A stretch of 64,000 nt of DNA from Planctomycetota bacterium (GCA_965223845.1 CBDCXR010000004.1:7520001-7584000); one strand, 5' to 3'. Shown: positions 1 through 64,000, numbered from the stretch's first letter. Numbers and translations: made by a program. The notes: generated by a model not told the origin, from the letters alone.

Positions 1-205
1 AAGGCGCTCGGCGAGCTTCTCTTGGCTGCAGCGGACGTCGCGGACCAATCACACGACACCGTACAGCTCCTCCTCGATCTGCGAGAACGGCTGGACGAGG
101 AACAGCAGCCGCCGGAAGCTTAGGAGTTCAGAGCGCGCGCACAAGACCTTCTCGCACACGCTCCCTCTTCTCCTTTCATCTACCGCTCCCGCCCGACCTA
201 GCCCA

Positions 206-1033
206 TCAACCCCGGCGTCGCCGAAACAGAATGAACGTCAAGTCGTCCGGCTTTGACGGCGCACCGTCCGGAGCTTCGTTCATCCGGCTCTGACACTCGT
301 CGAGTAGCTGCACGGCGGCTGCGCGAAGGGGGCCTCTGCGAACGCACTCGATGATTTCCTCGACGCGCAAATTGTCGAAGAGGCCGTCGCTCCCGAGGAC
401 GAGAGTGTCGCGCGGTCGCATCTCGATCGCCGGCCCGACTTCGATCCGCATCTCGTTCGTGCCGACGAAGCTCGACACGACGTGGCGTTCGTCGTGGTGC
501 ATGGCTTCGTCCTCACCGAGAAGGCCCGCCTCGATCGCGTACGCGACCGGCGAGTGGCTGATCGTCTTCCAGCGGAGTCGGCCGCGCTGCCCGGTGAGGA
601 GGATCTCCGAGTCGCCGACGTGGACGAAGCGGACGGTTGCGCTCTCGACGAGAACCACCGACATCGTCGTGATCGACCCCGCGCTGCGATCGAGAAGCGA
701 GCGGTTCGCGTTTTCGAATCCGGCGAGGATCGAGTCGCGGATCGAGGTCCCTTCGGCGGCGGCCCGCGCGACACTCGCCAGGAGCTCCCGGACCGCCGTC
801 CGCGAAGCGTCCTGCCCCGCGGGCGCACCACCCGCGCCGTCTGCGAGCGCGAGAACGGCGTTGTCACCGTCGATTCCGAATGCGCCGAACGCGTCTTCGT
901 TCGGTCCTCGAGACTGTTCGTTCCCGCGGGAGAGAAAGACGGCGGCGCCCGGGCCGATCGTCCGCTCGAGCGGCTCGGTCGCGTCGCTTTCGCGGGGAAC
1001 GAACTCGCCTCGAACTACATCCACATCGCGCAC
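206..1033 (-). CDS. PP2C/PPM-family Ser/Thr protein phosphatase
   Basis: PPM motifs NEDAF, LADGAGG, HVGDS, GSDGLFD, DDLT. Likely GTG start at 1033, just after the kinase stop (the ORF track extends to 1084). Confidence 0.85.
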   Translation of the reverse strand: MRDVDVVRGEFVPRESDATEPLERTIGPGAAVFLSRGNEQSRGPNEDAFGAFGIDGDNAVLALADGAGGAPAGQDASRTAVRELLASVARAAAEGTSIRDSILAGFENANRSLLDRSAGSITTMSVVLVESATVRFVHVGDSEILLTGQRGRLRWKTISHSPVAYAIEAGLLGEDEAMHHDERHVVSSFVGTNEMRIEVGPAIEMRPRDTLVLGSDGLFDNLRVEEIIECVRRGPLRAAAVQLLDECQSRMNEAPDGAPSKPDDLTFILFRRRRG

Positions 1034-1034
1034 C

Positions 1035-2336
1035 TCAGAGGTTGGCGGAGCACCACGGGCAGACGTCCCAAAACTCCGACGCAACGCCCCAGCCGCAGCG
1101 CGAGCAGCGCTCGCGCACGCCGGGGAGCGACCATCGTTTCTTGACCTTTCGTCGGCACCACGGGCAGTACCGCATGAACGGAAAGAGCGACTTTCGCCGG
1201 CAGCGCCGATTCGAGCACGATCCCTCGTAGCGGATGTCCGAGTACTCGCGAGTCGACGCTCCCGTCACCTCCGCGCCGTAACACCAAGGGCAAAACCGCC
1301 AGTCCGACTTGAGCCCCCGCCGGCAGCGAGGACAACGTCGGTGCTCGCGGACCGGACCCGAAAAGCGAGCGAGCGATCGGCTGCACCAAGGGCAAGTCAT
1401 CATGCTCACGGACACCGGGCCGCCGCAACTCCCGCACGCCGATCGCGCCTCGAGTCGTGCCCCGTGGAGCCGCCGAAACTGTCGCCAGCGCACCTCCGAC
1501 CAGTCGTTTCGCTGCGCGGTCTTGTCGCGTCGCCGGCGCTTTTGCGTCAGCTTCCGCAGCGCCTTCGGCTTCGCCTGAAGGAAGACCTGGAGCATTCGAT
1601 CGGCATCCCGAAACCGGCGCAGTGGCTCGACCGCGATGGCGCGAAGGATCAGCTGGACGACGTCGGCGTGGAGTTTCTCGCGCAGACTGCGAATGCCGGG
1701 AAGAGGCGGGCGAAACGGCCACGCGGGAAGCTCGCCCGAGAACATCCGGTAGAGGACGAGTCCCATGCTGAAGACGTCGGAGCGAAGCGATGGCGCTCCC
1801 ATCGCTTGCTCGGGAGCCATGTAGCCGAGAGTGCCGGATCCCGATGCACTGACCGTTCGTAGAACGACGCGGGCGATGCCGAAATCTGCGAGTCGGACGC
1901 GGTTCTCGGGGAAGAGAAGAAAGTTGTCAGGCTTGATGTCGCAGTGGAGAACGCCGACTCGGTGTGCGCTCGCGAGGCCCCGGAGCATGTCCTCCGCCAT
2001 TTGCAAACCGGCCTTCACCGAGAGCCGTTTCTCGAGTCGATCGGCGAGGCTCCGTTCGGCGAGCGGCGTCGCAACGACGAAGTGGCCGTCGATATACGAC
2101 GCGTTCTTGATCGGCAGAATGTTCGGATGGTCGAGACGAGCCGTGAGGCGCACCTCCTTTCGAAACGAGTCGATCCAGTCGTCGTCGAGGAGGTGCGGGT
2201 GGGGGATCTTGAGCGCGACTCGAACTCCTTCGATCGTGTCGAAGGCGCGGTAGACCTGGGCGAATCCGCCGTCACCGATGCGTCTCTCGATGCGGTATTT
2301 TCCGAAGATCTGACGAGTGCGGAAGCGCGCTTTCAT
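1035..2336 (-). CDS. Hanks-type Ser/Thr kinase with four C-terminal zinc ribbons
   Basis: GDGGFAQV, VALK, HCDIKPDN, DFG, GTLGYMAPE, SDVFS. The C-terminus has 8 Cys pairs (CxxC...CPWC x4). Start taken at MKARF; it could be further upstream. Confidence 0.88.
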   Translation of the reverse strand: MKARFRTRQIFGKYRIERRIGDGGFAQVYRAFDTIEGVRVALKIPHPHLLDDDWIDSFRKEVRLTARLDHPNILPIKNASYIDGHFVVATPLAERSLADRLEKRLSVKAGLQMAEDMLRGLASAHRVGVLHCDIKPDNFLLFPENRVRLADFGIARVVLRTVSASGSGTLGYMAPEQAMGAPSLRSDVFSMGLVLYRMFSGELPAWPFRPPLPGIRSLREKLHADVVQLILRAIAVEPLRRFRDADRMLQVFLQAKPKALRKLTQKRRRRDKTAQRNDWSEVRWRQFRRLHGARLEARSACGSCGGPVSVSMMTCPWCSRSLARFSGPVREHRRCPRCRRGLKSDWRFCPWCYGAEVTGASTREYSDIRYEGSCSNRRCRRKSLFPFMRYCPWCRRKVKKRWSLPGVRERCSRCGWGVASEFWDVCPWCSANL

Positions 2337-2594
2337 GCTGGAACGGAACTGCGTCTTCGGCGTCGCAACGCGCCGTGGATGAGGTCTCGGCGCGTCGGTT
2401 CTTTCTGTGGACGCGTCCGGACGGTCGAGCGAGACCGCGGGGATCATAGACGGTCGAACGCAAAGGGGAAAGACACCACTCTCGCGCCTTCGCGATCGCA
2501 GGGACTCCGCACCCGGCGCTCCGAGAGGACGCACGAGGCGCGGACGTAGAACGCGGTCGCTCGTCGAAACGCGAGCTCCGGATGCGACGACGGC

Positions 2595-2641
2595 AAACGA
2601 AAACCGGGGCTCCCCGCAGGCGGTTCCGCGGAGAGCCCCGG
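2595..2641 (-). terminator. Rho-independent terminator after glnA
   Basis: CCGGGGCTC...GAGCCCCGG stem followed by TTTTCGTTT on the minus strand, 30 nt past the glnA stop. Confidence 0.65.
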
Positions 2642-2670
2642 ATCGATGCACTCGCGATCGAGCGGCGCGA

Positions 2671-4083
2671 TCAGATGTCGTAGTAAAGCTCGAACTCGTG
2701 CGGATGCGGTCGCAGGCGCACGGCGTCGACTTCGTTCTCGCGCTTGTAGTCGATCCAGCCGCGGACGACGTCGTCCGTGAAGACGTCTCCCTGGAGAAGG
2801 AAGTCGTGATCTTCCTCGAGCGCCGCGAGGGCTGCGTCGAGAGACCCCGGCGTCGACGGCACCTTCGCGTCCTCTTCGGGCGAGAGGTCGTAGATGTCCT
2901 TGTCGAGCGGATCGCCGGGGAGGATCTTGTTCTGGATCCCGTCGATTCCCGCCATCATGAGCGCGGTGAACGCGAGATACGGGTTGCAGCTCGGATCCGG
3001 GCAGCGGAACTCGATGCGCTTCGCCTTCGGACTGTCCGAGTACATCGGGATCCGCACCGCGGCGCTCCGATTCCGGCTCGAGTACGCGAGACGATTTGGC
3101 GCCTCGTAGCCCGGGACGAGCCGGCGGTACGAGTTCGTCGTCGGGTTGGTGAGGGCGACGAGCGCGCGAGCGTGGCGGAGAATGCCGCCGATCGCGTAGA
3201 GCGCGGTCTCGCTGAGGCCGGCATACTTGTCGCCGGCGAAGAGCGGCTTTCCATCCTTCCAGAGTGAAAGGTGCGTATGCATGCCGCTCCCGTTGTCCTG
3301 GAAGAGCGGCTTCGGCATGAAGCACGCGGTCTTCCCGTACTTGAGCGCGACGTTTTTGACGATGTACTTGTACAGCGTCAAATGGTCCGCCATCTTGACC
3401 AGAGGCTGGAACCGCATGTCGATCTCGCACTGGCCGGCGGTTCCGACCTCGTGGTGGTGGCACTCTACGGCGATCCCGACCTCGCCCATCGTGAGCACCA
3501 TCTCGCTCCGGAGATCCTGGAGGGAGTCATTCGGCGGGACGGGAAAGTAGCCGCCTTTGTAACGTACCTTGTGCCCGAGGTTCGGATCCTCGAACGCGCC
3601 GGTGTTCCACTGTCCTTCCGACGAGTCCAGATGGTAGTAACCCTCGTTGACTCCCGTGGCAAAGCGGACGTCGTCGAAGACGAAGAACTCAGCTTCCGGA
3701 CCGAAGTACGCGGTGTCGGCGATGCCGGTCGACTTCAGATACTCGACCGCCTTTCGCGCGACGTTGCGGGGGTCGCGGGTGTAATCCGCTTTGGTGATCG
3801 GGTCGACGATGTTGCAGGAGAGGACGAGCGTCGCATCCTTCGTGAACGGATCGAGAAACGCCGTCGTCGGATCCGGGATCATGAGCATGTCGCTCTCGTT
3901 GATCCCCTGCCACCCGCGGATGCTCGATCCGTCGAAGCCCATTCCGTCTTCGAAGGTGCCGGCGTCGATCTCGCTCGCCGGGAACGAGGTGTGCTGCCAC
4001 ATTCCCGGGAAGTCGATGAAGCGGAGATCGACGATCTTGACGTCTTTCTCCTTGATCAGATTGAGAATTTCACTGGGAGTCAT
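2671..4083 (-). CDS. glnA: Glutamine synthetase type I-beta
   Basis: [43 protein letters not shown]. Adenylylatable Tyr in KDIYDL. SD AAGGAG upstream. Confidence 0.97.
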
Positions 4084-4625
4084 GAGAACTTACGTACTCC
4101 TTCGAGAAAAATGACCTCGCGGAGCTCACCGAACGTCAGCCCGCGCCAACACCCGCCGTCGTGGTCGCGTGAGCGGGAGGATCCCAGATTTGTCGCGTTT
4201 CTCGGCGCCTGGAAGCGCTTGGGGTCCGCGTTGCGGCGATGCCAACTCGCCGCCGATGCGCCGGACCGCGGCGCGCAGGTAAGGAAGAGCGGAGCAAGCC
4301 ATGCCGATTGCGGAAAGCGGGCAAGAGGTCAGCGGACCCCTCCTCGACCCTCGCTCGTTGTTTCCGCCTGGCTGCGTACACTCCATCGGTGGGCGGCCGG
4401 AATGTTGCGACTCGGAGCACACTCGAGAGCGCGAGCCGCGCACAAAACACGGGCGTCGCTTGTCGTGCGATCGCGTCGGGAGGAATCCGGCCGTCCCGGC
4501 CAAGAGAGACGCGTTATACGGGATGGGCTCGGCGGATGGGAAACGAAAAAGCCTCTGTGCGCGGAGCACTGCACGCGGATGAGTACGAAAGGTCGAAGGC
4601 CGTCGTTACGACCGCCGACCGCGAC

Positions 4626-4642
4626 TGCACAAACCGTGTGCG
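4626..4642. promoter_or_regulatory. Possible NtrC-type box (TGCAC-N7-GTGCG) in the glnA/glnE divergent region
   Basis: TGCACAAACCGTGTGCG resembles TGCAC-N7-GTGCA. Weaker copy at 4439-4455. No GG-N10-GC sigma54 site found. Confidence 0.25.
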
Positions 4643-4692
4643 TTGGCCGACCGTGAGAGCGAGACAAGGAACCGGCCGAGACCTCAGGTGAG

Positions 4693-7600
4693 ATGAAGCC
4701 CCGTCGCCAACAACTCCAAACACTCTGTCCCGACGTCGACGCCGAGTTCATCGCGCAGCATCTCCGGCGACTCGACGAGGAGTACTTCGAGCGCTTCCCT
4801 CTCGACCGGGTGACTCGACACCTCAGCGGCCTCGCCAGTCTTTCACCGTCGAAGCCGGCGGAGGTTCTCGTCGAGTTCGGGGCCAGCGGGGGCGTCGAGT
4901 GCACCGTGCTCGCGTTCGACTATCCCTCCGAGTTTTCCCTCGTTACCGGCGTGCTCTTCGCCATGGGACTCAGTATCCGCTCGGGCGATGTCTTCACGTA
5001 CCGCGCGGAAGACGAAGCGCCGACCGCGGCCGTGCGGGGGCGTCGTCCCGGGCGGCCGCGCCCCCCGCAAAAGAAGAGCCCTCTCCACCGGCGGCGCATC
5101 ATCGACCACTTCGTCGGAGTGACGGACAGCGACCGGCCGTCGACGTGGGGGGCGGAAGCGCGCACGAGGCTGCTGGAGGTGATCACCCTCCTCGAGCGCG
5201 GCGATCCCGAATCGGTCGAAGCGGCGAAGCACCGCGTGAACGAGATGGTGACTCGGCGCCTCGCAGCTCTCGACTCGTCGCGGTATCCGGTCTTTTATCC
5301 GGCGAAGCTCGAGATCGACGATACCGTCGAGTCGGCGACGCGGCTGCGCGTTGCCTCGCAGGACACACCGGCCTTTCTGTACGCGGTAAGCAACGCACTC
5401 TCTCTCATGGGACTCGCGATTCAACATGTCCGCATCCGCACACGGGACGGCCAGATCGAGGACGAGATCGATCTCGTCGATCCGAGCGGACAGCCCGTGC
5501 GCGATCCCGATCTTCTCGCTCGGATACAGCTTTCCGTTCTTCTTACGAAGCAGTGCACGTATTTTCTCGACCGAGCGCCCGACCCTTACACGGCGCTCTC
5601 CCGCTTCGAGAAGCTCACCGAGAGTCTGCTGCGCCTACCTCAAACCGGCCACTGGGCCGAGTTGCTCTCGAATCCGAAGGTCCTCAAAGACCTCGCCCGC
5701 ATCCTCGGTGCGAGCGACTTTCTCTGGGAGGATTTCATCCGCATGCAGTACGAGTCGCTGCTGCCGATCTTGACGCCTCACGTCGGCGGCGAGCGGCTGA
5801 GTGATCCGTCGACCTTCGTCGAGCGCCTCGACGCGGAGCTGGAGAATGCGGAGACGTTCGAGGAGAAGCGTGCGGCGGTCAACCGATTCAAGGATCGAGA
5901 GATCTTCCTTCTCGATCTCGACTCGATCCTGAGCGAAGACGTCGATTTTCGAACCTTCGCCGAAGGGCTCACGAGCCTCGCGGAGGCCGTCGTCGCGGCG
6001 TCCCTCGACGTGATCTCCGAGCGGCTTCGCGAGCGTCACGGCGTTCCGCTCGGTGTCGCCGACATCGAGACGCCATGGGCCATGTTCGGCCTCGGAAAGC
6101 TCGGCGGCGCCGCCCTCGGGTACGCGTCCGACATCGAGCTCCTTCTCATCTACGAAGGGAGCGGCCCGACGACCGGTGAGCGGCCGGTGAGCGCGGCCGA
6201 ATACTTTAGCGCGCTCATGCGCGAGCTCGCGCTTTTCATCCAGACGAAGCGCGAAGGGATCTTCGCCGTCGATCTCCGATTGCGTCCGTACGGGAACTCG
6301 GGGCCGCTCGCCTCGAGTCTCGAGAACTTCTGCACCTACTACGGGCCGACGGGGCCCGCCCATCCGTTCGAGCGTCTCGCGCTCGTCCGCCTTCGTCCCA
6401 TCGCCGGGGATCCCGAACTCGGCGCACAAGTGACGCGCCTTCGCGACGAGTTCGTGTACGCGAGCGGCCGCGTCGACTTCGGCGCGCTGCGAGATCTCCG
6501 GCAGCGGCAGTACGCAGAAAAGGCGCGACCTGGAGCCTACAACGCCAAGTTCAGCCCCGGCGCGCTCGTCGATCTCGAGTACACGGTGCAGATTCTCCAG
6601 GTCGTGTACGCGAAGGATGTCGCCGAGCTGAGAAGCCCGCGCATCCACGTCGCGCTCGAGGAGCTCGGAAAGCGCGGGCTCGTCGACATCGATGAATGCC
6701 GCCGGCTCAACGCGGCGTACGATTTTCTCCGCCGGCTCATCAACGGGCTGCGGATGCTGCGCGGATCCGCGCAGGATTTGTTCCTCCCGCCCGCCGATTC
6801 CGACGAGTTCGTTCACCTCGCCCGCCGAATCGGCTACGAGCCCGGCGAGCTCGGCGCCGCGGATCAGCTTCAAGTGGACTTCCAGTCCCACACGGCGACC
6901 GTGCGCACGTTCGTCGAGCACTACCTCGGGCGGGCGTCGCTTCCCGATCCGTTCGCCGGGAACATCGCCGACGTGATTCTCTCGGGTGAACCGCCTGAAG
7001 AACTTTGGCGTCCGACTCTCGAGCGCGCGGGCTTTCGCGACCCGGAGCGGGCATTTCGCAATTGGTTGGGACTTTCGAGCCGCGGGTCGCGAGCGGAGTT
7101 CGCGCGCCTCGCGGTCCTCGCCGCGGATCGGCTCGGCGGCGAGCCGGACGCCGACATGGCGCTCAACAACTGGGAGCGCTTCGTCTCGTCGCTCGACGAT
7201 CCGCCCGCGCATTTCCGTCAACTGCGCGCGCAGCCGCAGCGGCTCGGAATCCTGCTCGGGATCTTTTCGCGGAGCCAGTTCCTCGCCGAGACGCTGATCC
7301 GTCGACCGGAAGAGTTCGACTGGATCACCGCGGCCGAGACGCTGCGCGAGGCGCCATCGGCTCGCCGCCACCGGAGCGCTCTGCGACGAGTATCGTCGTC
7401 TTGCGACGGTGCCGGAGAGCGCTTGGACGCGATTCGCCGGTATCGGCAGCGCGAGCTCCTTCGCATCGGCACGCGCGACATGATCCTCGGAGTCGACACC
7501 GCTTCGATCATGGCAGAGCTCTCCGTGCTCGCCGACACGATCGTGCAGGCGACCCTAGACGAAATCTGGGCGGAGTTCGGTGCGAGTGGGGAGACGCGCG

Positions 7601-8481
7601 ATCGACTCTGCGTGCTCGCCTTCGGAAAGCTCGGCGGCGTCGAGCTCAACTACAGCTCCGATATCGATCTCATCGGAGTGTACAGCGGGAGCTCGAGTGA
7701 CGGCGCGGCGAGAGAGTTCGCTGCGGTGCTCTCGCGCCTCGCCACCGAGCTTTCACGCGCGACGGGGGAAGGGCGCATGTACCGCGTCGACTTCCGGCTG
7801 CGCCCCTACGGGCGAAGCGGCTCGCTCGTTTCGTCGATTGGGGAGCTCGTCGAGTACTACGAGAAGAAGGCGCGCCTCTGGGAGATTCAGGCGCTCCTCA
7901 AGCTCCGTCCGATCGCCGGCAACACGGACGTGGGGTACGAGCTCCTCGACGCGCTCTACCCGGTGCTCCGTCGGCCGCACGACCGGAGCGAAGTGACGGG
8001 GTCGATTCAGCGTCTGCGCGACGAGGCGGTGCGCAACACCTTGACGCGGTCGCTCGGCTCCGGGATCGACGTCAAGAACGGCACCGGCGGGATCCGGGAC
8101 GTCGAGTTTCTCGTCCAGGGCCTTCAGCTCGTCTCTCTCGCGCGTTCTCCGCGCGTTCTCGGTGGGAACACGCTCGAGGCCCTGTGTTTACTCGCCGACG
8201 AGGAGTTGATCGGAGGCGACATCGCCGCCGATCTCGCGGACGACTACGTGTTCCTTCGCCGCGTTGAGCACTACCTCCAGATTCTTCACGATCGGCAGAT
8301 CCACTCGCTGCCGAGTCGAAAAGAGGAGCGTGAAGCGCTCGCGCGCCGGCTTCAGATCGACGGCGCGGACGCGTTCACCGAGCGTCTCGACGCGTGTCTT
8401 TCTCGAGTCCACCGCGCGTACGTCCGCCACCTCTTCGGTGAGGGCACGGACTCAGGCCGCGAAGCCGGGGACTCGGTGTAG
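4693..8481 (+). CDS. glnE: Glutamine synthetase adenylyltransferase/removase with N-terminal ACT domains
   Basis: Two nucleotidyltransferase motifs (GKLGGAALGYASDIE; GKLGGVELNYSSDID) and two DxRLRP motifs. N-terminal GlnD-like ACT repeats. Divergent from glnA. Confidence 0.9.
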   Translation: MKPRRQQLQTLCPDVDAEFIAQHLRRLDEEYFERFPLDRVTRHLSGLASLSPSKPAEVLVEFGASGGVECTVLAFDYPSEFSLVTGVLFAMGLSIRSGDVFTYRAEDEAPTAAVRGRRPGRPRPPQKKSPLHRRRIIDHFVGVTDSDRPSTWGAEARTRLLEVITLLERGDPESVEAAKHRVNEMVTRRLAALDSSRYPVFYPAKLEIDDTVESATRLRVASQDTPAFLYAVSNALSLMGLAIQHVRIRTRDGQIEDEIDLVDPSGQPVRDPDLLARIQLSVLLTKQCTYFLDRAPDPYTALSRFEKLTESLLRLPQTGHWAELLSNPKVLKDLARILGASDFLWEDFIRMQYESLLPILTPHVGGERLSDPSTFVERLDAELENAETFEEKRAAVNRFKDREIFLLDLDSILSEDVDFRTFAEGLTSLAEAVVAASLDVISERLRERHGVPLGVADIETPWAMFGLGKLGGAALGYASDIELLLIYEGSGPTTGERPVSAAEYFSALMRELALFIQTKREGIFAVDLRLRPYGNSGPLASSLENFCTYYGPTGPAHPFERLALVRLRPIAGDPELGAQVTRLRDEFVYASGRVDFGALRDLRQRQYAEKARPGAYNAKFSPGALVDLEYTVQILQVVYAKDVAELRSPRIHVALEELGKRGLVDIDECRRLNAAYDFLRRLINGLRMLRGSAQDLFLPPADSDEFVHLARRIGYEPGELGAADQLQVDFQSHTATVRTFVEHYLGRASLPDPFAGNIADVILSGEPPEELWRPTLERAGFRDPERAFRNWLGLSSRGSRAEFARLAVLAADRLGGEPDADMALNNWERFVSSLDDPPAHFRQLRAQPQRLGILLGIFSRSQFLAETLIRRPEEFDWITAAETLREAPSARRHRSALRRVSSSCDGAGERLDAIRRYRQRELLRIGTRDMILGVDTASIMAELSVLADTIVQATLDEIWAEFGASGETRDRLCVLAFGKLGGVELNYSSDIDLIGVYSGSSSDGAAREFAAVLSRLATELSRATGEGRMYRVDFRLRPYGRSGSLVSSIGELVEYYEKKARLWEIQALLKLRPIAGNTDVGYELLDALYPVLRRPHDRSEVTGSIQRLRDEAVRNTLTRSLGSGIDVKNGTGGIRDVEFLVQGLQLVSLARSPRVLGGNTLEALCLLADEELIGGDIAADLADDYVFLRRVEHYLQILHDRQIHSLPSRKEEREALARRLQIDGADAFTERLDACLSRVHRAYVRHLFGEGTDSGREAGDSV

Positions 8482-8525
8482 GCGACGAGGCGCCCGGGTC
8501 GCCGCCGCTGCGTCGACCCGAGGCC

Positions 8526-9032
8526 TCACTCTGCGAAGAACGTGTCCAGTTGGCTCTTTGCCGACTGCGAGAATTCCTGCCCGAGACCGGAGGAGCCGTC
8601 GTCATGGCGCTTTGCGATGTCGCCGAAGATCTCCTGCAGCTTCTCGGCGGCTTCCTTGGCGTAGAGCCTCACCATGCCGATCGTCGTCCGCTCGTCGAAC
8701 ACCGTCGCGAGAATCGTGCGGTCGCCGACCAGGGTGAGCTGGATGTTGTCTTTGCGTCCCTGATGGAACAGCACGGAGAACTCATCCTCACCGAGGAGGC
8801 GCGCCATCTCCCGAGTCGCGGCGTAGCTGCCGGCGACGAGCGCGGACACGGCCTGCATGTCGAAGTCGTCCGTGCTCCCGGCCTTCGTCACCAAGTGCCC
8901 TTCCTTATCGATGAGGATGTTGCACTTCGAGTCGGAGAGGTTCAGGAACTCTTTGAGGACGCCGTTGATCTTATCGATGTCATCCTTGTAGAAGACGAGT
9001 CGCTTCTCTCGGATGTTGTCACTGTCCGTAAT
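8526..9032 (-). CDS. mglB: MglB-like roadblock/LC7 protein (GAP for MglA), probable ATT start
   Basis: The frame is open from the stop at 9054 and reads ..LVFYKDDIDKINGVLKEFL..ILIDKEGHLVTKAG..LLGEDEFSVLFHQG..FDERTTIGMVRLY, matching Myxococcus MglB. SD AGGAGGT at 9041-9047. Confidence 0.88.
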   Translation of the reverse strand: MTDSDNIREKRLVFYKDDIDKINGVLKEFLNLSDSKCNILIDKEGHLVTKAGSTDDFDMQAVSALVAGSYAATREMARLLGEDEFSVLFHQGRKDNIQLTLVGDRTILATVFDERTTIGMVRLYAKEAAEKLQEIFGDIAKRHDDGSSGLGQEFSQSAKSQLDTFFAE

Positions 9033-9122
9033 AATGGCCCACCTCCTGAGCTCTCAATAGCTCGCTGTATGTTGACTTGTCGCTTCTTGGACCGAAGCGC
9101 CCGGCGAGTACACCCGCGGGTA

Positions 9123-10103
9123 TCACTTTCCGATGAACGAGTCCAGGAGACCGCTGAAGTAGAGGCCGGCCCCGGCCGCGGCGAGGAGCGCGACGGTGAT
9201 CGCAATCCAAAGTCCGGCGGAACTCTTCTGCTTCTTCTTCGGCGGAGCCTTCTTGGTCACAGTCGAACGGGCCGCGGCGCCGGTGCGTCGGCGCACGACC
9301 GAGTCGGCGCCCGCGGGAGCCGCACGTTGAATGGGCTTGACCCCAGGTGAGCTGGTCACCGGTTCGTTCATGACGGGGGCGCCCTGCGTCTGGGCCGCAA
9401 CGTTCGGCGGCTGCGGACGAGTCGGAGCCCCGGCAGCGGGTGCCGCAGCGGCACCGACGGCCACGGCTTCGCGCTGCGGCTGCGCTTGCTTCTTCGGGAC
9501 TCGCACCGCGGTGGAGCTCTGTTGCCGGTTGAGGTTCTCGAGAACCATGGCCGAGAGCTTCTTGAGGGTCGGGAACACGCCCTCGCCCGTCACGGCAACC
9601 GCTTCGAAGTACGGTGATCCGAGGGGATTCAGCTTCTGCTCGAGCTCGGGGACGTCGTAGACGTCGGGGAGATCTCGCTTGTTGTACTGAATGACGAGCG
9701 GGAGCGTCTGGACGTCCATCCCGTACTCCTCGAGGTTCTCCATCAGGTTGGAGAGCGACTCGAGGTTCTCATCCATCTTCCCGCGCCGAGAGTCGGCGAC
9801 GAAGACGATCCCGTCCGCGCCCTGAAGGACGAGCTTCCGGGTCGAGTTGTAATAGACCTGACCCGGGACGGTGTAGATTTGAAACTTCGTCTGCATCCCC
9901 GCGACCGAGCCGAGGTTGAGGGGCAGGAAGTCGAAGAAGAGCGTGCGGTCGCCTTCGGTCGCAATCGAGGTCAGCTCTCCAACGTTGGTGTTCGGAGCCT
10001 TGCTATGAATGACCTCGAGATTGGTCGTCTTCCCGCTCAACCCAGGACCGTAGTAAACGATCTTGCAGTTGACCTCTTTGAGGGCAAAGTTGATCTGTAC
10101 CAT
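9123..10103 (-). CDS. mglA: MglA-family small GTPase with low-complexity linker, polybasic patch and C-terminal TM helix
   Basis: G1 GPGLSGKTTN, TEGDRTLFFD (Arg finger), TVPGQ, NKRD. About 130-aa extension ending KKAPPKKKQKSSAGLWIAITVALLAAAGAGLYF. Confidence 0.92.
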   Translation of the reverse strand: MVQINFALKEVNCKIVYYGPGLSGKTTNLEVIHSKAPNTNVGELTSIATEGDRTLFFDFLPLNLGSVAGMQTKFQIYTVPGQVYYNSTRKLVLQGADGIVFVADSRRGKMDENLESLSNLMENLEEYGMDVQTLPLVIQYNKRDLPDVYDVPELEQKLNPLGSPYFEAVAVTGEGVFPTLKKLSAMVLENLNRQQSSTAVRVPKKQAQPQREAVAVGAAAAPAAGAPTRPQPPNVAAQTQGAPVMNEPVTSSPGVKPIQRAAPAGADSVVRRRTGAAARSTVTKKAPPKKKQKSSAGLWIAITVALLAAAGAGLYFSGLLDSFIGK

Positions 10104-10133
10104 CGCTTGTGTTGCTCCAGTCCGTCCCTACGG

Positions 10134-10484
10134 CTACGCGATTTGACGGTTTTGGATATCGTCCATCGCCTGCTCGATCGCCACGATTCGGCTGGCGATC
10201 TGTGTGTTCGGTTGAGTGACGACGACCAAGAACGCCTTCTGCATGTCGAAGAAAACCAGCTTGCCTTTGCTCGCGTTGAGCGTGCAGTACGTGAAGCCGC
10301 TCGTCACTTGCAACTCGCCGAGACCTCGCTTGAGAGTGACGAGGAGCGACGACGCGAACGCCGCCACCGATTCTTCCTCGAGGTCTCCGCCGAGTTCCGA
10401 GGCCACCATGATCCCGTCGGGAGTGATGACCATGCTCCCGAGCAGGTCGGCGTCACGATTCAGTTTGTTGAGGATGGTGCGCAT
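10134..10484 (-). CDS. Roadblock/LC7 domain protein (MglB/MglC-like)
   Basis: 116 aa; LLGSMVITPDGIMVAS roadblock signature; immediately upstream of mglA. Confidence 0.85.
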   Translation of the reverse strand: MRTILNKLNRDADLLGSMVITPDGIMVASELGGDLEEESVAAFASSLLVTLKRGLGELQVTSGFTYCTLNASKGKLVFFDMQKAFLVVVTQPNTQIASRIVAIEQAMDDIQNRQIA

Positions 10485-10514
10485 GATTGTTTCGGCGAAG
10501 TTCCCTGAGCTCGC

Positions 10515-11594
10515 TCAGAGCGCCCGAGCCTCCTGAAGAACGCCGTCCACCTCTTGCTCCAAGGCCTCACCGTGGGGGTATCCGTCGAAGAAGCCGACGA
10601 TTCCCACTTGATCGGACTGTCGGATGAGGACCTGCCAGCCTTCGCCGCAGATGCGACACGACTCGAAGTCGCCGATTCCGATTCTCGACGCACCCTTGGC
10701 GCAGGTGCGCAGCATGCTTTGGGCCGCCTCATTCGAGCTGCCGAACTCGAATTCGTCCTCGGCCAGGATGGCTTTGTTAAGGAATTCGCAGCCGGCGTCG
10801 AAGACGAACACGCCGCTCGCGCCGTCGATGTCTTGAGTCTGTTCGATGACGGACTCGGCGATCGTCGCCGCGTCCTCCGCCGTCTCGTCGTCCGCCGGAC
10901 GCGCCGGAGCGGCGAGATCCGGGCCCGCTCGACTGTCTTCCCGCAGCGCGCGCTCGATATTGCCGAGGAGCTGAATCCCCTTCGGGTCGTTCGGATAAGC
11001 GTCGAGGAGCGCGTGCGCGATCTCCTGCGCGAGCTCGAGATCGCGCGTTCGCGCGAGCATGAGTCCGAGGAGAAGGAGCGTATCGTAGTTCTGAGGCTCC
11101 ACCTGGTACGCCTCGTCGAGGTGCAGCAGGGCGGCTTCCTGGTCGTTTTCGTCCTGCGTCTTGCCGAAGCGATGGAAGTGCAGCTTCCCCAGAAGCAGGT
11201 GAGTCTGCCAATCGTCGGGAAACAAGCGCTCGGCCTGACGAGCGTAGCGCCGAGCGCGCCGGAAGTTCCCGGCCGCGCAGGAGAGATCACAGGCCTTGCC
11301 GAGCAGTCGCTGGGTCGCCGACTTTCGGACGAGGCGAGCGATTCGCTTGAGCGCGCGCGCCGCGTGTCGGCTCTTTACGTCGTCTGCGACGCGCCCGATC
11401 GCTTCGTCGTTCGGAAACCTCCGACGCGCATCCGCCATCAGTTGCACTGCCTTCAGCCCGTGGCCGTGCTTGAGCAGCATGCGCGCAGCGCGGATCGAGT
11501 TCGCGGGTGACGGCTCGTCGCGGTACCGGGCTACGGTTTTCCGAAGCTTCCGTCGACTGGCGGCGCTGAAGAGTTTCGAAACGAGGCCGATCAC
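10515..11594 (-). CDS. TPR-repeat protein with C-terminal roadblock-like domain
   Basis: TPR helices (WQTHLLLGKLHF, YDTLLLLGLMLA, DPKGIQLLG). C-terminal IDGASGVFVFDAG...RIGIGDF pattern. Confidence 0.65.
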   Translation of the reverse strand: MIGLVSKLFSAASRRKLRKTVARYRDEPSPANSIRAARMLLKHGHGLKAVQLMADARRRFPNDEAIGRVADDVKSRHAARALKRIARLVRKSATQRLLGKACDLSCAAGNFRRARRYARQAERLFPDDWQTHLLLGKLHFHRFGKTQDENDQEAALLHLDEAYQVEPQNYDTLLLLGLMLARTRDLELAQEIAHALLDAYPNDPKGIQLLGNIERALREDSRAGPDLAAPARPADDETAEDAATIAESVIEQTQDIDGASGVFVFDAGCEFLNKAILAEDEFEFGSSNEAAQSMLRTCAKGASRIGIGDFESCRICGEGWQVLIRQSDQVGIVGFFDGYPHGEALEQEVDGVLQEARAL

Positions 11595-11756
11595 GTTGAC
11601 AATCTCGTAAGCGGGAGTGTGAACAGAAAAACGAAGCGGAACGACTCGTAAAAAGTGCGTTCGAATCGAGGATAGGATGGGGGTGGGAACGGCGCAAACG
11701 ACGCGCCCCCACGGCCCGATCTTGTGTGTTTTGGGAAGTTGAAGTCCGTTAGTCGC

Positions 11757-14700
11757 TCAATCGAGCGCGGTGACGAAGAGCGCGTTGTTCACGGAGCCGA
11801 TGCAGAATCGGCCCTTGTGGACTTCACCCGGTGCCAAGAAGCGAACCTTGTCCTTCGTCGAGTACTGCCAAAGCCGCGAACCGCTCCCGCAGTCGTACGC
11901 GAGCACGCGACCGTTCGTGGTTCCGACGATGAACTGATTCTTGAAAATGATTCCCGACGCCGCGACGGGGTCGGAGAGTTCGATCGACCATCGTCGTTCG
12001 CCGGAGTGCGAAAAGCAGTGGAGCTTTCGATCGGTCGTTGCGACGACGACGGAGTCGCTGTCGGCCGTCGGCGCGGCTGCGACCGGCGCATTCAATTCCT
12101 CGATCTCCCAAAGGAGCCGTGCGCTCTCGAGATCCGCGCAGCCGAGCACTCGGTCGTCGGATATGAAGTAGATCTTGTCGCCGCGAACCGTTCCGGGAAA
12201 ACGCACGCTTCCGCGTCGCGGAGCGACGAAGGATTCGACGTTTCCGGTCGTCGCCGAGATCGCGAGGATCCCGCCAGATCCCGTCAATACGTGGATCCGA
12301 TCTCGGCGCACGAGCGGTTTTCCGAGGAGTGGCCGCGCGCGGTAGGTTTTCGTCCAGAGCTTCTTTCCGGCGGCGATGTCGATCGCCGTGATCGATCGAC
12401 CCCCACCGTTGAGGAACGTGATTCCGTCGCTCGTGACCTGCGACGGGCCGCCGCGGATGGGCAACATGTCCTTCGTCGTCGAAATCTCCGCGACCTCGCG
12501 TCCCGTCACCGCCGAGAGCACGTAGAAGGATCCCGACTGAGTGCCGAAGAGGACGAAGTTCTTCCAGAGTGTGATCTCGCCCGTCACGTCCATGCTGTAG
12601 GCGACGTGGTAGGACCACACCTCTTTCCGTTCGTTCAAATCCACGCAGTAGACGTAACCGTTGCGAGTCCCGAAATAGCCTCGACCGTCGCGAGCCGTGA
12701 TCGGCGTTTCGATGCTGCCGCCGACCGGAAAGCTCCAGTAGGTGTCCTTAACGAGCTCGAGTGCGAGCCGCGGCGTGCTCAGAGGGTCGAACGGACGACC
12801 GTCGACCGTGCTTCTCTCGAGCTCGATCGGCTTGTACCCGTCGCGGCGAAGTACGATATCGGGGGCGGAGTCGCGCGGATTGAGAAGGATCGCGTGAGGT
12901 GTCCGTCCGACGCGCCGACCGTCGACGATGATGTCCGCGTCGGGCGGCGTCGTTTCGATGTAGATCGGGAGCTGCACCGTCTTGCTCTCGACGGCGTTCG
13001 GATAGTGGTAAAGAAGCGCCTTCCGAAGTTGGTGGCACTTAGCGAAGTCGCCTTCGTCGAAGGCCGTCTGGGCGGCGCGCTCGTACTTGGCGGCCTTCCC
13101 GAGGTAGCTCTTGATCCTCTTCTCGAGCGCGACGGCCTCACCCCGTGTCTTCTCCGATAGGTGATCGAAGTCTAGCGAACGGAGGATGCCGATCGATTCA
13201 ACGTATTTGTCGTTCTTGAACGCGATCTGGGCTCGAGTGTACTCCGCTCGCGTCTTGAATCGCTGCTCGCTCGCGAGCTTCTTCTGTCGCTCCCGTGCAT
13301 CGGCCTCGCGTTGGTCGAGCTCGCGGAGGAGGGCATGGGCCTCGCTCTGCGTAGTGGAGAAGCGGAATCGTTGGGTGAAGTCCTCGAGCGCTTCGCGGGC
13401 CTGATCGAAGTCGGCGAGCTCTGCGAGTCGGTGGACCGTGCTCTTCACGTCCGCGAGCGTCGTTCTCGACTGGTGCTCGTGGATGCCCCACAAGGATCCG
13501 AACCCGAGCAGGACTCCGATGAAGAGCATGATCGCGACGACCTTCACGCGAATCTTGCGCGAAGTCTTCGCTCGTCGCTCGACCTCGACGGCGCGCTTCA
13601 GTCGCTGCGCCTCGGCGGGGCAGATCTTCGCGAGGCGTTCGCAGGTCTTGCGCAGGCGTGTGTGATCACGCCGTTCTTCGTAGACGGCGGCCGCCGCGAC
13701 GAAGCACGCGGCGGCGTCGTCGTCCTCGCCAGCGGCCGCGAGGGCTTCGGCGAGATCGTTGAGGATTCCGACTTCCTCGGGGTAGATCTCGACCACTTGC
13801 CGTGCGAGCTCAACGAGGATGCCGGAGTTTTCGGCCTTGACGGCGGCGGCGGTGAGCCGTTTCGCGGCTGCGATCGCCTCGCGATAGCGATCCTGGTTGG
13901 TCTGGATCGCGAAGAGGCTCCACAGCGCCTCGATGTGCTCTGGACAGCGTTCGAGGACTTCGTCCAGATGGTCGAGCGCCTTCTCGGTGTCGACCTCCTC
14001 GTTCTGTCGCGCGAGGTAGAGATGGTGATCGGCGATCTCGCTTGCCGGGCCCTTCGCCTTTCCGAGGAGCTGAATCAGCTTTTGCCGGACGGCGGTATTC
14101 CCGGGATCGTTGAGCAGAATGCTCCGGTAGATCCCTACGGCATCCTTCGGCCGGAGTGACTTGCGCAGCCGCTCGGCGAGCTCCTGCTTTTCTTCGAGCT
14201 GAAGCGGCCGGATCGCTCCGGACGTGAGGAGCTTCGCGAGCAACTCGTAGATTTCGAATCGCGAAATCGTCGAGTTGTCGACGATCGAATGTACCGAGTG
14301 CTCACCCCGGAGATAAGGCGCGACTGCGCTCACGAGCTCGCGAGAAAGCGCGGGGTCGTTGAAGGCCTGGGCGGCCGTCTCGGTCGCGACGTAAATCTCG
14401 GTATCCGAGGGGATCACCTGCTTCAGGCGTCCCCACTCGTCCTCGCGGCGAACGGCCTCCATGAGGATGCTGTTCGCATTGAAGATCAGAACTTCGCCGA
14501 GCTGGTCGGGATTGAAGAGCTCGTAGTCCGTCGGATCCTCGCCGGCGAGGAATTCGTACTTGAGCTTCGGGATGAGAAAGATCTCGAAGAGGAAATCCTC
14601 GAGCTGCTTTCGAAGCTCCGTTTCGACGACGCTCCCCTCGATGATTCGCCGGCTGATGAGAAATTCACCGGGATAGGACGAGCCGGGAACCCACGTCGAA

Positions 14701-14933
14701 AAGGCGTTCGTAAACTGCTGGTCCGTGAGAACCTTCTGCTTGAGCAACACGCGGCGGAGAAGATCCGGCGACTTCGCCTGGGTATTCAGCGGGCGAATTC
14801 CCACCGAAAGGATGAAGAGTCGCGCCGCGAACTCGTCGCCCTCGAGCGTCAGGATTCCCTCCTGGCCGTTCATCATGAGGGCCTGAACAATGTTCGAGAG
14901 CGGAATCTGATCTATGTCGCCGCGAAATGCCAC
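11757..14933 (-). CDS. DUF4388-TPR-TM-PEGA-PQQ beta-propeller membrane protein
   Basis: N-terminal FRGDIDQIPLSNIVQAL...GILTL (DUF4388-like); TPR region; TM VVAIMLFIGVLLGFGSLWGI; PEGA IETTPPDADIIVDG..GRTP; repeated G..W propeller blades. Confidence 0.78.
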   Translation of the reverse strand: MAFRGDIDQIPLSNIVQALMMNGQEGILTLEGDEFAARLFILSVGIRPLNTQAKSPDLLRRVLLKQKVLTDQQFTNAFSTWVPGSSYPGEFLISRRIIEGSVVETELRKQLEDFLFEIFLIPKLKYEFLAGEDPTDYELFNPDQLGEVLIFNANSILMEAVRREDEWGRLKQVIPSDTEIYVATETAAQAFNDPALSRELVSAVAPYLRGEHSVHSIVDNSTISRFEIYELLAKLLTSGAIRPLQLEEKQELAERLRKSLRPKDAVGIYRSILLNDPGNTAVRQKLIQLLGKAKGPASEIADHHLYLARQNEEVDTEKALDHLDEVLERCPEHIEALWSLFAIQTNQDRYREAIAAAKRLTAAAVKAENSGILVELARQVVEIYPEEVGILNDLAEALAAAGEDDDAAACFVAAAAVYEERRDHTRLRKTCERLAKICPAEAQRLKRAVEVERRAKTSRKIRVKVVAIMLFIGVLLGFGSLWGIHEHQSRTTLADVKSTVHRLAELADFDQAREALEDFTQRFRFSTTQSEAHALLRELDQREADARERQKKLASEQRFKTRAEYTRAQIAFKNDKYVESIGILRSLDFDHLSEKTRGEAVALEKRIKSYLGKAAKYERAAQTAFDEGDFAKCHQLRKALLYHYPNAVESKTVQLPIYIETTPPDADIIVDGRRVGRTPHAILLNPRDSAPDIVLRRDGYKPIELERSTVDGRPFDPLSTPRLALELVKDTYWSFPVGGSIETPITARDGRGYFGTRNGYVYCVDLNERKEVWSYHVAYSMDVTGEITLWKNFVLFGTQSGSFYVLSAVTGREVAEISTTKDMLPIRGGPSQVTSDGITFLNGGGRSITAIDIAAGKKLWTKTYRARPLLGKPLVRRDRIHVLTGSGGILAISATTGNVESFVAPRRGSVRFPGTVRGDKIYFISDDRVLGCADLESARLLWEIEELNAPVAAAPTADSDSVVVATTDRKLHCFSHSGERRWSIELSDPVAASGIIFKNQFIVGTTNGRVLAYDCGSGSRLWQYSTKDKVRFLAPGEVHKGRFCIGSVNNALFVTALD

Positions 14934-15052
14934 CGCTGGCTCCTGGGGTGTCGCTGATCGGTTGGGTGATTCGGAGTCGTCTGCTCCGAGGTGTCGACGT
15001 CGTGCTCAGGCACCGTCGTTCTTTGGAATCTGGTTTGAGGAATCGGTCGCGC

Positions 15053-16345
15053 TCAAGTTCTCTTGATCACCATCGCCGTGATGTCGTCTTCCTGCGGAGA
15101 GCCGCCCGTGAACGCGCGAACGGCGGTTCGAATGCGGAGAAGCACGTCGTCGGCGGACCACTCCGAGGTCACGTCCTTCAGATCGAACGCGAGGCGATCG
15201 CGTCCGTATTGAACGCCGCGGGGTCCGCGGGCCTCGGGGAGACCGTCGGTGAGAAGAACGAGAAAGCTGCCGTGGGGGAGCGTGATCGTGCGTTCTTCGA
15301 GCACGTCGCCGAGTCGGACGAGCGCGCCGAGGCCGAGGGGCGCACCGCGCGAGTCGATGCTCTCGAGCGCCGGAGTGTCGGGCGAGAGAACGAGGGGGTG
15401 CTCGTGTCCCGCCCGCGCGAATGCGAACGCCCCGGACGATAGCTCGAGGATGCCGTAGAGGGCGGTCACGAAGCTGCCCTTGTTGAGGTCGTCGCTGATG
15501 TCGCAGCTCGTCCGGCGGAGGACTCGCGCCGGCGACGGATCACAGTCGTCCGTCGCGCGAAGCTGGAGGACCTTGCGCGTAATCCCCATGAGAAGCGTCG
15601 CCTCGACGCCGTGCCCGACGACGTCTCCTACGCAGAGACCGACGTGATCGTCGTCGAGTGCGATGTAGTCGAAGAAATCCCCTCCCACCTTCTCCGACGG
15701 CTCGTAGAGATGAGCGAACTCGTACCCGGCACGTTCGGGGGGAGTCTGCGGCAGGATCGCGGCGACGCATTTCGCCGTCGCGTCGAGTCCCTTCTCTAGG
15801 TGCTCGGAGCGCCGGAGCGAGTGCACGAGCGTCTGCACTTTCTGAGTCGGCGTCGTCGACGCGTCGTTCTCGATCGCGGGCGGCGGCGGCGCGGCGGCGG
15901 ACGGCTCCTCGGGCGACGAAATCACGGCGTCGCCGTCGACGATGTAGTAGTCCTCGATCGATCCCGTGAGCTTGAGCCGATCGACGAGCTCGTTCGACGG
16001 ACTGTAGAGCGTCATCGAGCGATCGCGGGCCTTGCTCTCACGGCGGATGCTGCGCAGGAGGCTCAAGAACTTCGCGTCGAGCCGAGCGGAGCGGTCCTTC
16101 TCGACTTTGAATTCGCTCAGATCGAGCCCGAGGTGACCGGGCCATTCCCGCGCCAGGCGATCGAGCTTCGCGGCGAGCGGGGGAGAGTAGAGCCCCGAGA
16201 CGACGATCAAGCAGAGATCGCCTTTGGTGCTCTGACGCACCTCGGCGTCTTTGAAGGAAAACACCGTGGTGACGATCTCATCGCCGTCTTCGAGAAGATC
16301 TTTCCACTGGCTCGGGCTGAGGGCGGTCTTCACGTCGTGACTCAT
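15053..16345 (-). CDS. STAS-like domain + SpoIIE/RsbU-type PP2C phosphatase
   Basis: VGGDFFD, GDVVGHG, AGH, TDGL, DDIT. N-terminal STAS-like (LDLSE...LSLLRSIRR...VDRLKLTG). Confidence 0.85.
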   Translation of the reverse strand: MSHDVKTALSPSQWKDLLEDGDEIVTTVFSFKDAEVRQSTKGDLCLIVVSGLYSPPLAAKLDRLAREWPGHLGLDLSEFKVEKDRSARLDAKFLSLLRSIRRESKARDRSMTLYSPSNELVDRLKLTGSIEDYYIVDGDAVISSPEEPSAAAPPPPAIENDASTTPTQKVQTLVHSLRRSEHLEKGLDATAKCVAAILPQTPPERAGYEFAHLYEPSEKVGGDFFDYIALDDDHVGLCVGDVVGHGVEATLLMGITRKVLQLRATDDCDPSPARVLRRTSCDISDDLNKGSFVTALYGILELSSGAFAFARAGHEHPLVLSPDTPALESIDSRGAPLGLGALVRLGDVLEERTITLPHGSFLVLLTDGLPEARGPRGVQYGRDRLAFDLKDVTSEWSADDVLLRIRTAVRAFTGGSPQEDDITAMVIKRT

Positions 16346-16809
16346 AGATGCTTCTCGTCGCGGCGCGTTCGCCGAGCGAGTACGCCGTTCGGGGAGATCG
16401 GGTTTGCGATGCAATGGGTCGGGGAGCCCGGAACGCTGGGAGGGGCGCGAGCGCGCGTTCCGACCGCGCTCCGCGTGATGGAGCGAGGGCGAGACCGTCC
16501 AGGCATCGGAGTATATTTGGCTCCGAAGCGACCGGCACGCGGCGCGGCGTTATCGGTTGCTACCCGGCGCGTCGGCCGAGATATCGGTTGCGAAGGCCGC
16601 GGGTTCGGCGCGTCGGGGAGGCGTCCGGCGCGCCCGTTGCACGACCCCCATCGCTCCGGCCGAATGTTGTTCCGCTTTCGGACGGCTGCTACCATCCGTC
16701 CAAGATCTGAACGCAAGCTCTTCGGCCTTCGGCGCGCCGCCGCGAACCGCGTGAGAGACCGCGATCGGCGAGGGGGCTCCGCCCGAGGGACCACGTCCGG
16801 AGATCGTCT

Positions 16810-17718
16810 GTGACCGACGACCACCGAGAACCGCGCGACTCCGCCCACCGAGGCTTCCCAGCCGACGGCGGGGAGAACGGTGCCGCGCGTTCTGCACCCG
16901 ACGGTGCCGTGGAAAGGCCGGCCGCCGAAAGGCCGGCCGTCGAAAGGCTGGCCGCCGACGAAGCGATGCGCCTTCCGGGCGAGGGTGAGCGGTTTCCCGA
17001 GGACGATCAAGTCGCCTGGGCCCTCGTTCCGGACGCAGCCACGCTCGAGCGCACGAACGGGCCGAATCGCGGTCCAGTGTCCACGCGTTGGACAGGCGAC
17101 GACGCTCCGGACGACACGGTCCTGCCGGCGTTCGAGTCCGGAGCGGGCGAGGAAAGCGCGGCCCCGAGCGAATCGCGGGACGGCCGCGAGAGGAAGAATC
17201 GTTCGTCGCGGCGGATCGGCGTCCTCGAGGCGCTCGCACTCGTCTGCGTGGCGTTCGCGATCGCCCTTCTCCTAAGGGGTTACGTCGCCGAGGCCTACGA
17301 GGTGAAGGGCCGGAGCATGGAGCCGACCTTCCTCCACGGCCAACGCGTCGTCGTTCTCAAGGTCCTCTACGAGATCGAGCGCCACGATATCGTCGTGTTC
17401 GGCTCGACCGAGGACCCGACGAAGAACCTGATCAAGCGCGTGATCGGCCTCGAGGGCGATCGTGTGGAGATCCGCGCGGGTGCGGTGTACGTGAACGGTG
17501 AGGAACTCGAGGAGCGCTACATCGAGCATCCCGCGCCCCTCGAGTGGCATCCGGAGATCACCGTCCCGGCGGGAAGCTTCTACGTCCTCGGCGACAATCG
17601 ACCCGACAGCCACGACAGCCGCGTCTTTCGGGCGATCCCCGAAGAGAAGCTTCGGGGGAAGGTCGTCTTTCGGCTCTGGCCCTTCGGCGAATTCGACCCG
17701 GACGCCGCGGCCGACTGA
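16810..17718 (+). CDS. lepB: Signal peptidase I
   Basis: GRSMEPT (Ser), LIKRVIG (Lys), VLGDNRPDSHDSR; one TM. Long disordered N-terminus, so the start is uncertain. Confidence 0.9.
   Translation: MTDDHREPRDSAHRGFPADGGENGAARSAPDGAVERPAAERPAVERLAADEAMRLPGEGERFPEDDQVAWALVPDAATLERTNGPNRGPVSTRWTGDDAPDDTVLPAFESGAGEESAAPSESRDGRERKNRSSRRIGVLEALALVCVAFAIALLLRGYVAEAYEVKGRSMEPTFLHGQRVVVLKVLYEIERHDIVVFGSTEDPTKNLIKRVIGLEGDRVEIRAGAVYVNGEELEERYIEHPAPLEWHPEITVPAGSFYVLGDNRPDSHDSRVFRAIPEEKLRGKVVFRLWPFGEFDPDAAAD
16906..16958 (+). repeat. 15-bp tandem repeat (x3.5) in the lepB 5' region
   Basis: GCCGTGGAAAGGCCG/GCCGCCGAAAGGCCG/GCCGTCGAAAGGCTG encoding AVERP-AAERP-AVERL. Confidence 0.7.
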
Positions 17719-17892
17719 GCGCGCGGGCGCGGTCCCATCGCGAGGTGATCCCGCCGTCTTCCGACGCGCGACGGAGCCGGTCTGGCGCGTGGCGAGTGCG
17801 CGTCGCTGCGACCCTACCGTCTCGCCGTTCTAGGTGAGTGTTGGTGGTCTTACGGACCCTGATCTACGGGTCCCATCGGCTGCCCGCCCCCC

Positions 17893-17920
17893 TTGACTCA
17901 CCCCCGCCCGCGCCTATACT
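17893..17920 (+). promoter_or_regulatory. Sigma70-type promoter upstream of the pilB operon
   Basis: TTGACT-N16-TATACT. Confidence 0.55.
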
Positions 17921-18440
17921 CGGTGGTGAATCATCTCGGAAGACGTTGGCAGCCTGTAGGATAGAACGAGGGCGCGCCGCTCGCCCGCACGGCGGCGACG
18001 TCGCTTGCGTTCTCCGTGAGGGTTCGTTTCGGCTCGCGTTCCGCGCCTCCGCTCAAGGGTCTCAACACGAGCGGGACTGCCGGAGTGGATCGGCGTATCG
18101 CCGCGGTTTCGTTTCCGAGGGTCCCCCCGCGGTTCCCCGCACGGTCCCGGAACGGAGACCGGCTCGACGCGACCGCCTGAGTCCCCACGCACCTCGTCCC
18201 CATCCGAAGCGTCCGTCCCGCGTTCCGTCCCGTTCCTTCGAGCGGCTCGCCTTCACAACGGGCACTGTTCTTCGCGCACCTTTGCTGCGGATTCCTCAAG
18301 ATCCTTAAATTCCATCCAGCGCACGCAGATCGTACGGCCGTGCCGATGGTTCGACTGAGTTTCAGTGGAACCTCGACATGCGACACGGCATCGGCGTGTG
18401 CACCTCGATGCTCGTCGCACGCCGAGTAGGAGACTCTCTG

Positions 18441-20120
18441 GTGAACAAGAAGTCTGTCGGGCAGATCCTCAAGGCCATGGGCGCGGTCGACGAAGACCAG
18501 ATCGATCGAGCGCTTCAGTTCGCCGAGGCGAACGATCTGCGCATCGGCGAGGCGCTGCTCAAGCAGGAAAGCTGCTCTCAGGAGCAGCTCAGCCGTGCTC
18601 TGAGCAAGCACTGGGAGGTGCCGTTCGCGAATCTCTCGAAGGGTGAGATCAAGCAGGAGATCGTCCAGCTCGTTCCGAAGGACGTCGCGCTCGAGCACAA
18701 CGTCGTCCCCGTCACGAAGAAGGGGAACACGCTCTACGTGGCGATGGCCGCGCTCGACCTGATGGTGCTCGACAACCTCAAGTTCCTCCTCAATCAGGAC
18801 GTCGAGGCGGCGATCGCGACGCCGAAGGACATCGAGGAAGCTCTCGATCAGTACTACCGGCTCACGGGCAATTTGAGCGAAGTCATCGGGGACGAAGACG
18901 GCGTCCAAGTCGGTCGCGACGAGTACGCGGGCGAAGATGCCGACGCGAACGAAGGGCCGGTCATCAAGTACGTGACGCAGCTCATTTCAAACGCGCTCAA
19001 GGAGCGCGCGAGCGACATTCACGTCGAGCCGTTCGAAAAGCGCGTTCGCATCCGGTATCGCGTCGACGGAGTTTGCGTCGAAAAGGAAAACCCGCCGAAG
19101 AAGCTCCAGGGCCCCATCCTCTCCCGCATCAAGATCATGTCCGACATGGACATGGCGGAGAAGAGGCGGCCGCAGGACGGCCGCATCAAGATCCATCTCC
19201 ACGGTCGTGAGATCGACCTCCGCGTGTCCGCGCTCCCCGCGCGCCACGGCGAGAGTATCGTCATGCGGATCCTCGACAAGGAGAAGAGCCTCGTCGATCT
19301 CGAAGAGCTCGGTTTCCACGAGACGGACTACAACCGTTTCGAAAAGATTATCAAGCGCCCGAACGGAATCTTTCTCGTTACGGGACCGACCGGTTCGGGA
19401 AAGACGACGACGCTCTACGCCGCGCTGAAGAAGCTGAATCGTCCGGACGTCAAGATCATCACCGCGGAGAACCCGATCGAGTACAACCTCACGGGAATCA
19501 ACCAAGCGGAAGTCCGCCACGAAATCGGGCTCACGTTTCAGCGCATCCTCCGCGCCATGATGCGACAGGCGCCGAATATCATCCTCGTCGGAGAGATTCG
19601 CGACCGGGAGACGGCGGACATCGCGATTCAGGCCGCGCTCACCGGTCACTTGGTGTTCAGCACGCTCCACACGAACGACGCACCGGCGGCGCTCACGCGT
19701 CTCATCGATATGGGCGTGAAGCCCTTCCTCGTCGCGTCGGCGGTCATGGCGGTGATGGCGCAGCGGCTCATCCGCATGCTCTGTCCCGATTGCAAGCAGC
19801 CGTACGAGGCCTCGGACACCGAGCTCCGGCAGGTGGGCATCACGCGCAATGAATTCGACAGCGGATCCCAGCTCTTCGAGGCGAAGGGCTGCCCGGCGTG
19901 TAACGGTCAGGGCTACCGCGGTCGCCGCGGCGTGTACGAGCTCATGGAGCTGAGCCCGGATCTCCGCGAGATGGCGTTCGAGCAGAAGCCTACTCAAGAT
20001 CTGCGGGTGAAGGCGCGCGCCGAAGGGATGACGACGCTCCAGGAGGACGCGGTCCGGAAGGCGCTCGCGGGGCGGACCACGCTTTACGAAGTCCTCCGCA
20101 TCACGCACCGCGCTGACTAA
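18441..20120 (+). CDS. pilB: Type IV pilus/T2SS assembly ATPase (PilB/GspE), paralogue 1
   Basis: ASDIHVEP, PQDGRI, GPTGSGKTTT, ILVGEIRD, TGHLVFSTLHTND, CPDC/CPAC Zn motif, MshEN-like N-terminus. SD AGGAG before GTG. Confidence 0.92.
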   Translation: MNKKSVGQILKAMGAVDEDQIDRALQFAEANDLRIGEALLKQESCSQEQLSRALSKHWEVPFANLSKGEIKQEIVQLVPKDVALEHNVVPVTKKGNTLYVAMAALDLMVLDNLKFLLNQDVEAAIATPKDIEEALDQYYRLTGNLSEVIGDEDGVQVGRDEYAGEDADANEGPVIKYVTQLISNALKERASDIHVEPFEKRVRIRYRVDGVCVEKENPPKKLQGPILSRIKIMSDMDMAEKRRPQDGRIKIHLHGREIDLRVSALPARHGESIVMRILDKEKSLVDLEELGFHETDYNRFEKIIKRPNGIFLVTGPTGSGKTTTLYAALKKLNRPDVKIITAENPIEYNLTGINQAEVRHEIGLTFQRILRAMMRQAPNIILVGEIRDRETADIAIQAALTGHLVFSTLHTNDAPAALTRLIDMGVKPFLVASAVMAVMAQRLIRMLCPDCKQPYEASDTELRQVGITRNEFDSGSQLFEAKGCPACNGQGYRGRRGVYELMELSPDLREMAFEQKPTQDLRVKARAEGMTTLQEDAVRKALAGRTTLYEVLRITHRAD

Positions 20121-20246
20121 ACGCAAGCGAGTCGATTCTCGACTCGATGCACCTTTCCACGGGCTGCCAAGGCTGAATCGAAGTAGCAACGAACCCAAGA
20201 CAACGACCCCGAGCGCTCGATCGCCTCGGGTTCGGGAGACCGCACC

Positions 20247-21944
20247 GTGCTGAACAAGAGACTCGGACAGATTCTGAAGGAACAGGGCGTCGTCTCCGAG
20301 TTCGACATCCAGGAGTCGCTGAAGAAGCAGAAAGAGAGCGGGATGGCTCTCGGTCAGATTCTTCTCGAGAACAATCTGGCCAACGAGGAGCAGCTTCAGC
20401 GCGCGCTCGCCGCGCAGGCGGGGATGGAGTTCGTCGACCTCGCCACGTCGGAAATCGTCCCCGAAGTCATCGAGCTCGTCGACCCGACGACCGTCGAGAC
20501 CTTCCGCGTCATGCCGGTCGAGTACGACGGGACGACCCTCACGGTCGCGATCGCGAAGCCCGACGCGATGAACATGCTCGATGACCTGCGGTTCAGCCTG
20601 CCGAAGATCGACAACTTCAAGATGGTCGTCGCCGGTGAGGAGGCGATTCAGGCCGCGATCGAGAAGTACTACCAGGACGGCGCTCGCGGAATGGACGAGC
20701 TCTTCGGCGGAGAGGGCGGCGGCGCCATCGGCAAGGAGCGCGAGAGCATCGACGCCGCGCAGCTCGAGGCCGACGCGAACGCGGCGCCGGTCGTCAAGCT
20801 TCTCAATATGATCCTCCTGCAGGCGATCCGCGATCGCTCGGCGGACATTCACCTCGAGCCGTTCGAGCACGAGTTCAAGGTGCGCTACCGCGTCGACGGC
20901 GTCCTCTACGAGATGATGCCGCCGCCGATTCACTTGGCGCGCGCGGTGATCTCCCGCGTGAAGGTCATGGCGAATCTCGATATCGCCGAGACGCGACTGC
21001 CGCAGGACGGGCGCATCGAGCTCAACATCGGCGGGAACCCGGTCGACCTTCGCGTGTCGACGCTGCCGACGATGTACGGCGAGAGCGTCGTCATGCGAAT
21101 CCTCGATCGTCAGAACCTCGCGCTCGACCTCGAAAAGCTCGGCCTCCGTCCCGAAGAGCTCAGCACCATGCGGAAGCTCTGCGGGAAGCCGAACGGGATC
21201 GTGCTCGTCACCGGCCCGACGGGAAGCGGGAAGACGACGACTCTCTACTCCGTGCTCCACGAAGCCAACGACATCGGCGTCAAGATCATCACCACCGAAG
21301 ATCCCGTCGAGTACGACCTCGAAGGAATCGTTCAGGTGCAGATCAACGAAGAGATCGGAACGACCTTCGCCGCGTGTCTGCGCAGTATCTTGCGCCAGGA
21401 TCCGGACAAGATCCTCGTCGGTGAGATTCGCGATCTCGAGACGTCGCAGATCGCGGTCGAAGCCGCGCTCACCGGTCACATCGTCTTTACGACCCTTCAC
21501 ACGAACGACGCGCCGTCGGCGGTCACGCGAATGCTCGACCTCGGGCTCGAGCCGTTCCTCATCACTGCGTGCCTCGAAGGAATCATCGCCCAGCGGCTGG
21601 TTCGTCGCATCTGCCTCGATTGTAAGGAAGCCTACGACCCGACGGACGAAGAGCTCTACGAGCTCGAGCTCACCCGATCGGGAATCGAAGGTCGGACCTT
21701 TTACTACGGACGTGGCTGCAAGAAGTGCAACAACACCGGGTACAAGGGGCGAATCGCGATCTTCGAGCAGTTCATCATGAACGACCGGCTGCGGGACATG
21801 ATCATGAACGCGGCCTCGACGGCCGAGCTTCGAGCCGTGGGAAAAGAGAGTGGAATGCGCACCCTGCGTGACGCCGGGCTGCTCCATATTTACGACGGCG
21901 TCACGACGATCGAGGAGGTCGTCAAGGAGACGATCACTTCATGA
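20247..21944 (+). CDS. pilB: Type IV pilus/T2SS assembly ATPase (PilB/GspE), paralogue 2
   Basis: RLGQILKEQG MshEN, GPTGSGKTTT, EDPVEY, LRQDPD, TLHTND, CLDC/CKKC. Confidence 0.92.
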   Translation: MLNKRLGQILKEQGVVSEFDIQESLKKQKESGMALGQILLENNLANEEQLQRALAAQAGMEFVDLATSEIVPEVIELVDPTTVETFRVMPVEYDGTTLTVAIAKPDAMNMLDDLRFSLPKIDNFKMVVAGEEAIQAAIEKYYQDGARGMDELFGGEGGGAIGKERESIDAAQLEADANAAPVVKLLNMILLQAIRDRSADIHLEPFEHEFKVRYRVDGVLYEMMPPPIHLARAVISRVKVMANLDIAETRLPQDGRIELNIGGNPVDLRVSTLPTMYGESVVMRILDRQNLALDLEKLGLRPEELSTMRKLCGKPNGIVLVTGPTGSGKTTTLYSVLHEANDIGVKIITTEDPVEYDLEGIVQVQINEEIGTTFAACLRSILRQDPDKILVGEIRDLETSQIAVEAALTGHIVFTTLHTNDAPSAVTRMLDLGLEPFLITACLEGIIAQRLVRRICLDCKEAYDPTDEELYELELTRSGIEGRTFYYGRGCKKCNNTGYKGRIAIFEQFIMNDRLRDMIMNAASTAELRAVGKESGMRTLRDAGLLHIYDGVTTIEEVVKETITS

Positions 21945-22170
21945 CGAATCGCCTTCGGGCGGACCGAAAATACCGGACTCGACCGGACGCCGCCGCAAGG
22001 GTTGAGGTGGATGTTCAAGTCGGCCGACCTCCACTTGGCAGTGGAGTCTCTGATGGATACGATGAATGCCGGTCGAGCGGTTTCGCAGCCGGCCATCGAA
22101 CTGTGATACGGATTCAGCAGCGCGCATCGGGTGAGTCCGGGTGGCTGAATCTCGAGACTAAGGAGGGAAC

Positions 22171-23406
22171 ATGCCCGTCTTCGCCGTAGAAGGCATCGAT
22201 GCGAACGGGCAGAAGGTCAAGAAGGACATTGACGCTGCGTCGAAAGACGCCGTCGTCAAGCAGTGCAAGTCCGCCGGCCTTCGTCCGACTCGTATCTCCA
22301 TGAAGGCGCGGTCCGCCGCGAAGGGTGGCGCCGACGCCGGGAAGAAGAAGGGCGGGAAGGTCCTCTTCGACCGGGTCAAGCACGCCCAGATCGTGACGTT
22401 CACGACGCAGCTCTCGACGCTGCAGGACGCGGGCCTTCCGATCGTCCGGAGTCTCAAGATTCTCGGGGAACAGCAGAAGGCGGGAAAGTTCCGCAATACG
22501 CTCGAGAGCATCGCGGATGAAGTCGAGCAGGGAAGCACGTTCTCCGAGTCGCTGAGCAAATTCCCGAAGTGCTTCGACAAGCTGTACGTGAGCATGGTGA
22601 AGGCCGGCGAGGCCGGTGGCGTGCTCGACGTGATCCTCAACCGCCTTGCGACCTTCATGGAGAAGGCGGAGAAGATCAAGAAGAAGGTGAAGGGCGCGCT
22701 GATCTACCCGATCGCGGTCATCATCGTCGCCGTTCTCATCGTCGCCTGCATCATGATCTACGTGGTGCCGTCCTTCGAAAAGATGTTCGCCGACATGGGG
22801 CAGTCGCTCCCGGCGCCGACTCAGTTCCTCCTCACGTGTAGCGAGCTCGTCCGGAAGTGGTGGTTCCTCCTTCCCGGGGTTCCCTTCGTCTTCGTCGTCA
22901 TCGTGAAGTGGATTGGATCCCGGCCGAAGGGCCGCGTGATGATCGACCGGGCGAAGCTGAATATCCCCGTCTTTGGGATGATCATTCGCAAGTCGTCCAT
23001 CTCCCGCTTCTGCCGTACGCTCGGAACGCTGATCGCGTCCGGCGTCCCGATCCTCGAGGCTCTTCGTATCGTGAAGGACGCGGTCGGGAACGTCGTGATC
23101 GGCAACGCGATCGAAGAAGTCCACGGCAGTATCCGTGAGGGCGACACCGTTGCCGAACCGCTCAAAAACTCGGGCGTGTTCGACGAGCTTCTGATCAACA
23201 TGATCGACGTCGGTGAGGAAACCGGCGAGCTCGACAAGATGCTGATCAAGATCGCCGACAACTACGAGGCGGACGTCGACGTTGCGGTCGAGGGTGTCTC
23301 GAGTCTCATCGAGCCGATGATTATTGTCGGCCTCGGCGGCGTGGTCGGATTCATCGTGATCTCGCTGTTCCTCCCGCTCATCGAGATCATCAAGGGCATC
23401 AACTAG
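22171..23406 (+). CDS. pilC: Type IV pilus inner-membrane platform protein (PilC/GspF)
   Basis: FTTQLSTLQDAGLPI, AGEAGGVL, ALIYP, VGEETGEL, LIEP; three TM segments. Confidence 0.93.
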   Translation: MPVFAVEGIDANGQKVKKDIDAASKDAVVKQCKSAGLRPTRISMKARSAAKGGADAGKKKGGKVLFDRVKHAQIVTFTTQLSTLQDAGLPIVRSLKILGEQQKAGKFRNTLESIADEVEQGSTFSESLSKFPKCFDKLYVSMVKAGEAGGVLDVILNRLATFMEKAEKIKKKVKGALIYPIAVIIVAVLIVACIMIYVVPSFEKMFADMGQSLPAPTQFLLTCSELVRKWWFLLPGVPFVFVVIVKWIGSRPKGRVMIDRAKLNIPVFGMIIRKSSISRFCRTLGTLIASGVPILEALRIVKDAVGNVVIGNAIEEVHGSIREGDTVAEPLKNSGVFDELLINMIDVGEETGELDKMLIKIADNYEADVDVAVEGVSSLIEPMIIVGLGGVVGFIVISLFLPLIEIIKGIN

Positions 23407-23478
23407 CGCCCTTGCACGTCCGCGAAGGGAGAACGACGAAGAAGAGAGGGCTCAAGCCCTGAACGAGGGGCGGAGGGT

Positions 23479-23525
23479 GAGTTCCCGATCGTGCGCGATG
23501 CGCTTGGTCGGGAACTCTTTCATTT
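23479..23525 (+). terminator. Terminator after pilC
   Basis: GAGTTCCCGATC...GGTCGGGAACTC stem followed by TTTCATTT. Confidence 0.55.
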
Positions 23526-23755
23526 GGGTCGGAGGAGGCTTGCGCGAGGTTCTCCTCTTCGCCGCCGCGGCGGGTGGCCCCATCGTTTCAGTGGGGGCTC
23601 GAGCTCGCCTCTCGCTCCCGCGACCGGCGCGGCGAGGGCTGGTGTTCTCGACGTGCGGTCGCTACCGTGGCTGAGCTCAGGACGGCGACGTTCCTGACGG
23701 TCGATTCTCGACCGAGCGCGACGCAGTCGAATCTGCAGAGGAATCCGGGCTACAC

Positions 23756-26044
23756 ATGTCGACCCCCGATCAGATTCTGCGCGAGGTGCAGGAGAACCCC
23801 GGCCTCTCGACGCGCAAGCTCACACGTCTTTGTCTCGGCGCGGGGTACGACGACGAGGCCGCCGATCGCTTCCTCGGCGTCCTCGAAGGTCTTCAGCGCG
23901 ACGGAGCGATCGTGCGCGTCCCGCCCGGGAAGTGGCGTCCCGCCTCGGCGACGAAGTTCCGCGTCGGCAGCGTCCGATTGTCGGGGAAGGGACACGGCTT
24001 CGTGCGCGTCGCCTCGCCCGATGACGATGCGCAGGACTACTTCGTGCGCGCGCCGGATCTCGGCGCTGCGGTGCCGGGCGACTACGTGCTCATCCGGCCG
24101 ATCTCCGCGGGCGCATCGCGCCGCGGTCGCGGCTCACGCCGGGGCGGTGACGGCGGAGACGACGGCCGACTTCCCGAAGCGAGCGTCGTCGAGGTGGTCG
24201 AGCGTTCGGAGATGCCGCTCCGCGGAACCTTCACCCCGGTGCGACGAGGCGGCTACGTTCGCGTGAGCTCGCGACAGCCGTGGCCGCCGGTCTTCGTTCC
24301 GCGCGCCCTCACGGACGACGCGAAGCGCGGCGAACAGGTTCTCGTGAAGCTGCGACCGCCCGAAGAGGGAGACGAAGAGCCGACCGGTCAGATCATCTTC
24401 CGCGTGAAGGACGGCACGCCGCGCGCGGACCTCGAGCTCCTCCGCGCGGAGAAGCAGCTCCCGGGACCGTTTTCGGATGCCGTTCTCGAAGAGGTGCGCG
24501 CGATCCGGTCCATTGGATCGGGCTGGAGCTGGAGTGATCGGATCGATCTCCGTGACTCGCTCATCGTTACGATCGACCCGGAGGACGCGCGCGACTTCGA
24601 CGATGCGATCTCTCTCGAGGTGGACGCGAAGGGGCGCTCGCGTCTCGGTGTTCATATCGCCGACGTCGCCCACTTCGTTGCGCGGGGCAGCGAGCTCGAG
24701 TCGGAAGCGGAACAGCGCGGAACGTCGATCTACCTCCCGGGTGAGGTCATCCCGATGCTCCCCGAGCGGCTCGCGAACGACCTCTGCAGCCTGCGCCCGC
24801 ACGAAGACCGGCTCGCGAAGTCCGTCTTCATGACCTTCGACGACGCGGGGGAGCTCGTACGGACCGAAGTCGCTCGGAGCGTGATTCGGAGTCGGCACCG
24901 CTTCACGTACGAGGAGGTCCTCGAGATCCTCGAAGGAGGCGGCGACGGTGGCTTGGCCGGCCACGAGCTCGAGCGGGAAATCGTCTCGCTCCTCGGGCGC
25001 ATGGCGGCTCTCCGCGACGCGCTCCATGCGAAGCGGGCCGCGCGCGGGGCACTGTTTCTCGATTTGCCTTCGCTCTCCGTCGCCGTCGATGAGTCCGGTA
25101 CCCCGACGGAACTCCGCCGCGAAGAGCACGACGCGTCGCACGCACTCATCGAAGAGTTCATGCTCGCCGCGAACGAGGCCGTCGCGAAGTACTTCATCGA
25201 GCAGAAGCTGCCGCTTCCCGCCCGAGTTCACCCGCCGCCCGACGAGGACCGCTTCGACGACTTTCGCGACTTTCTCGAATCGGTGGACGTCGAGTACCGC
25301 GGTCAGCCGACGCCGCAGGACATCCGGCGCTTCCTCGAGTCGATCGCGGATGATCCGCTCGCCGATCTCCTTCAGATCGGACTCCTCCGCACGATGGGAC
25401 ACGCGGAATACCAACCGGGCGCCGGCCTCCACTTCGCGCTCGCGACGGAGACCTATTGTCACTTCACCTCGCCGATCCGGCGGTTTCCGGATCTCCTCGT
25501 TCACCAGATTCTAGATGCGCACTGGGACGGACGCCTCCGGTCGGGCAAGTCGCGCGCGGAGTGGACCGATCGCCTCGAGAGCAGTCTCGCTCACGCTTCT
25601 GCCATGGAACGGAAGGCCGAGGACGCCGAACGAGAGATGACGAAAGTCCTCGTTATGCGCTACCTCGAGAAGATGGTGGGGCGCGAGTTCGACGGGCGGA
25701 TCGTCTACGTCGCGCCGTTCGGATTCTTCGTGCGCCTCGACCACGTATTGGTCGAGGGACTCGTCCACGTCAGCAGCCTGAGCGGCGACTACTTCGAGTT
25801 CGAGGAGACACGGCGCGTGCTTCGTGCTCGCCGCCGATCGGATCGGGTCTTCGCGCTCGGAGATCGAGTACGAGTGCAGCTCGAGGAGCTCGACTTCGAC
25901 GCTCGCGAGATCCGGCTCCGATGGCTCGGCGACGCGAGCGAGCGGGGCGCGGCTCGACCCGGGAAGGGGGAGAAGCGTCGCGCGAAGGCCGAACGCGCGC
26001 GCAAGGGATCGGCGAAGCGAGCGACGAAGCGAACGCGCTCATGA
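23756..26044 (+). CDS. rnr: Ribonuclease R
   Basis: TIDPEDARDFDDA, HIADV, IEEFMLAAN, HFTSPIRR; S1 domain; basic tail. Confidence 0.93.
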   Translation: MSTPDQILREVQENPGLSTRKLTRLCLGAGYDDEAADRFLGVLEGLQRDGAIVRVPPGKWRPASATKFRVGSVRLSGKGHGFVRVASPDDDAQDYFVRAPDLGAAVPGDYVLIRPISAGASRRGRGSRRGGDGGDDGRLPEASVVEVVERSEMPLRGTFTPVRRGGYVRVSSRQPWPPVFVPRALTDDAKRGEQVLVKLRPPEEGDEEPTGQIIFRVKDGTPRADLELLRAEKQLPGPFSDAVLEEVRAIRSIGSGWSWSDRIDLRDSLIVTIDPEDARDFDDAISLEVDAKGRSRLGVHIADVAHFVARGSELESEAEQRGTSIYLPGEVIPMLPERLANDLCSLRPHEDRLAKSVFMTFDDAGELVRTEVARSVIRSRHRFTYEEVLEILEGGGDGGLAGHELEREIVSLLGRMAALRDALHAKRAARGALFLDLPSLSVAVDESGTPTELRREEHDASHALIEEFMLAANEAVAKYFIEQKLPLPARVHPPPDEDRFDDFRDFLESVDVEYRGQPTPQDIRRFLESIADDPLADLLQIGLLRTMGHAEYQPGAGLHFALATETYCHFTSPIRRFPDLLVHQILDAHWDGRLRSGKSRAEWTDRLESSLAHASAMERKAEDAEREMTKVLVMRYLEKMVGREFDGRIVYVAPFGFFVRLDHVLVEGLVHVSSLSGDYFEFEETRRVLRARRRSDRVFALGDRVRVQLEELDFDAREIRLRWLGDASERGAARPGKGEKRRAKAERARKGSAKRATKRTRS

Positions 26045-27288
26045 GGGCCGAGCGCGTCACGGCTTTCCCGCACGACCGGTCGAAGCGGCGTGGCGTCTGC
26101 GCGACCGGGTGGGTTCTAGTCGCTTCCGCACTGTCGTCGCCCGTTCGCTCGGCGCCGCGCGACAGCGAATCTCCCGCTCGAACGACTCGCGGCTGGGAGG
26201 TCGCTCCGGGCGCGTTCGCAGCGGATCCTCGCCTCGGACGTTTGCTCCGGGCCGGCGCGGAGGCGCGTCGAGTGGCGCTGCGCACGCTCGCTTCGGAGTG
26301 GGCTCTCGAACCCGGCGAACGCGAAATCGTGTGGCGCTGGGACACTGCGCAGCTGCACGCGAACGCGCCCGCGGACGCGGAGCAGATCGAACTCGGGCGC
26401 ACGGAGTTCGAACCGGGAGGCGAGCGCATCGTCGTCACGCTTCCCGCGGCAAAGTTTCTCGCGGAGCCGCGGTGGGCGTCCGCGGTCATCGTTCACGAGG
26501 CGGTGCACGCACTCCACGGTTCGATTACGCGCGATGCGGCGTCCTACGAGCTCGTGCCGGCGTGGTTTCGCGAGGGGTTCGCGCTCCGCGTGAGCGGCGA
26601 AGGCCCGGAGCGCGTGCGCGATGCAATAGCGCTTCAGGTTCTCGCCGGCGGTGCGCCGGAAGAGATCCTACGCGCGTCCACTCGCCGTGGAGTCGACGCG
26701 CCTCGGTTTTCTCCCGCGGCGGCGTATCTCCTCGTGGAAGTGCTCGAGGAGAGAGTCGATCCGGCGAGATTTCGCCGCGAGCTCCGTGCGGTGTTCGCCG
26801 GTCGCGAGTTTTGGCCGGGCTGGCAGGCGGCGCTCGGGCGGTCGACATCGACGTCGGAAAGCACGCTCGCGTCCCTCGTACTCGCGGCGCGTGCGAAGGC
26901 GGAGTCGATGCTCGACGAGGCGCGGCTCGCACGGCTCCACGCGACCTTCCGCCGGCGCGCTCCGGACGAGCTGCTCGCGCTCCTCGCCGAGCGTCCCGAC
27001 GGCCCACTCGCCGCGACGCTGCGCTACCGTGCGGCGAGCGAGCTCTTCAAGCGGGCGGAGTCGAAGCACGAGCTCGGACGCGTGGTCGATGTCGTCCGCC
27101 CGCTCACCGCCGGGGATGACCGACTCTGGATGCCCGAGGCGCTCGTTCTTCTCGGACGCGCCGAGGCGCGTCGCGGACGGCTCGAAGCGGCGCGTCGCGC
27201 GTGGCGGCGAGTTCGGGAATCGTTCGCCGACGACCGCACCGCCGGTGCCGTCGCCGCTCGTCTCCTTCGCCGGCCGGACGACGCCTGA
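26041..27288 (+). CDS. Putative secreted gluzincin-type (HEXXH) metallopeptidase-like protein with C-terminal TPR
   Basis: HEAVHALH..PAWFREGFA; ATG overlaps the rnr stop (ATGA). Confidence 0.55.
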   Translation: MRAERVTAFPHDRSKRRGVCATGWVLVASALSSPVRSAPRDSESPARTTRGWEVAPGAFAADPRLGRLLRAGAEARRVALRTLASEWALEPGEREIVWRWDTAQLHANAPADAEQIELGRTEFEPGGERIVVTLPAAKFLAEPRWASAVIVHEAVHALHGSITRDAASYELVPAWFREGFALRVSGEGPERVRDAIALQVLAGGAPEEILRASTRRGVDAPRFSPAAAYLLVEVLEERVDPARFRRELRAVFAGREFWPGWQAALGRSTSTSESTLASLVLAARAKAESMLDEARLARLHATFRRRAPDELLALLAERPDGPLAATLRYRAASELFKRAESKHELGRVVDVVRPLTAGDDRLWMPEALVLLGRAEARRGRLEAARRAWRRVRESFADDRTAGAVAARLLRRPDDA

Positions 27289-27530
27289 GCCGTCGCCTCG
27301 CTGCGCCCCGGCGGATCGCTCGGGACGGGTAGGAGCCTCTGCGGCTCGGCGACTCCCGCCCGGCGATCGAGGGCGTCCCTCGCGTGGTAGAATCGCCTCG
27401 ACGAGATCCTCCGATCGAAGTTTGGGTCCTTCGATCACGCGCTGTGGGTTCCCCTCGCACGCCGGTTGACCTCGGCCGGGAATCGACGCCTCCGGACGCC
27501 CTCGTTCTCCAGCTACAACTCGAAGACGTC

Positions 27531-28268
27531 ATGTCACCGAAAGCCCGTCGAGTGCTCTTGTGCCTTTGGGCCGCGGCTTTGTTCGCGAGTTGCTCGCTCA
27601 TCCCCGTGGACGAGTTTCGTCCGGCGAAGCGCTTGCGGTTCTCCGCGGAGCACGTCCCCTTCGCCAGCTCCGAACTCATCTTCAGCCACGAGGTGCACTC
27701 GAGCGAGCTCTGCGAGACCTGCCACTTCGGGACGACGCAGAGCGAGTCGTACGCCGACGAACGCGCGCTCCGACTCGCCGACGACGGCTCCGTTCCGAAT
27801 CTCGCCCTGCCCTCGATGGCGCTCTGCTTCGAGTGTCACGACGGTGAGGTGCTCCCGCAGGACTGTATCCAGTGCCACCGCACCAACCGTCGCGAACGGA
27901 AGCCCCGATTTCACGATGGTCTCTGGCCGCGCCACCACAAGCACATGGCAGAGCGTGAGTCGTACAAGTGCTCGCTCTGCCACGTCGACAACGAGTGCAG
28001 CGGTTGCCACGCGGTCCGGAAGCCGCTCTCCCACACGCCGCGATTCGTGCGTTCGACGCACGGGCGCATGGCGATCCACGACCGGAGCTCGTGCTCGACG
28101 TGTCACCAAACAAGCTTCTGTGAGAACTGCCACAGCCAGCCGCCGCCGGACCACACGGCGATCTTCATGCGCGGCGGCGGTCACCGCCAAGCGGCGCTGC
28201 TCCGCGGGCGCAGTTGTCTCGTCTGTCACGGGTTCGAGGACGCCTGCGCCAGGTGTCACAACCGATGA
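27531..28268 (+). CDS. Nonaheme c-type cytochrome lipoprotein
   Basis: 9 CxxCH motifs (CETCH, CFECH, CIQCH, CSLCH, CSGCH, CSTCH, CENCH, CLVCH, CARCH); lipobox-like LFASC. Confidence 0.92.
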   Translation: MSPKARRVLLCLWAAALFASCSLIPVDEFRPAKRLRFSAEHVPFASSELIFSHEVHSSELCETCHFGTTQSESYADERALRLADDGSVPNLALPSMALCFECHDGEVLPQDCIQCHRTNRRERKPRFHDGLWPRHHKHMAERESYKCSLCHVDNECSGCHAVRKPLSHTPRFVRSTHGRMAIHDRSSCSTCHQTSFCENCHSQPPPDHTAIFMRGGGHRQAALLRGRSCLVCHGFEDACARCHNR

Positions 28269-30013
28269 CGGTCGCGCGTGCGCCTCGACGGAGTCGGTCG
28301 CGTCCGTCGATGCGTCGTCTAGTCGCGAGCGCCCTCGTCGCCCTCGTCGCCCTCGCGTCGTCGATCGGTGCTGCCGGCGTCTTCGCGCAAGAGGAAGAGG
28401 AGAGCGAGGACGAGCGTCTCGTGCGACTCGATCCGGAGTGGATGGGCGACGCGGCCGGAGTCGAGGACGACGAGAGCGAGTCCGCCTACGACGAAGAGCT
28501 CGACGGCGCGGACGACGGGCCCTCGCTCTGGGAACGGATGCGAGACGATCCGACTCTCGGCGGGAAGCTCCATCTCACGTACCGAATCAGCTACCGCGCG
28601 CAGCTCTACGATTTCGGGCGCTACCGCTTCCCGTTCGACCCCGTCACGGACGACGACCGCGAGCAGGCGCGACAGCTTCGCCGCCTCCGCCGGGACGAAC
28701 GGAGCGATCAGGACATCGACCAGTACTTCGCGCTTCGCGCCACGGATCTCTTCGTTCCGTGGGAAGAGGCGAATCTCATTCAGTCGACGCGCTTCGAGAC
28801 CTCGTTTCGCTACTTTAAGGACATCGACGGCTCGGGGGCCGGATCCGAGGGACTCGATGGCTACGACCGACTCAGCGATCGCGACGCCCTTCAGCTTTAC
28901 AAGCTTTTCGCCCGCGTCGAGACCTTCGACCGGCACCTCGAGATCACCGCGGGGCGCCAGCAGGCGCGACACTCCGAGTGGGTGCACTTCGACGGGGTCG
29001 CCGCCCGATTCCGCGGTTTGGCCGTGCTCGAACGCGAAGTCGAGCTCGACGGTTTCGTGGGCAGTCGCGTGCGCTTCTATCGGCGCGCGAGCGCGGCGCG
29101 CGATCTCATCGCGGGCGGAAGCGCTACGGTGAGCTTCAGCGACGCGACGACGCTGCGGCTTTCCGACGTCTACTACCTCTACAACACCTTCGAAGGAGAG
29201 CTGCGGCAGACCCTGCCCGATCTCGGCTGGCTCGCCTTCCGTTACCGCCAGATCGGAAGCGAGCCGCACTCGATCGGAGCCGACGGGTTCTTCGAGTGGC
29301 CGTCGACCCGCTGGACGCTGCACGCTCGCTACCTCGGTAAGGTGTCTGACATCGAGGACGACGTCTTTTTCGACTACACCCAGTCCACTCGCGGCCGCTC
29401 GACCGGCGGCGCCGAGGAGCACTTTCACCTCGGTGGCCAGTCGCCCTACGACGAATTCTTCATCGAGGCGCGAAAGGGACTCTTCGAGCACTACGGCGTC
29501 TTGCTCGGCGCCACGGCGCATCTCGTTCGCGACGACGAGGACCGGTTCAACAGCGATTGGTTTGAGGTTTGGCTCGGCGCCGATGTCTCGGATGTTCCCT
29601 GGCGGGGGTTTTCCGGGCACGCCACGATTCGCTACGTCGACACCGACCTTCCGCGGCGCGTCGTCCGCCTCGATGCGACCGCGCTCGAAAACGCGCTCCC
29701 CGACTTTCGGCCGGAAGATCTCGCGGGCGACGGCGAGCCGAGCTTTCTCGGCTTCGAGCTCCTCGCCGAGCAGGACTTCGAGCGCGTCGTCGCTGTCGGC
29801 GGCACGGTCGTCATTCGCAGCTACGAATACCGCAGTCACTTTGCGAGAATCGAGGACCTGAGCGCGGTGGCACTCGGTGGGTACGTGCGCTGGCGCGCGA
29901 CCGAGCGCAGCCGCTGGGAGCTGCGCTACGATTACGATCGGGACGACCGGTTTGTCGCGCCCGGGATCGATGGCGTTCACACCGTTCGCGCGCAGTTCAC
30001 TTACCGCTGGTGA
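28265..30013 (+). CDS. Outer-membrane beta-barrel, putative cytochrome-associated porin
   Basis: Signal peptide, alternating aromatic/polar strands, C-terminal beta-signal VRAQFTYRW. ATGA overlap with the cytochrome gene. Confidence 0.75.
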   Translation: MTVARAPRRSRSRPSMRRLVASALVALVALASSIGAAGVFAQEEEESEDERLVRLDPEWMGDAAGVEDDESESAYDEELDGADDGPSLWERMRDDPTLGGKLHLTYRISYRAQLYDFGRYRFPFDPVTDDDREQARQLRRLRRDERSDQDIDQYFALRATDLFVPWEEANLIQSTRFETSFRYFKDIDGSGAGSEGLDGYDRLSDRDALQLYKLFARVETFDRHLEITAGRQQARHSEWVHFDGVAARFRGLAVLEREVELDGFVGSRVRFYRRASAARDLIAGGSATVSFSDATTLRLSDVYYLYNTFEGELRQTLPDLGWLAFRYRQIGSEPHSIGADGFFEWPSTRWTLHARYLGKVSDIEDDVFFDYTQSTRGRSTGGAEEHFHLGGQSPYDEFFIEARKGLFEHYGVLLGATAHLVRDDEDRFNSDWFEVWLGADVSDVPWRGFSGHATIRYVDTDLPRRVVRLDATALENALPDFRPEDLAGDGEPSFLGFELLAEQDFERVVAVGGTVVIRSYEYRSHFARIEDLSAVALGGYVRWRATERSRWELRYDYDRDDRFVAPGIDGVHTVRAQFTYRW

Positions 30014-30023
30014 TCCTTCCGCC

Positions 30024-30704
30024 ATGGTTTCGTTCTCGATCGACGAGCGGCGCAGTTTTCTCGCCGATCAGACCGTGTTCGGCTCGGCCGGCGAGGTAGC
30101 CCTGCAGCGTCTCGCCGAAATCGCGCGCGTACGGGCACTGCGAGCGAACGAGCAGCTCTTCTCGATGGGGCAGAGGTGTGACGCGCTCTACTTCGTCGTC
30201 GCCGGGACCGGGCGACTCGTCCAGACCGCGCGGGGCGGCCGGCAGCGGATCCTCCATCGAGCGACGGCCGGCGACATGGTCGCGGCCGTCCCCTTCTTTG
30301 ATGGGAAGGGCTACCCGGCGACGTTCGTCGCGGAGGAGGACGCGCTCGTCGTCGAGCTACCTCGCGACGGTCTCCTCGACCTCGTCCAAAACGACCCGCG
30401 GGTCGCACTGTCGATTCTTGGCGGTCTCGTCGGCCGACTCCGCAAGATGACCCAGCTCGTCGCCCAAATGTCCTTCGAGGACACGACGCACCGACTCTGG
30501 GATTACCTGATGCGGGAGTCCGAGCCGGAGGTGCCGGGCAAAGAGTTTCCGCGGGCGGTCGACCCGGTCGCGACGCGCGAGAGCATCGCGCAGGCGATCG
30601 GGACGGTGCGAGAGGTGGTCTCCCGGCGGTTGTCGGCCTTGGTCGCGAGCGGACATCTCCGCGTCGAGGGGAGGAGAGTTCTCCTCCTCCGGCCGTTCCG
30701 CTAG
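30024..30704 (+). CDS. Crp/Fnr family regulator (HcpR/DNR-like, no FNR cysteines)
   Basis: cNMP-type beta domain with YPATFVA; HTH TRESIAQAIGTVREVVSR; only one Cys. Confidence 0.9.
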   Translation: MVSFSIDERRSFLADQTVFGSAGEVALQRLAEIARVRALRANEQLFSMGQRCDALYFVVAGTGRLVQTARGGRQRILHRATAGDMVAAVPFFDGKGYPATFVAEEDALVVELPRDGLLDLVQNDPRVALSILGGLVGRLRKMTQLVAQMSFEDTTHRLWDYLMRESEPEVPGKEFPRAVDPVATRESIAQAIGTVREVVSRRLSALVASGHLRVEGRRVLLLRPFR

Positions 30705-30731
30705 ATTGGGTCCCCGCCGCCCCGCTCGGAG

Positions 30732-31160
30732 TCAATCCCCGGCGCCGAGATCGAGGTCGTACGCGCGGTGGAGCAGGTCGTTCTCCGCGCTCTCGTGCTT
30801 CTCGAAGGATTCAATCAGACGGTGGAGGCCCTGGGCGAGAGCATCCGCGTCCGTGTCGGACCCGGTGATCCCCTGGGCGAGCCGGTCGAGATCCGCGAGC
30901 AGTCCCTGGTGCTGAGACTCGAGGTTTCTCACCTCAGCGTGAGCCCCCGGGATCCGGCGAACGATGTCGTCGAATAGACCGCTCTCCTCTTCGTGCTCGA
31001 AATGGCGGACCATCTGTTCGCGCAAGTCACGCAGGCTCTCCGTGACGTCTTTCGGCTCGGAGTCGTGCTCCTCGAGATCGTGCTCCGACTGCTTTACCGA
31101 TGCGATCGCGCGCTGCAACCGCCGGTTGTCGTCGAGAATCTTTCGCGCTGTCTCTTCCAT
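30732..31160 (-). CDS. Hemerythrin/HHE domain protein
   Basis: HFEHEE..LF, QH, HESAE in a four-helix pattern. Confidence 0.8.
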   Translation of the reverse strand: MEETARKILDDNRRLQRAIASVKQSEHDLEEHDSEPKDVTESLRDLREQMVRHFEHEEESGLFDDIVRRIPGAHAEVRNLESQHQGLLADLDRLAQGITGSDTDADALAQGLHRLIESFEKHESAENDLLHRAYDLDLGAGD

Positions 31161-31176
31161 CGCATCCTCGTCGCGT

Positions 31177-32223
31177 TCAGAAGGTGAAGATCAAATTGGA
31201 CGTAACCCGTCGCTTGAAGATGTCGTTTTTCGACTCGCGCTGGAGAGCGAATCCGTAGCCGAACCCGAAGCTCACGTGCTCGACGAAGTTCCAGCGAAAT
31301 CCTACGGTGGCCCAGTGCGCGGTGCTCCCGCGAACGTCGCTCGCGCCGAGGTTGCCGTAGTCGAGGAGACCGTCGCGCACGGGCAGCCGACTCCCGTTGC
31401 TCAGGTAAACGAAGCCGTGGTACTCGACGAGCGGAAAGAAGCCCTCGAGAAGCTCGTAGCTGACGTGGAGGTCCCAGCTGAGGGAGTCGTTGCCTTTTTC
31501 GTGGTGCGTGGTGATGCGGCCGACCCCGTTCGCCATGACGTGGAGGTCGCCGAACGCGCGGGCGCCGGTGAGAAAGATCGAGAGCTCGTCTTCCGTGCCT
31601 TGGGCGACGTCGCGAGAGCCGTTCGAGAGGCGCCAGCGGAGTCCGGTGGAAACGATCGTGAGTGTTTCGGGGTCGACGTAGAGCGCCCCTTTGAGGCCGG
31701 CGGCGATGTCGTTGTAGCCTTCCGCCTCGGGGAGGATCCCCGCCTCGAGGTCGGCGTGGCCGTCCGCCGTCGCGATGAATTGGAGGCGCTCGGCGAGCGC
31801 GAGTCGCGCCTGGACGGCGAGTACCGTAAGGTCGCCCCCGCGAAGGAGGCTCCCCTTGGGGAACTCGTGGTAGAGGAGGAGTGGGCGGAGGTCCGAGTTG
31901 ATGTACGGATCTTCGAAGTAGAGCGGCGATCCGATCGGACGAGGTGCTCGCTCGAACCCCTGGCGAAGACCCGTCAAGAATCCGGGCCAAAGGAGTGTCG
32001 GATCCGACTCGTCGGCGGCCGATTCGCTCGCGGACGCGGCATCTGGGGCGGACGCCGCCGCCCAGAGACTGAGTCGGAGGTCATCGGTGATCAGGCTCGG
32101 CGTCACGTCCCCGGCGCTCAACGGACCGACGGCTCCGCAGCACGCGACGAGGACCAGGCGCGCGGCGGAAGTGGTGTGGATCTTGTGCCACGGAAGACGA
32201 CGGAGCGGGACGCGATCGGACAT
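31177..32223 (-). CDS. Outer-membrane beta-barrel protein, unknown substrate
   Basis: Signal peptide, PIGSPLYFEDP motif, amphipathic strands, C-terminal NLIFTF. Confidence 0.7.
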   Translation of the reverse strand: MSDRVPLRRLPWHKIHTTSAARLVLVACCGAVGPLSAGDVTPSLITDDLRLSLWAAASAPDAASASESAADESDPTLLWPGFLTGLRQGFERAPRPIGSPLYFEDPYINSDLRPLLLYHEFPKGSLLRGGDLTVLAVQARLALAERLQFIATADGHADLEAGILPEAEGYNDIAAGLKGALYVDPETLTIVSTGLRWRLSNGSRDVAQGTEDELSIFLTGARAFGDLHVMANGVGRITTHHEKGNDSLSWDLHVSYELLEGFFPLVEYHGFVYLSNGSRLPVRDGLLDYGNLGASDVRGSTAHWATVGFRWNFVEHVSFGFGYGFALQRESKNDIFKRRVTSNLIFTF

Positions 32224-32300
32224 TCGGGCCTCCGGTTGGAGTAGCGAGCGGTGCCGTTGGACTGTATCTGCCCTGCCAGCTTGCCCCAGCGGGGTCGAAG

Positions 32301-32326
32301 TCCGCTGTGACTGAAGTCACAGCGGA
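32301..32326. promoter_or_regulatory. Crp/HcpR-type operator TGTGA-N6-TCACA within a 12-bp-arm palindrome
   Basis: TCCGCTGTGACT-GA-AGTCACAGCGGA, ~80 bp upstream of the minus-strand barrel/hemerythrin operon. Confidence 0.75.
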
Positions 32327-32484
32327 GTGCGTCCTCGGGCGGACTCCTGGGGGTACCGGCCAGGAACCGAACCCGGTAGAATCGACCGTTCGCGTGCGCG
32401 TCCGCGCGACGAGCCGGTCCCGGCGCCGTCTCGGCTGCCGATGCCGCGGTGCACGCGCGGATTTCCGATCTCGGAGCGAACAGG

Positions 32485-34500
32485 ATGACCAAGAAGAAAT
32501 CAGGATCGAAGAACCCTCAGCCGCAGCCGCAGCGAGAGCTCACTCTGAGCGAGAAGTGGACCCTGTGGCGTAAGAGAAACGAAAAGGTGCTCTGGGTAGT
32601 CCTTCTCGTTCTGATCGCGCCGCTCATGGCGTTCACGGTCCCCGTCGACCTGTTGAGTCGCAGCGATCCGTCCGTCGCCACGGTCTACGGCGAACCGGTC
32701 CTCAGCTCGGCTGTCCAGACGATCGACCGGCGCTTGAGTGCGGTTTCCCGCGTCGCGCCCGGTGCGTTCGCCGGCACGGCACAGCTGATCGGTGGGGGGA
32801 GGCGTCAGGATCCGTACGCGTACTACATCTTTCTCGAGACGGCCGAGCGACAGGGAATCCGCGTTTCCGACGAGGAGCTGAAGGAACGGATTCGCGAGAT
32901 TTGGCGCGCCGGCGAAGCGGCTCGCTTCGCCGCCGAATCGGCTGGCGGCAACCAGAGCGAGTGGTTCGGCAAGTACTCGCAGCGGCTGCAGGAATTGAAC
33001 GAGCAGGACGTCTTCGACGCGGCCGATTGGAAGGAAACGGTGCGGCAAACCCGACTTCCTCTCCACGTCCTTGAGGGCACACTGCGCGATCTCTACAAGC
33101 TCGCGAAGCTTCAAGCGTACGTCGCTGGCACGGTGAAGGTCTCCGCGAAGGAAGCTTACGAGGAATTTCTCAAGGGCGAAGAGAAGCGCCAGATTAGCTG
33201 GGCGGCGTTCAAGACTCCGGATGCCCTCCGAGAAAAAGTCGCGACCGAGATCGTGGACGAAGATCTGAAGGCTCACTTCGAGGCGAACGAGTACGAGTTC
33301 TACCAGCCCGCGGCGGTCCGGCCGTCGTACCTACTCGTCCCGAAGGATCACTTTCGCGCCGAGGCGGAGAAGGACTTGGCGCGGCCCGAGCTCGAAGAGT
33401 TCTACACCGAGAATCGCAATGAATACCGAAAGCCGGTGATCTTGAGCGATGAAGGCGGGTTCGCGCTGCGCACGCGCGAAGAGCAGGCCGCGCTCGACGC
33501 CAAGATCTATCAACCTCTTTCCGAGGTGGAGGAAGAGGTGACGGAAAAGTTCCTCGACGACAAGGCCGCAGAGCTTCTCACCGCGTTCACGCGGCAGCTG
33601 CGCGGCCGATTGTTCCCGCCGGCGGCCGGGGAGAAGAAACCTGCGACCCCCGAAGAGCTCGTAAAGGAGTTCCCGTTCCTCCAGACCGGGGTCACGGGGT
33701 ACGCGACGCAAGCGGACGCCGAGGAAGTGCTGGGCGAGCTCTACACCTCGCAGGTCGAGCAGTGGTTTCGCGATCTCGCTCCGAAGCCGGGCGAAGCGCC
33801 GAAAACGGAGATCTCTCCTCGGCGATGGAGTGAGTCGGTCGACGGCGGCGAGCTCTTCTACACCTCGGTCGAGCTGCGAACTGCCCGACAGCCGCGGTTC
33901 GACGAAGTGACGGAGGAGGTCAGAGAGTCTCTCGTCGACGAAAGAGCGCGAACCGCCGTCGTCGACGCTCTCCGAGAGGCGACGGCCGACCTCGCCGGGG
34001 ATGCCGCAAAGCAAAAGGTCGACGCGATCATCGCGGACGGAATCGAGGTGGCGGTCGGTGAGGCGAAGTTCTCGGTCAAGGCGACCGGCGGCTTCGTTCC
34101 GGCGACGGAGAAGATCGGTAAGTTCGGTCTGGTTCGGTTCGAGAATCCGGAATCCACCGACTCGAGCAGCTCCGGCGTTGACGGAGCTCCCGCGGGCGAG
34201 CGCCATCCGGCGTCGACGACGATTCGGACCGCCGGATTCGAGCCGAGCGAGATCGGCGGCTTTGGAGTGGGAGCCGACGACAACGAGGACGAGTGCTACC
34301 TCGTTCGCTTCGACGAGAGGGAGGCCCCGGAGCCGAAGGACTTCGAGCGAGACGAACCGCGCTACCGGAATCAGCTTCGACGCGAGCGCGAGACGAATTA
34401 CTTCACCGAGTGGAAACGCGATACGATCCGCCGCGCCGATCCTTCGACGGAGGACGCCCTGGAGCCGGTCGACGGTGTGACCACGACCGCCGCCGGGTAG
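32485..34500 (+). CDS. Membrane-anchored periplasmic chaperone, PpiD/SurA-like
   Basis: N-terminal TM (VLWVVLLVLIAPLMAF), VATVYGEPV, GIRVSDEEL, LEEFY..NEY, LSEVEEEV repeats. Confidence 0.65.
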   Translation: MTKKKSGSKNPQPQPQRELTLSEKWTLWRKRNEKVLWVVLLVLIAPLMAFTVPVDLLSRSDPSVATVYGEPVLSSAVQTIDRRLSAVSRVAPGAFAGTAQLIGGGRRQDPYAYYIFLETAERQGIRVSDEELKERIREIWRAGEAARFAAESAGGNQSEWFGKYSQRLQELNEQDVFDAADWKETVRQTRLPLHVLEGTLRDLYKLAKLQAYVAGTVKVSAKEAYEEFLKGEEKRQISWAAFKTPDALREKVATEIVDEDLKAHFEANEYEFYQPAAVRPSYLLVPKDHFRAEAEKDLARPELEEFYTENRNEYRKPVILSDEGGFALRTREEQAALDAKIYQPLSEVEEEVTEKFLDDKAAELLTAFTRQLRGRLFPPAAGEKKPATPEELVKEFPFLQTGVTGYATQADAEEVLGELYTSQVEQWFRDLAPKPGEAPKTEISPRRWSESVDGGELFYTSVELRTARQPRFDEVTEEVRESLVDERARTAVVDALREATADLAGDAAKQKVDAIIADGIEVAVGEAKFSVKATGGFVPATEKIGKFGLVRFENPESTDSSSSGVDGAPAGERHPASTTIRTAGFEPSEIGGFGVGADDNEDECYLVRFDEREAPEPKDFERDEPRYRNQLRRERETNYFTEWKRDTIRRADPSTEDALEPVDGVTTTAAG

Positions 34501-34567
34501 GCGCAGCGTTCTCAGTGCCGGCGCGGGAGGCTAGCCCCGGAACGAGCGGAACGCGGTCGATCTGGGA

Positions 34568-35701
34568 CTAGCTCCACCGCGAGAGAATCGCTTCGATCGC
34601 GCGCTCGATGTCGTCCGCACACCTGCGGTACGTCGACAAATCGCCGCCGACCGGATCGCTGATCCCATCCTCGCTGATGAGATGGAACCGTTCGCCCAGG
34701 TGCGGCGCCATCTGGTGGAGCACGTAGAGGTTCGAGGCGCTGAGCGCGTAGACGCGGTCGACGCTCTCGAGTAACTCGGGCGTCACTTGCCGGGTGCGAT
34801 GGCCGTCGAGATGAAGACGCTCGCCGCGGAGCTCGCCGCGTTCGGCGACCACCGTCGCCGAATGCTCGCTCGCGCGGCCGCCGGGGAACGCGAAGGTTCC
34901 CGCGGACGAGATCTCGTACCCGAGCTCGGCGAGCTCGTCCGCGCTCTTCTCGAGCTTGAGCGCGAGGTGCTTGCGATAGAGAGCCTCCGCCATCGGGCTC
35001 CGGCAGGTGTTGCCGGTGCAAGCGAAGAGGATGCGCCGCCCTTCGATGAGCTGGTGGACGTTCTCCCGCGTGATGATCCCTTCGCGAAGAATGTGAAATC
35101 CGCTCGCGTCGACTTTGACGACGGTCGAGGCCTGCTTGAGGAGGACCTCGCCGGCGTCGACGAGAGCATCGAGGCGATCTCCGAAGTACACTTCGACCTC
35201 GTCGGCGGTCGTTGCCGGAGGTTCTCCGGCGGGATTCGCACTCGGGACGAAGAGCGGCCCGCCGGCGCGCTCGATGAGGCGGCGCGCGATCGCATCGGCG
35301 GGAACGCGGATCCCGACGGTCCGCCCGGGTTCGGCATCGGTCGGCGCGTCGAGGACCAGCGTGAGCGGACCCGGCCAGTATCGGTCGGCCAAGGCTCGGG
35401 CGGCTGGCGGAACTTCGCCGACGAGATCTCCGAGTTGATCCGGGTGCGCCAGGTGAAAGCTGAACGGCTTGTCGCTCGGGCGCTCCTTCAGCGTCTCGAG
35501 TCGCTCGACCGCCTCGCGCAGATCGGCCCGAGCGCCGATCCCGTAAACCGTCTCCGTGGGGAACGCGACGACGCCGCCGCCCTCGAGGCACGCACCGGCT
35601 TCCTCGACCGCTCGCTCCGCCTCGGTCGTCAGCTCGTCGCGAGCTTGGCTGTCGTTCCCTGTCGAGGACGGGGCTCTGGGGGCGGACAAGCGGCGCGCCA
35701 T
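34568..35701 (-). CDS. tsaC: TsaC/Sua5 threonylcarbamoyl-AMP synthase fused to LMW (YwlE-like) phosphatase
   Basis: FPTETVYG, KERP, WPGPLT, SAN; C-terminal CTGNTCRS and ISDPVG. Confidence 0.88.
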   Translation of the reverse strand: MARRLSAPRAPSSTGNDSQARDELTTEAERAVEEAGACLEGGGVVAFPTETVYGIGARADLREAVERLETLKERPSDKPFSFHLAHPDQLGDLVGEVPPAARALADRYWPGPLTLVLDAPTDAEPGRTVGIRVPADAIARRLIERAGGPLFVPSANPAGEPPATTADEVEVYFGDRLDALVDAGEVLLKQASTVVKVDASGFHILREGIITRENVHQLIEGRRILFACTGNTCRSPMAEALYRKHLALKLEKSADELAELGYEISSAGTFAFPGGRASEHSATVVAERGELRGERLHLDGHRTRQVTPELLESVDRVYALSASNLYVLHQMAPHLGERFHLISEDGISDPVGGDLSTYRRCADDIERAIEAILSRWS

Positions 35702-36046
35702 TCGCACTCCGGTGCGGCGTCGGCCGCGTTGGGTCGAGCTCGAGAACGCCGCGGTCGAGGTCGCGCCTCTCCGGCGCTGGCGCGGCGAGCGGGTCGGTCC
35801 TCGCCGCTCGGAGAATCCGTCTAGCGAGCGGGAGAATCGTTGGCGTTCAGAGGAGTCGATCGTCGATCAAGCAAGTACGGGAAGGAGAGAGAATACCACT
35901 CGATCGGATGCGCTTCAACGCAAGGATGCTGCGGGGTACCGGCTGTCGACCGGATCGAGTATCCTCGCCCGGTCGCGCGCCTCGGGCGGGCGCACGCCGC
36001 GCCCCGGCGCCGCCACTGCTTCCCACTTCAGCCAGGATCTCGGACC

Positions 36047-36970
36047 ATGTCGCTACTCGTTGTCGGCTCGGTTGCGTACGACACGATCAAAACTCCGCAC
36101 GGTGAAGTGCGCGACGCGCTCGGCGGTTCCGCCGTCTACTTCTCGCTCGCCGCGCGCCACTTCCTTCCGGTGCGACTCGTCGGAGTCGTCGGCGACGACT
36201 TCGCCCGCCGCGACCACGCCTACCTCGCCGATCGCGATGTCGATCTCGCGGGGCTCGAGGTCATCTCAGGCGGACGGACCTTTCGGTGGGAAGGCGAGTA
36301 CTCGCCGGACATGAACGACCGGGAGACGCTGTCGGTCGAGCTCAATGTGTTCGAGGACTTCGCGCCGAAGATCCCGGCGGAGTTCCGCGATTCCCGCTAC
36401 GTGTTTCTCGCGAACGGATCGCCGGTCACTCAGCTGAGCGTGCTCGATCAGATCGAACGTCCTGCCTTCGTGATGGCCGATACGATGGATCTCTGGATCC
36501 AGACGCAGCAGCGCGATCTCCGCCAGCTCCTCGAGCGGGTCGACGGGCTGCTCCTCAACGACTCGGAAGCGCACCTTCTGACCGACAAGCCGAACATCCT
36601 CGAAGCCGGCAGGGCGATCCTCGCGATGGGACCGCGGCGCGTCGTCGTCAAGAAGGGCGAGCACGGCGCGATCCTGTTCGCGGACGACCAGATCGTTCCT
36701 CTTCCCGCCTACCCCGTACTCGGCGTCCGCGACCCGACGGGCGCGGGCGACAGCTTCGCGGGCGCGCTGATGGGACACCTCGCGCGCAGCGACGACGTCG
36801 CCGAAGACTCATTCAAACGGTCGCTCGCCCACGGGACGGTCGTCGCGTCGGTGACCGTCGAGGACTTCGGGATTCACCGCCTCGGAACGGTGGAACCGAA
36901 CGAGATCGGGGAGCGGTACGAGCAGTTCCGCCGCTTCCTCCGCATCGAAGAAACAAATCCCGCTGCCTGA
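36047..36970 (+). CDS. PfkB-family carbohydrate/nucleoside kinase
   Basis: GSVAYD, LGGSA, VKKGEHG, DPTGAGDSFAG. Confidence 0.9.
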   Translation: MSLLVVGSVAYDTIKTPHGEVRDALGGSAVYFSLAARHFLPVRLVGVVGDDFARRDHAYLADRDVDLAGLEVISGGRTFRWEGEYSPDMNDRETLSVELNVFEDFAPKIPAEFRDSRYVFLANGSPVTQLSVLDQIERPAFVMADTMDLWIQTQQRDLRQLLERVDGLLLNDSEAHLLTDKPNILEAGRAILAMGPRRVVVKKGEHGAILFADDQIVPLPAYPVLGVRDPTGAGDSFAGALMGHLARSDDVAEDSFKRSLAHGTVVASVTVEDFGIHRLGTVEPNEIGERYEQFRRFLRIEETNPAA

Positions 36971-37038
36971 GCTGAGTTGGCCCGGAGACTGAGAGAGCCG
37001 CCGCGAACCGGTCGCGACCGAGGCGGCGGTACGGAGCG

Positions 37039-39621
37039 ATGAACGCCCAAGAGATTCGTACGACGTTCCTCGAGTTTTTCACCGAGAACGACCACCGCTT
37101 GGTGTCGTCGAGTCCCGTCGTGCCTCAGGACGACCCGACGCTCCTCTTCGCGAACGCCGGGATGAACCAGTTCAAGGGGATCTTCACCGGCGAGGTGAAG
37201 CCCGAGTTTCCCCGCGCGACCACGGTGCAGAAGTGCATCCGCGCGGGCGGGAAGCACAACGATCTCGACAACGTCGGGTACACCTCGCGGCATCTGACGT
37301 TCTTCGAGATGCTCGGGAACTTCTCCTTCGGCGATTACTTCAAGGAAGACGCGATTCGTCTCGCGTGGAAGCTCGTCGTCGAGACCTTCGAACTGCCCAC
37401 CGACCGCTTGATCGCGACGGTGTTTCACGAGGACGAGGAGGCGCGTGAGCTCTGGCAGAAGATCTCCGGCCTTCCGCGCGACCGCATCGTCGGACTCGGA
37501 GAGAAGGACAACTACTGGAGCATGGGGGACGTCGGACCCTGCGGGCCGTGCTCGGAGATTCTCTTCGACCGCGGTGACGACTTCGGCGAGGCCGACCTCG
37601 AAAACGGCGAACGCTTCTTCGAGATCTGGAATCTCGTGTTCATGCAGTTCGAGCAGACGGCGGGCGGCGACAAGATTCCCCTGCCGCGTCCCAGCATCGA
37701 CACCGGCATGGGTCTCGAGCGGATCGCCATGGTTCTGCAGGACGCGCGCTCGGTGTTCGAGATCGATCTTCTCCGCCGCATCATCGCGCGAGTCGAGGAG
37801 CTGACCGGAGCCGCGTTCGGAGACGGTGAGGCGGGAGTTCCTCACCGGGTCCTCGCCGATCACATCCGCACCTTGGTGTTCGCCCTCGCCGACGGCGCCC
37901 ATCCGTCGAATGAAGGCCGCGGTTACGTGCTCCGGCGCATTCTCCGGCGCGCGGCTCGCTACGCTCGAAAGATTCACGACGGTGGGCCGATCCTCCACGA
38001 TCTCGTCGGTGTCGTCCTCGACGAGATGGGCGATGCCTATCCGGAGATTCGCCGACAAGAAGAGTTCGTCGTTCAGATGATTCGAAGCGAGGAGGAGCGC
38101 TTCGGGCAGACGCTCGACCACGGCATCGAGCTCTTCGACGAAACCGTCGCGCAGCTCGAGGCGAGTGGCGGCAAGGTGATCTCCGGCGCGGACGTGTTCC
38201 GGCTCTACGACACTTTCGGGTTTCCCGTCGACCTCGTCGAGGTGATGGCCGACGAGAAGGGACTGTCGGTCGATCTCGCCGAATTCGAACGCCGCATGGC
38301 CGCGCAGAAGGAACAATCCCAGGGGTCCTCGAAGTTCTCCGCACGCAGCGAGGCGCGCTCGCTCGACCTCGCGGCTTTCGCGGAAACCGAGTTCTGCGGT
38401 TACGACGAGACCGCGACGGAGGCCGAAGTGCTCGGCTGCTCCGGTGACGCGGACGCGCTGAGCGTCGTACTTTCCCGCACTCCGTTCTACGGCGAATCCG
38501 GCGGCCAGGTCGGCGATGCCGGGAGAATCCGCGCGGGGGACTTCGAGCTCGAGGTCCTCGACACGAAGAAGGAGCGCGGACGCTTCATTCACGAGTGTCG
38601 CCTCGCGAGCGGGGACCTCGCGGCGCTCCAGGCGGGATCCGCCGTCGAGGCGGAGGTGGATTCGGAGCGGAGGGCGTCGATCGCGCGCAACCACTCCGCG
38701 ACTCATCTGCTCCACGCCGCGCTCCGCGAGGTCGCCGGGACGCACGTGCGGCAGAAGGGATCGCTCGTCGGTCCGTCGCGCCTCCGTTTCGATGTGACGC
38801 ACTTCGCGGCGTTCACCGCCGAGGAAACGAGCGCCGCCGAAGAGCTCGTCCGCGAGCAGATTCTAGCGGACACGCCGGTCGAGATCTTCGAGACGGACTA
38901 CGACGACGCCGTCGCCCGCGGCGCGATCGCGCTCTTCGGCGAGAAGTACGGGGATCGCGTGCGCGTCGTTCGGATGGGTGACTTCTCGATGGAGCTCTGC
39001 GGCGGAACCCACGTGGCGAGCACTGGGCAGATCGGGCCATTCGTCGTCATCGGGGAGGCCTCGGTCTCGTCGGGAGTGCGGCGACTCGAAGCGCTCACGG
39101 CCGAAGGCACCGAAGCGTATCACCGCGGTCACTACGAGACGCTTCTCCAGCTCGCCCGTCTACTCAAGGTCGCGCCGGATGCGGTGACGGCGCGCGTCGA
39201 GCGTCTCCTCAGCGAACAACGAGAGCTCCGCGACAAGCTGAAGCGGCAGGCGGCGAGCTCGTCGGGCGCCGCCGTCAATCGGGACCGAGTCGGCGACGCG
39301 CTCGTCGTGAGCGGGATCCTCGACGACGCGGGCGGAAAGGAGCTCCGCGAACGCTACGACGCGTTCAAGGGCGAATCCGAGCGCGTGGTCGCCGTCCTCA
39401 TCGGCACGGCGGGAGGGAAGCTCGGAGTTCTCGTCGGAGTCAGTCGAGCCCTCGTCGACGCGGGCGTCGACGCCCGGAAGATCTTCGGCTCCATGAGCGA
39501 GGCGCTCGGCGCTCGCGGCGGCGGTCGGCCGGAGCTCGTTCAGGCCGGCGGGTCGCTCGATGGCGCTAAGCTCGAACCGGCACTGGAAGCGGCGCGCGCC
39601 GCCGTCGCCGGCGCTCTCTAG
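37039..39621 (+). CDS. alaS: Alanine--tRNA ligase
   Basis: DPTLLFANAGMNQFK, FFEMLGNFSFGDYFK, IDTGMGLER, HSATH, ELCGGTH, GGG. Confidence 0.97.
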   Translation: MNAQEIRTTFLEFFTENDHRLVSSSPVVPQDDPTLLFANAGMNQFKGIFTGEVKPEFPRATTVQKCIRAGGKHNDLDNVGYTSRHLTFFEMLGNFSFGDYFKEDAIRLAWKLVVETFELPTDRLIATVFHEDEEARELWQKISGLPRDRIVGLGEKDNYWSMGDVGPCGPCSEILFDRGDDFGEADLENGERFFEIWNLVFMQFEQTAGGDKIPLPRPSIDTGMGLERIAMVLQDARSVFEIDLLRRIIARVEELTGAAFGDGEAGVPHRVLADHIRTLVFALADGAHPSNEGRGYVLRRILRRAARYARKIHDGGPILHDLVGVVLDEMGDAYPEIRRQEEFVVQMIRSEEERFGQTLDHGIELFDETVAQLEASGGKVISGADVFRLYDTFGFPVDLVEVMADEKGLSVDLAEFERRMAAQKEQSQGSSKFSARSEARSLDLAAFAETEFCGYDETATEAEVLGCSGDADALSVVLSRTPFYGESGGQVGDAGRIRAGDFELEVLDTKKERGRFIHECRLASGDLAALQAGSAVEAEVDSERRASIARNHSATHLLHAALREVAGTHVRQKGSLVGPSRLRFDVTHFAAFTAEETSAAEELVREQILADTPVEIFETDYDDAVARGAIALFGEKYGDRVRVVRMGDFSMELCGGTHVASTGQIGPFVVIGEASVSSGVRRLEALTAEGTEAYHRGHYETLLQLARLLKVAPDAVTARVERLLSEQRELRDKLKRQAASSSGAAVNRDRVGDALVVSGILDDAGGKELRERYDAFKGESERVVAVLIGTAGGKLGVLVGVSRALVDAGVDARKIFGSMSEALGARGGGRPELVQAGGSLDGAKLEPALEAARAAVAGAL

Positions 39622-39787
39622 GCTGCCGGCGTCGCCCCGCCCGAACCGAGAGTTTCGCCGATCGGGCCCGGCTTGGTGGCGCCGCTCGATCTCCTCCTCG
39701 CCGACGGGCTCGCCGTCGCCGGAGAGAATTCTCCGGAATTGTTGCAACCTAAGTCTCTGGTTGAGGTTAGCGTGTAGTCATTCGGTT

Positions 39788-39816
39788 TTGACAGCGAGTC
39801 GACACGTACGTAAAAT
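39788..39816 (+). promoter_or_regulatory. Consensus sigma70 promoter of the rpmF-plsX-fab operon
   Basis: TTGACA-N17-TAAAAT. Confidence 0.75.
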
Positions 39817-39991
39817 GTCGCGATTACGTTCCGTGACCTCCGAGGTCCGGTGGCCGCGACGAGCGGAGTCGCGCTGCCCCGCGGGGGCCGTTCTTCGTCT
39901 GGCGGCTCCGACCCGGTCGGGATCGGCGTGCGGTGCGACCGACGGACGATGTTTGGCGAGCTCTCGCTCGTCTGATCGCCTCGCCGGCAGT

Positions 39992-40036
39992 TCTCGATCG
40001 AGTTGGTCTCGATCGAGTTGGTCTCGATCGAATTGG
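39992..40036. repeat. 15-bp tandem repeat x3 in the rpmF leader
   Basis: TCTCGATCGAGTTGG x2 + TCTCGATCGAATTGG. Confidence 0.8.
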
Positions 40037-40259
40037 CGCCGGCGGTAACTCGGATCGGGCTCCCGCGCGAGATCGCGGTCGATCGCCGAAACACGCCGCC
40101 CCGCGCCGGAGCTCGTCGCGACCCGGTGGTCGCCGCGAGTCGCCCGGATCGATCGACCGAGTGTTCGTAGAGCGACGCGGAGCACGAACGAAGACCGGCG
40201 CGGAACGATACTCCGGTCCGATCACCGAAGTCTACGCAGCGAGCCCGAGAGAGGGAATC

Positions 40260-40445
40260 ATGGCCGTCCCCAAAAGAAAAACGTCGAAGTCCCGCAAGAA
40301 CATGAGGCGGTCGCACCACGCGCTTCAGCCGGCGAACCTGTCGAAGTGCTCGCGCTGTGGCTCGGTCAAGGAGCGTCACACGATTTGCTCCGAATGCGGC
40401 TATTACCGCGGCAAGCCCGTGATCGCCATCGAAGAGGGCTTCTGA
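40260..40445 (+). CDS. rpmF: 50S ribosomal protein L32 (Zn-binding form)
   Basis: MAVPKRKTSKSR..CSRC..CSECGYY. Confidence 0.95.
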   Translation: MAVPKRKTSKSRKNMRRSHHALQPANLSKCSRCGSVKERHTICSECGYYRGKPVIAIEEGF

Positions 40446-40448
40446 TCC

Positions 40449-41540
40449 TTGCGCTACCGAATCGCTATCGACGCGATGGGCGGCGATCGCGCTCCGGACG
40501 AGATCGTCGCTGGTGCGGCGGACGCAGCGCGCGCCGACGCGGAGCTGGAGCTGGTTCTCGTCGGGCAGGAGGATCGTGTCCGCGCCGCGCTGGCTGAGGT
40601 CGGCTGGGACGGCGACAATCTCGAGGTTCAGCACGCGTCCGAGACGATCTCGATGTCGGAGTCGCCGGTCGAGGCCCTCCGCTCGAAGCGCGACTCGTCG
40701 ATCACGCGAGCGATGGCTCTCGTCAAATCGGGCGAGGCGAGCGCGTTTCTGAGCGCGGGGAACACGGGCGTCTGCGTCGCTGCGGCCACGATGCAGCTGA
40801 AGCGGCTGGAAGGCGTCAGCCGGGCGGGGATCGCGGTCGTCCTCCCGGCGGGCGATCAGCCCGTCGTGGTGATCGACGCGGGCGCGAACGTCAGCCCGAA
40901 GCCGATCCACCTGATGCACTACGGCATCATGGCGAGCCTCTACGCCAAGAGCGTGCTCGGAGTCGACGCGCCACGCGTCGGGCTCCTCAACGTCGGCGAA
41001 GAAGACGCCAAGGGCCACGACCTCGCCAAGGAAGCGCACGGACAGTTTTCGGCGAGTGATCTCAATTTCATCGGCAACGTCGAGGGAAGGGAGGTCTTTC
41101 GCGGCACGTGCGACGTCGTCGTCTGCGACGGTTTCGTCGGGAACGTCGTTCTCAAGGTGTCCGAGGGGCTCGCGGAGAGGCTGCTCCAAGTCTTCAAGCA
41201 CGCACTGACGGATTCCGTCGAGCAGTTCTTCCGGCATCCGGACGTCGCTGGCGGCTTGGCCGAGCTACCGGCGGGAAGCGATGGCATTCAGTCGACCGCG
41301 CGGTCAGTTCTCGGCGAGCAGTTCGCGGGCCTCAAGCGGCGGTTCCACTACTCAGAGTACGGCGGAGCGCCCCTCCTCGGAGTGAACGGAGTCGTCACGA
41401 TCGCGCACGGACGCTCGGACGCGCGCGCGATTACGAACGCGGTCAAAGCCGCGAAGCGCACGATCGCCGCCGACTTCAATCAGAAGCTCACCGAGTCGCT
41501 CACGCGACAATCTCTCTCGGGAGCGACGGAGAATCGTTAG
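40449..41540 (+). CDS. plsX: Phosphate acyltransferase
   Basis: IAIDAMGGD, SAGNTG, DAGAN, LLNVGEE, DGFVGN, GAPLLG, AHGRS. Confidence 0.95.
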   Translation: MRYRIAIDAMGGDRAPDEIVAGAADAARADAELELVLVGQEDRVRAALAEVGWDGDNLEVQHASETISMSESPVEALRSKRDSSITRAMALVKSGEASAFLSAGNTGVCVAAATMQLKRLEGVSRAGIAVVLPAGDQPVVVIDAGANVSPKPIHLMHYGIMASLYAKSVLGVDAPRVGLLNVGEEDAKGHDLAKEAHGQFSASDLNFIGNVEGREVFRGTCDVVVCDGFVGNVVLKVSEGLAERLLQVFKHALTDSVEQFFRHPDVAGGLAELPAGSDGIQSTARSVLGEQFAGLKRRFHYSEYGGAPLLGVNGVVTIAHGRSDARAITNAVKAAKRTIAADFNQKLTESLTRQSLSGATENR

Positions 41541-41621
41541 CCTCGATTCTCTGCGGACCGACTCGTTCCGCCGTATCATCCCAGATCGAGCAGCGCTCCG
41601 AGCCACGAAGGACGACGACTC

Positions 41622-42614
41622 ATGTATCGAGCTTACATCGCCGGCACTGGATCCTACGTTCCGGAGCGGCGGGTCACGAATTTCGATCTCGAGAAGCTCG
41701 TCGACACGTCCGACGAGTGGATTCGAAAGCGCACCGGCATCCGTGAGCGCCGGGTGGCGGACGAATCGCAAGCGACCAGCGCCCTCGCGATCGAGGCGGC
41801 GCGCGGTGCTCTCCAGCGTGCGGAGCTGTCCCCCGAGGATGTAGATCTCGTCATCGTGGCGACGATCACGCCCGACACGATCACGCCGGCGACGGCGGTC
41901 TACGTTCAGGATCAACTCGGCTGCAAGCGGGCGGCGGCGTTCGACCTCAGCGCCGCGTGTACGGGCTTCGTCTACGGGCTCGCGGTGGCAGCGAATTTCT
42001 GTCAGACCGGATTCTATCGCCACGTGCTCGTCGTGGGCGCCGAGGCGCTGTCGCGCTTCATCGACTTCGAGGATCGTTCGACGTGCATCCTATTCGGTGA
42101 CGGCGCCGGAGCCGTCGTCGTGTCCCGTTCGGACGCCGAAGACGAAGACGGACCGGCGGTGCTCGACAGCGTGCTGAGAGCCGACGGTTCGGGCGCCGAG
42201 CTCATCGAGATCCAGGCGGGCGGCTCGGCACGTCCCGCGACGCCGGAGACCGTGGCCGCGAAGCAGCACTTTCTCGCCATGAACGGACGCGAGGTGTTCA
42301 AGTTCGCGACCAAGGTCTTCGCCGAGCTGGTCGAGACTGCTCTCGAGCGCAATCAAATCACGGTCGACGACCTCGCCCTCGTCGTCCCGCACCAGGTCAA
42401 TCACCGGATCATCGACGCCGCGCTGAAGCGCATCGCCATTCCCGAGGACCGGCTGTTCCTCAACCTCGACCGCTACGGAAATACGTCGGCGGCTTCGGTC
42501 CCGATCGCCCTCGACGAGGCCGTGGCGGCGGGGCGCCTGTCCCGCGGAGACTACGTTCTCTTCGCGGCGTTCGGTGCTGGGTTGACCTGGGGCTACAATT
42601 TGCTCCGCTGGTGA
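41622..42614 (+). CDS. fabH: 3-oxoacyl-ACP synthase III
   Basis: DTSDEWI, AACTGF, LFGDGAGA, PHQ, GNTSAAS. Confidence 0.95.
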   Translation: MYRAYIAGTGSYVPERRVTNFDLEKLVDTSDEWIRKRTGIRERRVADESQATSALAIEAARGALQRAELSPEDVDLVIVATITPDTITPATAVYVQDQLGCKRAAAFDLSAACTGFVYGLAVAANFCQTGFYRHVLVVGAEALSRFIDFEDRSTCILFGDGAGAVVVSRSDAEDEDGPAVLDSVLRADGSGAELIEIQAGGSARPATPETVAAKQHFLAMNGREVFKFATKVFAELVETALERNQITVDDLALVVPHQVNHRIIDAALKRIAIPEDRLFLNLDRYGNTSAASVPIALDEAVAAGRLSRGDYVLFAAFGAGLTWGYNLLRW

Positions 42615-42779
42615 AGACGACGATGCCGCCCGCGACCGAGAATCACGAGCGGCCGCCGATCCCCGCCCCTTCGAGAACCACCCACCGAACATCCAAACCG
42701 TCGTCCGCACCGCGCTCGCGAACTCGGGGCGCGACCGCGACGAGATGGACGAGATCAGACAGAATTCGAGAGCCGACCG

Positions 42780-43763
42780 ATGCCGCGAGCCGGATTTGAT
42801 ACCTTCGCGATACTGTTTCCCGGACAGGGGAGCCAGACGATCGGCATGGGAGCCGATCTCGCCGACGAATACCCCGAAGCGCAGCGCGTCTACGACCGCG
42901 CACGTGAGGTGACGGGCGAGGATTTTCTCGCGATCTGTCGCGACGGTCCCGCGTCCGAGCTCAACTCGACGCGAGTGAGCCAGCCCGCGATCTTTCTTCA
43001 CTCCATGGCGGCGCTTGAGGTCCTGCGCGCGAGCGGACTTGCGGACTCGCCGTTTTGCCGCGGGCTGCCGGTCGTCGGCACGGCCGGGCTCAGTCTCGGC
43101 GAATACTCGGCGCTCGTCTTCGCGGGTGCGCTCGAATTCGAGGATGCCCTCGAGATCGTCACCCGTCGCGGACGCTACATGCAGGATGCCTGCGACCGCA
43201 CGAACGGCACGATGGTGTCGGTGATCGGACTCCCGGCGGAGGAGGTCGAGCGGGCCGTCGACGAGGCTCGGGCGCGAGACGCGATCGTCGGTGTGGCGAA
43301 CTACAATTCGCCGTCCCAGACGGTCATCTCCGGGGACCGCGGGGCCGTCGAGGCGGTCGCGGAGACCCTCAAGGCGGCTGGCGCGCGTAAATGCGTGGAG
43401 CTCACGGTCGCGGGCGCCTATCATTCCGGCCTGATGGCGGCGGCCGCGGTCCACCTCGAACCGCATCTCCACCGTCTCTCGATTCAGGTACCGGAGGTGC
43501 CGTTCTTTTCCAACGTGACGGGGGCTCGAGTCGAGGATCCGGACGAGATCCGTCGCGGGTTGATCCGTCAAGTCGAGAGCAGCGTGCGGTGGTCGCAGAG
43601 CCTCCAGGCGTTGATCGACACGGGGATGCAATCGGCACTGGAGGTCGGACCGGGAAAGGTGGTGAAGGGCCTTGTCCGCAACGTGAAGAAGGACTGTGCG
43701 GTGACGCCGCTCGGAACGGTCGAGCAGCTCCGAGCGCTGCGCGATGAGGAGCTGGCGAGCTGA
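42780..43763 (+). CDS. fabD: Malonyl-CoA:ACP transacylase
   Basis: FPGQGSQ, QPAI, GLSLGEY, AYHS, EVGPG. Confidence 0.93.
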   Translation: MPRAGFDTFAILFPGQGSQTIGMGADLADEYPEAQRVYDRAREVTGEDFLAICRDGPASELNSTRVSQPAIFLHSMAALEVLRASGLADSPFCRGLPVVGTAGLSLGEYSALVFAGALEFEDALEIVTRRGRYMQDACDRTNGTMVSVIGLPAEEVERAVDEARARDAIVGVANYNSPSQTVISGDRGAVEAVAETLKAAGARKCVELTVAGAYHSGLMAAAAVHLEPHLHRLSIQVPEVPFFSNVTGARVEDPDEIRRGLIRQVESSVRWSQSLQALIDTGMQSALEVGPGKVVKGLVRNVKKDCAVTPLGTVEQLRALRDEELAS

Positions 43764-43902
43764 GCGGCGAGCGGTGTCCGTGAGAGAATGGAATCCCGCG
43801 AAGCGGTCGACCGGTGTCCCCGCGGCCTCGAGCGGTAGCGACCGCGTGCGTGAGGCGAGTGCGGCGAGCCGAGTGGCTCGGGAGAGGATTTGAGGGATCG
43901 TC

Positions 43903-44655
43903 GTGGCGAACCTTGCTGAGAAGAATGCTCTGGTTACGGGAGCATCGCGCGGGATCGGTCGTGCGATCGCGCGGCGTCTCGCCGCCGACGGGGCGAACGT
44001 CGGGCTCCTCGCGCGCAGCCGCGAGGCGCTCGCCGAGCTCGAGAGCGAGCTCGCGGAGCGATACGCCGGCCAACGGTTTCATGCGTTCGAATGCGACGTC
44101 CGGAGCACTGAGCAGGTCGGTGCCGCGCTGAAAACCTTCATCAAGGAATTCGGCTCGATCGATGTCCTCGTCAACAACGCGGGCATCACTCGGGATCAGC
44201 TTCTCCCGCGTCTCGGCGAGGACGACTGGGACGACGTGATCGAGGTCAACTTAAAGAGCGTGTTTAACACCTGTCGCGTCGCAGCTCGGCAGATGCTCCG
44301 CCAGAAATCGGGGCGGATCGTCAATATCACGAGTGTCGTCGGCGTCGTGGGCAACGCGGGGCAGACGAACTACGCTGCGTCGAAGGGAGGGATCATCGCG
44401 TTTACGTACTCACTCGCCAAGGAGCTCGCGTCTCGGGGGGTGACGGTCAACGCGGTGGCCCCGGGATTCATCGAGACCGAAATGACGGCGGCCATGCCGG
44501 GCGACGCCACGGATGCCATCGCAGGGAAGATTCCCCTCGGGCGGTTCGGACGCGCCGAAGAAGTCGCCGATTTGGTTGGTTTTCTGAGTGGCCCGGGCGC
44601 AAGTTATGTCACCGGAGAGGTGATTCGGGTCGACGGGGGCTTGGGGATCGCATGA
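43903..44655 (+). CDS. fabG: 3-oxoacyl-ACP reductase
   Basis: TGASRGIG, NNAGITRD, NYAASK, APGFIET. Confidence 0.95.
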   Translation: MANLAEKNALVTGASRGIGRAIARRLAADGANVGLLARSREALAELESELAERYAGQRFHAFECDVRSTEQVGAALKTFIKEFGSIDVLVNNAGITRDQLLPRLGEDDWDDVIEVNLKSVFNTCRVAARQMLRQKSGRIVNITSVVGVVGNAGQTNYAASKGGIIAFTYSLAKELASRGVTVNAVAPGFIETEMTAAMPGDATDAIAGKIPLGRFGRAEEVADLVGFLSGPGASYVTGEVIRVDGGLGIA

Positions 44656-44750
44656 ATGAGACGACGGTCGTCCGCCTCAACCGGTGAGCGGGCGAACGAG
44701 TTCACGGGGCGGACGAACCGACAAACAAGATCAGGAAGGAGTCAGGAGTC

Positions 44751-45002
44751 GTGTCCGAGGAAATTTTGGATCGCGTAGCCAACATCGTGACGAGCCAGCT
44801 CGACGTCGACCGCGAAAAGGTGAAGCTCGAAGCGAACTTCATCAACGATCTCGGAGCGGATTCGCTCGACATCGTCGAGCTCATCATGGAGCTCGAGGAG
44901 GAGTTCGATCTGAGCATTCCCGACGAGGAAGCCGAGAAGATCAAGACGGTCGGCGAAGCCGTAACCTACATCGAAAAGCTTCAGGGCGAGGGAGCGAGCT
45001 GA
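44751..45002 (+). CDS. acpP: Acyl carrier protein
   Basis: [14 protein letters not shown]. Confidence 0.96.
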
Positions 45003-45052
45003 GGCCGCGTCGGGTGGACGGGGGCGAAACGAGCCCGTCCACCCGGGGCCTC
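45001..45052 (+). other. Strong GC hairpin right after acpP (mRNA stabiliser/attenuator)
   Basis: CGGGTGGACGGG...CCCGTCCACCCG stem with no U-tract. Confidence 0.5.
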
Positions 45053-45403
45053 GCCCGTCCGCGCCGCTCCGTCCCCTTGCGCGGGAGGTGCCGCGCGGTC
45101 TCAAGTGCATGTGGGGCAGTTCGGGGTCGGAGGTCGGCCGCCGACTCTCTCGACGAGGGGATAGGGTGGACCGCTGAAGCGCGGCGGCTCCGACCGGAGT
45201 TCGCCCGAGCAGTCGGTGGAGGCAGCGCATTCGGGGGCCCACGCTTCCGCGCGATGAGCGCGGGAACGAAACTCACCTCCGCCGACCGGCGCGGCAGCGG
45301 CCGCGCTACTCCGGGCTGGGCCGTTGAAGTCACCGCGCCCGGTGAACGTTTCCGGGCTCACGCGATCGACGAACGAAACGGATTCACTCACGAGGTCAGG
45401 ACA

Positions 45404-46648
45404 ATGCGACGCGTCGTGGTAACGGGCATCGGGGCGGTTTGTCCCATCGGAAACAACGTCCGGGAGCTGTGGACGGGGATCGAGAGCTCGAAGAGCGGCG
45501 CGGGAGAGATCACGAGGTTCGACCATTCGGAGTTCCCGGTCCACATCGCGGCCGAGGTGAAGGACTTCGATCCCGAAACGGTCGTCAGCGCGAAGCAGGC
45601 GCGTCACCTGGACCGCTTCTCGCTCTACGCCGTCGCCGCGGCCCAGGAAGCCATGGACGACAGCGGGCTCGATCTCGAGCGGACCGACAAGTCGCGCGTC
45701 GGGTGCATTTGGGCGTCTGGAATCGGCGGGCTCGAAGAGATCGAAACGACGCACAAGGTCCTCCTCAAGCGAGGGCCGAAGCGGGTCAATCCGTACTTCA
45801 TCCCGAAGCTGATGCTGAACGCGGCCGCCGGCCAAATCGCGATCCGTTTCGGTCTTCAGGGAACGAACTTCGCCGTCGCTTCGGCGTGCGCGTCGAGCGG
45901 TCACGCCATCGGGCTCGCACTCCGCGCCGTTCGCAGCGGTGAAGCTGACGTCGTCGTCACCGGGGGATCCGAGGCGACGATCACCCCGCTGGGCGTCGGC
46001 GGGTTCTGCGCGCTTCGGGCACTCTCCCAGCGAAACGACGACCCTCTCACCGCTTCGCGGCCGTTCAATCAGGACCGCGACGGATTCGTCATCGGCGAGG
46101 GCGCCGGTGGACTCATCGTCGAGGAGTACGAAGCCGCGAAACGGCGCGGAGCTCGAGTCTACGCCGAGCTCCTCGGCGTCGGGATGACGGACGACGGGCA
46201 TCACATCTCCGCGCCGCTTCCGGACGGAGCGCGAGCGGTGTCTGCGATGCGACTCGCGCTCGCCGACGGCCGCGTCGAGCCCGACCAAGTGGACTACGTG
46301 AACGCGCATGGAACATCGACTGAGCTCAACGACGTCATGGAAACGCGCGCGATTCACACGACGCTCGGCGATCACGCCAAGAAGGCGATGGTGAGCTCGA
46401 CGAAATCGCAGATCGGTCATCTGCTCGGCGCGTCCGGTGCGGTCGAGGCAGTCGTCACTTGTCTCGGTGTTCACCGCGGAGTCGTCCCGCCCACGATCAA
46501 CTACATTCACCCCGATCCCGAGTGCGACCTCGACTACGTCCCGAACGAAGCGCGGGAGGCGAAGATCTCCTACGCGATGTGCAACTCGTTCGGATTCGGA
46601 GGCCACAACGTGACGACTCTCTTCGGCCGACTGGACGGTGCCCTGTGA
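45404..46648 (+). CDS. fabF: 3-oxoacyl-ACP synthase II
   Basis: RRVVVTGIG, SACAS, DGFVIGEGAG, NAHGTST, GHLLGA, NSFGFGG. Confidence 0.95.
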   Translation: MRRVVVTGIGAVCPIGNNVRELWTGIESSKSGAGEITRFDHSEFPVHIAAEVKDFDPETVVSAKQARHLDRFSLYAVAAAQEAMDDSGLDLERTDKSRVGCIWASGIGGLEEIETTHKVLLKRGPKRVNPYFIPKLMLNAAAGQIAIRFGLQGTNFAVASACASSGHAIGLALRAVRSGEADVVVTGGSEATITPLGVGGFCALRALSQRNDDPLTASRPFNQDRDGFVIGEGAGGLIVEEYEAAKRRGARVYAELLGVGMTDDGHHISAPLPDGARAVSAMRLALADGRVEPDQVDYVNAHGTSTELNDVMETRAIHTTLGDHAKKAMVSSTKSQIGHLLGASGAVEAVVTCLGVHRGVVPPTINYIHPDPECDLDYVPNEAREAKISYAMCNSFGFGGHNVTTLFGRLDGAL

Positions 46649-48258
46649 GCGAGACGAAGCGCGTATTCATTTCCGACAAGTTCACCGACGACGCCCTGGC
46701 GATTCTCGCGCGATGCCCGGTGCTCGAGGTCGACTATCGACCGGGTCTAGAGCTCGCAGAGAAGATCGAGGCCGCGTCGCGCGCGGATGCGCTCGTCATC
46801 CGGAGTGCGACCAAGGTCACGCGTGAGTTCTTGGAGAACATGGGCGACGGCGCGCCGCTCGAGCTGATCGTCCGAGCCGGCGTGGGCGTCGACAATGTCG
46901 ACGTCGACGAGGCCACGCGCCGCGGAATCGTCGTTCAAAACGTACCCGGCGGAAACACTCGCTCGGCGGCCGAGCACAGCGTCGCATTGCTCCTTGCGAT
47001 GGCGCGGCAGATCCCGGTCGCGCACCAGTCGATGCGCGACGGGAAGTGGGAGCGGAGCAAGTTCGTCGGTGTCGAGGTTCTAGGGAAAAAGCTCGGGGTC
47101 GTCGGTCTCGGAAAGATCGGCCGGTACGTCGTCGAAATGGCGACCGGGCTCGGGTTCGAGATTCTCGCGTACGACCCGTTCGTCTCGCCGAGCATGGCGG
47201 AGCAGCTCGGAGTGGAGCTCATCGAGAGCGTCGCGGAGCTCGCGACGAAGGTCGATTTCCTCACCGTTCACGTCCCGCTCTCCGAGGAGACGAAGGGACT
47301 CGTGGGCGACGAAGTGCTCTCCGGTGCGAAGCCGGGCCTCCGGATCATCAACTGCGCGAGGGGAGGAATCGTCGACGAGGCGGCTCTTCTCCGGGCGCTC
47401 GAGGGTGGTCAGGTGGCGGCGGCGGCGATCGACGTCTTCGTGGAGGAACCGCCGGGCGCGACCGAGCTCGTTCGCCATCCCAACGTCGTCGTGACCCCGC
47501 ACCTCGGTGCGTCGACTCGGGAGGCGCAGCAGAACGTCGCTCTCGCGGCGTCCGAAATGGTCGTCGATTTTCTCACCGAGCGGCGGCTTCACAGCCCGGT
47601 GAACGCGATCCAGCTCGATCCGGATATCCGCGACGAAGTGCAGCCCTACCGCGAGCTCGCGCTCCGGCTGGGACGGATTCAGGCGCAGTTGCTCGAATCG
47701 AACCCCGTCCAGATCGACGTGAAGTATTTCGGAAAGCTGTTCAGTGGGAAGATTCAGTCGTATCTGACGAACAGCGTGCTCGAAGGATTCGTCGCGGGCC
47801 GCTCCGCGCAGCCGGTCAATTTCATCAACGTCCGCGCGCTCGCGCAGGAGCAGGGACTCGCCATCTCGGAGTCGTCGTCCGGCGAGAGTCGCTATTTCGC
47901 GAACCTGATCAGCGTCGCGGTGAAGGATCACGAAGGACGTGGTCATGAAGTGCGGGGAGCGATTCGCGGACGGAGCGGCCTCCGGCTCGTCTCATTCGAC
48001 AGCTATCAGTTCGATGCCGTGTTCGAAGGTGCGCTTCTTCTCGTCTGCAACGAAGATCGCCCGGGGATGATCGGCGTCGTCGGGACGAAGCTCGCCGGTT
48101 ACGACATCAACGTGAGCAATATGTCGCTCGGACGGGACCGGAGCGGGGGACGCGCCCTCTCCGTCCTCAGCCTCGACACGCCGCCGCCGGCGGCGGCGGT
48201 CGACGAGCTCGCCGCGGCGGAGGGGATCGTTTGGGCTCGGGCGGTCGCGGTCGATTAG
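46645..48258 (+). CDS. serA: D-3-phosphoglycerate dehydrogenase
   Basis: RAGVGVDN, AAEH, GLGKIG, NCARG, PHLGAST, C-terminal ACT; GTGA overlap with fabF. Confidence 0.93.
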   Translation: MSETKRVFISDKFTDDALAILARCPVLEVDYRPGLELAEKIEAASRADALVIRSATKVTREFLENMGDGAPLELIVRAGVGVDNVDVDEATRRGIVVQNVPGGNTRSAAEHSVALLLAMARQIPVAHQSMRDGKWERSKFVGVEVLGKKLGVVGLGKIGRYVVEMATGLGFEILAYDPFVSPSMAEQLGVELIESVAELATKVDFLTVHVPLSEETKGLVGDEVLSGAKPGLRIINCARGGIVDEAALLRALEGGQVAAAAIDVFVEEPPGATELVRHPNVVVTPHLGASTREAQQNVALAASEMVVDFLTERRLHSPVNAIQLDPDIRDEVQPYRELALRLGRIQAQLLESNPVQIDVKYFGKLFSGKIQSYLTNSVLEGFVAGRSAQPVNFINVRALAQEQGLAISESSSGESRYFANLISVAVKDHEGRGHEVRGAIRGRSGLRLVSFDSYQFDAVFEGALLLVCNEDRPGMIGVVGTKLAGYDINVSNMSLGRDRSGGRALSVLSLDTPPPAAAVDELAAAEGIVWARAVAVD

Positions 48259-48347
48259 CACTTCGAGCGTAGCGACGCGACTCGCGGCGCTCTCCGGCGT
48301 CTGGCCTCGGCGCGAGCTCTGTTTGCTAGAGCCGACCGACGAGCCTC

Positions 48348-49091
48348 CTACCGCGGCTTTTCCGGGCGCGGCTCGGGTGACGACGGCGCGTCCGCCTCGG
48401 GACGAGCCTCGAATCGATTGATCACTCGGCGCGCGTACGCCGCGAAGTAGCTCTTCGGGTAGAGGCGAACGATCCGGCGGAGGATCGGGATTGCGCGGCG
48501 AACGTCTTTCTTTCGCTCCGCGAGGATGTAGGCCGCCTTGTAGAGCACCTGGCTGTGAGCGTAGCCCCGCGGGATCCACTCGGCGGCCTTCGAGTACTCG
48601 AACGACGCGGAGTCGAAGTAGCCGAGCTCGTAATACACGCGAGCCAGCCGGAGGCGGAGTCGGACGTCGTTCGGTTTCGTGCGCAGGCCCTCGCAGGTGA
48701 CCCGAAGCAGATCCCACCACTCCTTCGAGGATGCGGGCCGTTCGGGCCCGAGCGAACGAGAGCCCGGAGCGAGGATGCGCTCGAGGATCACGCCCCAGTA
48801 GTGGACGCCGATGAAGACCGCGGTCGGAACGTAGCAGAGGGAGGAGCCGAGAAACGCGAAGAACGCGACGCTCGAGTCGAAGATTCCTGCGGCGCCTCCC
48901 ACCGCTTCGCCCGCCGGCGGGCGCGCCGCGATCACCGCGAGAGTCGTTACGACGAAAACGAACGCCGCCGTTAGCGCGTGCACGACGGGATCGGTGCGGA
49001 TCCGCTCACGGTAAGCGTAAACGAATCCGAGCGCGATTCCGGCGAGACCGTGAATCACCGCGACCCAAATGAAGAGCGGAACCTCCATCAC
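48348..49091 (-). CDS. Membrane protein (3 TM) with C-terminal TPR domain
   Basis: Three hydrophobic segments, then RLRLARVYYELG / VLYKAAYI / IVRLYPKS. Confidence 0.65.
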   Translation of the reverse strand: MMEVPLFIWVAVIHGLAGIALGFVYAYRERIRTDPVVHALTAAFVFVVTTLAVIAARPPAGEAVGGAAGIFDSSVAFFAFLGSSLCYVPTAVFIGVHYWGVILERILAPGSRSLGPERPASSKEWWDLLRVTCEGLRTKPNDVRLRLRLARVYYELGYFDSASFEYSKAAEWIPRGYAHSQVLYKAAYILAERKKDVRRAIPILRRIVRLYPKSYFAAYARRVINRFEARPEADAPSSPEPRPEKPR

Positions 49092-49260
49092 GAGATCGAT
49101 TGTAGATCGCTACTCGAGCCGGTTCTACGTTCTACCTTTCACGAGCGCAGCGTTGGCTCGCGAGAGGGCAGGTACGAGCGCGCATTTTCGGTCCTTCCGC
49201 CGCGCTTCGGGAGGCATCCAAGATCCGTACAAGTCCTGACGCGCTGACACTTTTTGCCGT

Positions 49261-49289
49261 TTGACGGGTTCTTCGTTTCGTCATAGTCT
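49261..49289 (+). promoter_or_regulatory. Sigma70 promoter
   Basis: TTGACG-N17-TAGTCT. Confidence 0.55.
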
Positions 49290-49294
49290 TCGAT

Positions 49295-49510
49295 GCCCGC
49301 AAGGAAGAGAGTCGACCGAAACACAAGCGACCAGCCGGCAAGACCGGGAGAGAGGGGAGCCGGCTACCGCTTCGATGTCGACTTCATTTCGACAAGCAAA
49401 TGCGTGCCGGTAGGGGTGCAGAACGACACCGACGCTGCAGCTTAGATCTAACGCCCCCAACCCACGTTCCATTGGCCCGTCCCTACCCGTCAGGGACGGG
49501 CCTTTTTTTT
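49295..49510 (+). ncRNA. Candidate structured small RNA or leader, family unassigned
   Basis: Lies between the promoter and a terminator. Nested helices AGTCGAC/GTCGACT, AAGCG/CGCTT, AGCCGGC/GCCGGCT. Confidence 0.45.
49474..49510 (+). terminator. Strong rho-independent terminator
   Basis: 11-bp perfect stem GGCCCGTCCCT/AGGGACGGGCC + T8. Confidence 0.9.
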
Positions 49511-49780
49511 GCGGCGAAGCAGTTCGGCGCGAATCTTGCCTCGCGGCGCGCGCGATCTTACCTCGATCGCGCACGGGACATTATCGCCCGTCGTCACCTC
49601 CCCGCTCGCAGCATACGGTTCGGCGACGCGAGGAACAGTTCCGCGGACCTTCGCGGCGCGTCGATTTGTCGCCCTCGCGCGAGTGAGCTATTCTTCTTCC
49701 GACCGGTGAAACGAGACGTTCGTTTCGTGCTGTCGAAGCGACGGCAGGGAAGATCCGAAGCGGAAATCAGAACGCGGACC

Positions 49781-50467
49781 ATGAAGATCGGCTGTCTCAC
49801 CATTCTCAACGGAGCGGATCAAGACAAACGGATCCTGCTCAAGAACCTGAGCGTATTCGAAGCCGGGCGCTCTCAGGGGAACCACATCTACATCAAGGAC
49901 GAGACCGTCGCGTGCAGTCATTTCCGCGTGTACCGAAGCGGATCGTCGTACAGCGTGTACGATCTCGGCACGAAGAGCGGGACGAAAGTCAACGGCGAGC
50001 CGGTCGACAAGCGCGATCTCGACGAGGGCGACATCGTCACCGTCGGAGACGTGCAGATCCGATTCGAGTTGGTGGATGAAGAGACTCCCGGACGCCTCGC
50101 GTCCTCGGCGCCCGATTCGGACGAACGCGACTCGCAGGCGTTCAACGGCGGTGTCCTCACGAAGACCCGCGCGTCTCAGCCCGCCCTCGTCGTGATCGAC
50201 GGTCACGACCAGGGCAAGACCTTCTCGCTCAAGGGTAAGCCGCAGTTCAAGATCGGGCGGAGCGCCACCTCCGATCTGAGACTCTCCGACGGCAAAGTGT
50301 CTCGGGACCACTGCGTGATCGAGAGCGGCCGGGACAACCACGTGATCATCGATCTCGAAAGCGCGAACGGAACGATCGTGAACGGCGATCGCATCAAGAA
50401 GGTCGTCCTCAAGGACGGAGACTTCATCCGCCTCGGCTACACGATGCTCAAGTACGATCGAGTCTAG
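49781..50467 (+). CDS. Tandem FHA-domain protein
   Basis: GRS..VSRDH..DLESANGT (second domain, canonical); first domain degenerate. Confidence 0.85.
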   Translation: MKIGCLTILNGADQDKRILLKNLSVFEAGRSQGNHIYIKDETVACSHFRVYRSGSSYSVYDLGTKSGTKVNGEPVDKRDLDEGDIVTVGDVQIRFELVDEETPGRLASSAPDSDERDSQAFNGGVLTKTRASQPALVVIDGHDQGKTFSLKGKPQFKIGRSATSDLRLSDGKVSRDHCVIESGRDNHVIIDLESANGTIVNGDRIKKVVLKDGDFIRLGYTMLKYDRV

Positions 50468-50569
50468 GCTCGATCGCATTCCCGCCGCCTTCACACTCGG
50501 GGGGTGCGGTACGAGAGGACCAGTGAGTCCGGGCGCGGGAACGGGAACGACGCGAGAGCTTTGTGGCGT

Positions 50570-51532
50570 TCAGCCGCGAGGATGGAACTCCCGGTGCGCG
50601 TTCTTCAAGTCAGTGCGGTCGAGATGCGTGTAGATCTCCGTCGTCTCGACGCGAACGTGCCCGAGGATCTCTTGCACGATTCGGAGATCCGCGCCGCCGC
50701 GGATGAGGTGAGTTGCGAGCGAGTGGCGGAGAACGTGCGGGCTGACGTCGCTCGGTAGGCCGGCGAGCGCCGCGTACTTGCGCAGGAGTGCGCGCACGAC
50801 CTCGCGTCCGAGCGGGCGTCCGGACCGGCTGAGAAACATCTTTTCGCACTTCGTCGATCCGCCGGCGACGGCGGCGAGTCGGGGGCGTTCCTCCTCGACG
50901 TAGAGCGCGACCGCTGCTTCCGCGCGGCGGCTGATCGGGACGATGCGCTCCCTCGCTCCCTTGCCGAAGCAGCGCACGACGCCGAGGTCGGCACGGACGC
51001 CGTCGAGGGGAAGCTGGACCGCCTCGCCGACGCGGAGACCCGTCGCATAGAGAAGCTCGAGGAGCGCGCGGTCCCGGAGGGGGAAGCGACTGGCCGCCGG
51101 AGTGATCTCGGCCATCAGTCGTTCGATCTGATCGACGGTCAGGTAGCGCGGGAGCCGCTGGCCGACTCGAGGCGAGTCGAGGTGCTCGGTAGGATCGTCG
51201 GTGATGAAGCCGCGGGCGACGAGGAAGCGAAAGTACATCCGCACCGCCGAGAGCCGGCGCCGGATCGAGACGACGCATTGACCCCGTTGCCGCTCGGCGA
51301 CGAGAAACTCGAAGACGTCGCGCTCGCGGACTTGCCCGGGCGCGCCGGCGCTCTCCGGCGGGAGCGAAGCGAAGAAGAGCCTGCAATCCGAGCGGTACGC
51401 ATCCGTCGTATTGCGGGAGAGTCCGCGCTCGATGTCGAGCGACGCGATGAAGAGGTCGAGCGTGCGGTCGAATCCGGCCGCGTGGGCGTCGCCGCCCGGC
51501 GGGCGGCGCTTCGAACTCGGTAGCGGAGTCAT
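50570..51532 (-). CDS. xerD: Site-specific tyrosine recombinase XerD-like
   Basis: ERGLSRNT..AY, LYATGLRVGE, GKGARER, HVLRHSLATH, LGH, TTEIYTH. Confidence 0.88.
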   Translation of the reverse strand: MTPLPSSKRRPPGGDAHAAGFDRTLDLFIASLDIERGLSRNTTDAYRSDCRLFFASLPPESAGAPGQVRERDVFEFLVAERQRGQCVVSIRRRLSAVRMYFRFLVARGFITDDPTEHLDSPRVGQRLPRYLTVDQIERLMAEITPAASRFPLRDRALLELLYATGLRVGEAVQLPLDGVRADLGVVRCFGKGARERIVPISRRAEAAVALYVEEERPRLAAVAGGSTKCEKMFLSRSGRPLGREVVRALLRKYAALAGLPSDVSPHVLRHSLATHLIRGGADLRIVQEILGHVRVETTEIYTHLDRTDLKNAHREFHPRG

Positions 51533-52114
51533 CGGCACGTGAGCATCGAGTCGCGGTAACGCGGACGCGGCGAGAGTCGCCGGGCGAAGGCGTTGCGGCA
51601 CGGTTCGCGCGCCGGCCCGCGCGCGCGGGGATTTGTCCGGCGCGGTCTGGAGCCTTTCTACCACGGAGTTATAATCACGACCAATGCTGCCGGTTGTACT
51701 GCGTGCGGTCCGTCTTCGGCCGCGGTCGAGGCCTCGACCTAAGCGATGGAAAGCGCGCGAGATACAGCGTCCGACGCGCGCCGCGGTCGCGCTTCGGCAC
51801 GACGGTCCCCACGGGGTGATAAACCTCGAGAGGAGCGGTGTCGAGGTTTCGGTGACCCGTGTCGGTCGCGACGGTTCCGCTCCGCCGAACGGTGTCCGGA
51901 CCGCCGCCTGGCCGTCGTCGAGCCATCGGATCGCCTCGACTCCCGAGCGCGTGGATCTGATCGATGGCTCTCGCCGGCGCGCGCGTGGTCGACGTCGAGC
52001 TCGCGGAGTTGCGCCGCGGGAGTCGGGGAGCGGCGCGCCGGGTGTCGTGTCGGCGACCGCACCCGTGCAGCCACCCGAGCGGCGAGTTTCACTGAACCGA
52101 CGAGACCCAGCCCG

Positions 52115-54766
52115 ATGAAGAATCCCGTGCGCGGTGTCGGCCGCCTGTTTCAGAAGGTCTTCGGATCGCACAACGATCGAGTGCTGAAGCGCCTCTGGCC
52201 GGTCGTGCACGCCGTCAGCCAGAAGGAATCCGAGATCCAGACGCTCTCCGACGAGAAGCTCGAAGGAAAGACTGCCGAGTTCCGCGATCGCCTGAGCGGA
52301 GGAGCGAAGCTCGACGACCTTCTCCCCGAGGCCTTCGCCTGCGTTCGCGAGTCGTCGCGTCGCAATCTGAAGACGGCCGACGGGACGCCGATGCGCCACT
52401 TCGACTGCCAGCTTCTCGGCGGCCTCGTTCTTCACCAGGGCGGGATCGCGGAGATGCTCACCGGCGAGGGAAAGACTCTCGTCGCGACGTCACCGTCCTA
52501 CTTGAACGCGCTCCCCCAAAACGGTGTCCACATCGTGACGGTGAACGATTACCTCGCGCGCCGCGATGCCGATTGGATGGCGCCCGTCTATACGGGTCTC
52601 GGGGTGTCGGTGGGGGCGATCCAGTCGGAGATGGATTCGCAGGAGCGCCGTGAGTTCTACGCCCGCGACATCACGTACGGCACGAACAACGAATTCGGCT
52701 TCGACTACCTGCGTGACAACATGAAGCTCGACTCGCGCGAGCAGGTGCAGCAGGGACGGCGCGCCTACGCGATCGTCGACGAGGTGGACAGCATTCTCAT
52801 CGACGAGGCGCGAACCCCGCTCATCATTTCGGGGCCAGCCGGGGAATCGAGCGAGAAATACCACGTCGCCAATCGCGTCGCGAAGCGACTTCGCCGCGGT
52901 CAAGACTTCGAGGTGAAGGAGAAGGAACGCTCGGTGATCTTGACCGAGGCCGGGATCACTAAGGCCGAGAAGCTCGTCGGAGTACCGAGCTTCTACGTCG
53001 GGAAACACATGGAGTGGCCCCATCTCCTCGAGCAGGCCTTGCGCGCGCACCACCTCTACCGCCGCGACACCGAGTACGTCGTCCGCGACGGCGAGGTCGT
53101 CATCGTCGACGAGTTCACCGGGCGACTGATGGAGGGGCGAACCTGGAGCGAGGGACTGCACCAGGCAGTCGAGGCGAAGGAAGGGCTCCAAATCCGCCGG
53201 GAGAATCAGACGCTCGCGACGATCACGCTGCAAAACTACTTCAAGCTCTACGAGAAGCTCGCGGGAATGACCGGTACCGCGCTGACCGAGGCGGTCGAGT
53301 TCGATCGGATCTACAAGCTCCCCGTCGTCTCGATTCCGCCGAACCGACCCGTTCAGCGCATCGACCACTCGGACGTCGTCTACCGAACCGCGCGCGAAAA
53401 GTACAACGCGATCGCCGAGGAGATCCTCGAGGTCAATCAGGAGGGGCGCCCGGTGCTCGTCGGAACGACGTCGATCGAGAAATCCGAGCTGCTGAGCGGC
53501 ATGCTCTCTCGTCGCGGTATCTCTCACGAGGTGCTGAACGCGAAGCAGCACGAGCGCGAAGCGGACATCGTCGCCAGCGCCGGTCAGCCCGGGCGCGTGA
53601 CCATTTCGACGAACATGGCGGGCCGCGGTACGGACATCGTTCTCGGTCCCGGTGTCGCCAAGAAGGGCGGGCTCCACGTTCTCGGCACGGAGCGCCACGA
53701 ATCGCGGCGGATCGACAATCAGCTCCGAGGACGCTGCGCGCGACAGGGCGACCCCGGATCTTCGCGTTTCTTCCTCTGCCTCGAGGACGATTTGATGCGG
53801 CGGTTCGCGTCGGAGCGAGTCGGTGACATCCTCAAGCGACTCGGCATGAAGGAAGGCGACGAGATCTCGCATCCCTGGGTGAACAAGTCCATCGAGCGCG
53901 CACAAAAGAAAGTCGAGAACTATCACTTCGAGATTCGACGGAACCTGCTCGAGTACGACGCCGTCCTCAACGAGCAGCGCGGTCTCGTCTACTCGCAGCG
54001 CCAGCGTGTGCTCGAGGGCGACGATCTCTCCGAGATCGTTCTCACGATGGCGGAGAAGACGGTTCATTCCCGGACAGAGTACTACCTGAGCCTGCCGGTG
54101 CCGGATCCGAGCCGGAACGCGGAGGACGAAGGCGTCCCGCATCCCGTGGACGAGCTTCGGCTTTGGGTCGAGAGCTCGTACGGTTTCGCGGTGAGCGACG
54201 AAGATCTCGGCATCGACCGCTCGGTGCCGCTCGACGATCAGCACGAAGACGTCGCCGACCGGCTCGTCGAGGTGTACAAGTCGCACTACAACGAGAAGCG
54301 CGACGCCGTCGGCGAGGAGGTGCTCGCCCGAGTCGAGCGGTACATCCTGCTCATGAAGTTCGACGAGAAGTGGCGCGACCACCTCCACGCGCTCGAGCAG
54401 CTTCGTCACGGGATCAGCATGCGCGCGGTCGGTCAGATCGACCCGAAGATGGCGTACAAGCAGGAGGGTTACCAAATGTTCTCGGAGATGATCGAGAATC
54501 TCCGGAGCGAGGTCGCCCAGCTCGTCCTTCGGGTCGAAGTGCGCCCCGAAGACGAGCGCGAGATGGAGAGCGGTCTCGATAGCGCTGAATACCACGGCGG
54601 TGGCGGAGGCGCTGAGGGTGAGGCTGGCGAGGGGGAGGTGACGACCAACGCCAAGAGCGAGGGGCCGCGAAAGCCGATCGTGAACAAGCAGCCTAAGGTC
54701 GGTCGCAACGATCCGTGTCCCTGCGGCAGCGGGAAGAAGTACAAGCGCTGCCACGGCGCGGCTTGA
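52115..54766 (+). CDS. secA: Preprotein translocase ATPase
   Basis: [46 protein letters not shown] motif [13 protein letters not shown]. Confidence 0.97.
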
Positions 54767-54779
54767 GCGTTCGGTCGTC

Positions 54780-56195
54780 GTGCCTTCCGGGTCGAGTTCG
54801 CCCGAGTCTCTCCGCCCTTCGGAGTGGTCCCCGCGCGCGCGGCGTCCCTCCGGAACGCGAGCGTGGACGCTCCTCGCACTCAGCCTCGTCCTCGATCTCG
54901 TCTATCTCGCGCTGCTTCCGATCATCGCCGTCGTCTGGATCGTGCTCTCGCGCGGATTCACGCGGCGAAAGTACGTCGCGGGCTGGCGTGAAAAATGGGG
55001 TGGAGTGGCCGAACGCGAGTCGGGCCGTCCCGGACTCTGGGTTCACGCGGTCTCGGTCGGCGAGGCTCAGACCGCAGTGCCCCTGGTCGCGGCGCTGCGG
55101 GATCGGTTCCCCGAGTGCGACGTCGACGTCTCCGTCTCGACACCGACGGGTCACGCGGTGGCTGTCCGCAACTTCGGAAAGGACAACGTTCACTACGCCC
55201 CCGTCGACGTCGGCCTCGTCGCGGGACGAGTTCTCGCGCGCCGGCGGCCCTCGGCGATCCTCCTCGTCGAGCTCGAGCTTTGGCCCGGATTCCTTCTTTC
55301 GGCCGTGCGGCGCGGCATTCCGGTCTTCGTCGTCAACGGACGGCTGACGGAGCGCTCGCTCCGAGGGTATCTGAGGTTCGGGTATCTCTCGCGGCGGCTC
55401 GTTTCGCTCGTCACCGGATTCGGCGTGCAGACCGCCGAGTACGCCGAGCGGTTCGTTCGCCTCGGGGTGGATTCGCGGCGGGTGGAAGTCCTCGGGAACC
55501 TGAAGCACGACCGCCCGCCCGCGCCCGCGGCCGAGCGCGGAGATGCGTACCGTCGGGCGCTCGGCTGGACGGCCGACTCGGTGCGCGTCGTCGTCGGTGG
55601 ATCGACCCACCCGGGCGAGGAGGCACTGCTCGCGCGACTCGCGGGCGAGTGGCGGGAGACGGCGCCCGATCTCCGGCTCGTCGTCGTGCCGCGCCACGTC
55701 GATCGCATCGACTCCGCGGAGCTCGAGTCGTGGGAAGCGAGTCGGCCGGTCGTACGGTGGAGCGAGCTGCGCGATCCCGAATCGGGTGCGCCGGGCCGCG
55801 CGCTCGGCGACGAGATCCTCGTCGTCGATACCGTCGGCGAGCTCGAAGCGTTCTATCGTCTCGCCGACATCGTGTTTGTGGGCGGCACGATGATCGAGCA
55901 CGGCGGTCACAACCTCTTCGAAGCGGCGCAGCTCGGAAAGCCGGTCGTCTTTGGCCCGCACATCTGGAACTTCCGCTTCGAGGCCGATCGGCTGCTCGGC
56001 GAAAACGCGGCGGTGGCCGTCGGGTCGCCAGACGAGCTCGGGACGCGCATTCGCGATCTCCTGAGCGACCCGGAGGAGCGCGCCCGCCTCGCGGCGAGCG
56101 CGAGCTCGGTCACGGCGCAACTTCGGGGTGCGACGCGTCGCCACATCGAATGGCTCGCGCGGGAGTTGCAGCTTTTCTTCGGATCGGGCAGTTGA
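54780..56195 (+). CDS. waaA: Kdo transferase
   Basis: WVHAVSVGE, ELELWP, GNLK, GSTHPGEE, VPRH, DTVGEL, GGHN. Confidence 0.92.
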   Translation: MPSGSSSPESLRPSEWSPRARRPSGTRAWTLLALSLVLDLVYLALLPIIAVVWIVLSRGFTRRKYVAGWREKWGGVAERESGRPGLWVHAVSVGEAQTAVPLVAALRDRFPECDVDVSVSTPTGHAVAVRNFGKDNVHYAPVDVGLVAGRVLARRRPSAILLVELELWPGFLLSAVRRGIPVFVVNGRLTERSLRGYLRFGYLSRRLVSLVTGFGVQTAEYAERFVRLGVDSRRVEVLGNLKHDRPPAPAAERGDAYRRALGWTADSVRVVVGGSTHPGEEALLARLAGEWRETAPDLRLVVVPRHVDRIDSAELESWEASRPVVRWSELRDPESGAPGRALGDEILVVDTVGELEAFYRLADIVFVGGTMIEHGGHNLFEAAQLGKPVVFGPHIWNFRFEADRLLGENAAVAVGSPDELGTRIRDLLSDPEERARLAASASSVTAQLRGATRRHIEWLARELQLFFGSGS

Positions 56196-56292
56196 TAAAA
56201 TCCTCCGCCTTTCGTGGAGCCGCCGTCCGTTGCTCGGGTCGCACGCGTCGGTCCGCAGAATCCCCATCTATGAGCGGAGAGAGTGACACGCT

Positions 56293-57459
56293 ATGGCTGA
56301 GCGCACGCTGTTCACTTCAGAGTCGGTCACCATGGGGCATCCGGACAAGGTTTCGGACCAGATTTCGGATGCCATCCTTGACGCGATGCTCAGTCACGAC
56401 CCGAACTCTCGCGTCGCGTGCGAGACGCTCGTCACGACGGGCCTGGTGTTCGTCGCGGGCGAAATCACGACTAGCTGCTACGTCGACATTCCCATCCTCG
56501 TCCGGGACACGATCCGCGAGATCGGCTACACGGATGCGGAGATGGGATTCGATTACGCGACCTGCGCGGTCTTGACCGCCATTCAGCAGCAGTCCGACGA
56601 CATCTCGATCGGGGTCACGGAGGGACAGGGCCTCCACAAGGAGATGGGCGCGGGCGATCAGGGCATGATGTTCGGCTACGCCTGCAACGAGACCGAGGAG
56701 AAGATGCCGCTGGCGGTGACGCTGTCGCGTCTTCTCGTCGCCGAGCTCGCACGAGTCCGCGAAACGGGCGAACTCCACTTTCTCCGTCCGGACGGAAAGT
56801 CGCAGGTGACCGTCGAGTACGAGGACGGGAAGCCCGTACGCGTCGACGCCGTCGTGATCTCGACTCAGCACACCCCGGAAGTGGACCACGACACGATCGT
56901 CACGGAAGTCGAAGAGAAGATCATCCGCCGGGTGATCCCACCGCATCTTCTCGACGGAAACTCGACGTTCCACATCAATCCCACCGGACGATTCGTCGTC
57001 GGAGGGCCGCACGGCGACACCGGTCTCACCGGCCGAAAGATCATCGCCGATACCTACGGTGGCCGCGGTCGTCACGGCGGCGGCGCGTTCTCGGGAAAGG
57101 ATCCGAGCAAGGTGGATCGAAGCGCAGCCTACATGGCGCGCTACATCGCGAAGAACGTGGTCGCGGCGGAGCTCGCCGATCGCTGCGAGGTTCAGCTCTC
57201 CTACGCGATCGGGGTCGCGGACCCGACGTCGGTTCTCGTCGAGACCGAGGGCACGGCAAAGGTGCCCGAGCGCACGATCGAGAAGCTCGTGCGAAAGCAC
57301 TTCCCGCTGAAGCCGGCGGGGATCATCGAGGCGCTCAATCTGCGGCGTCCGATCTACAAGGACACCGCGCGCTACGGGCACTTCGGTCGGAGCGAACCGA
57401 ATCTCACCTGGGAAAAGACCGACCGCGCCCAGGCGCTTCGGGACGACGCGGGCTTGTAG
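56293..57459 (+). CDS. metK: S-adenosylmethionine synthetase
   Basis: [26 protein letters not shown]. Confidence 0.97.
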
Positions 57460-57513
57460 GCCTGGGAGTCGCCTCGTTGCCCGACGCGGTCCCCATCCCT
57501 TCGCGTGAATCTC

Positions 57514-59151
57514 TCAGCGCGGTTCGCAGTTGAACTGCTCGCACGAAAGAGGTGCATCGCCCGGAGTCGGATCGTCGTCACACGTTCCGTCGCCAAGCGG
57601 CCGCCCGAACGGCGAAGCCGGCTCTCGGCCGTTGGCAAAGAGATACGTGAGAAGCGAGATCGCGTCGGCGATGTCGACTCCGTTGTCGTCGTTGACGTCG
57701 GCGGCCGCCTGACAGGTCGGCTTGCGCGTTCCCTGAAAGAGGAACTGGAGAAGGAAGATCGCGTCCGAGACGTCGATGCTCGAGTCCGGGTTGATGTAGC
57801 CGCGGACGAACGGGCGAATGACACCCGTCGGAATCCGAAAGAGGCAGACGTCTTCGGCGGTCGAAGTCTCGAGCTTCCCTTCGACGCGGATCCCCGTCAG
57901 TCGGCTCGGATAATGGCCGAGCTTCGAGAAGCGGAGCGTGTAGTCTCCCGGTGGAATGTCCTCGAAGGTGTAGCGTCCGGTGGCATCGGACCTCGCCAGG
58001 TGTCCGTCCGGCTCCGCCCGGACGAGGACGCCGCTCACGGGTTGACCGGAGTCGCAGTCGCGCGTGATGCCGGTGAGCGTTCCTTGGCTGAAGTAGATCT
58101 TGCCGTGGATGAGATTCGGAGGGACGCTCGAGTCGCCGAAGATGTAGCGGGTGCCGAGGAGCCCGGCGCGACCTTCATCGTCCATGACGAGCTCCTGCCA
58201 CTCTCGTTCCGAGTCGGCGCCGTCGAGCACGTCGAATCGATACACGATCAGACTCTGCCTCGTGACGTCCTCGGGATTCGGTGACAGTTGCTGTCCGTCG
58301 AACGGCTCGCGCCCGTCGAAGAGCACGGCAACCGTGGCGCGATTCCGGCCCGGCGCGAAGTCTTCGAGGATCTCGAAGCTGAACAGCTCGATGAGGCTCC
58401 GTCCGAGCTCGGCGTTCAGGCTCGTCCCGTCCGTCGTGGCGGAGTTGAGCTGGAGGGCGTCCTTCTCGTAGGTGAACGCGATCTGAAATCCGTCGAGCGG
58501 ATTGCGATGTTGAGCGAACGCCGTGATGGGAAGGCTGCGTGACGCACCCGGAAACGCGATCGCCTGATCGAGCATCACGAGATCGGAGCCGGCCGTCACT
58601 CGAAACTCGCCGTCGATCAGGGTCGGCTCGACGCTCTCGCCGGCCGACGAAAAGCGGTTGAACTGCGCGGGAACGCCGATCCCGTCGAGCAAGCGGAGCG
58701 GGTAGACCCCGCCCACGGCAGTCGGCAGGACGTCGAACGTGAGGCGTGCGACGATGCGCGGGTTGCCCGCTTCGGGGGTCGGGGCGAGGCTTTTGAACTC
58801 GGGAGTATCGCTGAGGGTGAGGATGACTCCCATGCTCCCGAGGCCGAGATCATTGTCGATGCGGGAGCCGACGTACTCCGGTTCGAGCGCCGCGATGTGC
58901 GTGCCCGAGACCGAGGTCGAGACGAGCTCGAGGGCGTCACTCGGGTAGGAGAACGCGACGGAGTAGCCGTGGACTTCGACGTCGTTCGAGGCGGTCACGA
59001 TGACCTCGATATCGTTTTCGCCCGGACCGCCTTCGCCGTATCCAATCTGGACTTCGTTCTGTCCGCGGACACCCGAGCTCACGCTCGCCGCGATGCACAG
59101 CGCCGTGAGAAGGCGCCGCGGGGTCGAGATTCTCATCGTTTTGAACTTCAT
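57514..59151 (-). CDS. Secreted protein: two cohesin-like domains, carboxypeptidase-regulatory-like domain, C-terminal dockerin-like domain
   Basis: Signal peptide; GYSVAFSYPSDALEL and GFQIAFTYEKDALQL repeats; SDATGRYTF..PPGDY; RGYINPDSSIDVSD..CQAAADVNDDNGVDIAD. Confidence 0.7.
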   Translation of the reverse strand: MKFKTMRISTPRRLLTALCIAASVSSGVRGQNEVQIGYGEGGPGENDIEVIVTASNDVEVHGYSVAFSYPSDALELVSTSVSGTHIAALEPEYVGSRIDNDLGLGSMGVILTLSDTPEFKSLAPTPEAGNPRIVARLTFDVLPTAVGGVYPLRLLDGIGVPAQFNRFSSAGESVEPTLIDGEFRVTAGSDLVMLDQAIAFPGASRSLPITAFAQHRNPLDGFQIAFTYEKDALQLNSATTDGTSLNAELGRSLIELFSFEILEDFAPGRNRATVAVLFDGREPFDGQQLSPNPEDVTRQSLIVYRFDVLDGADSEREWQELVMDDEGRAGLLGTRYIFGDSSVPPNLIHGKIYFSQGTLTGITRDCDSGQPVSGVLVRAEPDGHLARSDATGRYTFEDIPPGDYTLRFSKLGHYPSRLTGIRVEGKLETSTAEDVCLFRIPTGVIRPFVRGYINPDSSIDVSDAIFLLQFLFQGTRKPTCQAAADVNDDNGVDIADAISLLTYLFANGREPASPFGRPLGDGTCDDDPTPGDAPLSCEQFNCEPR

Positions 59152-61343
59152 TCGGCGCAGCTTAGATTGTCGCCCCGAAAGGTCGGATCGGTCGCCGGCT
59201 CTTCGAACGGCGGTGACGGGGCGGGTCCACTTTGGAAGAGGTAAAAGAGCAGCCGGACGGGATCGTTGATGTCGATCGCGCCGTTGTCGTCGACGTCCGC
59301 GGCGTCGAGGCATTTGAGCGACGAGTCGCCGAAGAGATACTCGAGAATCGCGAGCACGTCGGCGATGTTCACGCCGTCGTCTCGATTGGCGTCTCCGCGG
59401 CGAAAGAGGACGGTGAAGAACGGATGCAGCAAGACCTGAAAGATCGCCTTTTGCTCACGTCCGGCGATGAGGAGAGTATTGTCGGAAACCTCGACCCCAC
59501 CGAACGCCTCGGGGTTCGCGAAGATTTCGCCGAGACCTTCTAGCGCGAACTCGAAGTCGGTCACAACGCAGCCTCCCTGGCCGTCGACTTCAGCGAACAG
59601 CTCGCGCACGTGGCCGTCTCCGAAGGCCGAGAGGATCGTTTGCTGCGCCGGATCGAACGCGACCCCGGTCTCGAGCGGGACGCCGTCGCCGGGTGGAGGG
59701 AACCGCGGGAAGCACTCCGACTTCAAGCGGCCGTCCGCGCCGAAGACGAGGATGTCTCGCGCCTCGAGCTCGACGCACATCAGTTGCTGCTCGTCTGCAA
59801 CGTAGGAGAGACCACCGATGCGCGCGTCGGGCGACGGCATGTTGAGCGAGAGGGTCGTCACTCGCGCGCCGTCGGCGGCAGAGATGAGAGCTACGAGGCC
59901 ACCGTCCATTTGGGCGACGGCGAGCAAGTCGGTGAACGTCGTGAACGGCGGCTGACCGGGGAGGCCGAGGTTCGGGATGTCGATTCGCGGGAGATAGCAG
60001 ATTCCACCCGGTCGTTCCCAGGGGCTCGGAAGTTCGCCGATCGGCGCCAGCGACGAATCGTAGCGTTGGATCGTGCCCTCGAAGTTGTCGGTCGTGAAGA
60101 TCTCGCCGCTCGCGGGATTGCGTGCGATGTCGAAGACGGTGTTCCCGGTGATCGGCGCCCATCGCACGATTCCGCCCGCTCCGACCGTGACCTCGCAGGG
60201 AAAGCTCTCCGGACTCATCGTGCCGCCCCGCTCTTCGCTCGCGCTCACGGTGTAGCTCGTGACACCCTCCTTGGGGCTGGTGTCGAGAAACGTCTCGCGC
60301 GAGCCCGGAACGGTCGCGAGCGGGAGTCCGTTGCGCGTGACGAGGACCTCGCCGCCGTACGCGCCCGCGAAACCGGCGCCGCGGTTCTTCCACTCGAGCG
60401 ACACTTGGTTCGACGGCGTCAGGGTGCAGGTGAGCCACGCGGGGGCGGCGATCTCGGGGAGCGTGTGCTCGACCTCCACAATTTCCCCGGCTCCGGTGAG
60501 CACCATCGCCCGTAGGCGCATTCCTTGGCGAAACACGGTGAACCCGCCCGCGATGACACCCGGAACGTCGAGGAGAGGGAGATGGACACCGCTCTCCGTT
60601 CCGTTCAAATGGATCTGAATCAACTGTCCGGGACCGCTGCGAAAGAGGTCGCCGTGGGCCACGTACAGCCTCGACGTGAGCCCGCCTTCCGGGGTCGGCA
60701 CAGCGGAATACGCGACCCCGTCGCCGCGCACGTCCGCGGCCGCCGGGTCGTCGCCCGGAACGAGCAGCGTCCGCGTGATCGTGCCGGTCATGTCGAAGCG
60801 CACCACGAGGTCGTTCGCGATATCGAGCGTCCAGAGCGCCTGGCTCGCTCCGTCGTAGGTGAGTCCGCGCAGCCGGCTCGAGTCGGGGTCCGGCGGAATG
60901 AGCTCGAAGCTTCCGTCCTCGACTTCGGTGCCGTCGGTCCCGAGTTCACGAACGAACCACTGCGGCCCGTCTTGAGCGAGAACGAACAGAGTCTCGGAGG
61001 ATTCCCGGTAAGCGATCCCGTAGGTGAGGATGAAATCCGGGATGACGCCCGTCCCGTGCGGATTGTCGATCGTGGCCGTCAGCTCCGCGAGCTGCGAATC
61101 GATCCCGTAGATCTTGCCGTCGAGGCGAGTCGAGACCCAAACCGTTCCGGAGCCGGCGTCCGGCGCGAAGGTGAGGTCGGACGGCCCGGCGCTCACGAGC
61201 AGCTCGGAGATTCGGAGAACATCCCCGTTCTCAGCGACCGCAGTCCGCGGAAAGTACGCCGTGGCAGCCGCGATCGCGATCGCTAGCAAATACGCACGGG
61301 AGGGAGATCGACACACGCAGGGCGCGAAACAGCGCAGAGTCAT
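59148..61343 (-). CDS. Secreted beta-propeller/Fn3-like protein with C-terminal dockerin-like domain
   Basis: Signal peptide; propeller-like repeats; Fn3-like VSLEW..YTVSA; RGDANRDDGVNIAD..CLDAADVDDNGAIDIND. Confidence 0.72.
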   Translation of the reverse strand: MTLRCFAPCVCRSPSRAYLLAIAIAAATAYFPRTAVAENGDVLRISELLVSAGPSDLTFAPDAGSGTVWVSTRLDGKIYGIDSQLAELTATIDNPHGTGVIPDFILTYGIAYRESSETLFVLAQDGPQWFVRELGTDGTEVEDGSFELIPPDPDSSRLRGLTYDGASQALWTLDIANDLVVRFDMTGTITRTLLVPGDDPAAADVRGDGVAYSAVPTPEGGLTSRLYVAHGDLFRSGPGQLIQIHLNGTESGVHLPLLDVPGVIAGGFTVFRQGMRLRAMVLTGAGEIVEVEHTLPEIAAPAWLTCTLTPSNQVSLEWKNRGAGFAGAYGGEVLVTRNGLPLATVPGSRETFLDTSPKEGVTSYTVSASEERGGTMSPESFPCEVTVGAGGIVRWAPITGNTVFDIARNPASGEIFTTDNFEGTIQRYDSSLAPIGELPSPWERPGGICYLPRIDIPNLGLPGQPPFTTFTDLLAVAQMDGGLVALISAADGARVTTLSLNMPSPDARIGGLSYVADEQQLMCVELEARDILVFGADGRLKSECFPRFPPPGDGVPLETGVAFDPAQQTILSAFGDGHVRELFAEVDGQGGCVVTDFEFALEGLGEIFANPEAFGGVEVSDNTLLIAGREQKAIFQVLLHPFFTVLFRRGDANRDDGVNIADVLAILEYLFGDSSLKCLDAADVDDNGAIDINDPVRLLFYLFQSGPAPSPPFEEPATDPTFRGDNLSCAE

Positions 61344-61545
61344 TCGCACAGTCCCATTCGGGCGGTCCTTCCTGCCGCCCCGCGCGCGAATGAGCGCGGC
61401 TCGATCGGACGAGCGTCGCCGACCGTGCTCGAGGCGTTGACAATCAGGAGACAAAGCGGTACCAAAACCCAGCCGGAGAGCGCTAAGATAAGGTGGGGTG
61501 GGGGTTTACGATGCGCGGGTCCGGCTCGAAAAGAGTGGAAGGCCA

Positions 61546-61574
61546 ATTATAGCCACCCCAGAATGGCCGACCAA
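61546..61574 (-). promoter_or_regulatory. Possible sigma70 promoter of the dockerin operon
   Basis: Minus strand TTGGTC-N17-TATAAT. Confidence 0.4.
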
Positions 61575-61635
61575 ACAAAAAGGTCACGGCCGGCCGAGCA
61601 CTGGGCGTGCAGATAGGAATGGGAGGCGTCGAATC

Positions 61636-62268
61636 TTGACTTCAGCTTCCGAACGACGGATCGGCGTGTTCGGCGGAAGCTTCAACCCGATCCACAACGG
61701 CCACCTCGCGGTCGCTCGAGCCGCGATCGGGGCGCACGAGCTGGACGAGGTCTTGCTCGTTCCCGCGGCCTCGCCGCCGCACAAGCGGACGCGGGAGCTC
61801 GCGCCGGCGCCCGATCGTCTGGCGATGGCTCGTCTCGGCGCCGCCGAAGACGATCGAATCGGCGTTTCGGCGGTCGAGCTCGAGCGCGATGGCCCGAGCT
61901 ACACGGTCGACACCCTCGCGGAGCTGCGCCGCCGATTCCCCGCGAGCGAGCTCTTTTTCATCGTCGGTGCCGACTCTTGGATCGACTTTCCCACCTGGAG
62001 AGACCCCGCGGGAATCCTCGCCCTCGCCCGGCTCGTCGTCGTCAATCGACCCGGCGTTGCGTTCGACTGGACGGACGACGCGTTCGCGCGGCGGTTTTCG
62101 CCCGCCGACTTGTTGCGTCTCCAGAATGATGCAGTAACAATGCCCCCCTCTCCGGTCGAAGCAACCGATCTTCGCGCGCTCGTGCGTGCCGGTGAGTCGA
62201 TCAAACGCTTCGTTCCCCCGGGCGTGGCGGAGTACATCGCGGCGCGCGGACTCTACCGCGACGGGTGA
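61636..62268 (+). CDS. nadD: Nicotinate-nucleotide adenylyltransferase
   Basis: GVFGGSFNPIHNGH, PPHK, SYTVDTL, FIVGAD, YI...LY. Confidence 0.93.
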   Translation: MTSASERRIGVFGGSFNPIHNGHLAVARAAIGAHELDEVLLVPAASPPHKRTRELAPAPDRLAMARLGAAEDDRIGVSAVELERDGPSYTVDTLAELRRRFPASELFFIVGADSWIDFPTWRDPAGILALARLVVVNRPGVAFDWTDDAFARRFSPADLLRLQNDAVTMPPSPVEATDLRALVRAGESIKRFVPPGVAEYIAARGLYRDG

Positions 62269-62390
62269 GAGCTCGCACCTACGACGCGGCAGCCGTGTCC
62301 GCGCGAAACTTCCGCGAGGGTGCTGGACGCGGCGCTCGATCCGCTCGTGCCGCGGGCGCTGAGCGAACTCACGGTGGACGGGTGACCTGA

Positions 62391-63512
62391 ATGTCGATGA
62401 CCGTTGGCGTCCCCAAGGAGATCAAGCCGGACGAGTATCGCGTCGCCGTCGCACCGTCCGGAGTTCACGCGCTCGCCGAGCGCGGGCACGAGGTCCTCGT
62501 CGAGCGGGGTGCCGGCGCGGGAAGCGGAATCACCGACGAGGAGTACGCCGCGGCCGGCGCGCGAATCGTCGCCTCCGCCTCCGATCTCTACGCCGAGAGC
62601 TCGATCATCGTGAAGGTGAAGGAGCCTCAGCCCGAGGAGTACGGGCGCATCGAGAGTCGGCACGTCGTCTTCACGTACTTTCATTTCGCGGCGTCTCGCG
62701 CCCTCACCGACGCGATGCTCGAGAGCGGCGCAACCTGCGTCGCGTACGAGACGATCGAAGACGACGCCGGTCACCTGCCGCTGCTCACGCCGATGAGCGA
62801 GGTCGCCGGTCGGATGGCTTCGCTTCAGGGGGCGAAGTACCTCGAGAGACCCTCGGGCGGACGCGGCGTCCTGATCTCGGGAGTACCGGGAGTGGAGCCG
62901 GCGAAGGTCGTCATCCTGGGTGCGGGAGTCGTGGGCATGAACGCAGCGGGGATGGCGGCGGGAATGGGCGCGCAGGTGACGCTCTTCGACATTCGGCGCG
63001 ACCGTCTGCGCCACGTCCACGAGGTCTTGCCTCCGAACGTCACCACGCTACACTCCAATCCGTTCCTCATTGGGAAGAAGGTGGCTCAAGCCGACCTCGT
63101 GATCGGAGCGGTCCTCGTCCCCGGTGCGCGAGCGCCCTGTCTCGTCCGCCGTGAGGATGTCGCCGCGATGAAGGCCGGGTCGGTCATCGTCGACGTCGCC
63201 GTCGACCAGGGAGGCTGTATCGAGACCGGACGTCCGACGACGCACAGCGAACCCATTTACGTGGACGAGGACGTGGTGCACTATTGCGTGTCGAACATGC
63301 CGGGGGCGGTGGCTCGCACGAGCACGTTCGCGCTCGCCAGCTCCACCTTGCCGTATCTTTTGGTGTTAGCCGAGAGCGGCGTTCGCGGTCTCATCGCTAA
63401 GGGGCCGCCCACGGCGCAGGGCGTCAATGTTTGCGGCGGTCGAGTGTATCACCGAGGAGTGGCGACGACGTTCGGGCTCCCTCTGGCTTCGATCGCGGAT
63501 TGCGTTCGCTGA
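62391..63512 (+). CDS. ald: Alanine dehydrogenase
   Basis: GVPKEIK..EYRVA, KVKEP, PMSEVAGR, GAGVVG, DVAVDQGGC, NMPG. Confidence 0.95.
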   Translation: MSMTVGVPKEIKPDEYRVAVAPSGVHALAERGHEVLVERGAGAGSGITDEEYAAAGARIVASASDLYAESSIIVKVKEPQPEEYGRIESRHVVFTYFHFAASRALTDAMLESGATCVAYETIEDDAGHLPLLTPMSEVAGRMASLQGAKYLERPSGGRGVLISGVPGVEPAKVVILGAGVVGMNAAGMAAGMGAQVTLFDIRRDRLRHVHEVLPPNVTTLHSNPFLIGKKVAQADLVIGAVLVPGARAPCLVRREDVAAMKAGSVIVDVAVDQGGCIETGRPTTHSEPIYVDEDVVHYCVSNMPGAVARTSTFALASSTLPYLLVLAESGVRGLIAKGPPTAQGVNVCGGRVYHRGVATTFGLPLASIADCVR

Positions 63513-63513
63513 G

Positions 63514-64000
63514 ATGGACACACAAGCTTCGTCGGATCTCGCGGCGATTTACGCGCCGATCGAACTCGAAATGGATCGATTGCGCGAGTTTCTCGCGGTC
63601 GAGTTCACGGCGCAGGATTCGCTCATCCACGACCTTCTCGATCACGTCGCCAAGTTCCGCGGAAAGCAGCTGCGCCCGGCGCTCCTCTTTCTCGCCGGCC
63701 GGCTCGGGGGAGCTTGGGCGAACGAGACATCGGCGCCCCACGTCCGCATCGCAGCCGTCGTCGAGCTCATTCACACGGCGACACTCGTCCACGACGACAT
63801 CCTCGATGCGGCGCTCGTACGGCGTCAGATCGAGACGGTGCACCGGCGCTGGGGCGAACGAGCGGCGGTCCTCATCGGTGACTACATCTATTCGCGCGCG
63901 TTCCACCTCTCGACGCAGGTCGAGGGAATGGCGGAGGTGCTCTCCGAGACGACGAACACGATCTGCGAAGGCGAGCTTCTTCAACTCCGGAGTCGATTCA
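63514..64000 (+). CDS. Polyprenyl (octa/heptaprenyl) diphosphate synthase, truncated by the window end
   Basis: Translated by hand: GKQLRP, ELIHTATLVHDDILD..RR, AVLIGDY, EGELLQ. Confidence 0.9.
   Translation, partial: MDTQASSDLAAIYAPIELEMDRLREFLAVEFTAQDSLIHDLLDHVAKFRGKQLRPALLFLAGRLGGAWANETSAPHVRIAAVVELIHTATLVHDDILDAALVRRQIETVHRRWGERAAVLIGDYIYSRAFHLSTQVEGMAEVLSETTNTICEGELLQLRSRF

Follow-up and report, generated by a model that had tools for sequence, protein, structure and literature searches.

A conserved gene cassette predicted to encode a membrane-anchored MglA GTPase switch in a planctomycete, and its possible link to type IV pili

In Myxococcus and Thermus, MglA and MglB form a polarity switch of a GTPase and its GTPase-activating protein (GAP), which in Myxococcus directs type IV pili, and the known MglA proteins are, to our knowledge, soluble single domains. 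We analysed a 64,000-nucleotide stretch of a Planctomycetota genome assembly (GCA_965223845.1; hereafter the window), for which an original prediction had described six co-oriented genes of a planctomycete at positions 8526-16345. All six ORFs were found on the minus strand, their domains mostly supported by Pfam, in the order STAS-like/PP2C, PATAN (DUF4388)-TPR-TM-PEGA-propeller, TPR-roadblock, roadblock, MglA and MglB, and the closest relatives of the organism were Planctomycetota MAGs. The reading that we favour, at a probability of roughly 0.5, is that this cassette is a conserved, co-inherited MglA/MglB switch in which MglA would reside permanently at the cytoplasmic membrane, joined by a further pair of roadblock domains and by a PATAN protein as trans-envelope anchor, and that it most likely steers type IV pili.

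The locus had been put forward as the best candidate for an undescribed system in the window, which holds in part. The available text of PMC4316618 already reports PATAN-MglA/MglB gene neighbourhoods, with PATAN "occasionally" near group 1/5 mglA, and the accessible part of a Synechocystis preprint (bioRxiv 10.1101/2021.06.11.447907) also notes a PATAN-mglA/mglB neighbourhood; in the module of the window, by contrast, the PATAN-mglA link is fixed, and no published description of a membrane-anchored MglA or of a fixed five-gene module was found in the portions of the literature available to us. The Streptomyces conservon (CvnA-D) likewise combines, in a multi-gene cassette associated with the membrane, a roadblock protein with a GTPase of the MglA family (PMC4316618, in its available text). 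However, the conservon contains a histidine kinase, CvnA, together with CvnC and a group-2 MglA, whereas the MglA of the window is assigned to group 1 and carries its own predicted anchor, and Pfam found neither a kinase domain nor a CvnC-like gene among the six cassette proteins.

The mglA gene (9123..10103, minus strand) encodes 326 aa with an Arf/Ras/Gtr1-type G domain by Pfam, laid out as a group-1 G domain (1-196), a variable P/A/S/T-rich linker (~197-285), a polybasic patch and a C-terminal TM helix. Group 1 is defined, in the text of PMC4316618 available to us, by TVPGQ at G3 instead of DxxGQ and by an intrinsic arginine beside the G2 threonine. Judged by its motifs, the GTPase is a true group-1 MglA, because it combines TVPGQ and the arginine finger with a match to Myxococcus MglA at E 9e-68: phmmer aligned residues 3-193 with M. 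xanthus MglA 5ymx_A (E 8.9e-68) and also matched T. thermophilus 3t12_A (E 1.1e-67), T78-V-P-G-Q82 and D52-R53-T54 were invariant in 20/20 aligned sequences, and the NKRD motif was invariant among the aligned orthologues. The alignable G domain, TVPGQ, the arginine finger and an adjacent MglB roadblock gene with a C-terminal helix are all shared with Myxococcus and Thermus. The soluble MglA chains in the PDB, however, have 195-203 residues, so that the 326-aa protein lies outside the single-domain format of ~195-200 residues, its extra C-terminal part of about 130 residues (197-326) comprising linker and TM helix; a further difference from those systems is that the cassette also has, as fixed members, a PATAN membrane protein and two additional roadblock domains. 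The membrane tail anticipated for MglA is real in the sequence, where polybasic KKAPPKKKQK is followed by a hydrophobic stretch of 23 residues, LWIAITVALLAAAGAGLYFSGLL (residues 298-320; 9144..9212, minus strand), and then by six further residues. This tail-anchor helix was conserved in 20/20 aligned orthologues. Across the wider set, 70/70 complete MglA ORFs extended into tails of 110 residues or more, and 60/70 had a TM-like C-terminal helix (KD19 of at least 1.6); in 7/70, of which four came from Zixibacteria-labelled MAGs, a polybasic-aromatic end replaced the helix, with a net charge of +7 to +12 in 6/7, and the amphipathic-helix score of this C-terminal patch was not above that of shuffled sequences. 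That a functional module with a membrane-bound MglA is real we hold to be highly probable.

Gene order, whose loss had been named beforehand as one result that would speak against the original prediction, was compared among 20 related and 80 wider loci. The order PATAN - TPR-roadblock - roadblock - MglA - MglB was kept in 17/20 related and 51/80 wider loci, many loci without the full five-gene order being contig ends. The small roadblock, MglA and MglB genes occurred together in 20/20 related loci, of which 17 also had the PATAN gene, and of the wider loci 78 had the small roadblock gene, 76 the TPR-roadblock gene, 68 mglB, 60 the PATAN gene and 51 all five; in three loci (L112, L113 and L124) the PATAN gene had moved downstream of mglB with linkage retained. 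With gene order conserved across so many genomes, this arrangement goes far beyond what chance would give. The PP2C gene behaved differently: it lay immediately upstream of PATAN in 11/20 related loci and was present in 2/80 wider loci; the conserved unit is five genes, with STAS-PP2C a lineage-specific sixth, and the expectation of conserved order was borne out for the five and not for PP2C. From sequence comparison, the co-inherited parts are an anchored group-1 MglA, an MglB homologue, two paralogous roadblock domains and a bitopic PATAN-TPR protein. One could still hold that the six genes are merely adjacent, without related functions, and that an annotation or read-through artefact accounts for the MglA tail, as would suit a STAS-PP2C gene that is not conserved outside its lineage, yet this is contradicted by synteny across phyla, by genes that overlap or are separated by very short gaps and by a tail found in every complete MglA ORF examined, 60 of which terminate in the TM helix, and we give it hardly any credence. 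In the related loci, intergenic distances between the PATAN gene and mglB were -4 to 250 nt, and the gap between PP2C and PATAN was as long as 425 nt. A search for a promoter-like site for the cassette returned none. Flanking genes at the other loci were housekeeping genes.

MglB (8526..9035, minus strand; 169 aa) has a roadblock domain (Pfam Robl_LC7, 3.5e-8, 43.7 bits) and a C-terminal helix, and matched M. xanthus MglB 6izw_B at E 7.2e-34 over query residues 12-169, the C-terminal part included. Against the NCBIfam equivalog NF052242 it scored 90.7 bits, below the cut-off of 200, with profile positions 3-160 of 161 covered, and identity across the class was 63-92%. By analogy with Myxococcus and Thermus, MglB dimers would switch MglA off as its GAP. 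The gene begins 87 nt downstream of mglA. An ORF lister had placed its start at TTG 8894, which was rejected in favour of ATT 9035, six bases past a Shine-Dalgarno AGGAGG (9042-9047; with the 6-nt spacer, 9036..9047, minus strand), as the N-terminus so defined was conserved in 20/20 relatives; upstream of the ATT there is an in-frame TGA at six codons with no ATG, GTG or TTG between. GGAGG with ATT or ATC occurred at mglB in 10/21 sequences, and the other 11 had ATG, GTG or TTG at the identical position. Such a weak start may keep MglB scarce relative to MglA.

The three roadblock domains of the proposed membrane-tethered, Ras-like module were all recovered, MglB being accompanied by a single-domain roadblock/LC7 protein (10134..10484, minus strand; 116 aa; Pfam Robl_LC7 1.3e-7) and by a TPR-roadblock fusion (10515..11594, minus strand; 359 aa) with TPR at 1-222, a linker and the roadblock at 236-358. 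Pfam matched TPR alone in the fusion and no roadblock; the AlphaFold2 model (pLDDT 92) has alpha-beta-beta-alpha-beta-beta-beta-alpha at 236-358, with Foldseek matches to MglB 6izw_C (TM 0.66), MglB 6h5b_B and the Asgard roadblock 7yh1_A (TM 0.77). With hhalign the fusion aligned to the small roadblock at 97.7% (E 2e-12), and the small roadblock aligned more weakly to MglB (83.9%, E 7.8e-6); on these comparisons the small protein is a paralogue of the C-terminal domain of the TPR protein, distinct from MglB, and no chain named MglC was among its 18 PDB matches at E <= 1. At one locus (L115) the TPR and roadblock parts were separate genes. The pair may form a second platform, either an exchange factor or an MglB/MglA adaptor; a role as GEF is put forward only tentatively.

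From MglB to Ragulator, roadblock dimers provide platforms for GTPases (PMC10933270, in its available text), and two paralogous roadblock domains besides MglB, together with an MglA whose linker, polybasic patch and anchor mimic Ras/Rab C-termini, would also suit a eukaryote-like membrane-identity system, in which an anchored GTPase and a Ragulator-like heterodimeric roadblock platform organise planctomycete membrane invaginations or uptake sites rather than motility organelles. The likeness to Ras/Rab is one of analogy, with no homology of the tails claimed, and in place of their lipid (prenyl) anchor the MglA-type GTPase has a TM helix or a polybasic-aromatic patch. No coat, SNARE-like or dynamin-like genes occur in the cassette, and the module is near-universal (80/81 genomes) in the phylum of genome G417, labelled Zixibacteria, where it lies in a pilus operon; this phylum is not known to have endomembranes, and we consider the membrane-identity system quite improbable. 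A broader proposal, which seems to us unlikely, is that Planctomycetota and Zixibacteria share an ancient eukaryote-like membrane GTPase system, in which a hypervariable linker, a basic patch and a membrane anchor would hold MglA permanently in place, a Ragulator-like heterodimeric roadblock GEF would switch it on, an MglB dimer would switch it off and a trans-envelope PATAN receptor would position it, and which in planctomycetes would define membrane domains or poles generally (budding, uptake sites, pili). MglA was found in 220/401 sampled Planctomycetota genomes. The 7.9-Mb genome of the window has a single MglA, within the cassette, and only two Pfam-detectable roadblock genes, both inside it.

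The PATAN protein (11757..14933, minus strand; 1058 aa; AlphaFold2 pLDDT 88) had been predicted as the trans-envelope component, and its architecture supports a bitopic protein with PEGA and propeller outside. Pfam matched DUF4388 (1.4e-11), TPR and a PQQ_2 propeller (1.8e-27), with a PEGA match just above threshold (2e-4; 21.6 bits versus a cut-off of 20.8). On the cytoplasmic side lie PATAN/DUF4388 with a helical insertion (1-245) and TPR (246-455), and a single TM helix (residues ~463-484; 13482..13547, minus strand) is followed by an outside helical region, a PEGA sandwich (655-735) and a beta-propeller (746-1056). The helix, located by a hydropathy scan, is preceded by six K/R in 12 residues; in 44/48 orthologues its best 19-residue window occupied identical alignment columns (492-504), with KD of at least 1.6 in 42 of those, and orthologues had 3-8 K/R just ahead of it, which places the N-terminus inside and the C-terminus outside. 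The PF14332 score of 45 bits exceeded the cut-off of 25, with 164 residues (4-167) aligned to profile positions 1-121, and the alpha-helical insertion, also a feature of PixE/PixG/PatA-type regulators, forms helices at 57-118 in the model. In contrast to PatA-type regulators, which join PATAN to a receiver, PATAN here forms the cytoplasmic head of a TPR-TM-PEGA-propeller protein in which Pfam found no receiver domain. The outside domains would fix the module at one envelope site.

As originally predicted, a pilB-pilB-pilC cluster (18378..23406, plus strand; by Pfam two MshEN+T2SSE ATPases and a T2SSF platform protein) lies close by; pilB starts at 18378, about 2.0 kb away from where PP2C starts, and a signal peptidase I gene in divergent orientation separates the two. 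Four genomes (G002, G003, G005 and G009) have the same cluster on the contig of mglA, at a distance of 12-15 kb, and pilB...pilC follows mglB directly in six of the seven polybasic-tail (Zixibacteria-type) loci (L115, L118, L123, L125, L128 and L130). From this gene neighbourhood we infer a link to pili, for which pilB-pilB-pilC, outside the cassette, is the candidate output machinery. In Synechocystis, according to the available part of the preprint (bioRxiv 10.1101/2021.06.11.447907), the PATAN domain binds the N-terminal domains of PilB1 and PilC, and because it binds both, PATAN/TPR may couple MglA-GTP to the pilus motor PilB/PilC. In that case the MglA switch would determine the site or the timing of type IV pilus formation; the odds that these pili are the output of the module seem to us about even, and the cassette probably controls the placement of surface pili or other polar structures.

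The pilus neighbourhood in the window and in the polybasic-tail loci favours the piliation role first proposed, but it is not general: pilB was seen in 9/100 loci (8/94 after duplicate removal, within ~9 kb), in most planctomycete loci the surrounding ~9 kb contained no pil gene, and orthologues of the neighbouring PilC occurred in 41/41 related genomes, including all 13 without MglA, so that pili do not need the module. These observations would suit the same tethered MglA switch with an output other than pili, marking a pole or envelope site for budding, division-site choice, holdfast or stalk attachment, flagellum placement or Glt-like adhesion, with the PATAN-TPR-TM-PEGA-propeller protein itself as effector or anchor. 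The genome has about a dozen PATAN matches against one MglA, and PATAN proteins are thus not tied to a single machine; in M. xanthus, moreover, MglA-GTP acts through the membrane protein GltJ to drive a trans-envelope gliding/adhesion machine as well (PMC11135422, in its available text). Yet pilB/pilC adjoin the module in two distant lineages, the only tested PATAN partners in the available preprint text are pilus-motor parts, and no division, flagellar or gliding genes recurred in the flanks of the examined loci, and we regard a non-pilus output as possible, if somewhat doubtful.

Around the type IV pilus reading, the lineage-specific STAS-PP2C protein (15053..16345, minus strand; 430 aa from ATG 16345) would add a phosphorylation-dependent input in the lineage of the window. 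The two-part architecture proposed for it stood firmly for the phosphatase (Pfam SpoIIE 1.7e-40; PF07228, 139.4 bits) and more weakly for STAS, as STAS_2 (PF13466) reached only E 0.11 in the window protein (13.1 bits versus a cut-off of 29.2), and alignment of 10 orthologues showed no conserved serine at the usual STAS phospho-site column. Among these orthologues, STAS_2 was detected in 8/10 (best 3.6e-5) and STAS PF01740 in 7/10 (best 5.1e-6), and the metal-binding motifs GGDF, GDVxGHG, DG and DD (D223, D241, D367 and D420/D421) were invariant in all 10.

The cassette consists of six co-oriented minus-strand ORFs bounded by the stop codon of mglB at 8526 and the ATG of the PP2C gene at 16345, lies in a window of ~64% G+C, and is flanked by a convergent glnE (4693-8481, encoding the 1262-aa GlnE adenylyltransferase) and a divergent signal peptidase I gene (16810-17718). 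Read from its upstream end, it comprises a PP2C phosphatase gene (15053-16345; Pfam SpoIIE/PP2C, E = 1.7e-40), the gene for a PATAN (DUF4388) protein (11757-14933), a TPR-roadblock gene (10515-11594) in which Pfam recognized TPR only, a small roadblock gene (10134-10484; Robl_LC7, 1.3e-7), mglA (9123-10103; Arf, Ras and Gtr1 G-domain matches), and mglB, placed by the ORF lister at 8526-8894 (Robl_LC7, 3.5e-8). Scanning 8300-17000 turned up no promoter-like site, where 0.8 would be expected; terminator-like sites numbered 13, against 7.4 ± 3.1, without any that convincingly divides the cassette genes; an Rfam search of 8000-18500 matched no family, and a repeat search yielded nothing bearing on the cassette. 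On one flank, glnA (glutamine synthetase, minus strand) and glnE span 2671-8481, the stop codons of the convergent mglB and glnE being 44 nt apart; on the other, three tandem 15-nt repeats (16906-16958) in the signal peptidase I gene encode repeated AERPA-like peptides within the N-terminal, non-catalytic region of its product.

The product of mglA aligned with M. xanthus MglA at E = 8.9e-68 (residues 3-193) and with T. thermophilus MglA at E = 1.1e-67, and its P-loop, D52-R53-T54, T78-VPGQ82 and NKRD were invariant across 20 aligned orthologues; group-1 MglA is recognized by TVPGQ and an intrinsic arginine according to Wuichet & Sogaard-Andersen (PMC4316618). Residue 196 is followed by a P/A/S/T-rich linker of low conservation; next come a basic patch (KKAPPKKKQK) and a hydrophobic helix of 23 residues, and six residues close the protein. 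By sequence this is the layout of a tail anchor, as expected of the membrane-tailed MglA originally proposed. The tail was also considered as a PEP-CTERM/sortase-type sorting signal and rejected as such, since the protein lacks a signal peptide and its basic patch precedes rather than follows the helix. Among the 80 loci of a wider set, each of the 70 complete MglA ORFs had a tail of at least 110 residues after the G domain, and 60 carried a TM-like C-terminal helix (19-residue Kyte-Doolittle mean ≥ 1.6), one further ORF scoring 1.59. At seven loci (L107, L115, L118, L123, L125, L128 and L130) the helix was replaced by a polybasic-aromatic patch with two to five aromatic residues and, at six of them, a net charge of +7 to +12; two MglA had neither device. 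We use this term and not amphipathic helix because the hydrophobic moment of these C-termini was not above that of shuffles (fractions 0.15-0.92), and for the same reason their binding to membranes is only plausible. We argue from these two unlike C-terminal devices behind a variable linker that membrane location of MglA is probably a selected trait. The window organism's 7.9-Mb assembly holds one MglA copy.

The gene set around this GTPase was found to be conserved. A full-length MglA match was present in 28 of 41 related genomes, the window's own included, and absent from 10/10 genomes of one small-genome genus among them. All 20 related loci had Robl-MglA-MglB together with an ORF of 344-460 aa between the PATAN gene and the small roadblock gene; a tblastn search with the window protein identified nine of these 20 ORFs, and the rest were located by position and then added to the profile, so that the profile scores of the latter are circular. 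The PATAN gene was present at 17/20 loci, one of them cut by a contig end, and the three loci without it belong to one genus. Intergenic gaps from the PATAN gene to mglB were -4 to 250 nt, and the gap between the PP2C and PATAN genes, where both were adjacent, 2-425 nt. The wider set comprised the best 80 of 584 relatives (MglA-alignment scan, one genome per species; six duplicate earlier loci), nearly all titled Planctomycetota MAGs with a few labelled Zixibacteria, Ignavibacteria, Nitrospinota or Acidobacteria. Profile searches of these 80 loci detected MglA in 80, the small roadblock in 78, TPR-roadblock in 76, MglB in 68, PATAN in 60 and PP2C in 2, and the five core genes together in 51, with at least 10 of the misses ending at a contig edge adjoining mglA. 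The order PATAN-TPR-Robl-Robl-MglA-MglB thus recurs in the synteny search that had been proposed as a check. At three loci (L112, L113 and L124) the PATAN gene lay downstream, not upstream, of mglB, with the same architecture at L113 and L124, the two scanned, and cut by the contig end at L112; the linkage therefore survives rearrangement. The PP2C gene stood directly upstream of PATAN in only 11/20 related loci, and the predicted six-gene module accordingly reduces to a conserved core of five with a lineage-specific sixth gene. Clustering of flanking ORFs returned only housekeeping families and antisense artefacts as recurrent. In Planctomycetota as a whole, MglA was detected at E ≤ 1e-50 in 220/401 sampled genomes and 160/277 genera, floor values from a stricter first look; it occurred in whole families and was missing from others (e.g. 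0/21 in one family). In the phylum of a Zixibacteria-labelled genome (G417), MglA occurred once each in 80/81 genomes, in open frames of 317-517 aa.

A further roadblock domain was found in the TPR protein. Its AlphaFold2 model (62 aligned sequences, pLDDT 92) consists of a TPR solenoid (1-222) and a C-terminal domain (236-358) of alpha-beta-beta-alpha-beta-beta-beta-alpha topology, for which Foldseek returned MglB structures 6izw_C (TM 0.66) and 6h5b_B and the Asgard roadblock 7yh1_A (TM 0.77). hhalign paired this domain with the small roadblock family (97.7%, E 2e-12) and the small roadblock with MglB at only 83.9% (E 7.8e-6), so that the cassette holds three roadblock domains of two kinds, the number first proposed. 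The only two Pfam-detectable roadblock genes of the genome are both in the cassette. A complex prediction of the small roadblock, the TPR-roadblock C-domain and the MglA G domain scored 0.00 (mark, 0.32) and counts neither way. Long open frames upstream of TPR-roadblock at L098 and L074, considered as a longer fusion, held TPR only.

The listed start of mglB, TTG 8894, is internal to a frame that stays open as far as a TGA at 9054-9056, and 47 conserved N-terminal residues are encoded upstream of that TTG. Translation starts instead at ATT 9035, which AGGAGG precedes at a spacing of six bases (minus strand, 9030-9047). The protein read from this codon aligned through residues 12-169 with M. 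xanthus MglB (E 7.2e-34); against the 161-position NCBIfam MglB model it scored 90.7 bits across positions 3-160, short of the equivalog cut-off of 200. An ATT or ATC start behind GGAGG occurred in 10/21 sequences (window and relatives), with ATG, GTG or TTG at the same position in the other 11. The ATT start (ATC/ATA in relatives) is kept in the window's clade (L031-L037, L046, L049 and L053); one wider locus had ATA, and most other wider loci a methionine near the aligned N-terminus. The codon choice suggests deliberately weak translation of MglB, and by analogy with infC this start could be IF3-sensitive. Standard ORF callers would shorten MglB by 47 residues.

The architecture predicted for the PATAN protein, DUF4388-TPR-TM-PEGA-PQQ propeller, held up in Pfam matches to DUF4388 (1.4e-11), TPR, PEGA (2e-4; 21.6 bits against a cut-off of 20.8) and PQQ_2 (1.8e-27), and in a model (48 aligned sequences, pLDDT 88) that placed PATAN with a helical insertion and a small domain at 1-245 and TPR at 246-455, followed by a long TM-bearing helix and, on the outside, a helical region, the PEGA sandwich and the propeller. 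The TM segment fell at the same alignment columns in 44/48 orthologues (Kyte-Doolittle ≥ 1.6 in 42) and is preceded by 3-8 K/R residues, which argues for a topology with the N-terminus in and the C-terminus out. The protein lacks a receiver domain and was rejected as a PatA-type regulator. The window genome has 14 DUF4388 matches, 12 of them above the cut-off; several matches lie in long open frames, of 1090, 974 and 877 aa and, for the two sub-cut-off matches, of 1209 and 1189 aa. One MglA switch may be shared by a family of PATAN proteins that act as anchors or adaptors.

The pilus genes noted in the original prediction were confirmed: two PilB-type ATPases (MshEN + T2SSE) and PilC lie 2-7 kb upstream of the cassette in divergent orientation. 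Both pilB genes are in tandem (18378-21944), each with an MshEN N-domain, followed by pilC, and no PilT-like gene was noted in the annotated part of the window, up to ~34.5 kb. In G002, G003, G005 and G009 (genomes of two families in the window's order) mglA and the same PilC orthologue share a contig at a distance of 12-15 kb; in G040 they are 56 kb apart. At the Zixibacteria-labelled locus L115 the order is comEC, PATAN (388 aa), a 121-aa ORF, TPR (274 aa), roadblock, roadblock, MglA and MglB, followed by PilB in two ORFs, a second T2SSE ATPase, PilC and a PAS histidine kinase. The two PilB ORFs (10770-12209 of that locus; MshEN, 158 aa, then T2SSE, 315 aa) represent either a split gene or an assembly frameshift. 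In all six polybasic-tail loci of this kind mglB is followed by pilB and pilC, and TPR and roadblock are separate genes, a split form of the planctomycete fusion. A preprint on Synechocystis reports that the PATAN domain alone binds the N-terminal domains of PilB1 and PilC and reverses phototaxis (bioRxiv 10.1101/2021.06.11.447907). Against a pilus link, pilB was found at just 9/100 loci (8/94 without duplicates), and PilC orthologues were present in 41/41 related genomes, including the 13 without MglA, which also made a PilC-MglA presence/absence correlation unusable.

With the parts list, gene order, anchor and topology signals established at the level of sequence, the function of the cassette can be inferred from gene context and family knowledge. 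MglB dimers would act as the GAP for MglA-GTP, and the roadblock/TPR-roadblock pair would form a second platform, which could be an MglC-like adaptor or, though less likely than not, a GEF. The PATAN protein would fix the module at an envelope site through its outside PEGA/propeller part and present its PATAN/TPR part to MglA-GTP and the pilus motor. Because such an MglA cannot leave the membrane, polarity would arise by local regulation or lateral diffusion, not by cytoplasmic pole-to-pole exchange. In the window's lineage the STAS-PP2C protein would supply a phospho-input. Its PP2C metal-binding motifs are invariant, so the phosphatase half of the predicted STAS-PP2C stood; the STAS half was weak in the window protein (E 0.11) and emerged in orthologues, 8/10 matching STAS_2 (best 3.6e-5) and 7/10 STAS (best 5.1e-6). 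The alignment had no conserved serine at the usual STAS phospho-site column, and an ESM Atlas search with the N-terminus gave no usable match.

MglA/MglB is the model for a Ras-like switch that sets bacterial cell polarity, with a soluble GTPase that shuttles between poles. The cassette's GTPase and GAP belong to the same families (MglA group 1 and MglB), yet here the switch appears membrane-anchored and part of a fixed gene set. Such anchoring would alter how the switch can move and signal, and provides a bacterial counterpart to eukaryotic Ras/Rab proteins, which are held at membranes by their C-termini. The cassette differs from a conservon, a reading ruled out by the missing kinase and CvnC and by the group-1 GTPase motifs. 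To our knowledge almost nothing is known of polarity and pilus control in planctomycetes, on which the cassette provides a handle, with testable candidate partners in two roadblocks, a PATAN trans-envelope protein and a phosphatase; the anchored MglA in its gene set is widespread, extending to about half of the sampled Planctomycetota and to almost every genome sampled from a second phylum. The view of the cassette as an undescribed system stood in part. Full-text searches revealed no account of a membrane-anchored MglA, the five-gene module or MglA in Planctomycetota, nor any literature on DUF4388 and roadblock together; the supplements of PMC4316618 may list such neighbourhoods. PATAN-mglA/mglB neighbourhoods, by contrast, are published: according to the main text of PMC4316618, group 1 and 5 mglA "occasionally" have PATAN genes close by, and for neighbourhoods of MglB and PATAN it refers to Makarova 2006. 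The list of group-1 phyla in PMC4316618 omits Planctomycetes, a word absent from that main text. The closest 120 homologues all came from MAGs or metagenomes. The name "MglA" appeared just twice among them, the other database names being "GTPase", "hypothetical protein" and "signal recognition particle receptor subunit beta". JGI annotation gives the last-named subunit for many long MglA proteins (P0014, P0016 and others), a likely misnaming that perhaps stems from an Arf-like G domain combined with a membrane segment.
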